DNA from: a virus
Taxonomy: Duplodnaviria; Caudoviricetes
Virus record (IMG/VR): IMGVR_UViG_3300020470_000013
Location: 1 to 53,252 of that record
DNA length: 53,252 nt
Reading direction: 5' to 3' (one strand)
Under the pieces are notes generated by a model. That model was not told the DNA's origin, did not search any database, and was given only the letters and a program-made list of their open reading frames with translations. Shown in pieces: positions 1 to 53,252 of the stretch (position 1 is the stretch's first letter; the number at the start of each line of letters is the position of its first letter). Both the position numbers and the translations under genes were made by a program.

Positions 1-494
1 GCACATTCTGTTATTACTGCTGCACGATAGGTAGCTGTTGCGCTTGGTATTGCTACATCACGTTCGTATTTTCTAATTACCATCCAATCTGTTGAGGCTA
101 ATAGCTTGTTTGCTGTATCTTTGACTTGTGCAGTCATAGGAGTTTTTAAACCTTGGTTAATTTGTTTTTCACTACTATCAACCATCTCTTCTTTGTCAGC
201 ATCCCAAACCTGAACATATAGTTGATTACCGTCAGCATCTTTAGCGTCTTCGTCTTCCAAGCGTTTAGCAGTATTCGTATACTGTTGAGTAGGAACACCA
301 TCCACTAAAGCAATATCACCTTGAGTGACGTAATAATATTTTTCATCTTTTCGTTCACCTTGAACAATATCCATTACACCTTCAGCAGTTTTAAAGTCTG
401 TATTGGCTACACCACCTGCAAATGAGGTATTCGGGAATAATTGTTTTATGTTTCCTGTTGCGGTGATTGCACCGTCTTTAACTATTGCATACAT
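1..494 (-). CDS. Tail-fibre-associated (assembly/chaperone-like) protein, copy 1, truncated by window edge
   Basis: ATG at 494 (MYAIVKDG...), open to window start; near-identical paralogue of 52529..53134; follows a fibre gene. Confidence 0.7.
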   Translation of the reverse strand, partial: MYAIVKDGAITATGNIKQLFPNTSFAGGVANTDFKTAEGVMDIVQGERKDEKYYYVTQGDIALVDGVPTQQYTNTAKRLEDEDAKDADGNQLYVQVWDADKEEMVDSSEKQINQGLKTPMTAQVKDTANKLLASTDWMVIRKYERDVAIPSATATYRAAVITEC

Positions 495-497
495 TTG

Positions 498-3020
498 TTA
501 CCTCGCATTTGCGTATTTAAATGGAAATTCGGCAAAGGCCATATAGAAATAAGTGTTAGTAAAATTAATGCCGCCATTTGTTGCTCTGATTTTAAAACCG
601 TTTGATAAAAAATCTACACCACCACTACCGCTTATTGTGCTTTCAACGGTAGTAGCATTTACATATAAAACTTCAGTAGTTAAATTAATAGTATCTCTTG
701 TGGAGTCTAGCATCCACCACCATTCACCTGATCCATCAACATACTTAAAAACTATCCAAGCTGGGGTAAAGCCGGTATATACATACGGCCCATTTGTTGA
801 ATTGTTCGATTCATACATGCCAAATTTACTAAAACCTTCAACTTCTGCAAAGCAATAAGCAATAAAGTCATCACCGCTTCTGTTAGTATTAGTATCTGTT
901 CCTATACTAAACACAGAACTTGTTGGAGCAGTGTCATTCCAAGAAGTGTTATCGTCTGTAGACGCTCCATCCCAGTTAAATGCTAAATAATCCGTTGGAT
1001 CATTGCGTGAATAAACTCTCCAGTTATCATTTGTATCTCTATTTTTTATTATTATCAATGAAGGTGCTACACCAAGCCCATGACCAACTGTTGCATTACT
1101 GCCTGTGCCTTGATAAGTAGAAATACTAAACCCTGCTGTTGTATTTACACTGGTTGCTGTAGTGTTTATTGATCCATCTGTGTTTGCACTTCCAGAGCCG
1201 CCAGCCTTCCATGCCCAAGCAACCATATCGTCACCACTAGCATTAGTCCCATTATGGTTAGCATTAGAGCCTGTTCCAGCCCTTAACGAAAAACCATTAC
1301 TAAGAAAACCACCAACAGTTCCATAATCATCTACTAACTCAACTTGATTATTATCTGAATGTAAACTTCTAGTGCTTCCTCTTACAGAGTCTATTAATCT
1401 ATGCCAATATGTTGATTCTCTACTTTTAAGCCAGAGAAAATCGGGTTGAAAATTAAATGACGTAATATTTCTATTAGAATTATCACCTGTATAAAGAACT
1501 GTGTCAAAATGATCTGAAGATTTTTTAACTGCTGGCGTAGGTAGGTTTTTGGTGCATAACGCTTTAAACCCAGACGGTGGAGAGTAAAAGAAATTACCTA
1601 TCCCTGCTCCGTCTGCATTGCCTCCTGCTGTTTTGTAGCCACAAAAAGTGCCGTTTTGTCCAAAGTTAAAAATAATGTATGAGCGGTTTGTGTTTCCACT
1701 ATTAACGGTAGTAGTAGCATAAATTCCACTGTCTGAATCAAATGTATGTGCTGCACCGTTTGAACCAGCCGCAGGATCTCCAGAGTTCATCCATGTGATA
1801 CTTGATCCGTTGTCATATCCTCCCCAGAATTTATTATTGTCAATATCTATAGCTATAGCGCAAACATAGGAGGAGGCCGTTAATCCTGTGTCTGTATCTA
1901 TAGACGATCCTCCATCGTAAATTTCAGCTTGATCCCCAGAAATTTCCATAGTCATAGCGGTGCTACTGCTAAAAGTAGCTGGATTTTGAGTTTTATTTGG
2001 TATGAGTAATCCAGTTGGCCCTTGCTTGCTAACTCCTACTTGTGCCTGATTTCCTATTCCAGCTTGAATGCCTGACAACCATTCAAAATACCATTTGCCA
2101 GAAGTGGGCAATATAAAATTTATAAAATGATTACCATAGTTTCCACTACTGTAAGTAGCCGCTTTAATATTTAAATTTCCTTGAGCTAACGCAGATACAG
2201 TGGTGTTCCACGGCTCTAATGAATTTACTGTTGGAAAATTGTTAGTAGGAGTATCAAGCAAAACATCTTCATTTCCTAGATTGCTTGCAGTAAGATTGTT
2301 TCCCTCCCCAGAACTGTCTGTTCCAATCGCTCCTGATGCAAATTTTAAATAAAATCCATTTGTTCCATAGCTACCGCCTTCATATTCCTTGGGAATCCAT
2401 TGGCCTGTTACTGTATCTGTTTCTCCAAAATCTGAAGCCGCTTTAGCTGTTCCATCAATAAAATGATATTCGGCAAACTGAGCACTACCATAATAACCAT
2501 CTTGCGTTTGATTAATTGTATGTAAAACGGTGCTATTTACACTACCTTGATAGTTTAAACTAGGATAAGTAGTGTTTGTAACGGCTGAACATTGAACACC
2601 GTTACGAAATACTTTTATTCTATCAGTAGAAGTACTTTCAGTAGTATCAAAAATTATAACTATATGATACCACGCACTACGATCCTTTACAGCTGTAGCA
2701 AAAGTTACATAAGGGCCACTATAACCTCCTGCCCCATAATTATCTAAAAAATTAAGATTTCCATCAGTAATGAAATAAGGAAGGCCAGTGTAATAGGAAG
2801 TTGCGGAACCACCGGGAAAGCCATATAAGCCTATATAGTCATCCCCATAATCATTTAGTTTGATCCAAAAACTTTGCGTCCAAGTTCTTTGGTTTCCAGC
2901 ACTACCAGGTGTTATTTCTAAATGAGCATCATCTGTATTATCAAGCATAATAGACTGCTCTATTTCATAAACGTCTTTACTGCCCGATGCAGAAATAAGT
3001 TTTTGTGCGGCTCTACTCAT
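498..3020 (-). CDS. Tail fibre/receptor-binding protein with LamG (concanavalin A-like) and SPRY-like domains and a C-terminal beta-rich domain
   Basis: 840 aa; WTxSFWIK...WYHIV LamG-like motifs, SGKWYFE SPRY-like motif, FQPDFLWLKSR / GHGLGVAP repeats typical of marine phage tail proteins. Confidence 0.7.
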   Translation of the reverse strand: MSRAAQKLISASGSKDVYEIEQSIMLDNTDDAHLEITPGSAGNQRTWTQSFWIKLNDYGDDYIGLYGFPGGSATSYYTGLPYFITDGNLNFLDNYGAGGYSGPYVTFATAVKDRSAWYHIVIIFDTTESTSTDRIKVFRNGVQCSAVTNTTYPSLNYQGSVNSTVLHTINQTQDGYYGSAQFAEYHFIDGTAKAASDFGETDTVTGQWIPKEYEGGSYGTNGFYLKFASGAIGTDSSGEGNNLTASNLGNEDVLLDTPTNNFPTVNSLEPWNTTVSALAQGNLNIKAATYSSGNYGNHFINFILPTSGKWYFEWLSGIQAGIGNQAQVGVSKQGPTGLLIPNKTQNPATFSSSTAMTMEISGDQAEIYDGGSSIDTDTGLTASSYVCAIAIDIDNNKFWGGYDNGSSITWMNSGDPAAGSNGAAHTFDSDSGIYATTTVNSGNTNRSYIIFNFGQNGTFCGYKTAGGNADGAGIGNFFYSPPSGFKALCTKNLPTPAVKKSSDHFDTVLYTGDNSNRNITSFNFQPDFLWLKSRESTYWHRLIDSVRGSTRSLHSDNNQVELVDDYGTVGGFLSNGFSLRAGTGSNANHNGTNASGDDMVAWAWKAGGSGSANTDGSINTTATSVNTTAGFSISTYQGTGSNATVGHGLGVAPSLIIIKNRDTNDNWRVYSRNDPTDYLAFNWDGASTDDNTSWNDTAPTSSVFSIGTDTNTNRSGDDFIAYCFAEVEGFSKFGMYESNNSTNGPYVYTGFTPAWIVFKYVDGSGEWWWMLDSTRDTINLTTEVLYVNATTVESTISGSGGVDFLSNGFKIRATNGGINFTNTYFYMAFAEFPFKYANAR

Positions 3021-5576
3021 CTATTTTAAATCCTGACCTGCTGTAAATCCGTACCAAGTTGTTCCACCGTCTGAGGTAGCAAACACAAAGAAATCATCTG
3101 CTCCACTAGAGCTACTAATTGTTGGCGCAGTTCCGTCAGCCCAATCAACTGCACCCGGCCATGTAACTGTTCTGGCACTTGAGTCCTGTATCAAGTGTAG
3201 AATAAAAGAATATCCTGTGCCACTTGAAGGTGGATTAGAAAATGTAAAGGTAGTATTTTCTGTAAGTGTATGCTTGAAGTAATTACCGCTTTCACATGCT
3301 ATTGTTGTAGCATTTGAGGAGCTTGTTGGAGCTACATAAGTTTCATTGTATGATACTGCTCTAAGTTCTTGACTAATGATAACATCACCATTCGCATCGG
3401 CTGTAACAGCTTTAGACGCTTCACTTGTGCCTAATGTTGAAATGTCTAAGTAATTTAGTTCAGCCGTTGTTGCTGTAACACCGTCAAGAATATTTAATTC
3501 TGCTGTAGTTGATGTTACACCATCAAGAATATTTAATTCTGCTGTGGTTGATGTTACACCATCAAGAATATTTAATTCAGTTGCTGTAGATGTAACGCCA
3601 TCAAGTATATTCAATTCTGCTGCTGTGGATGTTATTGCTGTACCACCTATAGAAATTGCATCAGCTTCTACAGTTCCATCAAAGTATGCGTCTTTAAATT
3701 CTAAAGCATCTGTACCTAAATCAACAATAGCATTACTTCCGGGTGTCAAAGCTCCATCAGTCAATATTAATTGTTTTTCATTGCCAGCATAGAAGTTAAT
3801 AGTGTCAGCATCTTCAAAGTCAATCTTTGTTTGATCATCCTCACCAATCTTAATGTCAGTAGCTAATAAAGATGTTATAGTTGTTTGTGCTGCTCCAAGT
3901 GCAAAGTCTAAAGTATTATCAGCATCTTGATACGTAACAGTTATACCTGTTTCTGTATTAGAGCTAACCATTGCACCAACAGTATCAGATATAGTTTCTG
4001 CTAATGTTGCACCATCAATTGTAATAGCATCAGCTTCTAATGTTCCATCAATATCTACATCACCACTTATATCTAATGTAGCTGCGTCTAGTTCACCAGT
4101 AATCGTTAAGTTTCTTAAACCTGTATAATCTTTATTTGAATCTAGTATTACTGCTTTAGAAGCTATTGCAGTTCCAACTGCTGTTGAACCTAGATCAAGT
4201 GCATTTAGTTCTCCAACTACAGCCGTAATACCGTCTAAAACATTTAATTCGGCTGCTGTTGATGTTACACCATCAAGAATATTAAGTTCTGATGCAGTAG
4301 CCGTTACACCATCAAGAATATTAAGTTCTGCCGCAGTACTTGTAACTCCATCTAATATATTAAGTTCCGCTGCTGTTGATGTAATAGTTGTACCGCCAAT
4401 TGAAATAGCGTCTGCTTCTACTGTACCATCAAAATACGCATCTTTAAATTCTAACGCATCAGTTCCTAAATCTACAATAGCGTTACTGCCTGGTGTTAAT
4501 GCACCGTCTGTTAAGATTAACTGCTTTTCATTGCCAGCATAAAAGTTAATTGTATCTGCTGTTTCAAAATCTATTTTAGTCTCATCATCTTCACCGATCT
4601 TTATATCAGTTGCCAACAATGAAGTAATTGTTGTTTGAGCAGCACCTAATACAAAGTCTAATGTATTATCACCATCTTCATAAGTAACTGCAATACCTGT
4701 CTCTGTATTAGAACCAACCATTGCTCCAACAGTATCTGCTATGTATTCGTTTAAAGCTGTACCATCTACTGTAATTGCGTCAGCTTCTAATGTGCCGTCT
4801 ATATCTGCATCACCACTTACATCTAAACTACCTGCATCAAGTTCTCCAGTTAATGTAATATTTCTAAAACTTGCAACATCTTTATTTGCATCTGCTGTTA
4901 CAACTTTACTAGCAACTACAGTTCCTACAGATGAACCAGTATCACTATAGTTTAATTCTGTTGCAGTAGCTGTTACACCATCTAAAATATTTAATTCAGC
5001 AGCCGTAGACGTTACACCGTCTAAGATATTTAGTTCCGCAGCAGTAGATGTAACACCATCAAGAATGTTTAATTCAGCAGCAGTAGCTGTCACACCATCA
5101 AGTATGTTTAATTCTGAGGCAGTAGCGGTTACGCCATCCATTATATTTAATTCGGCAGCAGTTGCACTAATAGCTGTACCATTAAAGTTTATTGCGTCTG
5201 CATAAAGCGTACCATCAAAATAACCATCTTTAAATTCTAAAGAACTAGTTCCTAAATCAATATCATTATCTGTTACAGGAACTATAGCACCATCTTGAAT
5301 TCTTACTTGTTCTACGGCAGAACTAGAAACTTGTACAAAGAAACCCCAACGGTTATTTGTACTATCAACTGTAATTTTATTAAGAAAATCACCATCACCA
5401 ATTATTTCTATATTACCGCCTTCACCTGCTCCACCATCATGTTGGTGTCCTGTTGTACCAGATGCAGCATAAGAAAATGCATTTAATAATTGGTTAAATT
5501 CATTGTTGAACAAAGCAGCCGTTATAGTATCGCCATCTGACATACTACTTTGTCTTGTATAACTAGTCCCTGCCAT
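3021..5576 (-). CDS. Tail fibre protein with 13-aa ELNILDGVTxTAA repeats
   Basis: 851 aa; directly downstream of tail nozzle gene; three repeat blocks and a 250-aa internal duplication. Confidence 0.75.
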   Translation of the reverse strand: MAGTSYTRQSSMSDGDTITAALFNNEFNQLLNAFSYAASGTTGHQHDGGAGEGGNIEIIGDGDFLNKITVDSTNNRWGFFVQVSSSAVEQVRIQDGAIVPVTDNDIDLGTSSLEFKDGYFDGTLYADAINFNGTAISATAAELNIMDGVTATASELNILDGVTATAAELNILDGVTSTAAELNILDGVTSTAAELNILDGVTATATELNYSDTGSSVGTVVASKVVTADANKDVASFRNITLTGELDAGSLDVSGDADIDGTLEADAITVDGTALNEYIADTVGAMVGSNTETGIAVTYEDGDNTLDFVLGAAQTTITSLLATDIKIGEDDETKIDFETADTINFYAGNEKQLILTDGALTPGSNAIVDLGTDALEFKDAYFDGTVEADAISIGGTTITSTAAELNILDGVTSTAAELNILDGVTATASELNILDGVTSTAAELNVLDGITAVVGELNALDLGSTAVGTAIASKAVILDSNKDYTGLRNLTITGELDAATLDISGDVDIDGTLEADAITIDGATLAETISDTVGAMVSSNTETGITVTYQDADNTLDFALGAAQTTITSLLATDIKIGEDDQTKIDFEDADTINFYAGNEKQLILTDGALTPGSNAIVDLGTDALEFKDAYFDGTVEADAISIGGTAITSTAAELNILDGVTSTATELNILDGVTSTTAELNILDGVTSTTAELNILDGVTATTAELNYLDISTLGTSEASKAVTADANGDVIISQELRAVSYNETYVAPTSSSNATTIACESGNYFKHTLTENTTFTFSNPPSSGTGYSFILHLIQDSSARTVTWPGAVDWADGTAPTISSSSGADDFFVFATSDGGTTWYGFTAGQDLK
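3445..5160 (-). repeat. Three blocks of 39-bp (13-aa) tandem repeats, at about 3445-3630, 4195-4380 and 4948-5160
   Basis: Repeated ttaattc..gc.g..gt.ga.gt.acacc.tc.a..at units; translation ELNILDGVT(S/A)T(A/T)(A/T/S) x4-5 per block. Confidence 0.9.
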
Positions 5577-5579
5577 TAT

Positions 5580-7175
5580 TTATCTCCTACCTGAAGGTAC
5601 ATAATCTATATACATGCCATTTATAGAGTATGATGATTTTTGATCACTACTACGAATTCTAAAGTTTGCTGCGTGTCCACTACCTGTAATTGTTTTTCTT
5701 ACCATAGGATCTGTTGATCCTCCAAACTGTGACGTTCCAAATACACCACTACCAAATAAAGAAGGCAGTAAAATATTTGTTATATTTGTTTCTGTTGGTT
5801 GCGGTATATTATTATCTTCATAATCATACCTAACTCTAAACGAAGGTTCTACCGATCCTTCTGGAGTTATTGAAATCTTTGCGTACTTTAATGTTTTACG
5901 TGTTCCTGCATCACCAAAATCAAAATTCGGTGATTGATATTTAGCTTCAATATCTAAAGCTGAACCTCCTGAATAAAATGCATTACCTGAATCATGCGTA
6001 TAAATATAACCATCGTTATCGCCATGATATGCTTTTTCTACACCATCTGAATTAAAATCGGAAACTAACGCTGGAGCTTGAATACCTCTTGTTTCTGACC
6101 ATTGAAATCCATCTTGTGTTAATGTTCCTATTATACCTTTTGATGTTGCAACTGAAGCTGTAGAAGAAGAATAAAATAATCTATATTGAGCTTTACTTCT
6201 TAATACACAACTTGATATATTATATCCACTAATACTAGTTGCAATATCAGATATAATTGATTGTATTTGTCTACTAACAGATCCTAATTCAACGTCACCA
6301 ATTCGTGCTGTACCTGCAACGCTACGAATACCGTCTGGTGCTAAAAAGACTAGATCACCTCCTATTTCCTGTATGCTATAGTGACTTAAACATCCTACGT
6401 TTTTTGCTACTGGTGTAACTACAATTGTACTACTATTGTTTATGTTTGATAGTTTAAAGATACTGTTTGTACAAAAAATATATAATTCGTTTCGGAAACT
6501 TTTTAAACCAACAACCTGATCTTCAAGTTGTATTGTTCCTGATCCTGTAGATGTAAAATCATCTGGATCTAATGTACCACTATAATAAATGGTATTTGCT
6601 GTTGAACTTGCTCCACCTACAACAAAATGTTTGTCATGTATTACACCTACTGTTGGGGCTACTGTACTGCTTACTGTTACTTCTTTAGCAAAGAAAGTTC
6701 TGCCGCTTAATGCTCCTGAACCTGTCATTTTAAAATAAAAAGGTTTATTTGCTCCATCACATATGAAAACTTCTCCATATGTTGTATCACCTTCAAAAAT
6801 TGAAATTGAGCATTGTCCCTGTGCTGTTCGTGTTAAGGTAGATCTACCAGTAAAAGTAGAATAATTATCTCCACTTCCTGATACACTATCTCTATTTATT
6901 TGAAGATATGTATCGCCATCCAAAGTAAAATAAATGTTGGTTCCTGAACATACAATAATTCCATCACCATACACCGCTATTCCTAAAACTCTATTAGAAC
7001 TATTTGGTCTTGCATCACCAAATGCTACATAACCATTAACACGCCTATAGCCACCATCAGAATCTACTTCAAAGTTTCGTAGTTCTGTTGCTGCTCCAGG
7101 TGTACGTAATAACTCAAACTGGTTTAAGTTTGTATTTAATCCACCTTTACAACTAAATCCAAAAGCTTGAGACAT
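5580..7175 (-). CDS. Tail nozzle / DNA stabilisation protein (tail tubular B-like)
   Basis: 531 aa beta-propeller-like sequence (GGLNT N-terminus, VGCLS..SIQEIGGDLVFLAPDGIR); position after the adaptor gene. Confidence 0.7.
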   Translation of the reverse strand: MSQAFGFSCKGGLNTNLNQFELLRTPGAATELRNFEVDSDGGYRRVNGYVAFGDARPNSSNRVLGIAVYGDGIIVCSGTNIYFTLDGDTYLQINRDSVSGSGDNYSTFTGRSTLTRTAQGQCSISIFEGDTTYGEVFICDGANKPFYFKMTGSGALSGRTFFAKEVTVSSTVAPTVGVIHDKHFVVGGASSTANTIYYSGTLDPDDFTSTGSGTIQLEDQVVGLKSFRNELYIFCTNSIFKLSNINNSSTIVVTPVAKNVGCLSHYSIQEIGGDLVFLAPDGIRSVAGTARIGDVELGSVSRQIQSIISDIATSISGYNISSCVLRSKAQYRLFYSSSTASVATSKGIIGTLTQDGFQWSETRGIQAPALVSDFNSDGVEKAYHGDNDGYIYTHDSGNAFYSGGSALDIEAKYQSPNFDFGDAGTRKTLKYAKISITPEGSVEPSFRVRYDYEDNNIPQPTETNITNILLPSLFGSGVFGTSQFGGSTDPMVRKTITGSGHAANFRIRSSDQKSSYSINGMYIDYVPSGRR

Positions 7176-7942
7176 TAGAGGTATCGCATCCTATCGTCCT
7201 TCATATAATACGGAACAGGTTCTAATAAATTAGACTTCATTAGTTTTAGTCCACGCTTATAATCTTCTAACGCAAACGCTGCTGATTGTGGGCTTTCTTT
7301 AAATTGGTGAATATAATATCTAGCTCTTGCTAATAATACAGGCTTATATAAATCTGGAAAGACTGTTGCATCACCATGAGCATCAAGCTCAGTTGGTAAG
7401 TCATATGCATAAAACCATACACGATATACTTTATCAGGTATAGGACTTAATCCAAACTTACGTGCATCAGGGCTTCTAATAATTCTTCGTGGCTCTCCAC
7501 CATTAGCCGCATCAGCATCATCTTTGTTTTCAGATAATCTAAAGTTATCTTTCCATTCTTCTGTTGTAACAAAACGTAAGTTTTGTGCTACATATGGAGC
7601 CGATTCACCAGATACTCCTACAGTTGTTAATAAAAAATTATCCCAATCTACATATGAATAATCTGCTGTAATACTAGAACTAGATGCTTTTAATTCATAC
7701 CATCGAGTATTGGCTGTAGTTTCAACATATACATTACCGTACATTGGATCTGTAGCTCCGCTTTCACCTGTCGCTAAGAAAGGCCATTGTGGTTCTTCAT
7801 TAACAATATCTAAGTATGCTCTATTAATTGCATCTTTAGCGTGTTGTTGAATACCTACTGCATCACCAAAATTACTTGAAGTTAGAACAACTTCATTCAT
7901 TTCTCGCAATAATTCATTTGTTAGATTAAGATACGTAGCCAT
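7175..7942 (-). CDS. Head-tail adaptor (tail tubular A-like)
   Basis: 255 aa; MATYLNLTNELLRE...INRAY..I....WPF N-terminus, LSPIPDKVY motif; lies between capsid and nozzle genes. Confidence 0.7.
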   Translation of the reverse strand: MATYLNLTNELLREMNEVVLTSSNFGDAVGIQQHAKDAINRAYLDIVNEEPQWPFLATGESGATDPMYGNVYVETTANTRWYELKASSSSITADYSYVDWDNFLLTTVGVSGESAPYVAQNLRFVTTEEWKDNFRLSENKDDADAANGGEPRRIIRSPDARKFGLSPIPDKVYRVWFYAYDLPTELDAHGDATVFPDLYKPVLLARARYYIHQFKESPQSAAFALEDYKRGLKLMKSNLLEPVPYYMKDDRMRYL

Positions 7943-8121
7943 TAGTAGTCGTTATTATTTACTTTTGTATTTAATCCACCAGCTGATTTATCACAAGCTT
8001 CAGCCATTTTAGCAATAGAAACGTAGCCACCACTTTTCATACCGCTTCGTTCTTTAGCTTTTTTAGCTGCTGCTTTCCCTGCTTTTGTATAAGGATATTC
8101 CTTACCATCAACTACTGGCAT
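7942..8121 (-). CDS. Small basic virion-associated protein
   Basis: Likely start at 8121 (MPVVDGKEYPYTKAGKAAAKK) after AAGGAG SD; contains the RSGMKSGGYV motif. Confidence 0.6.
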   Translation of the reverse strand: MPVVDGKEYPYTKAGKAAAKKAKERSGMKSGGYVSIAKMAEACDKSAGGLNTKVNNNDY

Positions 8122-8272
8122 TTTTATTCTCCTTTCTAAATATACGATCATAATTGTCTTGATATTTTTTATGGGAGTCTTTATTATAAAACTTCCCTAT
8201 CATGCCAAGAACTTTCCCGGCACGTTTTCCTTTTATCATCATAGGTGATGATTCACTTCCAAGTTGGGGCAT
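8108..8272 (-). CDS. Hypothetical 54-aa protein (not in ORF track)
   Basis: MPQLGSESSPMMIKGKRAG...YQDNYDRIFRKENKNASS*; AAGGAAG SD; fills the gap after the capsid terminator. Confidence 0.55.
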   Translation of the reverse strand: MPQLGSESSPMMIKGKRAGKVLGMIGKFYNKDSHKKYQDNYDRIFRKENKNASS

Positions 8273-8285
8273 ATCTAACTTCCTT

Positions 8286-8314
8286 TAAAGTTTGGGGGCC
8301 ATGAAGACCCCCAA
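8286..8314 (-). terminator. Putative intrinsic terminator/attenuator after major capsid gene
   Basis: Minus strand TTGGGGGTC-TTCAT-GGCCCCCAA stem followed by a short ACTTT tract. Confidence 0.55.
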
Positions 8315-8325
8315 GTTGCTATAGC

Positions 8326-9315
8326 TTAGTCTATACCGTAGAAAGCGGAAACCAATGCTTCGCCACGTAGTACTTTAGCTCCATAAACATGGAGTCCTCG
8401 TACTATGTCACCAAAGCTATCGGGATCACGAATTACTTCCGTGCTAGTAATAGTCTGTGCTGTTGCAGTTGCAGACATGTGACCAGCAATACACTTACCA
8501 GCCGCATTGGAGGTAGATGCAATGTTGTTAGTCTTGTACATGTCGAAACCACGCAACTTGCCAGAAGATACTAGTCCATTACGGATAGATCCTTGACCAG
8601 CGTTATAGTCTACTGACAATACCTTAGATGAACTTTGTACTAGCTGCTCATAAAACTCAGGATTAGCTAGGAACCATCGTCCCTCTTCAGGTACATTTTG
8701 CTCGTCCAACAATCTTGACATGTGGGACAATACATCAATAGGATCGTGTTCGCCAGATGCGAAACCAATATCCAAGTTACCAGTTCCATCAAAAGTTCCA
8801 GCCGCAAGATCAGTTGCGTTATCTGAACCTAAAACATGGTTAGGACTTGAAGAAGACACACCACTAAACATAGTAGCAATTACACCTTCGTCAAATGCGT
8901 CACGCAATGCGTAAGCAGCTGAAGATGATGCAACTTCCTTGAAGTTTACGTGTGACATTGCAGTTTCAATGTCATCTACGATGAACTTAAAGGCGTTTGC
9001 TGTATCAACGATCAAGGTTACTTCTTGGTCGGTGAGTTTAGTTTGTGTGACATCTGCGCCACGCTCGTACTGATAAACGGTGATTGTAGGCTCTTTGATG
9101 ATCTTTACAGAATCTCCAAATTGCGTAATTTCACCAGCATAGTCAGTATTAGTAATTGCTTCTGCGACAGACGACTTACGGAAGAAGTTAAGTACCTTCT
9201 TACTGTAGACGGCTGGCATCCAGAATGCATTCGTTTGACCTGATACGGAATTACCAAAGTTACCATTTGTATCCGTACTTTGTTCAAACAGTTGGTCTGA
9301 TTGATTATAAGCCAT
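8326..9315 (-). CDS. Major capsid protein (HK97 fold, P22-coat-like)
   Basis: 329 aa; TNTDYAGEI..FGDSVKIIKEPTITV, VPEEGRW, DIVRGLHVYGAKVLR motifs; follows scaffold. Confidence 0.9.
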   Translation of the reverse strand: MAYNQSDQLFEQSTDTNGNFGNSVSGQTNAFWMPAVYSKKVLNFFRKSSVAEAITNTDYAGEITQFGDSVKIIKEPTITVYQYERGADVTQTKLTDQEVTLIVDTANAFKFIVDDIETAMSHVNFKEVASSSAAYALRDAFDEGVIATMFSGVSSSSPNHVLGSDNATDLAAGTFDGTGNLDIGFASGEHDPIDVLSHMSRLLDEQNVPEEGRWFLANPEFYEQLVQSSSKVLSVDYNAGQGSIRNGLVSSGKLRGFDMYKTNNIASTSNAAGKCIAGHMSATATAQTITSTEVIRDPDSFGDIVRGLHVYGAKVLRGEALVSAFYGID

Positions 9316-9347
9316 TGTTAAGCTCCTTTACTTTCGTTAGACAATAA

Positions 9348-10202
9348 TTATCGCACTCTGCCTTCACGAATTGCTAGATCAATTTCCTTTTCAAACCGAT
9401 CATAGTCATCCATAGACATAGATGCAATTTCCCTTTGTGTCCAGATTTTAGCTTGATTTGGTTCAACACCTGTTGTTTTGGTTGAAACCATGTCTGCTGC
9501 TCCTGAACGTGAAGTTTGTGATCTGGCTGATTTTTTAGGAGTTGTATTTCCAATAGCTATATTATTTTCTAACTTATATAAATCAATTGCACGACTTGCT
9601 AAAGACGCATTATCAGGATTGTTATATATCCAGTTTTGTATATCTTCAGGCTGGGTTTTAGCCCAAGTATGAAAATTATCATCACCTCTTATATCTTCAA
9701 AATCAGGATGCCTAGCTTTTAATTCTGCTTCTGCATCTCTTTTAGATATAGTTGCTTCACGTTCTTCTAAAGCTTGAATCTTAGATTGAAGTTCTTTAAC
9801 TTTATCTTCACTTCTAAAATGAGCAACAGTTTCGACAGTTTCATATAAGTCTGGATATTCTGTTTTAAACTTTTCAAGATCTTCTGCACTTTTTGGCGGC
9901 TGATATTGAGGATATGCTTTTTCCGCTTCTGCACGTAGTTCTTGTTCTCGTTGTTTAAACTCAGATAACTTATTATCATAATGTTTCTTTAAATCATCAT
10001 ACCTTTTTTTATAATTAGTACGAGTTTTCTTCTCTTGTTGAGGGGTTCCGTCTTCATCTTCGGAAGTAGCCTCTTGAGTTGGTTTCTCAAAAAATAATGA
10101 ATCTGCATTTTGCGTTGTCTCTGGGCCTGGTTTATCATGCCAAGATTTTTTTGCATTATACGGATTTGCTTGTGGTTCTTCTACTTCTTGTTCATTAGCC
10201 AT
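9348..10202 (-). CDS. Capsid scaffolding protein
   Basis: Start probably 10202 (MANEQ) after AAGGAGAG; acidic N-terminus, YKKRYDDLK coiled coil, C-terminal AIREGRVR; directly upstream of MCP. Confidence 0.8.
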   Translation of the reverse strand: MANEQEVEEPQANPYNAKKSWHDKPGPETTQNADSLFFEKPTQEATSEDEDGTPQQEKKTRTNYKKRYDDLKKHYDNKLSEFKQREQELRAEAEKAYPQYQPPKSAEDLEKFKTEYPDLYETVETVAHFRSEDKVKELQSKIQALEEREATISKRDAEAELKARHPDFEDIRGDDNFHTWAKTQPEDIQNWIYNNPDNASLASRAIDLYKLENNIAIGNTTPKKSARSQTSRSGAADMVSTKTTGVEPNQAKIWTQREIASMSMDDYDRFEKEIDLAIREGRVR

Positions 10203-10216
10203 GTCACTCTCCTTTT

Positions 10217-10338
10217 GGGGCTTGTCTCTTATCAAGGTAGCTATATTAAATGCGCTTTTTTTAATATAGGGTCTTGAACTTACAAGGTGGCCTCTAGGTT
10301 AAAAATTGATAAGGGGCTGAATATCAGGTAGCCTTATC
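10217..10338 (-). promoter_or_regulatory. Three-copy structured RNA motif in scaffold 5' leader
   Basis: Minus strand G-CYAC-[CTGA/CTTG stem-loop]-MC-CC repeated at 10308-10338, 10265-10296 and 10217-10241. Confidence 0.6.
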
Positions 10339-11323
10339 GTCCTATTATACTTGGCATCCGATTAGCGTACATCATTTGCTTTCTCAGTTCTTCTTGCTGT
10401 CTACCAACGCCATACATAGAAGTTTTGTCATCCATGATAGGATTATCTCCTACAACATTTCTAACTGCACCTCCTAGTTCTTTGTCATCAACAGCACCAC
10501 CAAGTACGTATCTTTGCATCAGTCCTCCATCAGCTGCACGTTCTGCGTCATCCATCATTGCTTGCAGATTGTCAGCACCGATTTGGTCTGTTGCTTTTTG
10601 GGTGAAAACAAATTCACCGTCCGATAACCTTGCAGGTATCGAATCTGATATACCAGTACCAGGGCCTTCTACTTCCCCTTCACCAGTAAATTCTGTAGCA
10701 TAAGTAATAACTTTATCTAGAATGCCTTCTAGTTCTGGATCATTATCTAATGCTATATTTAAATAATCTTGTTCGGCAGGTGTTAAGACTTCTGCTGCAA
10801 CATAATCAACATAGTCTTCCTGCATTTGTTCATCTGAAGCAACAGGCATTGCCTCTTCTTCAGGTGTCATGTTTGGATAGGTATCAACTGGAACATCTTG
10901 TTCCATAAGTTCAGGAGCCATTTCTATTTCACCGCCTTCTTGATTTCTATCTCTGGTTTCTTGAAGATCTCTACTTTTTACATCTTCAAATATACCGTCT
11001 ATATAAGCTTTATTTTTAGGATTTTTTAATAAAGCTCTAAGCTCTGCTTCTCCTTGTTCTGCTTCCATTTTATTTGTAAAATTCATTCTAGCTATAGCAC
11101 CATGAATTTGTGCTTTCATATCATCTGAAATTGGTTTTTCATTAACAACACCAGCTGTTTTATACCCTTCTCTTGGAGACATTAAACCACCGCCAGCAGA
11201 TTGTTTTAGTTGAATATCTTGATTACTAATTGGCATAAGTAAAAGACCGTGTTGTTGTTTTTTACCGCTATGAGCAGCCTCAAGTGCGGCTACTTTTTTC
11301 TTTATCTCTGCAAACAGTCCCAT
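10334..11323 (-). CDS. Head-morphogenesis-region protein with GPGTGxSDSIPARLSxGEFV domain
   Basis: 329 aa, acidic; the domain is familiar from phage tape-measure/virion proteins; several xxGG motifs. Confidence 0.65.
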   Translation of the reverse strand: MGLFAEIKKKVAALEAAHSGKKQQHGLLLMPISNQDIQLKQSAGGGLMSPREGYKTAGVVNEKPISDDMKAQIHGAIARMNFTNKMEAEQGEAELRALLKNPKNKAYIDGIFEDVKSRDLQETRDRNQEGGEIEMAPELMEQDVPVDTYPNMTPEEEAMPVASDEQMQEDYVDYVAAEVLTPAEQDYLNIALDNDPELEGILDKVITYATEFTGEGEVEGPGTGISDSIPARLSDGEFVFTQKATDQIGADNLQAMMDDAERAADGGLMQRYVLGGAVDDKELGGAVRNVVGDNPIMDDKTSMYGVGRQQEELRKQMMYANRMPSIIGR

Positions 11324-11324
11324 A

Positions 11325-11549
11325 TTAATCTTCCTTTCTTCGTTGATTTACTATATCAGGTAATTGTAATAACTTAACCAGAGAATTCACCTTCCCCTGG
11401 CTGCGGTATATTTCCTGTTCCGATGTTGCCACCGCCAGTGCCTGTAACTCCAACATCTGTTGGGCCTCCAGGTATTCCTTCAGTGGGAGCCATAGCTCCG
11501 GCTTGTTCACCACCGGGGCCAATTTGTTCGCCAGTTTCTTGTCCAACAT
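11325..11549 (-). CDS. Small helical protein overlapping the portal 3' end
   Basis: 74 aa with E.IYRSQG...L..LL.L pattern of small post-portal genes; its stop abuts the next start (11323). Confidence 0.6.
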   Translation of the reverse strand: MLDKKLANKLAPVVNKPELWLPLKEYLEAQQMLELQALAVATSEQEIYRSQGKVNSLVKLLQLPDIVNQRRKED

Positions 11550-13545
11550 TATTTTGTAATCCTATTATCTGGGCAGCTAGGGCTGCTTCTTCTGGATCAT
11601 TAAGAATTTCGTCAGGATCAAGATCTAAACTATAAGCCAATTCGCTAATAAGTTTTGACATTTTAACGAACGGTGCAATAGCTGGATTCTGAGCAGTTTG
11701 AAGGAACATAGTTAATCGTTGTGACCTAACTTCTTTTTGCATTAGGCTATTAGTTCCCATAGCTTTGATTTCCAAATCACCCTTAACATCTAACTCACCT
11801 TCAAAAAACTGCATATTCCATTGAAAGTATGATTGACCTAAAGGTTTTAAAAGAAAATCATCTAAATTCTTAACAACTGTTTTTATATTAAGACTTGCAG
11901 CACCTAGTAGCATTGACATGCCAGATGCTGTTCGTGTCATGCTTTGAACACCTGTCATACCATGTGAATAACTAGGTAGACCTGTTTGTTCATCTGCAAG
12001 CTGTCTAAATTTATCAAACATCATCATGTTTTCTGTAGATGTGTTTGGAAATTTAACTCCATGTATAGACTGTCCAGGCATACCAGACTGTCTGCGAAAT
12101 ACCTTGCCGGGATATATTTCCATACTTTGACCGCCAACAAGCATAGTCTCATCAATGTCAAATACTAACGAACCACTTAATGCTAGATTATCTATAGCCA
12201 TACGTGCATGACCATTCATAATCTGTTGGCTATCGTTCATATTTTCAGCAATACCAATACCAAAGAAACTGTATGGGTTTCTTTCGTAAGGGAATGCATT
12301 ATAAGGAAGTCGTGCTGGCGAGAATGGATTTATAACTGATCGTAATACTTTACCATTACAAATCCATGCGTTAATTTGAATTTCATCTAAATCATCTATT
12401 GTTTCGGGGAGTTCCATGCCAATTTCTTTGGCATATTCTACATCCATCATTCCCCAATATTCTAATACTTCATACTTAGATTTACCGACATCTTCAGTTT
12501 TTTTAGAATCTTTTAATTCATTTTCATATTGTTTTTCAACATAGTTTGCGCCCATAGCTAAACATGCTCTTATTTCATCTTTATCAAAATAAGGCATTTT
12601 ACTTAAAGCTCTTACTTGAGACTTATTTAACTTATGTCTATGTACTATATACTCACACTCATCAATTGATGTAGCATTGGGATCTGGAAAGAAATCCCAT
12701 ATACTTACAAATTCTATACGTGGAACACGTACATAATCAGGAGTATATTCTCTTCCATTCTCTGTATCTGACCAACGATTTAAAGTTTTATTAAAATTAA
12801 ATGGGCCTTTGACAATACCTGTACCAAAAAGCGTAGATTCAAATAAAGCATTACGTAATTCACTTGAACCGTTTGATTCGTCTATTTGATCGTGTATTAA
12901 TTTTTCCATGTTACGTGCAGCTTCTTTTGCTGGTGAAACTGTTGGAACACCTGGGATTGGGTTAGCACCAGATTCAAAAGATATATTTTCATCATCATCT
13001 GAAAACTGTTCAAATACCCCTTTACCACCACTTAATGTTGCTCCAGCTTTTAAAACTTTACCGTCATCTTTATATCCAATAGTTAGATCATCAGTCATTT
13101 CATCTGTAACTGTATTGGGTGTTTCTGCACTTGTTTCTATATTTGGAGCTTCTTGATTACTTAGGTGCATGTATTCTTCAACACCTTCAGGTAAAATAGT
13201 AGGAACTACTCCTATAGGAAACTTTCCAGTTCCAAATATAACATCTACAAGTTGACCGAAAGCTGCTAGAACTTTAGTCTTTGTAATTTTTATAAATACT
13301 CGTGATCGTTCTGATTCACGAAAGCGAATATTCTTTGGATATATTCCACGAAAATTATGGTATGCTGTAATCCACCTATCTTCATCTGTTTCCCTTGCCA
13401 TCTCAGCCGCAGCATAACGTGCTTCAATTAAACCAGCAAGGTTTGTTTTTAAATCAGCTTCTAATTTTAAATTAAGCCCATCTTCATCAGGAACAGGTTC
13501 AAAATAAATATTATTAGCATTATCTATAAATGTATTTTCAGGCAT
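11374..13545 (-). CDS. Portal protein
   Basis: 723 aa; LFGTGIVKG, VSIWDFFPDP, FFGIGIAE, RTASGMSML motifs; between terminase and scaffold. Confidence 0.9.
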   Translation of the reverse strand: MPENTFIDNANNIYFEPVPDEDGLNLKLEADLKTNLAGLIEARYAAAEMARETDEDRWITAYHNFRGIYPKNIRFRESERSRVFIKITKTKVLAAFGQLVDVIFGTGKFPIGVVPTILPEGVEEYMHLSNQEAPNIETSAETPNTVTDEMTDDLTIGYKDDGKVLKAGATLSGGKGVFEQFSDDDENISFESGANPIPGVPTVSPAKEAARNMEKLIHDQIDESNGSSELRNALFESTLFGTGIVKGPFNFNKTLNRWSDTENGREYTPDYVRVPRIEFVSIWDFFPDPNATSIDECEYIVHRHKLNKSQVRALSKMPYFDKDEIRACLAMGANYVEKQYENELKDSKKTEDVGKSKYEVLEYWGMMDVEYAKEIGMELPETIDDLDEIQINAWICNGKVLRSVINPFSPARLPYNAFPYERNPYSFFGIGIAENMNDSQQIMNGHARMAIDNLALSGSLVFDIDETMLVGGQSMEIYPGKVFRRQSGMPGQSIHGVKFPNTSTENMMMFDKFRQLADEQTGLPSYSHGMTGVQSMTRTASGMSMLLGAASLNIKTVVKNLDDFLLKPLGQSYFQWNMQFFEGELDVKGDLEIKAMGTNSLMQKEVRSQRLTMFLQTAQNPAIAPFVKMSKLISELAYSLDLDPDEILNDPEEAALAAQIIGLQNNVGQETGEQIGPGGEQAGAMAPTEGIPGGPTDVGVTGTGGGNIGTGNIPQPGEGEFSG

Positions 13546-13651
13546 AATTTATATTACTTTTATTGCTTGTATTAATATGGAGGCAGTTATAACACATATG
13601 ACGTATATGCCATATGTGTTAAACTTACGAAATACTCTGTTTTCGTCTTTA

Positions 13652-14239
13652 TTAATCAGGCAACACGCCAAGATGTAAAAACTCCACTAAGTATGTAACT
13701 GTTGTAGATGCTGTAGCTAAGTCATTTGCTAAAGGCTTTAATCGTGCATATAAAGTTCTAGCAGAAGCCGTATACAATGTTGATGCAATAGCAATTGCTT
13801 CAGACGTTGCAGGACCACCAACTACACCAGCAGTAACGCTAGTACTAACAAAAGCGTTAGCTGCATGACCATGTGAATTCTGAATAATATACAATGGTGC
13901 ATTAGCTGACCATGTTACGGCTGAACCACCGTCATCAAGAATAGCTTCTTCATCAATGATTTGTCCACCACCTGCGGCAGTACCTAAATCAAAATCTACA
14001 TCATCTCCTGATGCTCCGGCAGTAACAATGTTACCAGCAGGGATTGCAATCAAGTTACGAATAATTGTGTCAGCAGGTTGCGTAAATGATACATCATACG
14101 TTGCATCTGCTGTTACTGCGATTGTTCCTGTTGTTGCAGAAGTCCACGAGGTTACAACATTATCTGATAATGCTCTTACATCATGTACACTTGCGGTACT
14201 CCTGCCTGAATCTCTAATTTCTACTACTGGACTTGCCAT
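13652..14239 (-). CDS. Putative virion structural (decoration-like) protein
   Basis: 195 aa, Ala/Thr/Val-rich beta protein; AGGAG SD; late operon. Confidence 0.5.
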   Translation of the reverse strand: MASPVVEIRDSGRSTASVHDVRALSDNVVTSWTSATTGTIAVTADATYDVSFTQPADTIIRNLIAIPAGNIVTAGASGDDVDFDLGTAAGGGQIIDEEAILDDGGSAVTWSANAPLYIIQNSHGHAANAFVSTSVTAGVVGGPATSEAIAIASTLYTASARTLYARLKPLANDLATASTTVTYLVEFLHLGVLPD

Positions 14240-14257
14240 ATGAATTCTCCTAAATGT

Positions 14258-14539
14258 TTATTTAAATTTATATTTAACTTCTGCTCCTTTGTAACCTCTT
14301 CTATCAACTAGATTAAGTTCAAAACGATTAGTCGGTTGCCATGAAGCTTTATTTTCATAACCACTTCTACCAGTAACAAGATCTTTATATTGTTCACGAG
14401 ATATAACGGTATTTTTTCCAAGCGGCATACTAGCTCTAGCTCTTGCAGTTCCTGTAGGACTAAAGTTTAATGAAGCTTCTGCACCAAATACATTTTTATG
14501 AAATGTTTTACCACCGTTATTATATTTATCTCTTTTCAT
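14258..14539 (-). CDS. Hypothetical late protein, beta-strand-rich
   Basis: Start probably 14539 (MKRDKYNNGG) right after the terL stop. Confidence 0.55.
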   Translation of the reverse strand: MKRDKYNNGGKTFHKNVFGAEASLNFSPTGTARARASMPLGKNTVISREQYKDLVTGRSGYENKASWQPTNRFELNLVDRRGYKGAEVKYKFK

Positions 14540-14540
14540 A

Positions 14541-16223
14541 TTAATACCCAAATACTGAATCGGAAGGTTGGAAGTTAATTTCTCTTTTAAAGTTTCGCAT
14601 TTGACTTATTGGATCGTTGATTCTTGGTCTTGACATAATCAAATATCTTAATGCATCGTATGCGTGATCCGAAGCATGCGTGTCAACATCTTCAGGATTA
14701 TTTTTATCCAGAGGAATACTTTGTAATTCACGAATCAAATTTGGACAAGAATTAAAAATCTGTATTCTAGGTCTTCCACTTGGTTGTTTCTTTAAGTATT
14801 CGTGTATCTGGACTTTACCTGCTACTCTATTTTTATCTGCTCGTCTTAGCTTATGTCCTGCCTTGACAAGTGTTTCTCCTACGGTTGGCCCGGTCATTCC
14901 TGTCCTTGACCAACAAGCTGTATCCAATACTCCGGGTACGCCCAACGGATCATATGCTTCCATTTGCATAAGAGTGGTAGCTAATTCTGTCGCTAACATA
15001 CCTTTACGGTATAGTTCACGATAAATAATAAGAGTGCCATCACTAGGATCTATTGCACCCCATACACAAGCTGATTCGCTTGCATAACCATAGTCAATAC
15101 CTTTAATACGTTCCCAATGAATAGGAATTTCAAAAGGCTCAACTATATGTAAATTGCGGTCAAACTCTGTAAATGCTGCACCTTCTGCAACGTCCCAATC
15201 ACCTTCAAGTAATTGTTTACGCTGAGTTGGCGGTAACGCTTTAAGCATCTGTTCATATCGACCATCCTGCGCTAAATAAGGATTATCCATTAATCTAGCT
15301 GGTATGAACTTACGTGTTAAACCATCTTCACCTCTAAATGATTCATTAGGTGGATATGGAGAAACATAACGTTTTTTTACCCAATGTGCGCCTATACCAC
15401 CAGGGTTGGCTGTACAACGCATATATGGTGTTATACTACTATCTGTTGTACGTAAACGTGATGCTAAATAGTTCCAAGAAAATTCAGTTGGTAAGTGTGT
15501 AATCTCATCAAAACCAATCCAACTATATGCTTGTCCTTGGTAACGGTATACATCTGCATCACGTTCTAAGAATCCAAATTCTACTTTAGCTCCCGATGGG
15601 AAGTTCCATAACTTCTCCACTTCTTTATACTTAGAACCGGGAAAGGCTTTCGGGTAGAGTTCTCGTGACTTGTCAATAATCTCACGTAACTCTGGCATAG
15701 ACCGTCGCAGGATTAAGGCTCTATGCGCTGCCCGATGTGCGAAACGTAGTGGATCTACTAACATCGCATAGGACTTGCCTCCTCCAGCCGCACCACCATA
15801 AAGAACATCTGTTTCGGAAGCAGCTAGAAAGTCTGTTTGTGGCCCATCGTTAGGACTAAATATGACATTCTCTTCAGCCACCGTCTTTAGAGATTCTGGT
15901 AAGTCATCAAGATTATCAACAATCTTACCTGCTTTTTTAGCTTCAGTCCCTTCTATCTTCTGTAAAGATGCTTTGGACTTTTCTAAAGACTCTTCCTTTT
16001 TTCTTAATTGTGTGCGTACCTGCGCTAATTTCTTTTCTTTGTTTTTAACTGTCCGTCTTGCTGCAAGCTTTGCTTTTGTTTCTGAGTGGTAGTTGTAACC
16101 TCTGCCTTTTGAACCTTTTGGACGACCCGGTTTTTTCTTCGGAGTTCCGTCAGCCTTGAGTAATAATTCGCCCGACTCAGAATCCCGAAGATAAGCATCT
16201 GGGTTAACCTCCCAATCATTCAT
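14541..16223 (-). CDS. terL: Terminase large subunit with basic N-terminal extension
   Basis: YGGAAGGGKS Walker A, IGFDEITH Walker B, CTANPGG, GIDYGY nuclease start, DHAYDALRY; start probably 16223 (MNDWEV). Confidence 0.95.
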   Translation of the reverse strand: MNDWEVNPDAYLRDSESGELLLKADGTPKKKPGRPKGSKGRGYNYHSETKAKLAARRTVKNKEKKLAQVRTQLRKKEESLEKSKASLQKIEGTEAKKAGKIVDNLDDLPESLKTVAEENVIFSPNDGPQTDFLAASETDVLYGGAAGGGKSYAMLVDPLRFAHRAAHRALILRRSMPELREIIDKSRELYPKAFPGSKYKEVEKLWNFPSGAKVEFGFLERDADVYRYQGQAYSWIGFDEITHLPTEFSWNYLASRLRTTDSSITPYMRCTANPGGIGAHWVKKRYVSPYPPNESFRGEDGLTRKFIPARLMDNPYLAQDGRYEQMLKALPPTQRKQLLEGDWDVAEGAAFTEFDRNLHIVEPFEIPIHWERIKGIDYGYASESACVWGAIDPSDGTLIIYRELYRKGMLATELATTLMQMEAYDPLGVPGVLDTACWSRTGMTGPTVGETLVKAGHKLRRADKNRVAGKVQIHEYLKKQPSGRPRIQIFNSCPNLIRELQSIPLDKNNPEDVDTHASDHAYDALRYLIMSRPRINDPISQMRNFKREINFQPSDSVFGY

Positions 16224-16437
16224 ATTTTGCTGCAATCTGTTTTAAACCCATATGTGAAAGATAGCGTCCTGTTTCATATTCAAGCCATGTAGCTCCTTCA
16301 CGCAAAGAAATAGAATTAGTTTTAATTAAAGGTATTATTTTATTTAATGCCTTTTGTTCTTCTGGTATTTCTTCTAAATAATTATCTTCAGTAAGTTTAT
16401 ATCCAAAAGGAATAGTGCTGCTAGTTCGCCTCTTCAT
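16216..16437 (-). CDS. Small DNA-binding protein (recombinase-type PFGY + HTH domain)
   Basis: MKRRTSSTIPFGY...SLREGATWL...LSHMGL; no catalytic recombinase domain. Confidence 0.6.
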   Translation of the reverse strand: MKRRTSSTIPFGYKLTEDNYLEEIPEEQKALNKIIPLIKTNSISLREGATWLEYETGRYLSHMGLKQIAAKYE

Positions 16438-16816
16438 ATTCACCTTCAATAACTGTTTCTTGTTTGGCTGGTAATATAAATATACCATTACTACCTTCAA
16501 CATTTAAATTCAGTTTATCTGTTTTAGATATTCCAACACGGTCTAGAAGCGTCTGTGCAGCCTGTAAACGGATACTAGCCTGTGGTATAGGCTGATCACT
16601 ATCCATAATGTTAACAAGCTTTAAAGCTGCTTTGGGAGCGTTCTGCGCCAGTATCCCTTCTGATATATCTAGTATCTCTTTTTTAAGGCTTTTGACTACA
16701 GATGTATACGATCCCTCCGCATAACCTGCTATTGCAGCTGCTTGCTTTGCATTTCCTCCACATTCTATAAGACTGTCAAGAAAAGTTTTCTGTTTAACTG
16801 TCAATTCTTTTTTCAT
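16421..16816 (-). CDS. terS: Terminase small subunit
   Basis: LTVKQKTFLD...GNAKQAAAIAGY HTH N-terminus; first gene of the late arm, upstream of terL. Confidence 0.75.
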   Translation of the reverse strand: MKKELTVKQKTFLDSLIECGGNAKQAAAIAGYAEGSYTSVVKSLKKEILDISEGILAQNAPKAALKLVNIMDSDQPIPQASIRLQAAQTLLDRVGISKTDKLNLNVEGSNGIFILPAKQETVIEGEYEEAN

Positions 16817-16823
16817 ATTCTAT

Positions 16824-16852
16824 AGTATACACCTGATTTACAATTTTGTCAA
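16824..16852 (-). promoter_or_regulatory. Sigma70-type promoter for the late/packaging arm
   Basis: TTGACA (16852-16847), 17-bp spacer, TATACT (16829-16824). Confidence 0.75.
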
Positions 16853-16860
16853 CAATTATC

Positions 16861-16889
16861 TTGACAAAATTAAAAAAAAAGTGTATAAT
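16861..16889 (+). promoter_or_regulatory. Consensus sigma70 promoter facing the early arm
   Basis: TTGACA (16861-16866), 17-bp spacer, TATAAT (16884-16889). Confidence 0.8.
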
Positions 16890-17040
16890 AGACTATGTAG
16901 ACCCCCCCGGTATATACCTAAATCTATCTCTCCCCCCTTTAAAGACCTTTGAAGCTGCGGCTTAAACTACCTTACACCTATTTTCCGTAAAAATGTATAT
17001 GTATTAGTATATATATAGTGGCGGTGGGGTGGCATCCTGC

Positions 17041-17354
17041 CCTGCCCTTCAAAGGTCTTTAAAATCCTGGAAGGATTTTTAAGACCTAAGAAGGGCAGGA
17101 AATTCCAAATCTTTAAAATCCTTCCAGGATTTTAAAGATCTTCAAAATTGCAGAAGGTTTCAAAGAATTTGAAACCTTCTGCCGGGCTGAAAAATCTTTA
17201 AAGTGCTTTACACTTTAAAGATTTTTAAAAATAGTTAATAGTTAGTAGTTAATTCTTTAAAATCTCCAATATTTTCAGTAATCTGCAACATTGTTAAAAG
17301 CTTGCAATTTCCGCTGGGTCAGATCTTCTAAACCTTTCAGGTTTAGAAGATCTG
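17041..17354. repeat. Cluster of five inverted repeats (hairpins) in non-coding DNA
   Basis: 17041-17099 (imperfect long stem, loop GGA); perfect stems at 17109-17139 (14 bp, TCC), 17150-17182 (15 bp, GAA), 17190-17226 (16 bp, CTTTA), 17320-17354 (16 bp, TTC). Confidence 0.9.
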
Positions 17355-17358
17355 GGGT

Positions 17359-17419
17359 GAAGATTTTCTAATTTCTAAAACCTTCGTTTTGTGAAGGTTT
17401 TAGAAATTAGAAAATCTTC
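17359..17419. repeat. Conserved-apex hairpin 1 (27-bp perfect stem)
   Basis: GAAGATTTTCTAATTTCTAAAACCTTC-GTTTTGT-GAAGGTTTTAGAAATTAGAAAATCTTC. Confidence 0.95.
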
Positions 17420-17441
17420 TTAATCGAAAACAACTTGGAGA

Positions 17442-17822
17442 ATGACTATGGCGAAGCAATTTGATTACAGCACTCTACCATCAGCAAATGTAGCTAACTA
17501 CGACCAAATGAAAGGTGTTGGTAGATATTTCTCAGAACTTAAAGGCAACACCAACGGTTCTAATTCTTTTTGGAGAGATGCTAGAGTTTTTACTGCAATC
17601 ATCTACAAGAACCACAAAACCAAGCCAGTTACTCATGGGCAAATTCAAACTTGGAGGGCAGCCAAAGAAATTCCCGCAAAAATCCTAAAGGATTTTGGAA
17701 AGCCTAAAACTCCCAAGCAGTTAACTGCCAAAGCTAAACCTACCAAGAACTTGAATAATATTACCAAAGATCAACTAATTCAAATGGTAATAGCACTTCA
17801 GGAACAACAATCCAAGAAGTAA
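17442..17822 (+). CDS. First early protein, basic, unknown function
   Basis: 126-aa ORF, GGAG SD (start 17442 or 17448), followed by a terminator. Confidence 0.7.
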   Translation: MTMAKQFDYSTLPSANVANYDQMKGVGRYFSELKGNTNGSNSFWRDARVFTAIIYKNHKTKPVTHGQIQTWRAAKEIPAKILKDFGKPKTPKQLTAKAKPTKNLNNITKDQLIQMVIALQEQQSKK

Positions 17823-17827
17823 ATACT

Positions 17828-17851
17828 AGGGGCGAAAGCCCCTTTTTTTTT
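17828..17851 (+). terminator. Rho-independent terminator
   Basis: AGGGGC-GAAA-GCCCCT followed by a long T tract. Confidence 0.9.
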
Positions 17852-17889
17852 ATTTTCAATTTGTATTATAATTGCATGCGGAGGTAGTT

Positions 17890-18069
17890 ATGTTATCAGC
17901 TGAACAGTACGTAGAACTGTATACGGATCTCGCTAACTTATTATATAGGTCGAGACACAGTAATAAATCCAGGCGTAATTTGACTGAGGACGAGATGCAA
18001 GATTTATTCATCGAATGTTGTAATGATGTTGAAGAAATTTTAGGTGAATATAATTTAACAGGAGACTGA
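17890..18069 (+). CDS. Small acidic early protein
   Basis: GGAGG SD before ATG at 17890 (MLSAEQY...). Confidence 0.65.
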   Translation: MLSAEQYVELYTDLANLLYRSRHSNKSRRNLTEDEMQDLFIECCNDVEEILGEYNLTGD

Positions 18070-18070
18070 T

Positions 18071-18166
18071 ATGAAATATTTACTTAAAGATGAGTTTGCT
18101 TTATTTTTATTTATCATGTGTCTGTTAACTTTTATTAACTTTGCACTAGATAATAATTGGATTTAA
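18071..18166 (+). CDS. 31-aa hydrophobic (membrane) protein
   Basis: AGGAGACTGAT-ATG; MKYLLKDEFALFLFIMCLLTFINFALDNNWI*. Confidence 0.55.
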   Translation: MKYLLKDEFALFLFIMCLLTFINFALDNNWI

Positions 18167-18216
18167 GAAAGTTTTTAAAGACCTTCGGTTTTATGAAGGT
18201 CTTTAAAAACTTTCTT
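18165..18216. repeat. Conserved-apex hairpin 2 (22-bp perfect stem)
   Basis: AAGAAAGTTTTTAAAGACCTTC-GGTTTTAT-GAAGGTCTTTAAAAACTTTCTT. Confidence 0.95.
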
Positions 18217-18232
18217 TGATGAGGAGACTGAT

Positions 18233-18391
18233 ATGTCTGTTGATGAGCAAGTGAATCATTTAAATGAATTAGTTCTGTTGATTGATGAAAAATCAGAACT
18301 TAATACTAAACAAATTCAAGTGCTTTCGGATTTGTTTAAGTTAGTACATGAATCAATTAAACTACTGGAGGTACGACTCAATGAAGTATGA
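18233..18391 (+). CDS. 52-aa coiled-coil early protein
   Basis: AGGAGACTGAT-ATG; MSVDEQVNHLNELVLLIDEKSELNTKQIQVLSDLFKLVHESIKLLEVRLNEV*. Confidence 0.6.
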   Translation: MSVDEQVNHLNELVLLIDEKSELNTKQIQVLSDLFKLVHESIKLLEVRLNEV

Positions 18392-18509
18392 AGACGATTT
18401 CACAATCAATTTAATTGTACTATTAACAGGACTGAACGTAACCTTAATGATCCTGGGTTACTATACTGTCCGAATCATGGACTTGTATTTAGGTTATCAA
18501 ATGTTATAA
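18381..18509 (+). CDS. 42-aa membrane protein
   Basis: GGAGG SD; MKYEDDFTINLIVLLTGLNVTLMILGYYTVRIMDLYLGYQML*. Confidence 0.55.
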   Translation: MKYEDDFTINLIVLLTGLNVTLMILGYYTVRIMDLYLGYQML

Positions 18510-18511
18510 TA

Positions 18512-18564
18512 TTAAAAGCTTTTTAAAACCCTTCGTTTTTTGAAGGGTTTTAAAAAGCTTTTAA
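18512..18564. repeat. Conserved-apex hairpin 3 (23-bp perfect stem)
   Basis: TTAAAAGCTTTTTAAAACCCTTC-GTTTTTT-GAAGGGTTTTAAAAAGCTTTTAA. Confidence 0.95.
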
Positions 18565-18582
18565 ATTACTGGAGGCGATGCC

Positions 18583-18804
18583 ATGTCAGATGTATATGTG
18601 AAAGCACAATGCAATAATTGTAAGCACGTTCATGGTCTTGATGTGAACTTGGAGAAGCTACGTTCATATATTTATGATCGTCTTCCAATTCAAGATGTGT
18701 TCCCTAACTTGACTCCATCCCAAAGAGAACTGATAATGGGCAATGTTAACGGCATGTATCTGTGTGATGTGTGTTGGGACTTTAACTTTGATGATGAGGA
18801 TTAG
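18583..18804 (+). CDS. Small zinc-finger protein
   Basis: CNNC ... IQDVFPNLTPSQRELIM ... CDVCW; GGAGG SD. Confidence 0.7.
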   Translation: MSDVYVKAQCNNCKHVHGLDVNLEKLRSYIYDRLPIQDVFPNLTPSQRELIMGNVNGMYLCDVCWDFNFDDED

Positions 18805-18807
18805 TCT

Positions 18808-19722
18808 ATGAATGTATTAAGTTTATTTGATGGTATGTCATGTGCTCAGTTAGCTTTGCAAAAAGCAGATATACCTGTTACCAAGTACTTTGCAAGCGAA
18901 GTAGACAAATATGCAATCAAAGTAACCCAGGTTAATTTTCCTCACACCATTCAGTTAGGTGATGTCCAACAGGTTACTGCGGATCAGGTTGGTGATATTG
19001 ATCTGTTGGTTGGCGGTTCACCATGCCAAGGATTTAGTTTTGCTGGTAAGCAATTAAACTTTGATGATCCCCGAAGCAAACTATTCTTTGAATATGTGAG
19101 ACTGCTCAAAGAATTGAAACCCAAGTATTACATACTTGAGAATGTTCGTATGGCAAAACAATCTCAAGATGTCATCAGCGAACAGTTAGGTGTTGAACCT
19201 ATCGTTATTAATAGTAATTTAGTCAGCGCACAGAATCGACATAGACTTTACTGGACTAATATATCATTTGATATGCCAAAAGATAAAGGTATTGTTCTTA
19301 CTGATATCATTGAAGATGGTATGGTTGACCGTAACAAATCACATTGTCTTGATGCTAATTACTTCAAAGGTGGTAATCTTAAATCTTATTTTGAGAAGCA
19401 CCGAAGACAATTAGTATTTAAAAGTGGTCGTATTGTTAATCGTAGATTAGATGAAAAAGGTGTACGAAAAGATTATGATCTTAGTATACCAAACCAATCA
19501 CGATTAGAAGTTAGAACGGATGACAAAACTAATTGTCTTACGACAGTTGACAAAGATAGTGTTGTTGTAACCTATCGCAAATTAACGCCAGTAGAATGTG
19601 AAAGATTACAAACTGTTCCAGATAATTACACTAATCATGTAAGTAATTCTCAACGCTACAAAATGTTAGGCAATGGCATGACTGTAGATGTTATGGCAGC
19701 AATCTTGGGAGGGATAAAATAA
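18808..19722 (+). CDS. DNA (cytosine-5)-methyltransferase
   Basis: LSLFDG (motif I), GGSPCQGFS (catalytic PC), ENV, QNRHRLYW, RKLTPVECERLQ, LGNG. Confidence 0.95.
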   Translation: MNVLSLFDGMSCAQLALQKADIPVTKYFASEVDKYAIKVTQVNFPHTIQLGDVQQVTADQVGDIDLLVGGSPCQGFSFAGKQLNFDDPRSKLFFEYVRLLKELKPKYYILENVRMAKQSQDVISEQLGVEPIVINSNLVSAQNRHRLYWTNISFDMPKDKGIVLTDIIEDGMVDRNKSHCLDANYFKGGNLKSYFEKHRRQLVFKSGRIVNRRLDEKGVRKDYDLSIPNQSRLEVRTDDKTNCLTTVDKDSVVVTYRKLTPVECERLQTVPDNYTNHVSNSQRYKMLGNGMTVDVMAAILGGIK

Positions 19723-19946
19723 TGGCATTTAATTATTTGTTTGGTTACGTACCGAATGATGAGGAAGGTGAAGAGTTTATTAAAAACTTGAAAAAGTTTT
19801 TAAATAAAGACGGCTACAAAATGGTATTGAAAGGTCAACACCTTGACCAATCTAAGCTACCACCAGGTAAAAACTGGAGGCATTTTACCAGAGGTCAGCC
19901 ACGAAAGTACAGTAAGTATACTCGCATTTATTTCACTAGGAGATAG
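19722..19946 (+). CDS. Hypothetical protein
   Basis: 74-aa ORF translationally coupled to the MTase. Confidence 0.6.
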   Translation: MAFNYLFGYVPNDEEGEEFIKNLKKFLNKDGYKMVLKGQHLDQSKLPPGKNWRHFTRGQPRKYSKYTRIYFTRR

Positions 19947-19948
19947 CT

Positions 19949-20587
19949 ATGTCGTATGATATTTATTCTGTTGAAGGTACTCAAAAGTTTTCAAAAGAAT
20001 CTAGCGACCATTTATTTTTAGTTTTGTTAATGGTCTTGTTATCCATTCGGCAGCGGTGGAGTTTAATTGGTCATCAATTAAATGATGTAGTTGAGCATGG
20101 AGCTAAGTCCAAATATTTATTCGGTTGGAAAGTTAACGGATATAAATATTTAAATAAAAATAAAGATTACTTATACGATTCTTATTTATCTATAATAGAA
20201 TCTGATTTAAGTGAGGACTTCAAAGCTTTGAAATTGATGCAGTTATTCATGCAGATTCCAGGTTTTAATACGGTCAAAGCAGGGTTTGTTTGTCAGTTAA
20301 CAGCTGGATTAGTCGGATGTATTGATGTCCATAATGAAAGATATTATGGTATTAATACCAAAGATTTTACCATCAAGAAGGGAATAAAATCTGACATCCG
20401 TAAAACCGAAACAACAATTAAGTACATTTCATTTTGCAAGGAAAAAGGAACGGCAGCATTATGGAATACCTGGTGCAATTTGTTAGCTACCAAAGATCAT
20501 AAATGGTTGAATGGCTTTGAAGTTTCTAAAGCACACTACAATTATTTACGTAATTCTTTGGTATTATTTCACAGAAATATTTGCTAA
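19949..20587 (+). CDS. HhH-GPD DNA glycosylase-fold protein (putative)
   Basis: LFMQIPGFNTVKAGF helix-hairpin-helix with Lys, followed by CIDVH (catalytic Asp-like). Confidence 0.55.
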   Translation: MSYDIYSVEGTQKFSKESSDHLFLVLLMVLLSIRQRWSLIGHQLNDVVEHGAKSKYLFGWKVNGYKYLNKNKDYLYDSYLSIIESDLSEDFKALKLMQLFMQIPGFNTVKAGFVCQLTAGLVGCIDVHNERYYGINTKDFTIKKGIKSDIRKTETTIKYISFCKEKGTAALWNTWCNLLATKDHKWLNGFEVSKAHYNYLRNSLVLFHRNIC

Positions 20588-20656
20588 TGAACTGTATAAT
20601 ATCTTTAAAGATTTATAAGGAACATATAAATAATATTTATAATATTGTTTATATAT

Positions 20657-20709
20657 CCTTTAAGGTTTATAAAACCTTTGGTTTATGAAGGTTTTATAAA
20701 CCTTAAAGG
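20657..20709. repeat. Conserved-apex hairpin 4 (22-bp perfect stem plus a T.G pair)
   Basis: CCTTTAAGGTTTATAAAACCTT-TGGTTTATG-AAGGTTTTATAAACCTTAAAGG. Confidence 0.95.
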
Positions 20710-20753
20710 TTTAACGGTGCGGTATCAATCAATCATAACTGGAGAAAATTATT

Positions 20754-20996
20754 ATGGAATATATAATTACAACAGCAGATCGTGATTATGGCAAGAATGG
20801 TGGTCTTTATCCTAAAGATGATCCTGTTGCAGTTAAAAAGAGAGATGATGCCAGGGTTTATTACAATGGTATTGAAGTTTCAAAACTCAATCCATGTTTT
20901 AAATTTTTAAAACCTGGTAGACATAAGGGTCGTTTTGCTGGATTTATGAGCATGGCAGTTAATACTATTGGTTCTTTCACTAAAGGTAGAGGATAA
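20754..20996 (+). CDS. Hypothetical early protein
   Basis: 80-aa ORF with GGAG SD downstream of hairpin 4. Confidence 0.65.
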   Translation: MEYIITTADRDYGKNGGLYPKDDPVAVKKRDDARVYYNGIEVSKLNPCFKFLKPGRHKGRFAGFMSMAVNTIGSFTKGRG

Positions 20997-21001
20997 TTAA
21001 T

Positions 21002-21928
21002 ATGAATAGTATTGTAAATTTTGACAGTGCCCCCGGAACTGGGGGCTTCGGAGCCGCTGATTTTGATACAGTTTCTATACCTACCATGATAGATTTTAAT
21101 GGTAGATCTATAGCAACTGGAAAATATGCCATTGTTAGGACTGATACTAGTGAAGTGTTAGGTCATCATGGATCTCGCCATCAAAAAGTATGTCAGAAAG
21201 AAGCAATTACTACTACTGAGAAAATGTTTTTTGAGAGTGATCTAAAAACTAATACTATGACTAGAGAAATTAGCTGTTCGCATAACGGTTCTAATACTTT
21301 TGCTAGGTATACTTTTCCAGATCATCAGTTTAGATCACCCGATGGTGACGTTAGTACATTAACAGCGTTGCTAACTACTAGTTTTAATTCTACATTTCCT
21401 TTTATGATTGCTTTCGGTGAAAACCTTAGAGCATGTAATAATAATAATATCTGGTTAACTGGTGTGATAACCATGTTTAAAGCCAGGCATACCAAAGGTT
21501 TGAATATATCCGATGGTGCTAAAGCAGTTGGTAATGTTTATGCAGAAGCACAGAAAAATCATGAGTTGTTTTGGGATATGTATTATACTCCTGTTAATTC
21601 GGATGTAGCTTTCGATACGTATGCAGCAGCATCAGGTGTTACCAATCAAGTCAATGAAGTAAAAAGAGAAATTGGTTCTACCGATTGGAGAAGTATAATA
21701 AATAAACTTCCCCGGCAGAATCAAAATCTAAATTATATGGTTCAAAAATCTAAAGATTATGAGAATCGTATGGGTAAGAATCAATGGGCTGTATACAATA
21801 CTCTTACTGATTGGAGTACTCATGCTAATGCAACAACTGAAAAGTCAAAGCAAAACATTGCAGCAATAAAAGTACAACGTGCAGCTAAAGTTCGTGATGC
21901 TGTTAACAACGTGCTATTAGCCGCATGA
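21002..21928 (+). CDS. DUF932-family phage/plasmid protein
   Basis: AIVRTDTSEVLG...Q N-terminal pattern, RACNN, RHT, C-terminal WAVYNTLTDWSTH. Confidence 0.75.
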   Translation: MNSIVNFDSAPGTGGFGAADFDTVSIPTMIDFNGRSIATGKYAIVRTDTSEVLGHHGSRHQKVCQKEAITTTEKMFFESDLKTNTMTREISCSHNGSNTFARYTFPDHQFRSPDGDVSTLTALLTTSFNSTFPFMIAFGENLRACNNNNIWLTGVITMFKARHTKGLNISDGAKAVGNVYAEAQKNHELFWDMYYTPVNSDVAFDTYAAASGVTNQVNEVKREIGSTDWRSIINKLPRQNQNLNYMVQKSKDYENRMGKNQWAVYNTLTDWSTHANATTEKSKQNIAAIKVQRAAKVRDAVNNVLLAA

Positions 21929-22017
21929 TCAACTTAAAAACTGTGATAGCCCTGCTTCTTATTGAAGTAGGGTTACACATCCTGGAAATTATTATTGATG
22001 TTAGTCAGATAATTTAG
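21925..22017 (+). CDS. 30-aa hydrophobic peptide
   Basis: ATGA overlap with DUF932 stop; MINLKTVIALLLIEVGLHILEIIIDVSQII*. Confidence 0.45.
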   Translation: MINLKTVIALLLIEVGLHILEIIIDVSQII

Positions 22018-22027
22018 GAGATAAATA

Positions 22028-22240
22028 ATGGACACTCCAATCGCAACTTTAAAAGAAGCAGTTAAAGAATTAGAGGAAGAAATAAATTCTTTATTAGCTA
22101 TATGGGAAAAGAGAGATCGCTCCAATAAAGATTGTTGGCGCAGAAAATATCTCCCTAAAGTTAAACATTTAGAATCTATACGAATTGCTATTTTAAATAG
22201 AATAAATAATGTTGAAGCTTGGATTAGAGGAGATAAGTAA
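22028..22240 (+). CDS. Hypothetical coiled-coil protein
   Basis: 70 aa, AGGAG SD. Confidence 0.65.
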   Translation: MDTPIATLKEAVKELEEEINSLLAIWEKRDRSNKDCWRRKYLPKVKHLESIRIAILNRINNVEAWIRGDK

Positions 22241-22539
22241 TGACTAGAAAAAAAGTAACAGAAACTGATAGCTTTAAGTACAGAGTTAACTTAGGGCATG
22301 AAGGTCTTACTCTTTTAAAGAAAGAGTACCAACTTTTAGATTGGGTTAATACACTTCTTGGTGTAGAGCGTGGTTGTTGGTGGGATAAAGATTACGATGC
22401 ATTAGATTCTCTTCTTAATTTTTTAAGAAAAGAATATAATATGGTTCCATCAACCTGTTCTGATGGTAGTATCAATCGCTATACTTTAACTTTTCCGGGA
22501 GATCCAGATGAATATTGTGACGCAGAAGACGATGAATGA
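22240..22539 (+). CDS. Hypothetical protein
   Basis: 99 aa, GAGGAG SD, coupled start. Confidence 0.65.
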   Translation: MTRKKVTETDSFKYRVNLGHEGLTLLKKEYQLLDWVNTLLGVERGCWWDKDYDALDSLLNFLRKEYNMVPSTCSDGSINRYTLTFPGDPDEYCDAEDDE

Positions 22540-22684
22540 AGTTATAGAAGATATGGTAGCATACAATATTGACTATCAACCTGATCCAGATTATACTGGA
22601 CTACATGCTGATCTTAGTCGTTTAGGTTTAGATTCTTTTGAAGTTGAATCTATTATGCGGAGAGTTGCTGATGCTGAGATTTAG
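22532..22684 (+). CDS. 50-aa acidic protein (LGLDS motif)
   Basis: MNEVIEDMVAYNIDYQPDPDYTGLHADLSRLGLDSFEVESIMRRVADAEI*; fills the gap between neighbours with overlapping start/stop. Confidence 0.55.
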   Translation: MNEVIEDMVAYNIDYQPDPDYTGLHADLSRLGLDSFEVESIMRRVADAEI

Positions 22685-22847
22685 TTTTGTTTTATTTCTA
22701 GTGGGGTGCAGCAATGCCCCATTAGAAATTCAAACAGATATTCAAGGTACTTTGTGGTGTGAAACCAGAGGTGGTATCAGGGAATGTCATTATATAAATG
22801 ATAACCAGGTACAAGAATCTATTGAACAAATAATAAGAGGATATTAG
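22671..22847 (+). CDS. Small lipoprotein
   Basis: Start probably 22671, MLRFSFVLFLVG/C lipobox; GGAG SD. Confidence 0.55.
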   Translation: MLRFSFVLFLVGCSNAPLEIQTDIQGTLWCETRGGIRECHYINDNQVQESIEQIIRGY

Positions 22848-22848
22848 T

Positions 22849-23031
22849 ATGAAACATACAGCTAAAAGTATGGTTATGAAACCAGAGTTTCGATCAAGAG
22901 TTGTTAAAGATAAAACCAAGTATGATCGAAAGAAGTCTTTTAATGATGCTGATATACCTTTAACTGGAGACGATGAGCCAGTTGATCGTGACCTTATATC
23001 AGATAAATATCAGAACGGATATTGGGAGTAG
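22849..23031 (+). CDS. Small basic protein, ArfA-like N-terminus
   Basis: PEFRSRVVKDKTKYDRKK resembles the ArfA P-x-F-R-x-R-V...Y-x-R-K pattern. Confidence 0.5.
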   Translation: MKHTAKSMVMKPEFRSRVVKDKTKYDRKKSFNDADIPLTGDDEPVDRDLISDKYQNGYWE

Positions 23032-23034
23032 CCT

Positions 23035-23130
23035 ATGAAATTCCATAATAAACTTGCATTGGGAATTATAATTGTAGCTGGTTGCGTATGGTATATTTCT
23101 TTACTAGATTATAGTAGTAAAGTTTTATGA
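23035..23130 (+). CDS. 31-aa membrane peptide
   Basis: GGGAG SD; MKFHNKLALGIIIVAGCVWYISLLDYSSKVL*. Confidence 0.5.
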   Translation: MKFHNKLALGIIIVAGCVWYISLLDYSSKVL

Positions 23131-23537
23131 GTATTGATAATGCTAAACCAGAAGAATGGGATAATTTAAAAGCTAAAGGGCCAGATAAACCAGAGGAATG
23201 TTTAATGAATAAACCAGTTACGAAAGCAGAAGATATAACAAACAGTACATTTAAAACTATAACAGGTAGTTTATATCATCCAGCTGATAGTATGATGGAC
23301 AAACTAATGTTCCCGGAAGAAGATCCTGTTAATCATCCCCCTCATTATAACAAAGGTGGGCTAGAAGCTATTGATTACATTGAACAACAACTTGAAGATG
23401 GATTTGCAGATTACCTTGAGGGAAACGTACTAAAGTATATGCATCGTTGGAGGTATAAAAATGGTATTGAAGATCTTAAAAAAGCTAAATGGTATTTGGA
23501 TAAACTTGTGGAAACAAACTCATTTAATTACGGTTAG
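23127..23537 (+). CDS. DUF3310 (T7 gp1.7-like nucleotide kinase family) protein
   Basis: DPVNHPPHY..GGLEAID...GNVLKY..R...KNGIEDLKKAKWYL. Confidence 0.85.
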   Translation: MSIDNAKPEEWDNLKAKGPDKPEECLMNKPVTKAEDITNSTFKTITGSLYHPADSMMDKLMFPEEDPVNHPPHYNKGGLEAIDYIEQQLEDGFADYLEGNVLKYMHRWRYKNGIEDLKKAKWYLDKLVETNSFNYG

Positions 23538-23976
23538 TTTTTTATTATTTTGTCCGACTATATTATTGGCACAAGATACTGAAGAATATTGTTTAGCTGA
23601 AACAGTTTATTTTGAAGCACGAAACCAGGAATTATTAGGACAAATTGCTGTCGGTCTAGTAGCAATGAATCGTGTTAAAAGTAATTCGTTTCCTGATACT
23701 TTATGTGATGTAACAAGACAAGCAAAACGTGACAGTTCTGGCCGCATTATAAAATATAAATGCCAGTTCAGTTATTATTGTGATGGACTATTAGAACATG
23801 TGAATGAAGAAGAAGCCTGGACAACAGCTAAAATAGTTTCTAAAGTAGTGATAGAACAAAGCCATAAAGATATTACAGGCGGTGCTTTATATTATCATTC
23901 CACAAAAGTAAGTCCTTATTGGATGTCAGCTTTTCAAGAAACCGTACAAATTGGAGATCATATATTTTATAAATGA
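23461..23976 (+). CDS. SleB-like cell-wall hydrolase (lytic transglycosylase, Hydrolase_2); true start may be downstream
   Basis: CLAETVYFEARN catalytic motif, NRV..FP.T.C.V, CQFSYYCDG, GALYYH, IGDHIFY; N-terminal hydrophobic signal. Confidence 0.85.
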   Translation: MVLKILKKLNGIWINLWKQTHLITVSFLLFCPTILLAQDTEEYCLAETVYFEARNQELLGQIAVGLVAMNRVKSNSFPDTLCDVTRQAKRDSSGRIIKYKCQFSYYCDGLLEHVNEEEAWTTAKIVSKVVIEQSHKDITGGALYYHSTKVSPYWMSAFQETVQIGDHIFYK

Positions 23977-24416
23977 AAAAATTATTAAACAAACTTATAA
24001 ATGAAAAGCCAATACTTCAATCACCTTTACATGGGTTGAATCATTATCATAATGTATATGAAGCTGGCTTAGATATTGGCGCACATTATAAAGCGGATCT
24101 CAAAGTTATTAAATATTTTGCTTACTTACATGATTGTTGTAGGCTTAATGAAGATACAGATCCTCAACATGGTAAACGTGCGGCTCAATGGATAAGACAT
24201 AACCTGGAATTTATAAAATTAAATTCTTCTCAAATTGAATTGCTTTTAAGAGCATGTGAAATGCATACATATGCTAAACCATACTATGAAGACACATATG
24301 ATATTACAATTCAATGTTGTTTCGATGCAGATCGTAGTGATATAGGTAGAGTAGGTATGAATGTAGATCCAAAGTATTTATTTACAGATTATGCAAAGGA
24401 AAATTATGTCTATTAA
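23973..24416 (+). CDS. HD-domain phosphohydrolase
   Basis: HGLNH..NV, YLHDCCR, HG.RAA, DADR.D..R motifs. Confidence 0.85.
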   Translation: MKKLLNKLINEKPILQSPLHGLNHYHNVYEAGLDIGAHYKADLKVIKYFAYLHDCCRLNEDTDPQHGKRAAQWIRHNLEFIKLNSSQIELLLRACEMHTYAKPYYEDTYDITIQCCFDADRSDIGRVGMNVDPKYLFTDYAKENYVY

Positions 24417-24738
24417 AATAATAAAATCTCCCAAAGGAAAAAGTTATACAACAGAGGAGATTAAAAATAGTAATCGTATCACTAAAAGTGCAACACCAAA
24501 AGGTACATTAGATTGGTATTTAAAATGGATAGGTAGTGTAATATTTATTCTAGCTGTAACAGTACGAAGTACTGAGATACCAGAATTAAGAATAGTAGAT
24601 TTAATTTTAAGTTTTATAGCTACTATACTATGGGCAGTTGTAGGTTTTCTCTGGAAAGATCGTGCTGTTATGTTGATTAATGGTGTAGCATGTGTTATAC
24701 TATTGACAGGTATTTTAAAATATTTATTTATAGAATAA
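24391..24738 (+). CDS. Small membrane protein (3 TM)
   Basis: DWYLKWIGS... WKDRAVMLIN; three hydrophobic segments. Confidence 0.7.
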   Translation: MQRKIMSIKIIKSPKGKSYTTEEIKNSNRITKSATPKGTLDWYLKWIGSVIFILAVTVRSTEIPELRIVDLILSFIATILWAVVGFLWKDRAVMLINGVACVILLTGILKYLFIE

Positions 24739-24749
24739 GGATATAATTT

Positions 24750-25001
24750 ATGTCAATTATTTATGGTGATTTTGGCAATAAGAAAAATACTTTAAAAGAA
24801 AAAGTAAATACAGCTTTAAAACAAGTACCAGGTTCGGATGTTGAAGATAGTAAGCAAACTTTTCTTTTGATTGTAGATACAGGATCAGAATTTAAAATAT
24901 TATCTGATGTAGAACTACCTGAGTTTAATGTTATGTTAGACATATGTAAATTTACAGTCTTGCAAGGTGCATATAATTTTTTAGGTGAGTATAAAGAATG
25001 A
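24750..25001 (+). CDS. Hypothetical protein
   Basis: 83 aa, AAGGA SD, co-oriented. Confidence 0.6.
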   Translation: MSIIYGDFGNKKNTLKEKVNTALKQVPGSDVEDSKQTFLLIVDTGSEFKILSDVELPEFNVMLDICKFTVLQGAYNFLGEYKE

Positions 25002-25225
25002 ACATGTTACATCCAGAATTTTCTAGTAATGAAGAAATGGTAGAAGATTATGTTTGCCAGGCATTTGTTATGGGAATGGGAACAACAACACCAAACAAAA
25101 ATGTGTTGACAAATTTCATTAGTTGGGTTATTATCCAACATAAGAAAGACGGTGAACAAATCACCGAACAATACGTTAGGGACATGATCCCACAATATAT
25201 TAACTTTTTATTTGCGAAAGCATAG
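24998..25225 (+). CDS. Hypothetical protein
   Basis: 75 aa, coupled to the previous gene. Confidence 0.6.
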   Translation: MNMLHPEFSSNEEMVEDYVCQAFVMGMGTTTPNKNVLTNFISWVIIQHKKDGEQITEQYVRDMIPQYINFLFAKA

Positions 25226-25236
25226 GAGAAATAATT

Positions 25237-25662
25237 ATGGCAGTAGTTGAAGGATTTGCTTATTGGCCTTTTGTAACAACACCTAACACTAAGTATACAC
25301 CAGAGTATAGTGTTAACTTAGTGGTAACACCAGAGGTTGCAGATAGTTTTAGGAATCGTGGCTTCTCTATTAAAGAGATGGATGAAGGCCCAGCTTTAAT
25401 GATAAAGCGTAAGGTAAATGGCCCTGAAGGTATGATAAGACAAGCACCTAAACTGTTAGACCGTTCTAAAAATCCTATTGATGTATCTGTAGGTAACGGA
25501 TCTAAAGTTAAAGTTCAATATAAAGAATGGGAAAGCACATGGAATGGTCAGCTATATAAAGGGCTTGATTTCCAGGCGATGCAAGTTATTGATTTAGTTG
25601 AGTACGGTTCGCCTGATGGTGCTGAGTTCGATATTGAAGATGATGATGGAGATGAATTGTAA
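25237..25662 (+). CDS. Single-stranded DNA-binding protein (T7 gp2.5-like OB fold)
   Basis: VGNGSKVKV, AMQVIDLVEY, acidic C-terminal tail; upstream of primase. Confidence 0.8.
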   Translation: MAVVEGFAYWPFVTTPNTKYTPEYSVNLVVTPEVADSFRNRGFSIKEMDEGPALMIKRKVNGPEGMIRQAPKLLDRSKNPIDVSVGNGSKVKVQYKEWESTWNGQLYKGLDFQAMQVIDLVEYGSPDGAEFDIEDDDGDEL

Positions 25663-25874
25663 TGAGTATGACTTATACTTATGAAGATTCTAAGTATGAT
25701 GTTAATAAGTTAAGTGTAGAGGGACAGCAGGTATTTAAAATACTTGCTGTTGCTCAACGAAAAGCAGATGAACTTAACATTGATACTACTCTAGCACAAG
25801 CAGCAGTAGTCGCAATGCATACAAAGATGCAAGAATATTTAAGTGATAAGGCTCTAATAAAAGAGGATGAGTAA
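25662..25874 (+). CDS. Hypothetical protein
   Basis: 70 aa, coupled between SSB and primase. Confidence 0.65.
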   Translation: MSMTYTYEDSKYDVNKLSVEGQQVFKILAVAQRKADELNIDTTLAQAAVVAMHTKMQEYLSDKALIKEDE

Positions 25875-27526
25875 TGTCATTTGTAAAACAAAACCAACCC
25901 TGCCCTTCTTGTGGGGGCAGCGATCCTGTTGCAATCAACGACAATGGATCAGCAAAATGTTTTAGTTGTGGTACATTTTTTAAAAGTTATTCTGAAGCTT
26001 CTGGTGGAAACGTGTCTGATTTCTCTACCTACCAGAGAAATATAAATAATAATAATTCTACCGAAGCTTCCTTTAATGCACTAACGGATCGTGGAATATC
26101 GATAGAGACAGCAAAAAAATATGGAGTAAAATCAGTGTTGTCTTCAGATGGTTCTATTTATGAACACCATTATCCGATGTATATAAATAACGAAGTTGTT
26201 GCTACCAAGATAAGAAGACCTAATAAAGAATTCTATTGGCGTGGATCAAGTAAAGGAACTAGCTTATTCGGTCAACAACTTTGTCAAGATGGCGGTAAAT
26301 ACATTACAATAACAGAAGGAGAGTGCGATGCTATGGCTGCCTATCAACTGATGGGTAGCCAATGGCCTGTAGTCTCAGTTAAGAACGGTGCTGAAGGTGC
26401 AGTTCGTGATGTAAAAGATAACTTAGAATTCCTGGAATCATATGATACTATCGTTATTAATTTTGATAATGATAAAGTTGGAAGGGAAGCAGCTAAGAAA
26501 ATTGCACGTTTATTAAAACCTGCGAAGGCTAAGATCTTACAATTGCCGGAGCAGTTTAAAGATGCCAATGAGATGTTAAAGCTTGGACAACATAAAGCAT
26601 ATGTGTCGGCATGGTGGGCATCAAAAATTTATACGCCTTCTGGGGTATTAAATGTAACAGATCAACGTGACAACTATAAGAAACGTGAGCGTAAAGAATC
26701 TGTACCTTATCCTTGGGAGGGTTTAAATTCTAAATTAGAAGGTTTACGTCAAGGTGAGCTAGTAACCTTAACAGGTGGCACTGGCCTTGGTAAGTCTAGT
26801 GTTACACGAGAGTTAGAACATTGGCTTGTTCGTAATACAAGAGACAATATAGGTATCATAGCTTTAGAAGAAGATTGGCGTAGAACAATAGATGGCATAC
26901 TTTCTATTGAAGCCAATGCTAAATTACATATTGATAGTATACGTGCTGAATATGATGCTGAACAATTAGATGAGATGTTTAATATTCTATATGACGGTGA
27001 AAATAAAAATCGTGTATGGGTTCATGCTCATTTTGGAATGAATGATTTAGATAGTATCTTTAGTAAGTTACGTTTTATGATTGTAGGTTGTGGTTGTAAA
27101 TGGATAGTTGTAGATCATTTACATATGTTAGTGTCTTGTTCAGTTGAAGGTGATGAGCGTAGAACTATAGATAATATTATGCACAGACTTAGAACATTAG
27201 TTGAAGAGACAGGTGCAGGATTAATCTTAGTATCACATCTACGTAGAATAGATGGTAATCGTGGGCATGAGAATGGTATAGCTACTGGTCTTTCTCATTT
27301 GCGTGGTAGTCAATCCATAGCCCAACTGTCTGATTGCGTAATAAGTTTAGAACGTAATCAACAATCTGATGACCCTATTGAATCTAGCACTACAAAAGTT
27401 CGTGTATTGAAATCAAGATATACAGGTGATGTTGGATTAGCAACAAGCTTATATTATGATAATAATACAGGACGTTTAGAAGAAGTTGACTTAGGTGATG
27501 TTAATGAAATCCAGGTGGAACTATGA
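25874..27526 (+). CDS. T7 gp4-like DNA primase-helicase
   Basis: CPSC..CFSC zinc finger, ITEGECDA/FDND TOPRIM, GGTGLGKS Walker A, VVDHL, LRGSQSIAQLSD, KSRYTG. Confidence 0.95.
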   Translation: MSFVKQNQPCPSCGGSDPVAINDNGSAKCFSCGTFFKSYSEASGGNVSDFSTYQRNINNNNSTEASFNALTDRGISIETAKKYGVKSVLSSDGSIYEHHYPMYINNEVVATKIRRPNKEFYWRGSSKGTSLFGQQLCQDGGKYITITEGECDAMAAYQLMGSQWPVVSVKNGAEGAVRDVKDNLEFLESYDTIVINFDNDKVGREAAKKIARLLKPAKAKILQLPEQFKDANEMLKLGQHKAYVSAWWASKIYTPSGVLNVTDQRDNYKKRERKESVPYPWEGLNSKLEGLRQGELVTLTGGTGLGKSSVTRELEHWLVRNTRDNIGIIALEEDWRRTIDGILSIEANAKLHIDSIRAEYDAEQLDEMFNILYDGENKNRVWVHAHFGMNDLDSIFSKLRFMIVGCGCKWIVVDHLHMLVSCSVEGDERRTIDNIMHRLRTLVEETGAGLILVSHLRRIDGNRGHENGIATGLSHLRGSQSIAQLSDCVISLERNQQSDDPIESSTTKVRVLKSRYTGDVGLATSLYYDNNTGRLEEVDLGDVNEIQVEL

Positions 27527-29277
27527 AAACATTAGTATTTGATATAGAAACAGATGGTATTGATCCTAATAATATATGGTGTATTTCAACTGTAAATGCT
27601 GATACTGATGAAGCCATATCTTATGGCCCTGATAGATTAGTTGATGGTGTACAGTATTTAAAATCAGCAGATAAATTAGTTGGTCATAATATAATTGGAT
27701 ATGATATTCCAGTTATAAAAAAATTAATGGATGTAGATCTATCTAAACATGCTAAGATTGTAGATACGTTAGTTCTTTCTAGATTATTTAATCCAGTACG
27801 TGAAGGTGGACATAGCTTAGAAAGCTGGGGTTATCGTGTCGGCCATAGAAAAATAGAGTTTGAGGAGTTTGCTACATTTACTCCAGAAATGTTAAAGTAT
27901 TGTGAGAATGATACATTATTAAATCAGAAAGTATTTAATACATTAAAGATTGAATCCTCTGGTTTTAGTTCTCGTGCTGTTGGTTTAGAACATACTGCGT
28001 CTAAGATTATGACTGATCAAAGATCACATGGTTTCTTATTAGATGTTGAGAAAGCTACAATGTTAGTTGCTGAATTATCTGAACGACTATATGAAGTTGA
28101 AACTTTAGTACATGAAACTTTTTTACCTAGAAAAGTTAAGACAGTTTTAAAGGCTACGTTTACTAAGTCTGGTGCATTATCTAAGATGGCAGCTATACAA
28201 GGTAGTATAAAGAAAAGTCGTTTAACTCAAGAAGAGTATGATGATATAGCAGTTAAGCGTGTTATTACACGTATAAATGAGGAGCCTTTTAATTTAGGTT
28301 CACGTAAACAAATAGGTGAATACCTAATTGATTTTGGATGGGAACCAAAGAAGTTTACTCCAACTGGTCAACCAATAGTTGACGAAGGTACGTTAAGTAA
28401 AATAAAAGATATACCAGAAGCAAAACTTATTGCAGAGTATTTATTATTACAAAAGCGTATTGCTCAACTAACTTCCTGGATTAAGGAAGTACATGATGAT
28501 AATAGAGTACGTGGTTTTGTTAATCCAAACGGCACTATTACTGGACGCATGACACACAATAGTCCTAACATGGCTCAATGTCCTAGTGTAAGATCACCTT
28601 ACGGTAAGGAGTGTCGAGAATGTTGGACAGTTCCCGAAGGTTATAAACTAGTGGGTATAGATGCTAGTGGTTTAGAACTACGAATGCTTGCACACTATAT
28701 GGATGATGAGGCATACACAAATGAAATATTGCATGGAGACATACACACAACTAATCAAAAACTTGCAGGGCTTGAATCAAGAGATCAGAGTAAAACATTC
28801 ATCTATGCACTCATCTACGGAGCCGGGAATGCGAAACTTGGTCAAGTGGTTGGAGGAAACAAAGAAGATGGCGAAAGACTTAGAAGACGTTTCCTTGATA
28901 ATCTCCCATCATTTAAAAATCTTAGAGACAGAGTTGCAAGAGCTTCAACAAAAGGATATGTCAAAGGATTAGATGGTCGTAAGTTATACATACGTTCTGA
29001 ACATGCAGCACTTAATACTTTACTTCAAGGTGCTGGTGCTATAGTAATGAAAGAAGCCATGAGTATCCTTTATAATAAAATAACGGAAAATAAATTAGAT
29101 GCACATTTTGTTTGCAACGTACATGATGAGTGGCAAATCGAAGTTCGTGAATGTGATGCAGATGCAGTTGGTATTGCAGGTATTGAATCAATTAAAGAAG
29201 CTGGGCTTACATTAGAATTACGATGCCCACTTACAGGAGAATATAATGTCGGGTCAAATTGGGCTGAAACTCACTAA
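27523..29277 (+). CDS. polA: Family A DNA polymerase (T7 gp5-like) with 3'-5' exonuclease
   Basis: FDIETDG, GHNIIGYD, DASGLELR (motif A), KTFIYALIYG (motif B), NVHDE (motif C). Confidence 0.95.
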   Translation: MKTLVFDIETDGIDPNNIWCISTVNADTDEAISYGPDRLVDGVQYLKSADKLVGHNIIGYDIPVIKKLMDVDLSKHAKIVDTLVLSRLFNPVREGGHSLESWGYRVGHRKIEFEEFATFTPEMLKYCENDTLLNQKVFNTLKIESSGFSSRAVGLEHTASKIMTDQRSHGFLLDVEKATMLVAELSERLYEVETLVHETFLPRKVKTVLKATFTKSGALSKMAAIQGSIKKSRLTQEEYDDIAVKRVITRINEEPFNLGSRKQIGEYLIDFGWEPKKFTPTGQPIVDEGTLSKIKDIPEAKLIAEYLLLQKRIAQLTSWIKEVHDDNRVRGFVNPNGTITGRMTHNSPNMAQCPSVRSPYGKECRECWTVPEGYKLVGIDASGLELRMLAHYMDDEAYTNEILHGDIHTTNQKLAGLESRDQSKTFIYALIYGAGNAKLGQVVGGNKEDGERLRRRFLDNLPSFKNLRDRVARASTKGYVKGLDGRKLYIRSEHAALNTLLQGAGAIVMKEAMSILYNKITENKLDAHFVCNVHDEWQIEVRECDADAVGIAGIESIKEAGLTLELRCPLTGEYNVGSNWAETH

Positions 29278-29587
29278 AGAAATGTCAGATAGTAGGAAAG
29301 GAGATTTTGCAGAATATTATGCAGTTACTTGGTTATGGGATCAAGGCTATGATGTCTTTAAAAATTGTGGTTGTGATGGTATAATTGATTTAATTGCTTG
29401 GGATAGGCCAAACGATAATTTTGTTCTTATAGATGTTAAGACTATGAGTATGGATAAGAGATGGCCTGGTAGAACTTATTCAAAAGGAACAACTAGAACT
29501 CCCGAACAAAAAGAAAAAGGAATTGTTCATTTACAATTTAATCCACAAACTAGAGATTTAAAATTTACGGAGCATAGAAACAAATGA
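29246..29587 (+). CDS. PD-(D/E)XK endonuclease (Hjc/resolvase-like)
   Basis: KGDFAE...GYDVF...IDLIA...IDVKT. Confidence 0.75.
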   Translation: MSGQIGLKLTKEMSDSRKGDFAEYYAVTWLWDQGYDVFKNCGCDGIIDLIAWDRPNDNFVLIDVKTMSMDKRWPGRTYSKGTTRTPEQKEKGIVHLQFNPQTRDLKFTEHRNK

Positions 29588-30441
29588 CTTGTCTTAATAC
29601 ACTAGTAGATGATATTAATAAAAGTTTAGAAGATTTATCAGATGGTAAACCTTTAAACATAACTGAAAAAGATTTAGATCTTACTTTATCACGTATAAAA
29701 ACAAGTATACTTGAATGGTCAAATCCTTCTGAACGTGATACAAATTTTAGTTTACGTATGTCTAACATTGGTAAACCTGCACGACAATTATGGTTTGAAA
29801 AAAATAAACCAATGAAAAATGCTAGACATAGTGCAGCAACCCAGGTTAAATTTCTTTATGGACATATACTTGAAGAGATTGTGTTAATGCTTGTACGTGC
29901 AGCAGGTCATACAGTAACTGATGAACAAAAGGAAGTAGAGTTAAATGGAATCAAAGGACACATGGATTGCAAAATTGATGGGGAAGTTGTTGATATTAAG
30001 ACTGCATCTAAGTATGCATTTAGTAAATTTAAAAATGGAAACCTACATGATGATGATCCATTTGGGTATATACCGCAGTTGGCTGCGTATGAAAAAGCCG
30101 AAGACACACGTAAAGGTGGATTCTTAGTTATAAATAAAGAAGGCGGTGATATTTGTTTACATAAGCCTGATGATTTATCTAAGCCTAATATAAATAATTT
30201 ACTATCTACTGTAACAGAAGCACTAGATTCAACTGAGATACCTAATCTTTGTTATCGTCCAGTAGCTGAAGGTAAGAAAGGTAATATGAAAATACATAGA
30301 AACTGTACTTATTGTCCTTATAAGTATGAATGTTTTCAAAACTATAATAATGGTAGAGGTTTACGAACATTTAAATACGCAAACCGTTTAGAATATTTAA
30401 CTAAAGTTGTAGTTGAACCTAGAGTTGAAGAGATAGTATAA
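29584..30441 (+). CDS. Cas4/RecB-like PD-(D/E)XK exonuclease
   Basis: GHILEE, GHMD..IDG.VVDIKTAS, Y..QL..Y, C-terminal CTYCPYKYEC. Confidence 0.8.
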   Translation: MTCLNTLVDDINKSLEDLSDGKPLNITEKDLDLTLSRIKTSILEWSNPSERDTNFSLRMSNIGKPARQLWFEKNKPMKNARHSAATQVKFLYGHILEEIVLMLVRAAGHTVTDEQKEVELNGIKGHMDCKIDGEVVDIKTASKYAFSKFKNGNLHDDDPFGYIPQLAAYEKAEDTRKGGFLVINKEGGDICLHKPDDLSKPNINNLLSTVTEALDSTEIPNLCYRPVAEGKKGNMKIHRNCTYCPYKYECFQNYNNGRGLRTFKYANRLEYLTKVVVEPRVEEIV

Positions 30442-30755
30442 TGAATCAAAAAAGAAGTAAAGAAATTACAGAAAGATCAAATGAATTATTTATAGAGTGG
30501 TTAAAAAGTTTGCTTAATGAAACAGAAGCTGCTAAAATAACTATGGATAATTACCGTAATTATCTTCCAAAACAAACACATCTTTACGCTAATAAACAAT
30601 TATGGTTAACAGCGTACACACCACGTTGGATTAAAAATAAACTTAAAAGATTACTTAAACGTGATCCTAATAGAGATATTAATAGTCTTTCATTAAACGA
30701 GTTAAAACAGGAAGATCAACAATGGAAACAAAAGGAGAGGAACTTCCAGAATTAG
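30441..30755 (+). CDS. Hypothetical protein
   Basis: 104 aa, coupled start. Confidence 0.65.
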   Translation: MNQKRSKEITERSNELFIEWLKSLLNETEAAKITMDNYRNYLPKQTHLYANKQLWLTAYTPRWIKNKLKRLLKRDPNRDINSLSLNELKQEDQQWKQKERNFQN

Positions 30756-30880
30756 AAGTTCTTATTTTAATTTGTGCAGGGTACATAACAGCTGGTAAAC
30801 CTTTTAGTGAACAATTATATATGGATATAAAGGAAAAATTAGATGAATATTTTATGGAACATAAAGGTACTCTTCATTGA
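30722..30880 (+). CDS. Hypothetical 52-aa protein
   Basis: METKGEELPELEV...EHKGTLH*; AGGAAG SD; stop overlaps the next start. Confidence 0.55.
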   Translation: METKGEELPELEVLILICAGYITAGKPFSEQLYMDIKEKLDEYFMEHKGTLH

Positions 30881-31353
30881 AAGCTAAAATAAAAAGTGGC
30901 TTGAGAAAGAAAAGAGTCAAACGTCCCATAGAAAAGAATTTAATTTCAGGTTATGATTCTAATTGGGAGTATGAATTACATACTGGAATCTTTAATCAAT
31001 GGACTTTTCATACTGAGAAAGTTCCTTATGTTGTTGAGCATAATTATCAACCAGATTTTGTAAAACAAATAGGTGATAAAACTATTTTCTTAGAAGCAAA
31101 AGGAAGATTTTGGGATCATAATGAATACAATAAATATGTATGGATTGCTAAAGCATTGCCGGAAGATACTGAACTTGTATTTTTATTTGCTAATCCAGAA
31201 GCTCCGATGCCTCAAGCAACAAGAAGAAAAGATGGAACTAAAAGATCCCATTGTGAATGGGCATCATCTAAAGGATTTAGATGGTTCAGTGAAGATAGTA
31301 TACCAGACGATTGGATAGATGTAACAAAACGAGGAAGTTTTGATGACGAGTGA
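30877..31353 (+). CDS. T7 endonuclease I-like (gp3) Holliday junction resolvase
   Basis: YDS.WE, YQPDF, LEAKGRF, LVFLF, EW...GFRW. Confidence 0.8.
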   Translation: MKAKIKSGLRKKRVKRPIEKNLISGYDSNWEYELHTGIFNQWTFHTEKVPYVVEHNYQPDFVKQIGDKTIFLEAKGRFWDHNEYNKYVWIAKALPEDTELVFLFANPEAPMPQATRRKDGTKRSHCEWASSKGFRWFSEDSIPDDWIDVTKRGSFDDE

Positions 31354-31501
31354 TAGAAAACAAGAGCGTATTGATAAATTTAATCGACATAAAAAAAGAA
31401 GAACGCACGATAAATTTGCAGAAGGTAAATTTAAAGCACCAAAAAAACGCAGCAAGTATAAATTAAACATTAACGATATTAATAATATTGAGGAGAATTA
31501 A
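31343..31501 (+). CDS. Small very basic protein
   Basis: MTSDRKQERIDKFNRHKKRR...NNIEEN*; GAGGA SD; stop overlaps the RNR start. Confidence 0.55.
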   Translation: MTSDRKQERIDKFNRHKKRRTHDKFAEGKFKAPKKRSKYKLNINDINNIEEN

Positions 31502-33378
31502 TGGAGATTAAACCGTACCAACAATACATTCATAAGAGTAGATATGCTCGATATATGGAAGATCTAAATAGAAGAGAAACCTGGGCAGAAACTGTTCAGC
31601 GTTATATAGATTTCTGGAAAGAAAAATTTAATCATAAGTTTAATGATATACCATATGATGAATTATATGATGCAATTTATAATATGGATGTAATGCCTAG
31701 CATGAGGGCTTTAATGACGGCTGGTGAAGCTTTAGATCGTGACAACGTAGCAGGGTTTAACTGTAGTTATATTGTCATAGATAGCCCTAGAGCTTTCGAT
31801 GAAATGATGTACATTCTTATGTGTGGCACAGGCGTTGGCTTTAGTGTTGAACGTCAATATATCTCTAATCTTCCAACAGTAGCAGAGGATTTCCATGAAA
31901 CAGACACCGTTATTCACATCGCAGATTCAAAAATTGGATGGGCGAAATCGTATAGGGAATTGGTATCGTTGTTGTATTCAGGCCAGTTACCCAAATGGGA
32001 TGCAAGTAGAGTTAGACCTTCGGGTTCCCCACTTAAAACTTTCGGTGGTCGTGCCAGTGGTCCAGAACCTCTTATCGACCTTTTCAATTTCACAGTGGGA
32101 ATTTTTAAAGCAGCAGCTGGAAGAAAGCTTACAAGCCTTGAATGCCACGATCTTTGCTGCAAAATTGCACAAATAGTTGTAGTAGGTGGTGTACGTAGAT
32201 CCGCTTTAATATCTTTAAGTAATCTTACAGACGATAGAATACGTAGAGCCAAGCATGGTCAATGGTGGGTTGATGAACCTCAACGTGCTTTGTCTAACAA
32301 CTCAGCTTGTTATACTGAGAAGCCAGACTTTGAAGCTTTCTTAAATGAATGGAGTAGTTTATATGAAAGTAGATCTGGTGAGCGTGGTATCTTTAATAGA
32401 GTAGCAAGTCAAAAACAAGCGGCCAGGAATGGGCGTAGAGATCCCGAACAAGAGTTCGGCTGTAATCCATGTTCGGAAATAATTTTGAAACCAAATCAAT
32501 TTTGTAACCTAACAGAAGTTGTAGTAAGACCTAATGATACATTAGAAACTTTAAAACAAAAAGTTAAATGTGCTACTATACTTGGTACATTTCAAGCAAC
32601 ACTTACAGATTTTAGATACCTTCGTAAAAGTTGGGCAGATAATACAGCCGAAGAAGCATTGCTTGGTGTATCACTTACTGGTATATTAGATAATCCTTTA
32701 ATGACTTTAAATAATAAAAACTTACCTACAGTATTACAATGGTTACGTGATGAAGCAATTACAACAAATAAAATATGGGCTGAAACACTTGGTATTAATC
32801 AGTCTGCTGCTATTACTTGTGTTAAACCATCGGGAACAGTTTCCCAATTAGTTGATAGTGCCAGTGGAATACATGGAAGATACGCACCATATTATATACG
32901 AAGAGTTAGGGCTGATTCCAGGGACCCATTATGTGTAGTCTTAGAAGAAGCAGGTGTTCCTTCAGAAATTGATAACAATTCACCGACTACTAAAATTTTT
33001 AGCTTTCCGCAAAAGGCTCCTACTAAAGCAGTCTTTGCTTCAGATCAAACTGGAATGGAACAATTACAATTATGGGCAGCATATCAGGAGCATTGGTGTG
33101 AACACAAACCAAGTATTACAGTTTATTATCGGGATAATGAGTTCCTTGCTATTGGCGATTGGATTTATAATAACTTTGATTCTGTATCTGGCATTTCATT
33201 TCTTCCCTATAGTGATCATACATATGAACAAGCTCCGTATGAACAGATTACAAAAGAAGAATATAATAAATTAATCAAAGATTTTCCAAAAGAATTTAAT
33301 TGGGATATTAAAGAAGAAACAGATGCTACGGAAGGATCACAGACACTAGCCTGTGTAGGGAACTCATGTGAAATATAA
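31501..33378 (+). CDS. nrdJ: Class II (adenosylcobalamin-dependent) ribonucleotide reductase
   Basis: PSMR, FNC, GTGVGF, VVGGVRRSA, NPCSEI thiyl motif, CVKPSGTVS, C-terminal CVGNSCEI; no beta-subunit gene. Confidence 0.92.
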   Translation: MEIKPYQQYIHKSRYARYMEDLNRRETWAETVQRYIDFWKEKFNHKFNDIPYDELYDAIYNMDVMPSMRALMTAGEALDRDNVAGFNCSYIVIDSPRAFDEMMYILMCGTGVGFSVERQYISNLPTVAEDFHETDTVIHIADSKIGWAKSYRELVSLLYSGQLPKWDASRVRPSGSPLKTFGGRASGPEPLIDLFNFTVGIFKAAAGRKLTSLECHDLCCKIAQIVVVGGVRRSALISLSNLTDDRIRRAKHGQWWVDEPQRALSNNSACYTEKPDFEAFLNEWSSLYESRSGERGIFNRVASQKQAARNGRRDPEQEFGCNPCSEIILKPNQFCNLTEVVVRPNDTLETLKQKVKCATILGTFQATLTDFRYLRKSWADNTAEEALLGVSLTGILDNPLMTLNNKNLPTVLQWLRDEAITTNKIWAETLGINQSAAITCVKPSGTVSQLVDSASGIHGRYAPYYIRRVRADSRDPLCVVLEEAGVPSEIDNNSPTTKIFSFPQKAPTKAVFASDQTGMEQLQLWAAYQEHWCEHKPSITVYYRDNEFLAIGDWIYNNFDSVSGISFLPYSDHTYEQAPYEQITKEEYNKLIKDFPKEFNWDIKEETDATEGSQTLACVGNSCEI

Positions 33379-33607
33379 TGAGGGAACCATTATAGGTTTT
33401 AGATTATTAATTGATGGTGAAGGTAACTTAGTTTCTGAAAAGACTGAGTTACCTTTTAAAGATATTTCAAAAGTCTTTAGGGATAAAGGCGATCAATACA
33501 TAATAAAAACAGCAATACGAAAAACAAAACAGCGTATTGATAAAATACATAATGAAATTGAATCAGAGATTGCCGCAACAAACACGCCCAATATTTTAAA
33601 ATATTAA
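33368..33607 (+). CDS. Hypothetical protein, last gene of + arm
   Basis: 79 aa, GTG start overlapping the RNR end. Confidence 0.6.
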   Translation: MKYNEGTIIGFRLLIDGEGNLVSEKTELPFKDISKVFRDKGDQYIIKTAIRKTKQRIDKIHNEIESEIAATNTPNILKY

Positions 33608-33709
33608 GGCTCCGGCTACAAAAGCTACGCAACTAGCAAGCATTGTAATTTTGTAATCGTCCCAAAAGAAAATGATTTCTCTTTTAATTTTAGCTTTATC
33701 TATTTCCAT
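33596..33709 (-). CDS. 37-aa membrane peptide
   Basis: AGGAG SD; MEIDKAKIKREIIFFWDDYKITMLASCVAFVAGALIF*. Confidence 0.5.
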   Translation of the reverse strand: MEIDKAKIKREIIFFWDDYKITMLASCVAFVAGALIF

Positions 33710-33967
33710 TTAAAATTCTCCTATGCATTTCATTTCTGTTATCCAGGATCTAGGTATTACTAATTCGGCATCGCCTTCAGTAATATTTTTATTATCATCT
33801 ATAATTATGTGAGGACAGACTATTATGAATTCTTCAGTATCTTCTAATATTATACCGCACGAAATAACGGTAGCAGTTCTAAGTTCTTTAAGATCTTTTA
33901 GATCTCGCCAACCTAGATTAGAACCACCAGCGGCATCTTGCCATTTAATTAAATATATATCATTCAT
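33710..33967 (-). CDS. Small conserved phage protein (W.DA...W...S.G pattern)
   Basis: IKWQDA....GW...ISCGIIL...IPRSWI. Confidence 0.65.
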   Translation of the reverse strand: MNDIYLIKWQDAAGGSNLGWRDLKDLKELRTATVISCGIILEDTEEFIIVCPHIIIDDNKNITEGDAELVIPRSWITEMKCIGEF

Positions 33968-33979
33968 AAAGGAGTTACT

Positions 33980-34171
33980 ATGATTAAATCTATTTTTGAT
34001 TGGGGTGTATATACCCTAGAAGTTATCGGAGACATTACTGGTTGGGGGTACATGCTTGCCAATGTAATCATCTTTATCATACTTCAACCTTCTCTCATCG
34101 CATTGTTTTTTATATTGTGGTTATATGAGCGTGATAAAACTAACCGATATTTAAAACATCGCCTATTTTAA
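33980..34171 (+). CDS. Small membrane protein in opposite orientation
   Basis: AAAGGAG SD; long hydrophobic segment LANVIIFIILQPSLIALFFILW. Confidence 0.6.
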   Translation: MIKSIFDWGVYTLEVIGDITGWGYMLANVIIFIILQPSLIALFFILWLYERDKTNRYLKHRLF

Positions 34172-37100
34172 TACGGTTGGCATTTTCAATATCATTTACA
34201 GCCATTAAATTTTTAACGGTCGTATTATACTTTTTAGCAATACTTCCCATTGTATCGCCTCTACCTACAACTATACTGCGACCACCACCGCTTCTTAAAT
34301 TTTCTGTTGGCCCTAAATTAAGGCGTGTTTTAAATCTATTAACTGGTAGATGTTTATTTGCTTTTCCTAAACCCCATCTAACCCAATCATAAAGTACACC
34401 ACCGTCTGTTATATTAAAAGATTCTGGCATTGGTTTTGGGTTATAATCATATATATCTGTTAAATATGTATTACCATCTTTTTCATGGATTAAACTACCT
34501 CCACCTATAGATGTACCAGCTTGTTGTGAACCAGTTAATGAACCTTTCCCACCTAAAAGTTTTGATATAAAACCTTTATCTCTTCCAACTTTAGATTGAT
34601 AAGTAACCAGCCCTCTTAAATTATCACCATCTTGGTAATCTTCATACGTAATTGTATCTATAAGACTTTGAGGTCTATTCTTATTATTCATTACTTTCAT
34701 AGCAGCTAATCTTACACCTTCAATAGTTTCATCATTATAATCTTCATTAGTTAACAATTTTTTATTACCAAATAAATAATTAGCTAAGTTAGATCTTGTT
34801 TGATTTACAGGTTTATTTTGTATTTCTGCACTATGTATTGCTTGTATATCTTCTACTAATTTCTTTTCATCTTTTTCTTTTTTACCACTATTAAAGAATG
34901 ATTGAACAGCACCTTTAAGTGCTGAAGTATCTGTTAATGGCACAGGTTCTCTTACAATTATATTACTTTTCTTTTGTTGTTGTCTTCGTTGTTCTATTTG
35001 CTTTAAAACTTGTTTCTCTCGTTCTTTTGCCGCAGCAATATTTTTCCTGGCTTGCTCTTCAATATTAGTTAGAATATTTTGTGTTGTTCTTCGTTGTGTT
35101 GGCGGCTTACGAATAGACTGCACTGGTCTATCTACTCTTGTAATTTTTTCTTGCTGCGGTTGTACTTTTTGTCGTGGTATATATATTTTATCACCTGCAC
35201 GAATCTTATTAATATCTTTTATCCTATTTAATTCTGCAATTTCTTCTACACTTCTACCAAACTCTTGAGCAATTTGACTAAGTGTGTCTCCACGTTTAAT
35301 TTCACGTAACCACATTGCAGGTTCTTTTTGTGGACGTAATAAATTAAACCATCCTTTTGCTGCCATAACTCTTCCCCCTTGATTCATACCAAACCTAGCA
35401 TCTTCTACATCATATTTAAGTGCATTCTCTGCTTTAAACTGTTGAGGTCTAAAAACAATATAAGACCAATGCCTATCTTTACCTTCAATAGATGTTTCAA
35501 TATAAGCTTCTTCTTCTGGAAAAGGTTTAAATTGTTTTTTAACTTCTTCAAAATTATATAAATGATCTGTATCTACATCAAAGCTAGGCTCAACATCATT
35601 AATATATTTTATACCATCAAAACCAAATGAACTTAACCATCTTTGAAAATCAAGATTTAATTGCCATTCAGCCATGTCTACTAATAATCTATCTTTAAAT
35701 TTTCCTTCGGGAGATACACCATCAATAGCCATAGCTTGACCAGCATCTAATCTGCTTATTATTGCTTCATCTTTTTCTGATAAACCAGCCCTCCACATTG
35801 CCAGTTCATTAGCAATAGTATCTTCATCTACATCTCGTGACGGATCTAATATTTTCTGTTGTTTCTTAAAAGTTTTTGGTAGTAGTTCTGGTTTAAATTT
35901 TGGTGAAACTTTGTCAGGTTTCGGAGGTAATGGTAGCCCCATTTGTTTTGCCATATCAACAGCCATTTCATATTCTGAATCTTTTGGAGCTTTCGGCATC
36001 CCAAATTTCTCATAAGATAACTGTTTATATTCGTTAATTTTATTAGCTCTTGCTTGTAATTCTTTAAGTCTTTCCATTTGTTCTGGACTATAAGGTAAAG
36101 GACTAGAATCTGATACGTTTTTATGCCCTAAAGATCTTGCAATATTTTTATGAAAATTATGCATCCCATCACCATAAGACAAAATAGGTAAAGCTTCCCA
36201 TGTTCCATTTTCTTTATAAGGAAAAATTAAAGGTTTTCTAATACGAATATAACCCTTAACAATTTGATGAGGTTTTTCAGGAGTTTCAGGATTTCTAAGT
36301 CTAGCATATCCTTCGGCATGTGTATTTGCTTCATCAATAGTTGCAGTTTGATATTCCCTACCAGAAAGAAGTAATCTCTCATCATCTAAAATATTTGGAT
36401 CACCCCACATATCTGTTTGTTGATAATCAAAAGGTGCATCATCTATTTGAGAATCGCCATGATAATAATTTTCTCTTTCCCAGGCTTTCCTACTTTTAAT
36501 TTTTCTAGTAACAAAAGTTCCCTCATCTTTTAATTCTTGTACTTGTTTTTTTGCTATTAATGCCCAAGCTTGTCCAGCTGTTCCTAGATGCAATCCAATT
36601 TCATTTGGTGAATTTAATCTAGGGTCCCATCCAAGATACCAACCACTAGAAGAACTTCTATAAACAGGAACAAGTACGGTGCTTGAACCTAGAAAATCTT
36701 CTCGTGCTGCTAATCTCATGTCTTCGGGTAAAGCCTTATCAGGATCTACAGCCCACTGTTGTTCTAAAGCTGCGTACCAATCTTCAGTTTCATCATCAAT
36801 ATATTTTGGAATCTGTTGCCGCACTCCTGTAACATCAGGCTGCGGATATTCCTGTCGAAAGCCTTTAGTCAACGGATGATTTTTTAATAAATGATATGCT
36901 GACTTTCTAAAATAATTTTGAGCTTCTTCAGTTAACATATCAAAACCGTCCAGACGATTTAATTGTGCATTTATAAATGGAAGAAACATATCATCTTCTA
37001 TTTCAACACCAAGATCTTCTTCAATATATTTAAAATTATTTAAAATTTTTGAATGCTTTCCTTTACTTCTTAATAAGCTTTTTATTTCTGTAAAAATTTC

Positions 37101-37466
37101 TCCATCTTCATCTATTTCATCGCTTATATTTTTTAATTGTTTTTGTTCGGTAGCTTCTGCTATTAGTTGAGCTAGTTGTTCATCCTTCATATCTTTATTT
37201 GGAATAGCACGATCAAGTAAATGTGGTTTAAATTCACGCCTATGAATTCTTTCCATATAGTCTATCTGTTTGTCTGTTACGTCTTCTTGTATACCTCTAT
37301 TTTTATTTACCGTTTTAACAACATCAATCATTTCAGAAGCCGTATCATCTGCAATAGATGACGGAAAAATTTCTTGCGTATTCTGATGTAGTTTAGATGA
37401 CAAAGCTTCTACAACTTCTGTACCTCCGGCAACTAACGCTTTAGTTATTGGTGCAACTATTGACAT
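34140..37466 (-). CDS. Internal virion/ejection protein with ADP-ribosyltransferase-like (ART-PolyVal-like) region and two LysM domains
   Basis: VYR / GLHLGT / GYIRIRKPL / GFDGIKY.N..E / SYIVFRPQQFK motifs; LysM IKRGDTLSQIA...I.AGDKIYIP and VGRGDTMGSIAKKY...IGDVLNI. Confidence 0.7.
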   Translation of the reverse strand: MSIVAPITKALVAGGTEVVEALSSKLHQNTQEIFPSSIADDTASEMIDVVKTVNKNRGIQEDVTDKQIDYMERIHRREFKPHLLDRAIPNKDMKDEQLAQLIAEATEQKQLKNISDEIDEDGEIFTEIKSLLRSKGKHSKILNNFKYIEEDLGVEIEDDMFLPFINAQLNRLDGFDMLTEEAQNYFRKSAYHLLKNHPLTKGFRQEYPQPDVTGVRQQIPKYIDDETEDWYAALEQQWAVDPDKALPEDMRLAAREDFLGSSTVLVPVYRSSSSGWYLGWDPRLNSPNEIGLHLGTAGQAWALIAKKQVQELKDEGTFVTRKIKSRKAWERENYYHGDSQIDDAPFDYQQTDMWGDPNILDDERLLLSGREYQTATIDEANTHAEGYARLRNPETPEKPHQIVKGYIRIRKPLIFPYKENGTWEALPILSYGDGMHNFHKNIARSLGHKNVSDSSPLPYSPEQMERLKELQARANKINEYKQLSYEKFGMPKAPKDSEYEMAVDMAKQMGLPLPPKPDKVSPKFKPELLPKTFKKQQKILDPSRDVDEDTIANELAMWRAGLSEKDEAIISRLDAGQAMAIDGVSPEGKFKDRLLVDMAEWQLNLDFQRWLSSFGFDGIKYINDVEPSFDVDTDHLYNFEEVKKQFKPFPEEEAYIETSIEGKDRHWSYIVFRPQQFKAENALKYDVEDARFGMNQGGRVMAAKGWFNLLRPQKEPAMWLREIKRGDTLSQIAQEFGRSVEEIAELNRIKDINKIRAGDKIYIPRQKVQPQQEKITRVDRPVQSIRKPPTQRRTTQNILTNIEEQARKNIAAAKEREKQVLKQIEQRRQQQKKSNIIVREPVPLTDTSALKGAVQSFFNSGKKEKDEKKLVEDIQAIHSAEIQNKPVNQTRSNLANYLFGNKKLLTNEDYNDETIEGVRLAAMKVMNNKNRPQSLIDTITYEDYQDGDNLRGLVTYQSKVGRDKGFISKLLGGKGSLTGSQQAGTSIGGGSLIHEKDGNTYLTDIYDYNPKPMPESFNITDGGVLYDWVRWGLGKANKHLPVNRFKTRLNLGPTENLRSGGGRSIVVGRGDTMGSIAKKYNTTVKNLMAVNDIENANRIKIGDVLNIG

Positions 37467-37479
37467 TCATAATCTCCTA

Positions 37480-40400
37480 TTATGGTGCAAATCTTCGATG
37501 TTCGTTTGATGGATATTCATCTACAATAGCTCCAAAAATTTCTGAATCTATTTTTCTAGCAGCCCTTCTGTAATTACGCATTGCTTCTGCTCCAAAAATA
37601 GTTTTACCTAAACTATATAATGGAACTTTTTGTGAAGCAATGGTAGCAACTTTTCCATCAGCAAGTTGTAACATATCTGTACCAATCGGGCCAGCTATAC
37701 TAGCAGGTAAAGCCATTGGATTATTTAAATACATGGCAGAGTTCATTCCTCTTATCGCAACATCACCGATAACTGATTGTCCACCCCATCTTGCAGCAGC
37801 TTGTATAGCCATATCTATAGGCTCTTTATCTTCCCAACCTTCACCACGATCCCTGACATAATTAGCAAAACCAGCTACCGTTGTTAGTAATAATGCAGTT
37901 GGTATAAGTCTTGCCGCTGCTTCACCTCTGTCTCGCATCATTTGTTTTGCAGCACCTTTTAAAATTGTATTTGTAAATGCTGTTGGATAACCCATTAACT
38001 GACCAAATACAGGTCGGGTAGTCTGTTTAAATATACCACCAATACCACTAGTCATTGCTCTAGGTTTAACACCTGCTGATCTTGAAACATCAAGAATAAT
38101 ATTTCTAGAATAACGAGCAGCCCCATTTAAAATATTTGAAACATACCAATTGCTTTTTGTATTTTTTCCTTCTTGTAACCAACGTACTGCTTCAGTAGAA
38201 TCAATACCTAAATCAGCAAGCCTATCTTTTGCAATTTGCACATGCTTACTAATAGGTGCATCACCATGTTGAGCTACTGTTGTTACATAGTCTAGGATCA
38301 TATTCTTGCCACTTATAAATGCTGTCGCTTGATTAAACCTAGTCCATTGATCTAACATATTTGCTCTAAAAAATTGATTACTAACTTTTTGTAGTTCAGG
38401 ATTTCCTATAGCTTCCCCTGCTAATCTATCTGTCATTGTTGAAAGAGCAACTTCCATATCAAGACCAAATCGTTGTAATTCAAGCCAGGCTTCCTTCGGT
38501 GTCAAACCCCAATTATCTACAAGATCTTTATGTTGATCATCTGTCATTTTTTTAAAGTTAGTATTAAAGGCATCACGAAAACCTTTTACCGCTTTGTCGG
38601 ATTTCATTTGTCCAAGATTTAAAAAAATCTCAGTTATACTAGAAGGAGTTGCAAAGCCTAATAAAGCTAAACGATTTGTTAAACCATAACCATCACTACC
38701 TAATCCTGAAGGCGATAATCCTGTACCAGTTAATCCATTATATAGATCCATTAATCTAGCTTTTTCACGATCACTTAACTTTCTACCTTGCTTTCTCATG
38801 TCTCCTTCTATTTTTGAAATCCAAACATCATTAAATGATTTTGCATCTGTTACACCTAAAATTCTTTTCTGCGCTAAAATATTTGATGCTCCTTCTATGT
38901 AACGCATAAATCCTAACTTAACATCTGAATTTAAAAACTCTTGATAATCTGCATCACTTTCTAATTCATTAAAAGATCTTTTATTTAAAAAGAAAGAACC
39001 TTGATTACCTGCCGGAGTTGCATGATTTTGAATATCTAACATCTCCTCAACCAGTTTATAAGCTGACTTCATATCAGGTGCTTGTTCATCCCGAACTAGT
39101 AATTTAGCAAGACCCTCTCTATTATTTTCAATTGCCGATCTACTCCATTCTCTAGGAATATAATCAGGAATTTTTTTAAAGTCTGGTTTAGCTTCTTCTA
39201 GTAGATCACCGATATTACTATATAATAATTTCATTCGGGCTGCGGCTACATTTACTTCTTTAGAAAAACTTTTACCTTTAGAGGGTTGACCACGCATTGC
39301 TAAAATTAATTCATTATTTATTTGATCTGGTAGTCCCATTACATCTTCATGTGTATATTTTAATGATGGAATCCATTCTCGTTTTTGAACCTCTAATAGA
39401 TCTTCATTAATGCGTAAAAATTCATATGCAAGATTACCATAAATTTTATGTTGTGCTTCACTTAAATCTTCAGTAACAATTTCTTGTCCTTTAGTCCAAC
39501 CGATTTGATATTCTTTTGTAATTCGATTTGCAAGAACAGTTGCGTGAGGCGACACATCCATGTACGGACTTAAAAATGCTGTAGCTTTTCCAAAAGCAAA
39601 TTTAGAAATAAAGGTTGTAAACGGTCTTGCCAATGCAAAACGTATAGCATTTAATCTATTACCTTCTGTTTTCTTTCCAGCGGCAGCTAAAAGATCTGAT
39701 AGTATTTTATCTTGTTGCTCCTGAGAACCACCAATTATTTCTATATAATCTTGAAACGCTTGCGAATCTTGAAGGACTGCTTCAGAAACATTAGGATCGT
39801 TAATTAGTTCCTGTAGTTCATCAAATGCTTTTTGCGTTGCTTCATTTATTTCTGGCCCCATTTGTGCAGGAAGACGTATACGAGGCTTTCCAAGATCTAA
39901 AGCTTCTTGAGTTCCACCTACATCTTCTAAAGGTAAACCTATTTGAGAATCTGCATCCCAAGCAACAGCTAAACTTTCTGCCGCAATATTTTCATTAGGC
40001 TCATCTAAATCTAAAGTAAACTGTTCAACTTCTGCTTGTTGTTCTAAATCAGATTTATTCCACCAGGCATTTATTTTACCGCCAGCCCAACCTGCACCTT
40101 TTGTTAAACCATAACCAATAGTTCCTCCTGCTATTGTATCTAAAGCAATACGATTATAATTATAATCAGTTCGAGCATCAGCAGCAATTTCAACTTTTTG
40201 TTGTAATGTTTGAGCAGCCCCACCTTCGATTGAACCATAAACTGCACCAAAAGTTGCAGGTTTTTTAGCAACGTCTACAGCTTTTGCTAATCCTCTTTTA
40301 GCAATTTCAGATCCTGGCAAACGCCCTGCTAATCCTTTTGTAGCTGCTTGTTGTGCAGCGGCTCTTGCAGCGGCATATGTTGCCGTTAAAGCACCACCTG

Positions 40401-40944
40401 TTGTACCACCAGTAAACAATGAACCAACTGCTGCTAAAGCTGTTGCTGCCATTTCAGGACTAGCTAGTAAATCGGTTACATAATCTTTAACCATTTCTGC
40501 ATGTTCGCCAACACCTGTTATATTAGCCCGATCAAAATCTTCTTTTAAATCCATGTAAGCAGATTTAATATTTGAAGGTGCATCCTCTAAAATCTTAGCA
40601 TCTGAATAAAGAGTAGATAATCTTATAACTCTGTCTCGCATGAATTCAGATATATCATCATTACCACCCCACGCACCAAAATCCCACAAATGTTTTTTAT
40701 CTTTAAAATATTCTGAAAGTAAATCCATTCGTTCTATATTACGAGGATTATTTTCAAAATCTGTTACCGTATAAAGGTCATCAGCTTGAGCAGGATCAGT
40801 TGGCGCAACATAATTTTTAGTTCTTTGATCATGTGGAACTCCTGTACCATGATCAAAACCATACTCAGGTATATTTGATTGCCCTGCTCTTTTAATATCT
40901 GAAATACGAACAGGTTCCCATTTGTCTGGAACTCTAGTAGTCAA
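37480..40944 (-). CDS. Large internal virion (ejection) protein
   Basis: 1154 aa helical, Gly/Ala-rich membrane-like segments, DYIPREW motif; in a cluster of large late genes. Confidence 0.65.
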   Translation of the reverse strand: MTTRVPDKWEPVRISDIKRAGQSNIPEYGFDHGTGVPHDQRTKNYVAPTDPAQADDLYTVTDFENNPRNIERMDLLSEYFKDKKHLWDFGAWGGNDDISEFMRDRVIRLSTLYSDAKILEDAPSNIKSAYMDLKEDFDRANITGVGEHAEMVKDYVTDLLASPEMAATALAAVGSLFTGGTTGGALTATYAAARAAAQQAATKGLAGRLPGSEIAKRGLAKAVDVAKKPATFGAVYGSIEGGAAQTLQQKVEIAADARTDYNYNRIALDTIAGGTIGYGLTKGAGWAGGKINAWWNKSDLEQQAEVEQFTLDLDEPNENIAAESLAVAWDADSQIGLPLEDVGGTQEALDLGKPRIRLPAQMGPEINEATQKAFDELQELINDPNVSEAVLQDSQAFQDYIEIIGGSQEQQDKILSDLLAAAGKKTEGNRLNAIRFALARPFTTFISKFAFGKATAFLSPYMDVSPHATVLANRITKEYQIGWTKGQEIVTEDLSEAQHKIYGNLAYEFLRINEDLLEVQKREWIPSLKYTHEDVMGLPDQINNELILAMRGQPSKGKSFSKEVNVAAARMKLLYSNIGDLLEEAKPDFKKIPDYIPREWSRSAIENNREGLAKLLVRDEQAPDMKSAYKLVEEMLDIQNHATPAGNQGSFFLNKRSFNELESDADYQEFLNSDVKLGFMRYIEGASNILAQKRILGVTDAKSFNDVWISKIEGDMRKQGRKLSDREKARLMDLYNGLTGTGLSPSGLGSDGYGLTNRLALLGFATPSSITEIFLNLGQMKSDKAVKGFRDAFNTNFKKMTDDQHKDLVDNWGLTPKEAWLELQRFGLDMEVALSTMTDRLAGEAIGNPELQKVSNQFFRANMLDQWTRFNQATAFISGKNMILDYVTTVAQHGDAPISKHVQIAKDRLADLGIDSTEAVRWLQEGKNTKSNWYVSNILNGAARYSRNIILDVSRSAGVKPRAMTSGIGGIFKQTTRPVFGQLMGYPTAFTNTILKGAAKQMMRDRGEAAARLIPTALLLTTVAGFANYVRDRGEGWEDKEPIDMAIQAAARWGGQSVIGDVAIRGMNSAMYLNNPMALPASIAGPIGTDMLQLADGKVATIASQKVPLYSLGKTIFGAEAMRNYRRAARKIDSEIFGAIVDEYPSNEHRRFAP

Positions 40945-42553
40945 TTGTTTCTCCTAAATAAGTATGTTGCTGGCGTTCAGTAGGGGATGCTATACTCCTT
41001 AATATTTTAAGATAGTTTGTATGTCCAAATAATTTAGGATTACTTGCTATAAAACTTAATACTCTTTGTTGATACATAGGAGAATTATTTTTAAATTTTG
41101 ATGCAAAAACATCCAGTTTTCTACTAAGTATTTCTTGTTGTTTAGAATTTAAATCTATACCTAAATCTTCGGTTGCTGCCTTAAACAAAATAGGATTATC
41201 ATACTGCCCATTAATTAAATTTGCAGTAGTGTGTATTTCTTTTAAATCTTCATCACTAGTCCATGACCATCCAAATATCTTTGACCTTTCCGCTACAGTA
41301 AGTTTCTTTGGATCATCCATAAGAAAAGCTAATGTATGTTGTCTAGCAGCAATTTTTTGTGCGTCAGCAGTTTGCATACCATAAGTTTTTCTATTTGCAC
41401 GATCAAGTAATGCAAGTATACCATAATGATGTGCATCTAAATCATCGCTTTTTTTCTTTTCTAATGTTTGATTATTTTCATAAGGTTTTAATTTTTCTTT
41501 TGTATGTTCGTAAAATTTTTGTCTATCATGCTTTGAAATAGATTCACTATGAAACCATCCTCTAGCAGCAGTTCTCTGGTCTTTTAATTTGTCACTACTA
41601 GGAGTTAAATCTGTTCCAAAACCAATAGAATTATCATCACCACCAAATACTGCAATATCCACAGTTTGCTTACTAATCGGATCTTTAGTTATTACTATAG
41701 GTCTATCAACACCTAAGTCATCTGGTTTCCAAACAATTTCTTCATCTAATGGTAATGTTGGTAAAGCTTCCAAATTATCTCCATATTGTCTTTTCATAAA
41801 CTTCTGTAATGTAAGAGCAAGTTGTGGACTATTACCTTTTATTAAATGCTCATCATAAAGTTTATTATAATTTGTATATCTTCCTGTCATTGCACTTATT
41901 GCTCTATCTGCTTTAATAATATGAGCAGGATCAACTGGTTCACCTCTAAAATTTAACCATCTTCCTACTTCACCAAGCCGTCTAATAGCCATTGCTCTGT
42001 TTTCTTTTGTTGCACGTTTCCAGTTAGCATTAAATATTTCACTATTTGCACCTGTACCTGCAATAAGTTTCTGTGCTTCTTCAGTTAATCTAATATCTTT
42101 GTTATACAATGCTTCAAAATTTTCATCAGCAAGATCTCTGGCTGCATTTAAAATTTCAGTTGAATCATAACCAGTACCCACTAATCTTGTAATTGCTGGT
42201 ACAAAATATTCTGTAGTATAATGATCTTTATACCATTCTCTTGCGCCACCTTTATGTGCTTCAGCTAATTTAGCGTTTTCTACTTGTGTTGTAGCTCTAG
42301 CTAATGCATTATCTTTTAATTGTGTATTTGCCAGATACGCTTCATTAGCTTGCCATTCGGCTGTACGTTGTTCTAAACCAACATCCGTTCCTGCTCTAAA
42401 TAAAAAACCTAAAGCTTCCGCAGCGGCTTGTTTGTTTGCTGCTTTCTTTTCACGCCTTCGTGCTGCTGCTTCCTGTTCTCGTTGATAAGAACGAACATTA
42501 GATAAAATTTGTGGAGCTTGTTCATGTGCAGGTAGCGACTTATCTATAGCCAT
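40934..42553 (-). CDS. Internal virion protein (putative)
   Basis: 539 aa helical ORF in the ejection cluster. Confidence 0.55.
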   Translation of the reverse strand: MAIDKSLPAHEQAPQILSNVRSYQREQEAAARRREKKAANKQAAAEALGFLFRAGTDVGLEQRTAEWQANEAYLANTQLKDNALARATTQVENAKLAEAHKGGAREWYKDHYTTEYFVPAITRLVGTGYDSTEILNAARDLADENFEALYNKDIRLTEEAQKLIAGTGANSEIFNANWKRATKENRAMAIRRLGEVGRWLNFRGEPVDPAHIIKADRAISAMTGRYTNYNKLYDEHLIKGNSPQLALTLQKFMKRQYGDNLEALPTLPLDEEIVWKPDDLGVDRPIVITKDPISKQTVDIAVFGGDDNSIGFGTDLTPSSDKLKDQRTAARGWFHSESISKHDRQKFYEHTKEKLKPYENNQTLEKKKSDDLDAHHYGILALLDRANRKTYGMQTADAQKIAARQHTLAFLMDDPKKLTVAERSKIFGWSWTSDEDLKEIHTTANLINGQYDNPILFKAATEDLGIDLNSKQQEILSRKLDVFASKFKNNSPMYQQRVLSFIASNPKLFGHTNYLKILRSIASPTERQQHTYLGETIDY

Positions 42554-42563
42554 TTAAATATCC

Positions 42564-43133
42564 TCATTTACTCATTAAACTTTTAGGTTCGTCTAAAAGA
42601 CTTTGTATTTTTTCTTTTGGAATTTCTTTAATATCTTCTAAAACATCTGAAGGAACAGCACCTGCTGGTGGGTTCTTTATTTTCTCTTCGATGTTATCTA
42701 GTTTAGATAGTTCTATCCGTTGTTTAAAATCCATACCTTTAGTTTTTTCTTCATAATCTTCTAATATTTCATCGTTCTCATCTTCAAAAACAGGATCAAT
42801 ACCTGCTCTTTCCGCTAAAGCAAGAAGCATATACATTAAAGGTTCTGTTAATAACATCATTAAATTAGGGTCCCATTTGCCTTCATTAAAACCAACAAAT
42901 AAAATACTTTTAACAATATTCATTAAAGGTACTTCGTTATCAATCATTTTAATAACTTCAGTATAACCATCATCTTCAATTAAATTACCCCACATAAATC
43001 GTATTGCCGTATGAACGTCTGTAAATTCAGGCGGCCCTTCAAACGGATATGGATTTTCAGGGGAATTAGTTAAAGAATGACCCGGAACAGGGAACAATCC
43101 TTTTTGATTAATTTCTGCTATTTCTGGGTTCAT
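42564..43133 (-). CDS. Conserved late protein
   Basis: PVPGHSLT..P...PFE.PP.F, GF.EGKW.P.LMMLL.EP pattern. Confidence 0.6.
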   Translation of the reverse strand: MNPEIAEINQKGLFPVPGHSLTNSPENPYPFEGPPEFTDVHTAIRFMWGNLIEDDGYTEVIKMIDNEVPLMNIVKSILFVGFNEGKWDPNLMMLLTEPLMYMLLALAERAGIDPVFEDENDEILEDYEEKTKGMDFKQRIELSKLDNIEEKIKNPPAGAVPSDVLEDIKEIPKEKIQSLLDEPKSLMSK

Positions 43134-44620
43134 TGTGAAACACCTGCTACATTTTGTTGGTAAGCTGGACTAGCTCTGAAATCTTCTGCCCACTGTTGCC
43201 AATCATACCAAATAGAATTAGCACCGTAATTATTTCCTTGTTGTATATTATATAAATAATCTGCTGCACTTGCAGTTGTATTTTGAACCGCACCAAATGA
43301 TTCAGCTAAAGGAAGTTGTGGTAATACTACACTACTGCTATAGGCATTACCCACTTCAGGATCACCATAAATAGCTTTATTCATAAGACCACTAGCTGCA
43401 CTTCCTACTGCCATACTTACAAATTCATCACCTTTACCAACTAAATATGAACCAAACTTTGAAGGATCTTTAATCGTATCTGTTACTTCTCCTATCGCAG
43501 TACCTGCATAATCCGTAACACTTTTAAAGAAACCGGGTTGCTTTTCTCCCATTAAACTACTTGCTGTAGCTGATGGGGCTGCGTCCAAATTAAGAGTATC
43601 CATAGCTCTTTCGCCTATGGTATTTACATCTGTTACATCTCTTGTTGCATCTAATAAAGAGTCATAGCTTTTTACGTCAGGCATCTCTACAGTTTTAGGA
43701 AGCAGGTTATCCATATCAGCCATATCATATGTCTTATCAAAGAAACCATCTGCTTCCATTTTATTTAAAGTAAAGTCTTTCATTAACCCTTGTGTACCTC
43801 CAGATTGAGCAGCCATATTATCTATAAATGATTGTCCTGCGTCAAACTGTTCGGCTGAAATATTTAAATCTTTTAAACCTATATCAGCAAACTTTCCTTC
43901 AAGATTTTTTACCGTTAAGTCAGGGCCGCCTGGTATTTTCATTGCTTCTGATATATCAGGAGTTTTAAATTGTGTCACTCCTTTATCTACTACACCTTCT
44001 AATCCTTGAGTAATCGCTTTTTGCATTGCAGCTTCTTGTGCTTTTCGTTCACCATATGTAGCTGTAAAAGTATCACTAGTAAATAAACCTTTATCTCCTA
44101 TTAAACCTGTTTTACCCACAAAATCATGTTTTATACCTGCGAACATTTTGTGAATGTCTCCAGTTAATTTACCTTTACCAAATGCATATTTTTCAAAATT
44201 AAAAGCTTTAGGATGTGCTGCACCAGTTAGCGGATCAGGCATTCTACCTGTAAGTTTATTTAAAGCTCCATCAATATTTAAAGCTTCTGCAACTCCACCT
44301 AGTGTATTTTTTAATACATCCGTAACACCTTTAGTTAAAGTTTTAAAAGGCTTCATCATTTTTGAGCCAATATTAGTAGCTACTTGTAAAAATTTACCTG
44401 CGCCTTGAACAATAGATGAAGCAAAACCACTATAGTTTACCATAGCGTTAGATAACATGCCCATTAATTCCCCGACCCCTGGTAACATTAATGCCATAGC
44501 AGCTTGACCAACTATTCCAATTTTATCCATAAACTTTCCAAATCTTTTAACAACACTACCTACAGCTTTACCTATAAAACTGGTTCTGATTCCTTTCCAT
44601 ACTTTACTAAAAAATCCCAT
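43130..44620 (-). CDS. Internal virion (pilot/ejection-like) protein
   Basis: MGFFSKVWKGI amphipathic N-terminus, Gly/Ala-rich hydrophobic segment. Confidence 0.6.
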   Translation of the reverse strand: MGFFSKVWKGIRTSFIGKAVGSVVKRFGKFMDKIGIVGQAAMALMLPGVGELMGMLSNAMVNYSGFASSIVQGAGKFLQVATNIGSKMMKPFKTLTKGVTDVLKNTLGGVAEALNIDGALNKLTGRMPDPLTGAAHPKAFNFEKYAFGKGKLTGDIHKMFAGIKHDFVGKTGLIGDKGLFTSDTFTATYGERKAQEAAMQKAITQGLEGVVDKGVTQFKTPDISEAMKIPGGPDLTVKNLEGKFADIGLKDLNISAEQFDAGQSFIDNMAAQSGGTQGLMKDFTLNKMEADGFFDKTYDMADMDNLLPKTVEMPDVKSYDSLLDATRDVTDVNTIGERAMDTLNLDAAPSATASSLMGEKQPGFFKSVTDYAGTAIGEVTDTIKDPSKFGSYLVGKGDEFVSMAVGSAASGLMNKAIYGDPEVGNAYSSSVVLPQLPLAESFGAVQNTTASAADYLYNIQQGNNYGANSIWYDWQQWAEDFRASPAYQQNVAGVSQ

Positions 44621-44637
44621 TTGTTTCTCCTACTAAT

Positions 44638-47600
44638 TTAAATTCCTAAACTACCCCATCCACCTGGAGGTACTGATACACTAGAACCCGGAGCAGCATT
44701 AGATATACCAAGAACTGTATTTACAGATGTCATCATGCTACTCACCATATTTTTACCTTTATCACCTGCCGCTGATTCATTACCTATTGCAGCAATATAT
44801 AACTGTGATAATCTTGTTGCATCATTTTCATATGATTGTCTTATATAAGCTGCTTCATCACGTAACTGTTGATACATATTAGCTTGTTCTGCGGCTGTCA
44901 TTGCAAATGAATTTTGTACATTAATTCTATTTGCTTCATTTTGTGCCGCAGTATTAGCCATTGATGCATTACGTAAATACGTAAGATATGCTTGTTCAAT
45001 TTGTATTTGATTTTGTGTATTAAACTGATAGCGTTGATCATCTCGTTGTTGATTAAAAATAGCTATTTGTTTTTCCATTTCTGCATCAGCAAGTGCAACT
45101 TGTATATTGTTTCCAGATAATCTAGCATCTCGTTGCTCAACTAACTGTTCATTAAATTGACGCATTTGATTACGTGATTGAGCATTAGTCACATTAATTT
45201 GTTGTGCAAGTTGTGTCATATATTGATTAACTTGATTTTCACTTGCAGCATTAAATTGTAATGAAGCATTTGCAGCTGCTTGGTTTGAAAGCAATAATTG
45301 TTGATCGTTTTGACTACGTAACATACTAGCTTGTTGTTCATTATTTAAACCAGCCATGTCCATTTGTAAAAATGCTTGGGCATTCTGTGCTTGTAATTTA
45401 GTATTAGCATCTAATGTAGCCATATCCATACTTGCAAGAGAAGTTGCATTTTGCATAGCCATTTGTTGTTCTGCATTAAAATCTGCTAATGTAGCCGTCT
45501 GCATAAATTTACTATTTGCTAATTCAACTTGTTGTTTCATATTAAATTTATTTAAATCCATATTTGCAACAGTGGCAGCATTTTGAACAGCACGTTGTTG
45601 ATCTACATTAAGCTGCGCTAGATTCATTTGTTGTGCAATTTGTGCAGAAGTATTATTTACTTGCATTGTTTTATTTAAATTTGCAAGTTCTACCTGTTGT
45701 TCTGCATTTAAATTTTCTGAACTAGCTTGATTTAATGCTGTTAAGTTTGCTAATCTCATTTGTTGTTCATTAGAAAGATTAGCAACTTCCATTTGTTGTT
45801 TAAAACCAGCATTCTTAGCAATAAAATCCGCAGCTACTTGCATTTCTGTTAAACGTTCTTGGTTTTGTGCTGAGATATTTTCACGCTCTGTTGCACTTTC
45901 TAACTGAAGATTGGCTAGTTCAACTTGTTGTTCGTTCCCTAATTCTTGAGCATTAATTGCTTGTTGGTTTTGAGATTGAATAACAGCGGCTTGTTGACGA
46001 TTCTGAAGATTACTAAGTGCAGTTTGTTGTTGTTGTTCAGCAGAAGTCAATGTAGCTTGTTGAGTAAACTGGCTTTGCAATGTTGCCATGCTTTGAGCCA
46101 TTTGAGCCGTCTGTGATTCAGCCGTTTGCTGATTAGAAAGATTAGCCATCCGTACTTGCATATCTGCTGTTACTTCCGCAAGGTTAGCTTGTTGCTCATT
46201 TGAAAGATTTTGTGCTGCTCTAGTTTGTAGTGCTTGTGCATTAGACTGAGCAATCGGCATAGCACTTTGTATAATTGAATTAAATAAAGCATCTCTACCA
46301 ACAGAAGAAACATTTAAACCTCTTTGAGCTAAATTACTTTCAACAAGATCTACAGCTGGTCTAGCCCAAAGGGGTACTTCTCCTTGATCAATACCTGCCA
46401 ATAAGTTTTCCATCTGAGAAGATACTAATGCTTCAGTAGGTAATGCTGCTATTGCCGCTTGTACTTCTACTGGTTGTGTATCTATCTGTGCTTCAACTTC
46501 AGCCGGATCTTCTACAATGGCTGTTGAAATTGCTGAAGGTAAATCACTAACCTGTGCAACCATATTAGCTGCTGCACCTTTAGCAGCTTCACCTTTAAAA
46601 GTTCTTGCTTGAGCAGCTTCATAACCAGCTGTTTTAATAATTTCTGCTGCATCGCCAGTAGCACCTACATCAACATTAGCATCAACCCCACCTACCATAA
46701 TTCTTCTTTGTTTTATTTCTGCATCAGGTGTTGCTGATAAAGTCGTTGTTTGACCTGTAACTGGATCAATCTGAGATCTTAGGTCTTCATCAAAAATAAT
46801 ATCTGCTTGATCTGTTAAAGCTGCTTGTTCTTGCGCTTCATCACGAGAAGCCGCAGTTCCTTGTCCCATATCTGGAGCAAGCCCTGCTTGACGTACATCT
46901 GTAGGACTAATAGCTCCTTGACTTAACGCTTGTTTAGCTGCTCTTACTTCAGGTCTATCCGTAACTATATCACCTTCAAAGGTTGCAAAACCACGATCAG
47001 TAACTTGAGGAGCAAGTGCAGCATTTTGACGCATTGCACCATGCCATAGTCTAGGTTTTATATCAGGAGTTCCAATTCCACGCCCTGCTGTTTGTAAAAT
47101 ATCTAATGCTCCCTGACCTGTAGGAACACCTTTTGTATTTACACCAACAGCTTCCATTCTTTCAGGTAGCTTATACATAGGACGTTGTGCAGGAATTCTA
47201 GGGCCAAAACCTTTATCACCTTCAACACCTTGTATATTTACTGGACGACCTGCACCACCCCATTGTGATTGAGAAGGATCTACTCGTCTTAAACCTGTAG
47301 GACCAAACGGCCCTTGTTGCCAGGAGGGAAGCGTTGTATTTTCTGGATTTTGATTTGGAATATCTAAATTTGGTGTTTCATCAAAAGTACTGCTTGTTCC
47401 CATATATTCATTCCACTTTTCATCAGTACCAGCCCAAGGTGTTAGTTGTGGACTATTACCAAACCTAACATATCTATTCCCAGTATCAGGATCAACTACA
47501 CCTGTCATATTAACTTGCTGACCTAAAACATCAAATGTATGTGTGAATGTATTTGGTTGTTGAGCCGATTGTTGTGCTTGTTCTTTCTCTCTATAACCAC

Positions 47601-48750
47601 CCCAATCATCAATATCCTTTTTTGGCGGTTCTCTTCTTTGTCCTGTTTCTATATTTTGTGGTGGTTGAGGTGCTGGTCTAACACCACCAACATCTATTCC
47701 ACCAACAGGAGGTTTTCCTGAACCATATTCTTGTTCATATAGTTGGTTATATGCTGCCAATACTGGCCCTTCTAAATTTGAAGGATCTTTTGTAAACCAA
47801 GCGTTTTGAAGGTCTACGTTTTGTTGAGGATTTGTTTTGCCCCAAGTACCTTTATAACTAGGTAGTTTATCAATACCACTCATATCTATATATTGTTCAA
47901 GACCACCAAAACCTACATTAGTTTCATCAACTTTAGCTTGTCTATAAGGTGCTTGATAACCATGCGTAGCAGAATCTACTCCAAAGTTTCTAACTGCTTC
48001 ACCTCTTGCCATATTCTGAGCGTTTGAAAGCTGTCCTATTTTTACAGCAATCTCCTGTGCCTTATCATATTCACCTGCTTGTACTAAACGTACTTGTTCT
48101 TGCTCCGCCCTTCTTACTACTTCAGCTTGGTTAGGAGCCATAGTACGTGTTGAGTCAGGCGTTTGATAATGCATTTTTGCTAGGTTTTTATATTGTGCCG
48201 GAATAGGTTGTTTTGCAATAGGTGTTCTAGGTGGTATTCTATCACCTCTGTCAGTTGTTGTTGCCACAGGTGTAGACGTAGACATAGTAGGCGTAGGTTT
48301 TGGACGTAATACCCCACCAGTTTCATCTGGAACTTCAGGTGTTGGTTGTGGTTTTGTAGGTTTAGGCTTTACAGGAGGTGGAGTTTCTAAGACATTTGAA
48401 ACAGTAGATTGAAGAGTAGACTTGACAGGCGGTTTTCTAACTGAAACAGTTGATTGTGTTGGAGGATAAACTTTTTCCTTTGTACCAAAAATTCCAGTAT
48501 CCACTGGTTTAGTTATAGGCGGTTGTACTACAGGTGGTCTAACAGGCGGTTGTACTGGAGCAGTAGGAGTAAAAGTTGGAGGCGTAAAAGTTCCTCTAGT
48601 TCCAGTAAAACCAGGTGTAGGTTTTGTTGTAGTAGTAGGTTTTGGCGTAGGCTTCTTAGCCGCCTGTTTTGCCTGTTCTTGCGCTCGTTTTATTGCCGCA
48701 GCCGACAAACCACCAAACTGTGCTTTTTTTCTGGACTTTTTTCTAGCCAT
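44638..48750 (-). CDS. Very large internal virion protein: Pro/Thr-rich N-terminus and Q/N/A-rich coiled-coil C-terminus
   Basis: 1370 aa; QQxxLANL units at 11/22-residue spacing. Confidence 0.65.
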   Translation of the reverse strand: MARKKSRKKAQFGGLSAAAIKRAQEQAKQAAKKPTPKPTTTTKPTPGFTGTRGTFTPPTFTPTAPVQPPVRPPVVQPPITKPVDTGIFGTKEKVYPPTQSTVSVRKPPVKSTLQSTVSNVLETPPPVKPKPTKPQPTPEVPDETGGVLRPKPTPTMSTSTPVATTTDRGDRIPPRTPIAKQPIPAQYKNLAKMHYQTPDSTRTMAPNQAEVVRRAEQEQVRLVQAGEYDKAQEIAVKIGQLSNAQNMARGEAVRNFGVDSATHGYQAPYRQAKVDETNVGFGGLEQYIDMSGIDKLPSYKGTWGKTNPQQNVDLQNAWFTKDPSNLEGPVLAAYNQLYEQEYGSGKPPVGGIDVGGVRPAPQPPQNIETGQRREPPKKDIDDWGGYREKEQAQQSAQQPNTFTHTFDVLGQQVNMTGVVDPDTGNRYVRFGNSPQLTPWAGTDEKWNEYMGTSSTFDETPNLDIPNQNPENTTLPSWQQGPFGPTGLRRVDPSQSQWGGAGRPVNIQGVEGDKGFGPRIPAQRPMYKLPERMEAVGVNTKGVPTGQGALDILQTAGRGIGTPDIKPRLWHGAMRQNAALAPQVTDRGFATFEGDIVTDRPEVRAAKQALSQGAISPTDVRQAGLAPDMGQGTAASRDEAQEQAALTDQADIIFDEDLRSQIDPVTGQTTTLSATPDAEIKQRRIMVGGVDANVDVGATGDAAEIIKTAGYEAAQARTFKGEAAKGAAANMVAQVSDLPSAISTAIVEDPAEVEAQIDTQPVEVQAAIAALPTEALVSSQMENLLAGIDQGEVPLWARPAVDLVESNLAQRGLNVSSVGRDALFNSIIQSAMPIAQSNAQALQTRAAQNLSNEQQANLAEVTADMQVRMANLSNQQTAESQTAQMAQSMATLQSQFTQQATLTSAEQQQQTALSNLQNRQQAAVIQSQNQQAINAQELGNEQQVELANLQLESATERENISAQNQERLTEMQVAADFIAKNAGFKQQMEVANLSNEQQMRLANLTALNQASSENLNAEQQVELANLNKTMQVNNTSAQIAQQMNLAQLNVDQQRAVQNAATVANMDLNKFNMKQQVELANSKFMQTATLADFNAEQQMAMQNATSLASMDMATLDANTKLQAQNAQAFLQMDMAGLNNEQQASMLRSQNDQQLLLSNQAAANASLQFNAASENQVNQYMTQLAQQINVTNAQSRNQMRQFNEQLVEQRDARLSGNNIQVALADAEMEKQIAIFNQQRDDQRYQFNTQNQIQIEQAYLTYLRNASMANTAAQNEANRINVQNSFAMTAAEQANMYQQLRDEAAYIRQSYENDATRLSQLYIAAIGNESAAGDKGKNMVSSMMTSVNTVLGISNAAPGSSVSVPPGGWGSLGI

Positions 48751-48761
48751 TTATATTCCCT

Positions 48762-49130
48762 CTAATACGACCAAATAGCAGGAGATGGATAATCCTCTGC
48801 CATATCTAAATGAATAAATCTTCCTGTTCCTTTTTGATTTACACCTATACGATGTATACCATGCTCTAATGCTTTTTTTATTACTGTTAAAGCTTTAGCT
48901 CCGCTAACTCCTATATCAATTGCCTTGCCTGTTGTATGTGCGCCTGGCCCTTTAGATTTCATTAATTCTATTGGGTGTTCTTCACATCTATATCCTGATG
49001 TTACAGGAAATGGAAAGTCACAATCTTCTCGTAAAGAATTTAAAATTTTTAAAAAATCTTTATCGAACTTTTCTTTACCACAATGTTGGCAAGATAGTTC
49101 ATCTGCTGTAAAATAATTTTTTAAGACCAT
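48762..49130 (-). CDS. Peptidase M15 endolysin
   Basis: YFT..EL.C..CG, VTSGYRC..H, AHTTGKAID, FIHLD zinc-peptidase motifs. Confidence 0.88.
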   Translation of the reverse strand: MVLKNYFTADELSCQHCGKEKFDKDFLKILNSLREDCDFPFPVTSGYRCEEHPIELMKSKGPGAHTTGKAIDIGVSGAKALTVIKKALEHGIHRIGVNQKGTGRFIHLDMAEDYPSPAIWSY

Positions 49131-49408
49131 TTTACTTTATTTGACCAATATCTTGCTGATAACCTTGATGGATTAGGATCTTGAGCATTATGTCTAGCAA
49201 AGTAAGCTTTTTTTCTTGCTTTGTCTTTTGCAGTTTTAGGATTTTTTCCTGCACCTTGAACACCTTGTTGTCCAAAACGAATTGTTTTAATTTCATCTCC
49301 AACTTTAGCTACAACTACATGAGATTTTGTAGGATGTTTCGGTGTACGCTTTGGTTGATTATAACCTGATACTCCTGCTCTTTTTAATCTAGAATCTTTT
49401 GTAGTCAT
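49121..49408 (-). CDS. Conserved small basic phage protein
   Basis: KSHVV.AK.G...KTIRFGQQG...YFARH...SARYWS pattern. Confidence 0.7.
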   Translation of the reverse strand: MTTKDSRLKRAGVSGYNQPKRTPKHPTKSHVVVAKVGDEIKTIRFGQQGVQGAGKNPKTAKDKARKKAYFARHNAQDPNPSRLSARYWSNKVKWS

Positions 49409-49605
49409 TCCTGTTTCCCCTTACCTAAAAACAAACCAAACACGGCTGTCATCGCTCCAGTACATACAGAAACTAAACCAGCCTGTTCAATTGTTGGAGC
49501 TTCTAAAGTTGTGAACCAATGTATAACATCCCAACAAGCTAGAGCCATCATTAATACTAATAGTCGTGGTACTATACGCCACTTGTCAAATTCTTCAGGA
49601 CTCAT
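49405..49605 (-). CDS. Holin-like 2-TM protein
   Basis: DKWRIVPR, two hydrophobic helices, next to endolysin. Confidence 0.6.
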   Translation of the reverse strand: MSPEEFDKWRIVPRLLVLMMALACWDVIHWFTTLEAPTIEQAGLVSVCTGAMTAVFGLFLGKGKQE

Positions 49606-49979
49606 TTTCGCATCTTCATTAATTTGTCTGCACCTCTAATACCAAATGACGCACTGACCGCAATAAAAAGAAGGTACGAATACCATTCAGGGAGGTTAGA
49701 TAAAGCATCAAACGATGCATGAACTCTATCTAATACAGCAGGGTCATTAAACGCAACTGCATAACCTACCATAAAAATGGGAACGGCTAACACAATTGTC
49801 CAAAATTCGTCTTTCCAGCTAGACCCTGATGCGGCAGCCATCTTAGCTTCCCAATCTGCATCGTTCTGAATTATTTGCATTTGAGCTTGATGCTTGGCTT
49901 GTCCTTGCTCATGTTTATTTTTCATCCATGTTCCAGCAAGATTTGCTACTGGCCCTACAATTGCGCTAAATATATTCAT
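49602..49979 (-). CDS. Holin (3TM/GTA-holin-like)
   Basis: SWKDEFWT...LPEWY....ASFGIR pattern. Confidence 0.7.
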   Translation of the reverse strand: MNIFSAIVGPVANLAGTWMKNKHEQGQAKHQAQMQIIQNDADWEAKMAAASGSSWKDEFWTIVLAVPIFMVGYAVAFNDPAVLDRVHASFDALSNLPEWYSYLLFIAVSASFGIRGADKLMKMRK

Positions 49980-49994
49980 ATATAATTCCTTAAA

Positions 49995-50318
49995 TTAAAC
50001 CGTAAAGCTTTCACCACAACCACATTTAGCAGAAACATTTGGATTGTGAAATTCTAGTCCAGTGTTTAAACCTTCTCTTACAAAATCTAATTCAGAACCA
50101 TCTAAATAAGCTAAACTTTTAGGATCAACAAACATTTTTACTCCACTATCTTCAAAAACTAAATCCTCTGGAGATACTTGATCTACAAATTCAAGAATAT
50201 AACTTAGTCCTGTACAACCTGAAGGCTTAACACCAACACGAATTCCTAATCCATGTCCACGTTCAGTTATTTGATCATTAACATAATAAGCTGCTTTATC
50301 TGTTATATTTATTGCCAT
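49995..50318 (-). CDS. iscA: Fe-S cluster A-type carrier IscA
   Basis: [29 protein letters not shown]...CGCGESF; all three Cys present. Confidence 0.95.
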
Positions 50319-50323
50319 TAAGT

Positions 50324-50707
50324 TTATTCTCTTTGTTTTTCTTTAAAATCTTCTATTGCTGCTTTTATTGCATCTTCAGCTAAAACTGAACAATGTATTT
50401 TTACTGGTGGTAAAGCAAGTTCCTTGGCGATGTCTGTATTTTTAATTTTAATTGCGTCATCCAAAGACCTCCTTTTAACCCATTCTGTGAGAAGACTAGA
50501 ACTAGCAATAGCAGAACCACAACCATATGTCTTAAACTTTGCATCTTCAATAATTCCATCACTATCTATTTGTATCTGTAGTTGCATTACATCTCCACAA
50601 GCAGGTGCGCCAACCATTCCTGTTCCAACCTTCTTGCTGTTTTTATCTAACCGTCCTACATTTCTAGGATTATTATAATGATCCATTACTTGTTCACTAT
50701 ATGCCAT
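50324..50707 (-). CDS. iscU: Fe-S cluster scaffold IscU
   Basis: Start 50707 [49 protein letters not shown] (HscA-binding LPPVK). Confidence 0.97.
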
Positions 50708-50708
50708 A

Positions 50709-50894
50709 TTAATCCCTAAATGTTGTTGTCTGTGCAACCAATACAGGTTTGCAATATCCAGTTACTTTAGCTTCGTTATCTTCTATTCTATCTGCAAAAT
50801 ATCGACATCTATTTATATCTCTAAAATGCATACCGTTAGTTTTTATTTCTTCTCCTTCTATAATTACTACTAGAAGAAATGCCATTATTCTCAT
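50709..50894 (-). CDS. Small protein with F.....C...A / .YC.P pattern
   Basis: 61 aa ORF, co-oriented. Confidence 0.6.
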   Translation of the reverse strand: MRIMAFLLVVIIEGEEIKTNGMHFRDINRCRYFADRIEDNEAKVTGYCKPVLVAQTTTFRD

Positions 50895-51004
50895 TTGTAA
50901 ACTAATAAAGCTAATAAATAAATAACTACTGCTAATTCAATTGCTAGTATTGTATGATATACTGTCCAGATTATTGGATACTGTTTTGCATCTTTTAACT
51001 TCAT
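50891..51004 (-). CDS. 37-aa membrane peptide
   Basis: MKLKDAKQYPIIWTVYHTILAIELAVVIYLLALLVYK*; ATGA overlaps on both sides. Confidence 0.55.
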   Translation of the reverse strand: MKLKDAKQYPIIWTVYHTILAIELAVVIYLLALLVYK

Positions 51005-51474
51005 CGTGTATAGTTCATTAATAATTCATAAAATCCATAACACAATCCTAAACATATACCAATACCAATTATACTAAATATACCATCTAAATACATTCTT
51101 CTTCTTCTTCTTTGCCTATAAACTAATCTTTCTCTTTTAGCTTTAATATCTTTACGCATTTGTATCATTTCACGATACGTTTCAATTCCATATACAACTA
51201 CAATTAAATCTCTTATATCTTTTTCTTGTTGCTCTATTTTCTTTTTAACGATAATAGCGTTTAAAGCCTCCTGTTCTACTGATCCTGTATCTAAAATCTT
51301 TCTAAATAGTGGAGGATTTTCACTTGCTTTTTGTGCTTCTTTTATGTCAGCGGCATAACCATACCAGCGACCTAAATGCTGTGCAACATCTTCAATTTCC
51401 CTACCAGCTTGTACAAGTTTTTGAACGCCCTTGAAAGCCGTTGTCGCCATCGACAATAGAGCAAGCGGTTCCAT
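51001..51474 (-). CDS. Membrane-anchored coiled-coil protein
   Basis: 157 aa with C-terminal TM after a poly-Arg stretch. Confidence 0.65.
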   Translation of the reverse strand: MEPLALLSMATTAFKGVQKLVQAGREIEDVAQHLGRWYGYAADIKEAQKASENPPLFRKILDTGSVEQEALNAIIVKKKIEQQEKDIRDLIVVVYGIETYREMIQMRKDIKAKRERLVYRQRRRRRMYLDGIFSIIGIGICLGLCYGFYELLMNYTR

Positions 51475-51738
51475 TTATTTTCCCATATATAATATAAAAG
51501 ATATTATAGCTGTTAGTAAAATCCATCCGAATCTTTCGGTATTTTTTATAAAATTTCCTTGTAAACTTACAGATTCTTTTAAGGCTTCTAAATCATCTTC
51601 TTGTTCATCGGCACGAAACTCTAATCTATCTATTCTACTTGTTGATGATTCAAGGCGTTCTTCAATACGTGCGCCCATAATAGCTACATTATCTAGCTTC
51701 TTTTCAATCCTATCCAATCGTGTTTCGTCCATATCCAT
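51475..51738 (-). CDS. Coiled-coil protein with C-terminal TM (XhlA-like)
   Basis: RLDRIEKKLD...ARIEER, C-terminal hydrophobic helix. Confidence 0.6.
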   Translation of the reverse strand: MDMDETRLDRIEKKLDNVAIMGARIEERLESSTSRIDRLEFRADEQEDDLEALKESVSLQGNFIKNTERFGWILLTAIISFILYMGK

Positions 51739-51744
51739 AAACTA

Positions 51745-52524
51745 TTATTGAGGGCAAACAGGTAATTCTGTATTTACACCACCAACACCTATTACTCCAG
51801 ATGTTTGGTTATTTACACAGTTAACACCAGCAACCCATACAGTGTTAGCATCTTCTATTTTATTAAGTATATTATCTAACTGTGCATCATAGTTAGGAAT
51901 TGAAATACCACCAATTGCATCAAGAATACTTTGAAAATTACTAGTGTAATTAGGAAACTGTAAGTTGTCTAAAGCGTCTAGTACAGTAGATGAATTTCCT
52001 CCAGAACCACCATTAATACTTGCTAATCCTAATCCAAGTCCTAGATCTACTGCTTGTTGACCAGATACATTAATTGCATCATAAGAACCTAAACCAAGGT
52101 TCAACATGTTATCGCTGTTATTACCTAACATGTTATATAAAGCTGTAGTTTTTTGACCGTCTTGTTGAATCCTGGCAAGGTTAGATTGCATTGCATAACG
52201 TGCCGTAGACTTCTGTGCATCTGAACTTATCCACATGCTTCCAAGACTTCCGGCAACTGGTAGTACCGCTTTAGTCCATTCAAGAGCTACTGATTGTTGA
52301 GGTATTACTTGTGTATTAGGACTTTGCATAAGTGCTAACGCCATAACTGCTGAACCTGCTGCGCTATTATCGCCTGATGCAGCTATCTTTGACAATGCAT
52401 CTGCTTTAGCCTGTTGTGCTTGAGCTTGAGCAATCGCTACGTTTTCTACAGCTTGGTAATATTCCATACCTGCTGTCTGACAACCTGCTAAAAATATTGA
52501 TAACACTAATGCTAAAATCTTCAT
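51745..52524 (-). CDS. Lipoprotein
   Basis: MKILALVLSIFLAG/C lipobox; Ala/Gln-rich helical body. Confidence 0.7.
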   Translation of the reverse strand: MKILALVLSIFLAGCQTAGMEYYQAVENVAIAQAQAQQAKADALSKIAASGDNSAAGSAVMALALMQSPNTQVIPQQSVALEWTKAVLPVAGSLGSMWISSDAQKSTARYAMQSNLARIQQDGQKTTALYNMLGNNSDNMLNLGLGSYDAINVSGQQAVDLGLGLGLASINGGSGGNSSTVLDALDNLQFPNYTSNFQSILDAIGGISIPNYDAQLDNILNKIEDANTVWVAGVNCVNNQTSGVIGVGGVNTELPVCPQ

Positions 52525-52528
52525 AATC

Positions 52529-53134
52529 TTAATCCTCTTTAGGCCAATCTTGTCCTGCCATTACTGTTGCCAATGCATCTACATCTGCTGCATTAGCTAT
52601 TGCTGTTTCTAGTCTTGCACATTCTGTTATTACTGCTGCACGATAGGTAGCTGTTGCGCTTGGTATTGCTACATCACGTTCGTATTTTCTAATAACCATC
52701 CAATCTGTTTTAGCTAATAGTTTGTTTGCTGTGTCTTTAACTTGAGCAGTCATAGGTGTTTTTAAACCTTGGTTGATTAATTTCTCACTACTATCAACCA
52801 TCTTGCCTTTGTCTTTTCCAGCACCATTGTCGTAGTCAGCATCCCAGACCTGAACGTATAGCTGATTACCGTCAGCATCTTTAGCGTCTTCATCATTTAG
52901 GCGTTTAGCAGTATTCGTATACTGTTGCGTAGGAACACCATCTACTAATTCAATATCACCTTCTGTTACAAAATAATATTGTCTATCTTTTTGTTCACCC
53001 TGCACAATATCCATTACACCTTCAGCAGTTTTAAAGTCTGCATTGGCTACACCACCTGCAAAAGAAGTATTAGGGAATAATTGTTTTATGTTTCCTGTTG
53101 CGGTAATAGAACCGTCTTTTACTATTGCATACAT
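52529..53134 (-). CDS. Tail-fibre-associated protein, copy 2
   Basis: 201 aa; LLAKTDWMVIR...YRAAV tail-assembly-like C-terminus. Confidence 0.7.
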   Translation of the reverse strand: MYAIVKDGSITATGNIKQLFPNTSFAGGVANADFKTAEGVMDIVQGEQKDRQYYFVTEGDIELVDGVPTQQYTNTAKRLNDEDAKDADGNQLYVQVWDADYDNGAGKDKGKMVDSSEKLINQGLKTPMTAQVKDTANKLLAKTDWMVIRKYERDVAIPSATATYRAAVITECARLETAIANAADVDALATVMAGQDWPKED

Positions 53135-53137
53135 GTG

Positions 53138-53252
53138 TTACCTCGCTCTTGCATATTGAAATGGTGATTCAGCCCATGCCATATATAACATTTTTTCCGT
53201 ATTTTGGTTTGTAGCAGCAGAATTGCCACGTATTTTAAATCCATTAGAAAGA
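53138..53252 (-). CDS. 3' end of a second tail fibre/RBP paralogue (truncated by window edge)
   Basis: ...LSNGFKIRGNSAATNQNTEKMLYMAWAESPFQYARAR* parallels the C-terminus of 498..3020 (LSNGFKIR...FYMAFAEFPFKYANAR). Confidence 0.75.
   Translation of the reverse strand, partial: LSNGFKIRGNSAATNQNTEKMLYMAWAESPFQYARAR

Follow-up and report, generated by a model that had tools for sequence, protein, structure and literature searches.

Stable intercistronic stem-loops, e.g., the REP elements in malEFG and the Rhodobacter puf hairpins, can set the stability of individual RNA segments. The boxB hairpin has a 5-bp stem, and the promoter hairpins of phage N4 have stems of 5–7 bp with 3-nt loops. The T7 early RNase III signal R1.1 contains an asymmetric internal loop (4/5 nt; PMC6121014), and at T7 sites such a loop limits cleavage to one cut, after which a protective hairpin remains at the 3′ end. 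Promoter-early stem-loops (PeSLs) of T4-like phages combine a strong sigma-70 promoter with a G/C-tract stem-loop that terminates transcription (PMC2839356 and PMC4122927).

The stretch of DNA analyzed here (53,252 nt; hereafter, the window) belongs to a marine HMO-2011-type podovirus whose nearest cultured relatives are Pelagibacter phages; SAR11 and SAR116 (alpha-proteobacteria) are the hosts of these relatives. PHROG/Pfam scans identify a T7-like replisome (primase-helicase, family A polymerase, gp2.5-like SSB), and a homologue of a junction-cutting endonuclease (phrog_945) is also encoded. GC skew in the window merely tracks gene orientation. The terminator at 17828 provides an in-phage reference for the appearance of a true terminator; its arrangement after the first gene is repeated in L005, L017, and G001.

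Table 1. Promoters, hairpins, and associated features of the early region of the window.
Feature	Position	Strand	Structure	Remarks
Divergent late-arm promoter	16852–16824		11/12 consensus	overlaps early promoter
Early promoter	16861–16889	+	TTGACA-17-TATAAT	sigma-70 consensus, 12/12
Early leader	16897–17441	+	~545 nt, untranslated, very highly structured	RNA MFE; putative start, from promoter
A1	17041–17099	+	25/28 pairs, 3-nt loop	hairpin scan
A2	17109–17139	+	perfect 14 bp, 3-nt loop	hairpin scan
A3	17150–17182	+	perfect 15 bp, loop GAA	three compensated pairs vs L005
A4	17190–17226	+	perfect 16 bp, loop CTTTA	one compensated pair vs L005
A5	17320–17354	+	perfect 16 bp, loop TTC	two compensated pairs vs L005
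H1	17359–17385/17393–17419	+	27 bp, 100% paired, 7-nt loop GTTTTGT	directly 5′ of first early gene
First early gene	17442–17822	+		family conserved clade-wide
Canonical intrinsic terminator	17828–17855	+	GGGGC-GAAA-GCCCC + T9	after first gene
H2	18165–18186/18195–18216	+	22 bp, 100% paired, 8-nt loop GGTTTTAT	ATG at 18233
H3	18512–18534/18542–18564	+	23 bp, 100% paired, 7-nt loop GTTTTTT	ATG at 18583
H4	20657–20678/20688–20709	+	22 bp, 100% paired, 9-nt loop TGGTTTATG	ATG at 20754
H5	21942–21979	+	16 pairs, apex CUUC-UUAUU-GAAG	probable fifth member
H6	22694–22729	+	13-bp stem with one G·T, GGGG/CCCC apex, 10-nt loop	possible further member

The first-pass annotation of this DNA described four perfect hairpins with stems of 27, 22, 23, and 22 bp, and their arms and loops are present as described (H1–H4, Table 1). 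Their RNA minimum free energies (MFE) are −37.6, −30.6, −31.3, and −30.7 kcal/mol (z −10.3, −10.7, −9.2, and −7.7, respectively), matched by 0 of 200 shuffles for each; folded as DNA, they reach −27.3 to −21.0 kcal/mol (z −12 to −9). All four have the apex AAAACC(C)TT(C)-loop-(G)AAGG(G)TTTT and a T-rich loop on the + strand, and a G·U pair can close each loop on the sense strand only. The reported intergenic position, 16–44 nt before an SD-led ATG, is borne out as well: the distance from hairpin end to ATG is 22 (or 28), 16, 18, and 44 nt for H1–H4, with a GGAG-type SD each; H3 begins 2 nt past a stop codon, and H2 overlaps a 31-aa ORF at its stop codon. As also reported, a T-run follows none of the four. 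Their supposed restriction to the first ~3.4 kb of the early arm does not hold, since five more hairpins (A1–A5) are seen in the upstream leader and shorter relatives (H5, H6) downstream. Hairpins with at least 14 Watson–Crick pairs and at most two mismatches number 11 in the window, 10 of them in 16837–20711; five block shuffles of the window give 1, 0, 0, 0, and 1. H5 has two G·U pairs that can form on the + strand alone, folds better on this strand (−23.5, z −6.8) than on the − strand (−13.9, z −2.65), and is kept in L006 and L005 with extra wobble pairs; among these hairpins, it alone is clearly RNA-type. H6 begins 10 nt past a stop codon.

Of the 84 loci examined, 45 conserve the −10 box of the early promoter with AGCCCNCCGG after it. 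The leader RNA has an MFE of −207.4, compared with −116.2 ± 6.1 in shuffles (z −15), and carries an AT-rich block followed by G-runs clade-wide. Between the window and L005, A1–A5 show 12 compensated pairs and 3 mismatches; A1 contributes six of the former, and relative to L224 it has a G-C to A-T replacement. Leader hairpins fold better on the − strand in 31 of 47 cases (p 0.016). N4-like hairpin promoters had been suggested; with an unrecognized virion RNA polymerase as their enzyme, they would suit the clustering of hairpins where the early arm begins and the several large virion ORFs of no recognized family (1370, 1154, 539, and 496 aa). This is extremely improbable given the perfect sigma-70 promoter that precedes the early arm, stems of 22–27 bp, far longer than those of N4, hairpin ends only 16–44 nt before start codons, the overlap of one hairpin with a stop codon, and no match to any RNA polymerase family in the scans. 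The earlier statement that the phage encodes no RNA polymerase is supported to the extent that the large ORFs, scanned against PHROG and Pfam, matched no such family; a six-frame PF00940 scan also found nothing, but was silent on its control genomes too.

The comparison with relatives shows that H1–H4 are a real, constrained, strand-oriented hairpin family, with structure kept by compensation. Hairpins recur at the same sites in relatives whose proteins are 27–80% identical, and pairing is preserved; H3 has orthologues in L005, L016, and L224, and H4 in L005 and L006. Natural variants of H1 replace T-A with C-G at 17369/17409 and A-T with T-A at 17371/17407, both fully compensated, with zero single changes. 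Across the clade, 32 of the 34 distinct large-loop hairpins are intergenic. Hairpins of at least 14 bp are confined to the leader or early arm in all three complete genomes counted (the window, G001, and G004), with one exception in the window, and none of five late-arm gaps of at least 30 nt contains a hairpin. Relative to the early genes, the loops keep one orientation: in G001 (3/3), G002 (3/3), G003 (2/2), and G004 (2/2), the loop word TCTTACGA occurs on one strand only. Stems of relatives reach 32 bp, and 17/34 large-loop hairpins have at least 20 Watson–Crick pairs (about two helical turns).

These hairpins are not canonical terminators, as T-rich tails (T ≥5 in the 8 nt downstream) follow only 1/34 large-loop hairpins (mean 1.8 T per 8 nt), in contrast to the canonical terminator of this phage at 17828; textbook terminators are also used elsewhere by the phage and its relatives. 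A role as terminators or attenuators lacking a U-tract, which would grade or time early expression, is highly improbable, although sub-stems of H1 are flagged as terminator-like by a terminator scan, PeSL stem-loops terminate efficiently in reporters (PMC2839356), and the apex AAAACC(C)TTC-loop-GAAGG(G)TTTT is a generic terminator core, found as AAACCCTTC-N5-10-GAAGGGTTT in at least 118 unrelated stretches of viral contigs. Among the matches listed, 115 of the 119 read have stems of just 9–11 bp, mostly followed by T-runs, and are thus ordinary terminators; the apex core by itself is not distinctive. A clamp of 5–6 bp followed by four U would be weak alone, and a strong terminator at H1, which follows the promoter and precedes the first gene, would silence that gene. 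A search of Rfam gave no family that accounts for the hairpins, and the literature on this phage group offers no explanation of them.

Among the roles offered previously, RNase III-type processing stems fit best, and we tentatively interpret the hairpins as dsRNA elements that lie between the cistrons of an early transcript made by host polymerase and are cut by the RNase III of the host. Host RNA polymerase would initiate at the consensus promoter and produce a polycistronic RNA, the structured leader followed by the early genes; a perfect A/U-rich helix of 22–28 bp, its apex clamped by G/C pairs, would form between two cistrons and, at such length, would be a substrate of the double-strand-specific RNase III of the host. 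Cleavage would part the cistrons, setting the stability and translation of the flanking messages. We infer that the hairpins are transcribed and act as RNA from the position of H1–H4 (in the early arm, after the 12/12 promoter, and before SD-led ATGs), from constrained pairing with a fixed sense-strand orientation of the loops, and from H5, a member of the same series with a like apex, which folds better on the sense strand. RNase III as the enzyme is suggested by the stem length of about two helical turns; the enzyme of the alpha-proteobacterium S. meliloti requires longer dsRNA than that of E. coli (PMC6121014). With perfect pairing, cleavage of both strands is expected, hence, the elements may shorten early expression and not protect it; without an internal loop, the stabilizing logic of T7 does not transfer. 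Some observations run counter to RNase III cleavage: the long stems have no sense-strand RNA signature, half of the large-loop hairpins of the clade have fewer than 20 gapless pairs, and the cultured relative HTVC115P lacks long hairpins, which are therefore dispensable for the phage group. The lineage-specific apex designs are left unexplained, since RNase III ignores loops.

In 70 hairpins with 1420 Watson–Crick pairs, there are 31 isolated internal mismatches (3 G·T, 9 A·C); G·U pairs are not enriched in the long stems, and the better-folding strand of large-loop hairpins is + in 18, − in 15, and neither in 3 cases (n = 36, p 0.73). This lack of a sense-strand signature would point to a role at the DNA level, which we consider unlikely: the sense strand would fold when single-stranded, or a cruciform would extrude, near a transcription-primed origin in the leader, with the hairpins acting as priming or loading sites (cf. 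mitochondrial OriL and the G4/phiX hairpins), R-loop stabilizers, or entry/packaging signals. The stems are indeed nearly pure Watson–Crick and equally stable on both strands, which DNA pairing would predict; they are very stable as DNA, and the replisome is T7-like. The leader, behind the strongest promoter, resembles promoter-plus-G-run replication origins in its AT-rich block and G-runs, and C-GNA-G loops, of a kind that is very stable in DNA, occur in some of the hairpins. However, template-switch correction of quasi-palindromes would likewise yield perfect stems and double changes, irrespective of function; H5, of the same series, is RNA-type; there is no reason for priming sites to lie only between early genes, 16–44 nt before start codons; the phrog_945 endonuclease would probably make extruded cruciforms hazardous; and GC skew follows gene orientation.

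Apex design varies by lineage. Read from sequence, 6/6 copies in L062, L082, and L084 can fold as a 3–4-nt 5′ bulge, 5 bp with RGTC/GACY, and a TTAC tetraloop; a C bulge, TCAC/GTGA, and a GNA loop characterize L026 and L029, and tandem G·A, a 2-bp helix, and a triloop are found in L020 and L088. On the sense strand, the bulge, where present, is invariably on the 5′ side. Such structured, lineage-specific designs, along with the position, orientation, and covariation that equally suit RNase III processing, could indicate RNA elements acting without this enzyme, as barriers to 3′ exonucleases, cistron insulators, or operators whose apex is read by a protein of phage or host that is particular to the lineage (cf. 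bulge-plus-loop recognition of the coat-protein, TAR, or boxB type). We regard this as doubtful: a perfect stem of 20–32 bp far exceeds what a barrier or operator needs, the loops of the window are plain, U-rich, and bulge-free, loops are unlike within each of L005, L022, L029, and L088, and no RNA-binding domain was found in the 10 early ORFs scanned. The obvious candidate reader, the basic first early protein, previously named as a possible partner, consists of a four-helix domain joined through a KPKA-rich linker to a short C-terminal helix, and gave zero matches in PHROG, Pfam, and PDB-fold searches. It appears to be a poor candidate, showing no co-variation with the apex: the H1 apexes of the window and L005 are unlike, although their first early proteins are 80% identical, and the L022 protein is only 26% identical, yet the loop is common to L022 and L005. 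The family is also present in L048, L074, and L075, which lack hairpins of at least 11 bp. Antitermination sites, likewise proposed, find no support in boxA-like matches, which are not enriched (83 vs 85 expected). Thus, from the earlier idea of structure-plus-loop recognition, the constrained, oriented, compensated family with lineage-specific apexes stands, while several of the named options lack support.

Sequence gains and losses also occur at hairpins. The window differs from L016 by a precise 57-nt insertion or deletion that comprises H2, and in L005 H2 is missing along with the next ORF; L005 has two hairpin copies, identical over ~52 nt, flanking a 1-kb segment; the H3–H4 interval of the window has an extra methyltransferase and one ORF absent from L005 and L016; and in one variant strain a palindrome of 26 nt is inserted near 20982. 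PeSLs are crossover points in T4-like phages (PMC2839356). The hairpins could accordingly be recombination linkers or self-propagating palindromes that spread and persist mainly because their repeated cores help small early gene cassettes to be exchanged, inserted, or deleted, with little direct role in expression. This is improbable, as orthologous hairpins are held at the same sites with pairing maintained at 27–80% protein identity, copies within a genome (L005 excepted) share the apex only, too little homology for efficient exchange, and neither the gene that follows the terminator nor the methyltransferase block, both of which also differ between relatives, is bordered by hairpins. The composite PeSL architecture is missing, because no promoter fits between hairpin and ATG.

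The T7 early RNase III signals (R0.3, R0.5, R1, R1.1, R1.3) are likewise hairpins of about two turns between early cistrons, with mutually related copies within the genome, in a podovirus with a T7-type replication module whose RNA is made by host polymerase, as is presumed here; R0.3, like H1, sits just before the first early gene. T7 sites also contain non-canonical pairs, whereas the stems described here are perfect, unbranched, longer, and A/U-rich with a G/C apex, have zero sequence similarity to them, and are only predicted to be cleaved. PeSLs are also repeated intergenic stem-loops among small, functionally uncharacterized early ORFs, and both kinds coincide with sequence gain or loss between close relatives; however, the hairpins here are promoter-less, with long A/T-rich stems and no sign of termination. 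REP and puf hairpins are host elements, shorter and imperfect, without the much longer, perfect stems and lineage-specific apexes seen here. The lambda-type nut region shares the promoter, the structured leader with a hairpin, the small basic first gene, and the strong terminator, but here boxA words are not enriched, the first protein does not track the apex, and one operon has at least four sites. Single-stranded DNA hairpin signals (N4 promoters, OriL, G4/phiX) are similar in being strand-specific, in the importance of the loop (T-rich in OriL, as in the window), and in T7-like replication enzymes, but their stems are 5–11 bp, the hairpins here lie between translated genes, and no matching polymerase was found. 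Generally, families of hairpins between cistrons are already known from the early operons of phages, hence, the term "undescribed system" used in the first-pass annotation is too strong; the locus most likely presents a new form of a device familiar from phages.

The four long hairpins reported in the first-pass annotation (H1–H4) are real and pair exactly as described there, but do not constitute the full set, which also includes five leader hairpins (A1–A5) and two shorter hairpins downstream, H5, a probable fifth member, and H6, a possible further one (see the table). H1–H4 have 22–27 perfect pairs (24–28 when the G·U closure and flanks are counted), loops of 7–9 nt, and RNA folding energies of –30.6 to –37.6 kcal/mol, equalled by none of 200 shuffles for each hairpin. 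The whole window contains 11 hairpins with at least 14 Watson–Crick pairs and at most two mismatches, compared with 0–1 in five block shuffles, and ten of these 11 fall in 16837–20711. H2, H3, and H4 occupy three of the seven gaps of at least 30 nt in the early arm; in the late arms, none of five such gaps holds a long hairpin. Apart from H1–H4, the sole plus-strand structure of comparable energy is an imperfect G/C-rich hairpin inside the primase-helicase gene (–33.5 kcal/mol).

Features of the early region and associated elements (window coordinates unless a relative's locus is named)
Feature	Position	Strand	Remark
Divergent overlapping sigma-70 promoters	16824–16890	both	plus-strand promoter 12/12 consensus
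Untranslated leader	3' of plus-strand promoter	+	545 nt; extreme structure, z –15
Word (T)AGCCCNCCGG or GACCCCCCCGG	16884–16910		right after early –10 box
AAAATGTATA...TAGTATATATATAG block	16990–17045; L005 1455–1500; L017 3650–3700; L219 9240–9300; L099 (HTVC115P); L048 leader
Leader hairpins A1–A5	17041–17354
H1	17359–17419		27 bp
First early gene	17442–17822
Terminator	17828
H2	18165–18216		22 bp
H3	18512–18564		23 bp
Cytosine-5 DNA methyltransferase	18808–19946		phrog_116, E 3e-77
H4	20657–20709		22 bp
H5	21942–21979	+	shorter
H6	22694–22729	+	shorter
Hairpin in primase-helicase gene	26319–26376	+	imperfect
TCTTTAAA copies	16938–17261; 18174–18207; 20602–20611

The leader holds five hairpins with 3–5-nt loops and then H1; downstream of H1 lies the first early gene, which is followed by a textbook terminator. 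Two classes can be distinguished: leader hairpins with loops of 3–5 nt, and large-loop hairpins with loops of 7–13 nt and stems as long as 32 bp. The first of the latter lies directly 5' of the first gene, and the remaining ones lie between early genes; 32 of the 34 distinct large-loop hairpins are intergenic, with varying distance to either neighbour gene.

At 53,252 bp, the window corresponds to a complete virus record of IMG/VR; its GC content is 32–40%. A minus-strand gene spans both record ends (1–494 and 53122–53252), hence the record is circularly permuted; no terminal repeat is reported. The long minus-strand arm encodes the terminase, portal, tail, and internal virion proteins; in the plus-strand arm (17442–34171), small ORFs of unknown function precede replication genes of the T7 type (primase-helicase, family A DNA polymerase, gp2.5-like SSB, endonuclease, Cas4-like exonuclease, and ribonucleotide reductase). 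The closest named phages are Pelagibacter phages HTVC115P, HTVC103P, and HTVC104P (63–67% identity for the large terminase, 43–46% for the primase-helicase), followed by Puniceispirillum phage HMO-2011 and roseophages CRP-1, CRP-2, and CRP-3; therefore, the window belongs to the HMO-2011-type group. Terminases at least 68% identical are encoded by more than 599 IMG/VR stretches, and Megablast of the early region against the collection of named phages gave no match. Relatives L005 and L016 lack the methyltransferase gene and the following 74-aa ORF, and the genes on either side are adjacent in them; this block is an accessory cassette, with borders free of hairpins.

The product of the first early gene represents a clade-wide family: the N-terminal four-helix domain bears a conserved THG(E/Q) motif, the linker is KPKA-rich and histone-H1-like, and a C-terminal coiled coil is found in most members. 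Searches of PHROG, Pfam, and Atlas with this protein were blank, and its AF2 model (pLDDT 77.6) matched no PDB fold (best E 1.7). The suggestion that it is the partner of the hairpins is not supported: the family is present in hairpin-free relatives and does not track the apex type. A metagenome scan with it yielded five loci only, too few for statistics.

Two sequence elements accompany the early promoter. The word AGCCCNCCGG/GACCCCCCCGG, at approximately +8 to +18 of the predicted transcript, is conserved across the clade; it is seen in 45 of 84 loci (e.g., L005 1350, L017 3493, L082, and L099 of HTVC115P), being kept in HTVC115P despite the absence of hairpins there, and may be where the early RNA begins or else a DNA site, e.g., a genome end or packaging signal. 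The conserved leader block AAAATGTATA...TAGTATATATATAG leads into G-runs (GGGGGTGGGGG-like) and CCTGCC, and every relative read contains it. With its AT-rich stretch and subsequent G-run downstream of a strong promoter, it resembles a transcription-primed origin or a genome-end element and is a candidate for either.

The layout and hairpin places are common to the window, its close relatives (L005/L015, L016 with L006, and L224–L226; proteins 70–88% identical), and the distant relative L017 (first early protein 27% identical). In complete genomes G001 and G004, from two other sub-lineages, all hairpins of at least 14 bp are confined to the leader or early arm, and the module recurs in G001 as a promoter, a 700-nt hairpin leader, a 30-bp hairpin, a small basic gene, and a strong terminator. 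The 5' arm of the second long hairpin of G001 is overlapped by a canonical terminator (GGGAGC...GCTCCC plus a T-run; L219 10660–10745), hence the two structures are mutually exclusive. Hairpins are not universal, as cultured HTVC115P has none, and several relatives have short ones only or none.

Changes within the stems tend to preserve pairing. In H1, the L224 strain (first protein 85% identical), which also appears among contigs from four DNA runs, departs from the window at two base pairs, T-A to C-G and A-T to T-A, each fully compensated, and shows no single change; H2 and H3 are unchanged, the aligned 1.7 kb having 83 substitutions. For the contigs, the differences considered are the 40 best supported of 260, hence rare uncompensated variants are possible. 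Comparison of A1–A5 with L005 gives 12 compensated pairs versus three mismatches; in this comparison, H2 was left out as absent in L005, and the H1 rows are unreliable due to a register shift. The alignment fold of H1 orthologues has double changes at six of 14 predicted pairs (four meaningful rows). Template-switch correction of quasi-palindromes is a known mutational process, and it would yield double "compensated" changes too, including the observed A-T to T-A transversion.

Palindromes are also gained and lost. Relative to L016, H2 amounts to a clean difference of 57 nt; it lies after a stop codon and before the SD that comes next, and L005 lacks both H2 and the ORF following it. It is improbable that the hairpins are recombination linkers or selfish palindromes. 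The precise H2 indel and a pair of copies in L005, identical over ~52 nt and flanking 1 kb, would fit exchange or indel sites at hairpins, but other cassette borders are without hairpins. A variant strain (run X1) carries a 26-nt palindromic insertion near 20982, at the end of an 80-aa ORF before the gene at 21002, which suggests that palindrome gain is ongoing in the population. Around A1 (17012–17126), each of the four DNA runs assembles with a break or as alternative short contigs; the A1 loop is GGA in the window and ACC in the variant, and this region is a hot spot of strain variation.

Action at the RNA level is favoured by three things: the place of the hairpins in a presumably transcribed operon, their fixed orientation, and H5. 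The latter contains two G·U pairs that can form in the sense strand only (–23.5 vs. –13.9 kcal/mol), and has more wobble pairs in relatives. The loop word TCTTACGA lies on a single strand in G001 (3/3), G002 (3/3), G003 (2/2), and G004 (2/2), and occurs once per strand in G005. The long stems contain 31 isolated mismatches in 1420 pairs, three of them G·T and nine A·C; folding energy in the large-loop class does not differ by strand (18, 15, and 3 of 36), and in the leader class the antisense strand is slightly favoured (31 of 47). The absence of a sense-strand signature in the long stems is the weak point and counts against RNA. It fits two readings: either DNA pairing matters, or template-switch correction keeps the repeats perfect whatever their function. 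DNA-level roles are an unlikely alternative, on a par with RNA-level roles other than cleavage by RNase III.

The reading ranked first, tentatively, is RNase III-dependent processing of the early transcript, since the hairpins are likely transcribed, judging from the promoter and gene order, and perfect double-stranded RNA of 22–28 bp is a substrate for bacterial RNase III. The enzyme would cut both strands, which points to early messages being limited rather than protected. An alpha-proteobacterial RNase III even favours duplexes that are longer than those preferred by its E. coli counterpart (PMC6121014).

The loops of the window are all T-rich on the sense strand, a plain U-rich design. As read from the sequences, the apex varies by lineage. 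L062, L082, and L084 (six of six copies) combine a 5' bulge of 3–4 nt with a 5-bp helix and a TTAC loop; in L026 and L029, a C bulge accompanies a 4-bp helix with a GNA loop; and L020 and L088 show tandem G·A pairs with a triloop. L005, L022, L029, and L088 mix loop types within one genome. It is conceivable, if rather doubtful, that the stems are a scaffold showing a lineage-specific apex to a dedicated reader, which could be a phage protein marking early RNA, or are ssDNA hairpins at a transcription-primed origin. The apex modules would then be, e.g., the 3-nt bulge with a 5-bp helix and TTAC, the tandem G·A with a triloop, or the plain T-rich loop; in the ssDNA variant, hairpins on the displaced sense strand could serve the T7-like replisome by analogy with mitochondrial OriL. 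The sites, the leader array, and the clade-wide AT-block/G-run element would together make up a control system not yet described. In the window family, the bare apex cannot be told from a common terminator core, and the matches listed in a scan of viral contigs with the apex pattern were mostly ordinary terminators of unrelated phages, with no new members beyond the known relatives among them.

Known identities were considered in turn. As the first-pass annotation had stated, H1–H4 lack U-tails: none has at least five T in the next 8 nt, and among large-loop hairpins this is seen in one of 34, so the hairpins are not canonical terminators, in which a G/C-rich stem runs straight into a U-tract, the one at 17828 providing the contrast; attenuators are quite improbable. 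The Rfam search proposed there gave no family at the gathering threshold in the whole window; the 28 matches with E ≤ 1 in 16800–21200 are nearly all to miRNA-precursor models, a few being to sRNA, leader, and antisense models; the top score is 40.4 bits against a cut-off of 100.

Promoter hairpins of N4 have a 5–7-bp stem and a 3-nt loop. An N4-type promoter, one of the options initially listed, is not borne out, given stems of 22–27 bp, loops of 7–9 nt, and no RNA polymerase family found among large ORFs or by a six-frame PF00940 scan, whose control genomes also stayed silent; hairpin promoters are highly improbable. The antitermination (nut site) option, which calls for a boxA word beside a short boxB hairpin, is likewise not borne out: the boxA consensus, which we take to be GCTCTTTAACAA, has 83 matches with at most three mismatches versus 85.0 ± 9.2 expected. 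The word TCTTTAAA is over-represented (25 copies in the window vs. 7.4 ± 2.6 expected; 25 reached in none of 100 shuffles), and 11 of the 25 copies lie in 16938–20611, mostly as inverted pairs within hairpin stems. Despite its resemblance to the boxA core, it was rejected as such, since boxA-like words show no enrichment and TCTTTAAA is found on either strand within palindromes. The strict PeSL of T4-like phages was also rejected: the gap between hairpin and ATG is just 16–44 nt, SD included, and promoter-like matches in 16500–26000 are not above chance (56 vs. 45.6 ± 6.6); since no promoter is attached, the hairpins are not PeSLs in the strict sense.

Phages of the HMO-2011 type rank with the most abundant virus groups of the sea, and papers on the group treat genes only. 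Our literature search found no paper linking HMO-2011 with hairpins; pelagiphage combined with stem-loop gave only an unrelated Pseudomonas phage study, and the main survey of the group (PMC9038755) does not mention hairpin, stem-loop, palindrome, inverted repeat, promoter, or terminal repeat. The present analysis provides the first map of the group's non-coding control region, with a consensus promoter, conserved leader, hairpin array, and intercistronic hairpins. The scarcity of wobble pairs in constrained stems makes them a test case for RNA-level selection versus palindrome-correcting mutation. If the hairpins are RNase III sites, they would show how early expression is set up in a T7-like phage without its own RNA polymerase in streamlined alpha-proteobacterial hosts, with perfect long helices here versus looped ones in T7.

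Compared with the T7-type RNase III signal, the intercistronic position is the same, between ORFs and 3' of a consensus promoter, on a transcript that is presumably polycistronic, and H1–H4 have the helix of ~20 bp or more (two turns). However, the helices of H1–H4 are uninterrupted, whereas the T7-type signal has a strand-restricting internal loop or bulge, e.g., the 4/5-nt internal loop of R1.1 (PMC6121014). Since this defining loop is missing, the hairpins resemble the T7 early sites yet stand outside that family. The device is familiar; its form is undescribed, combining perfect long A/U helices, lineage-specific apex modules, and a hairpin-array leader in an abundant group of marine phages.
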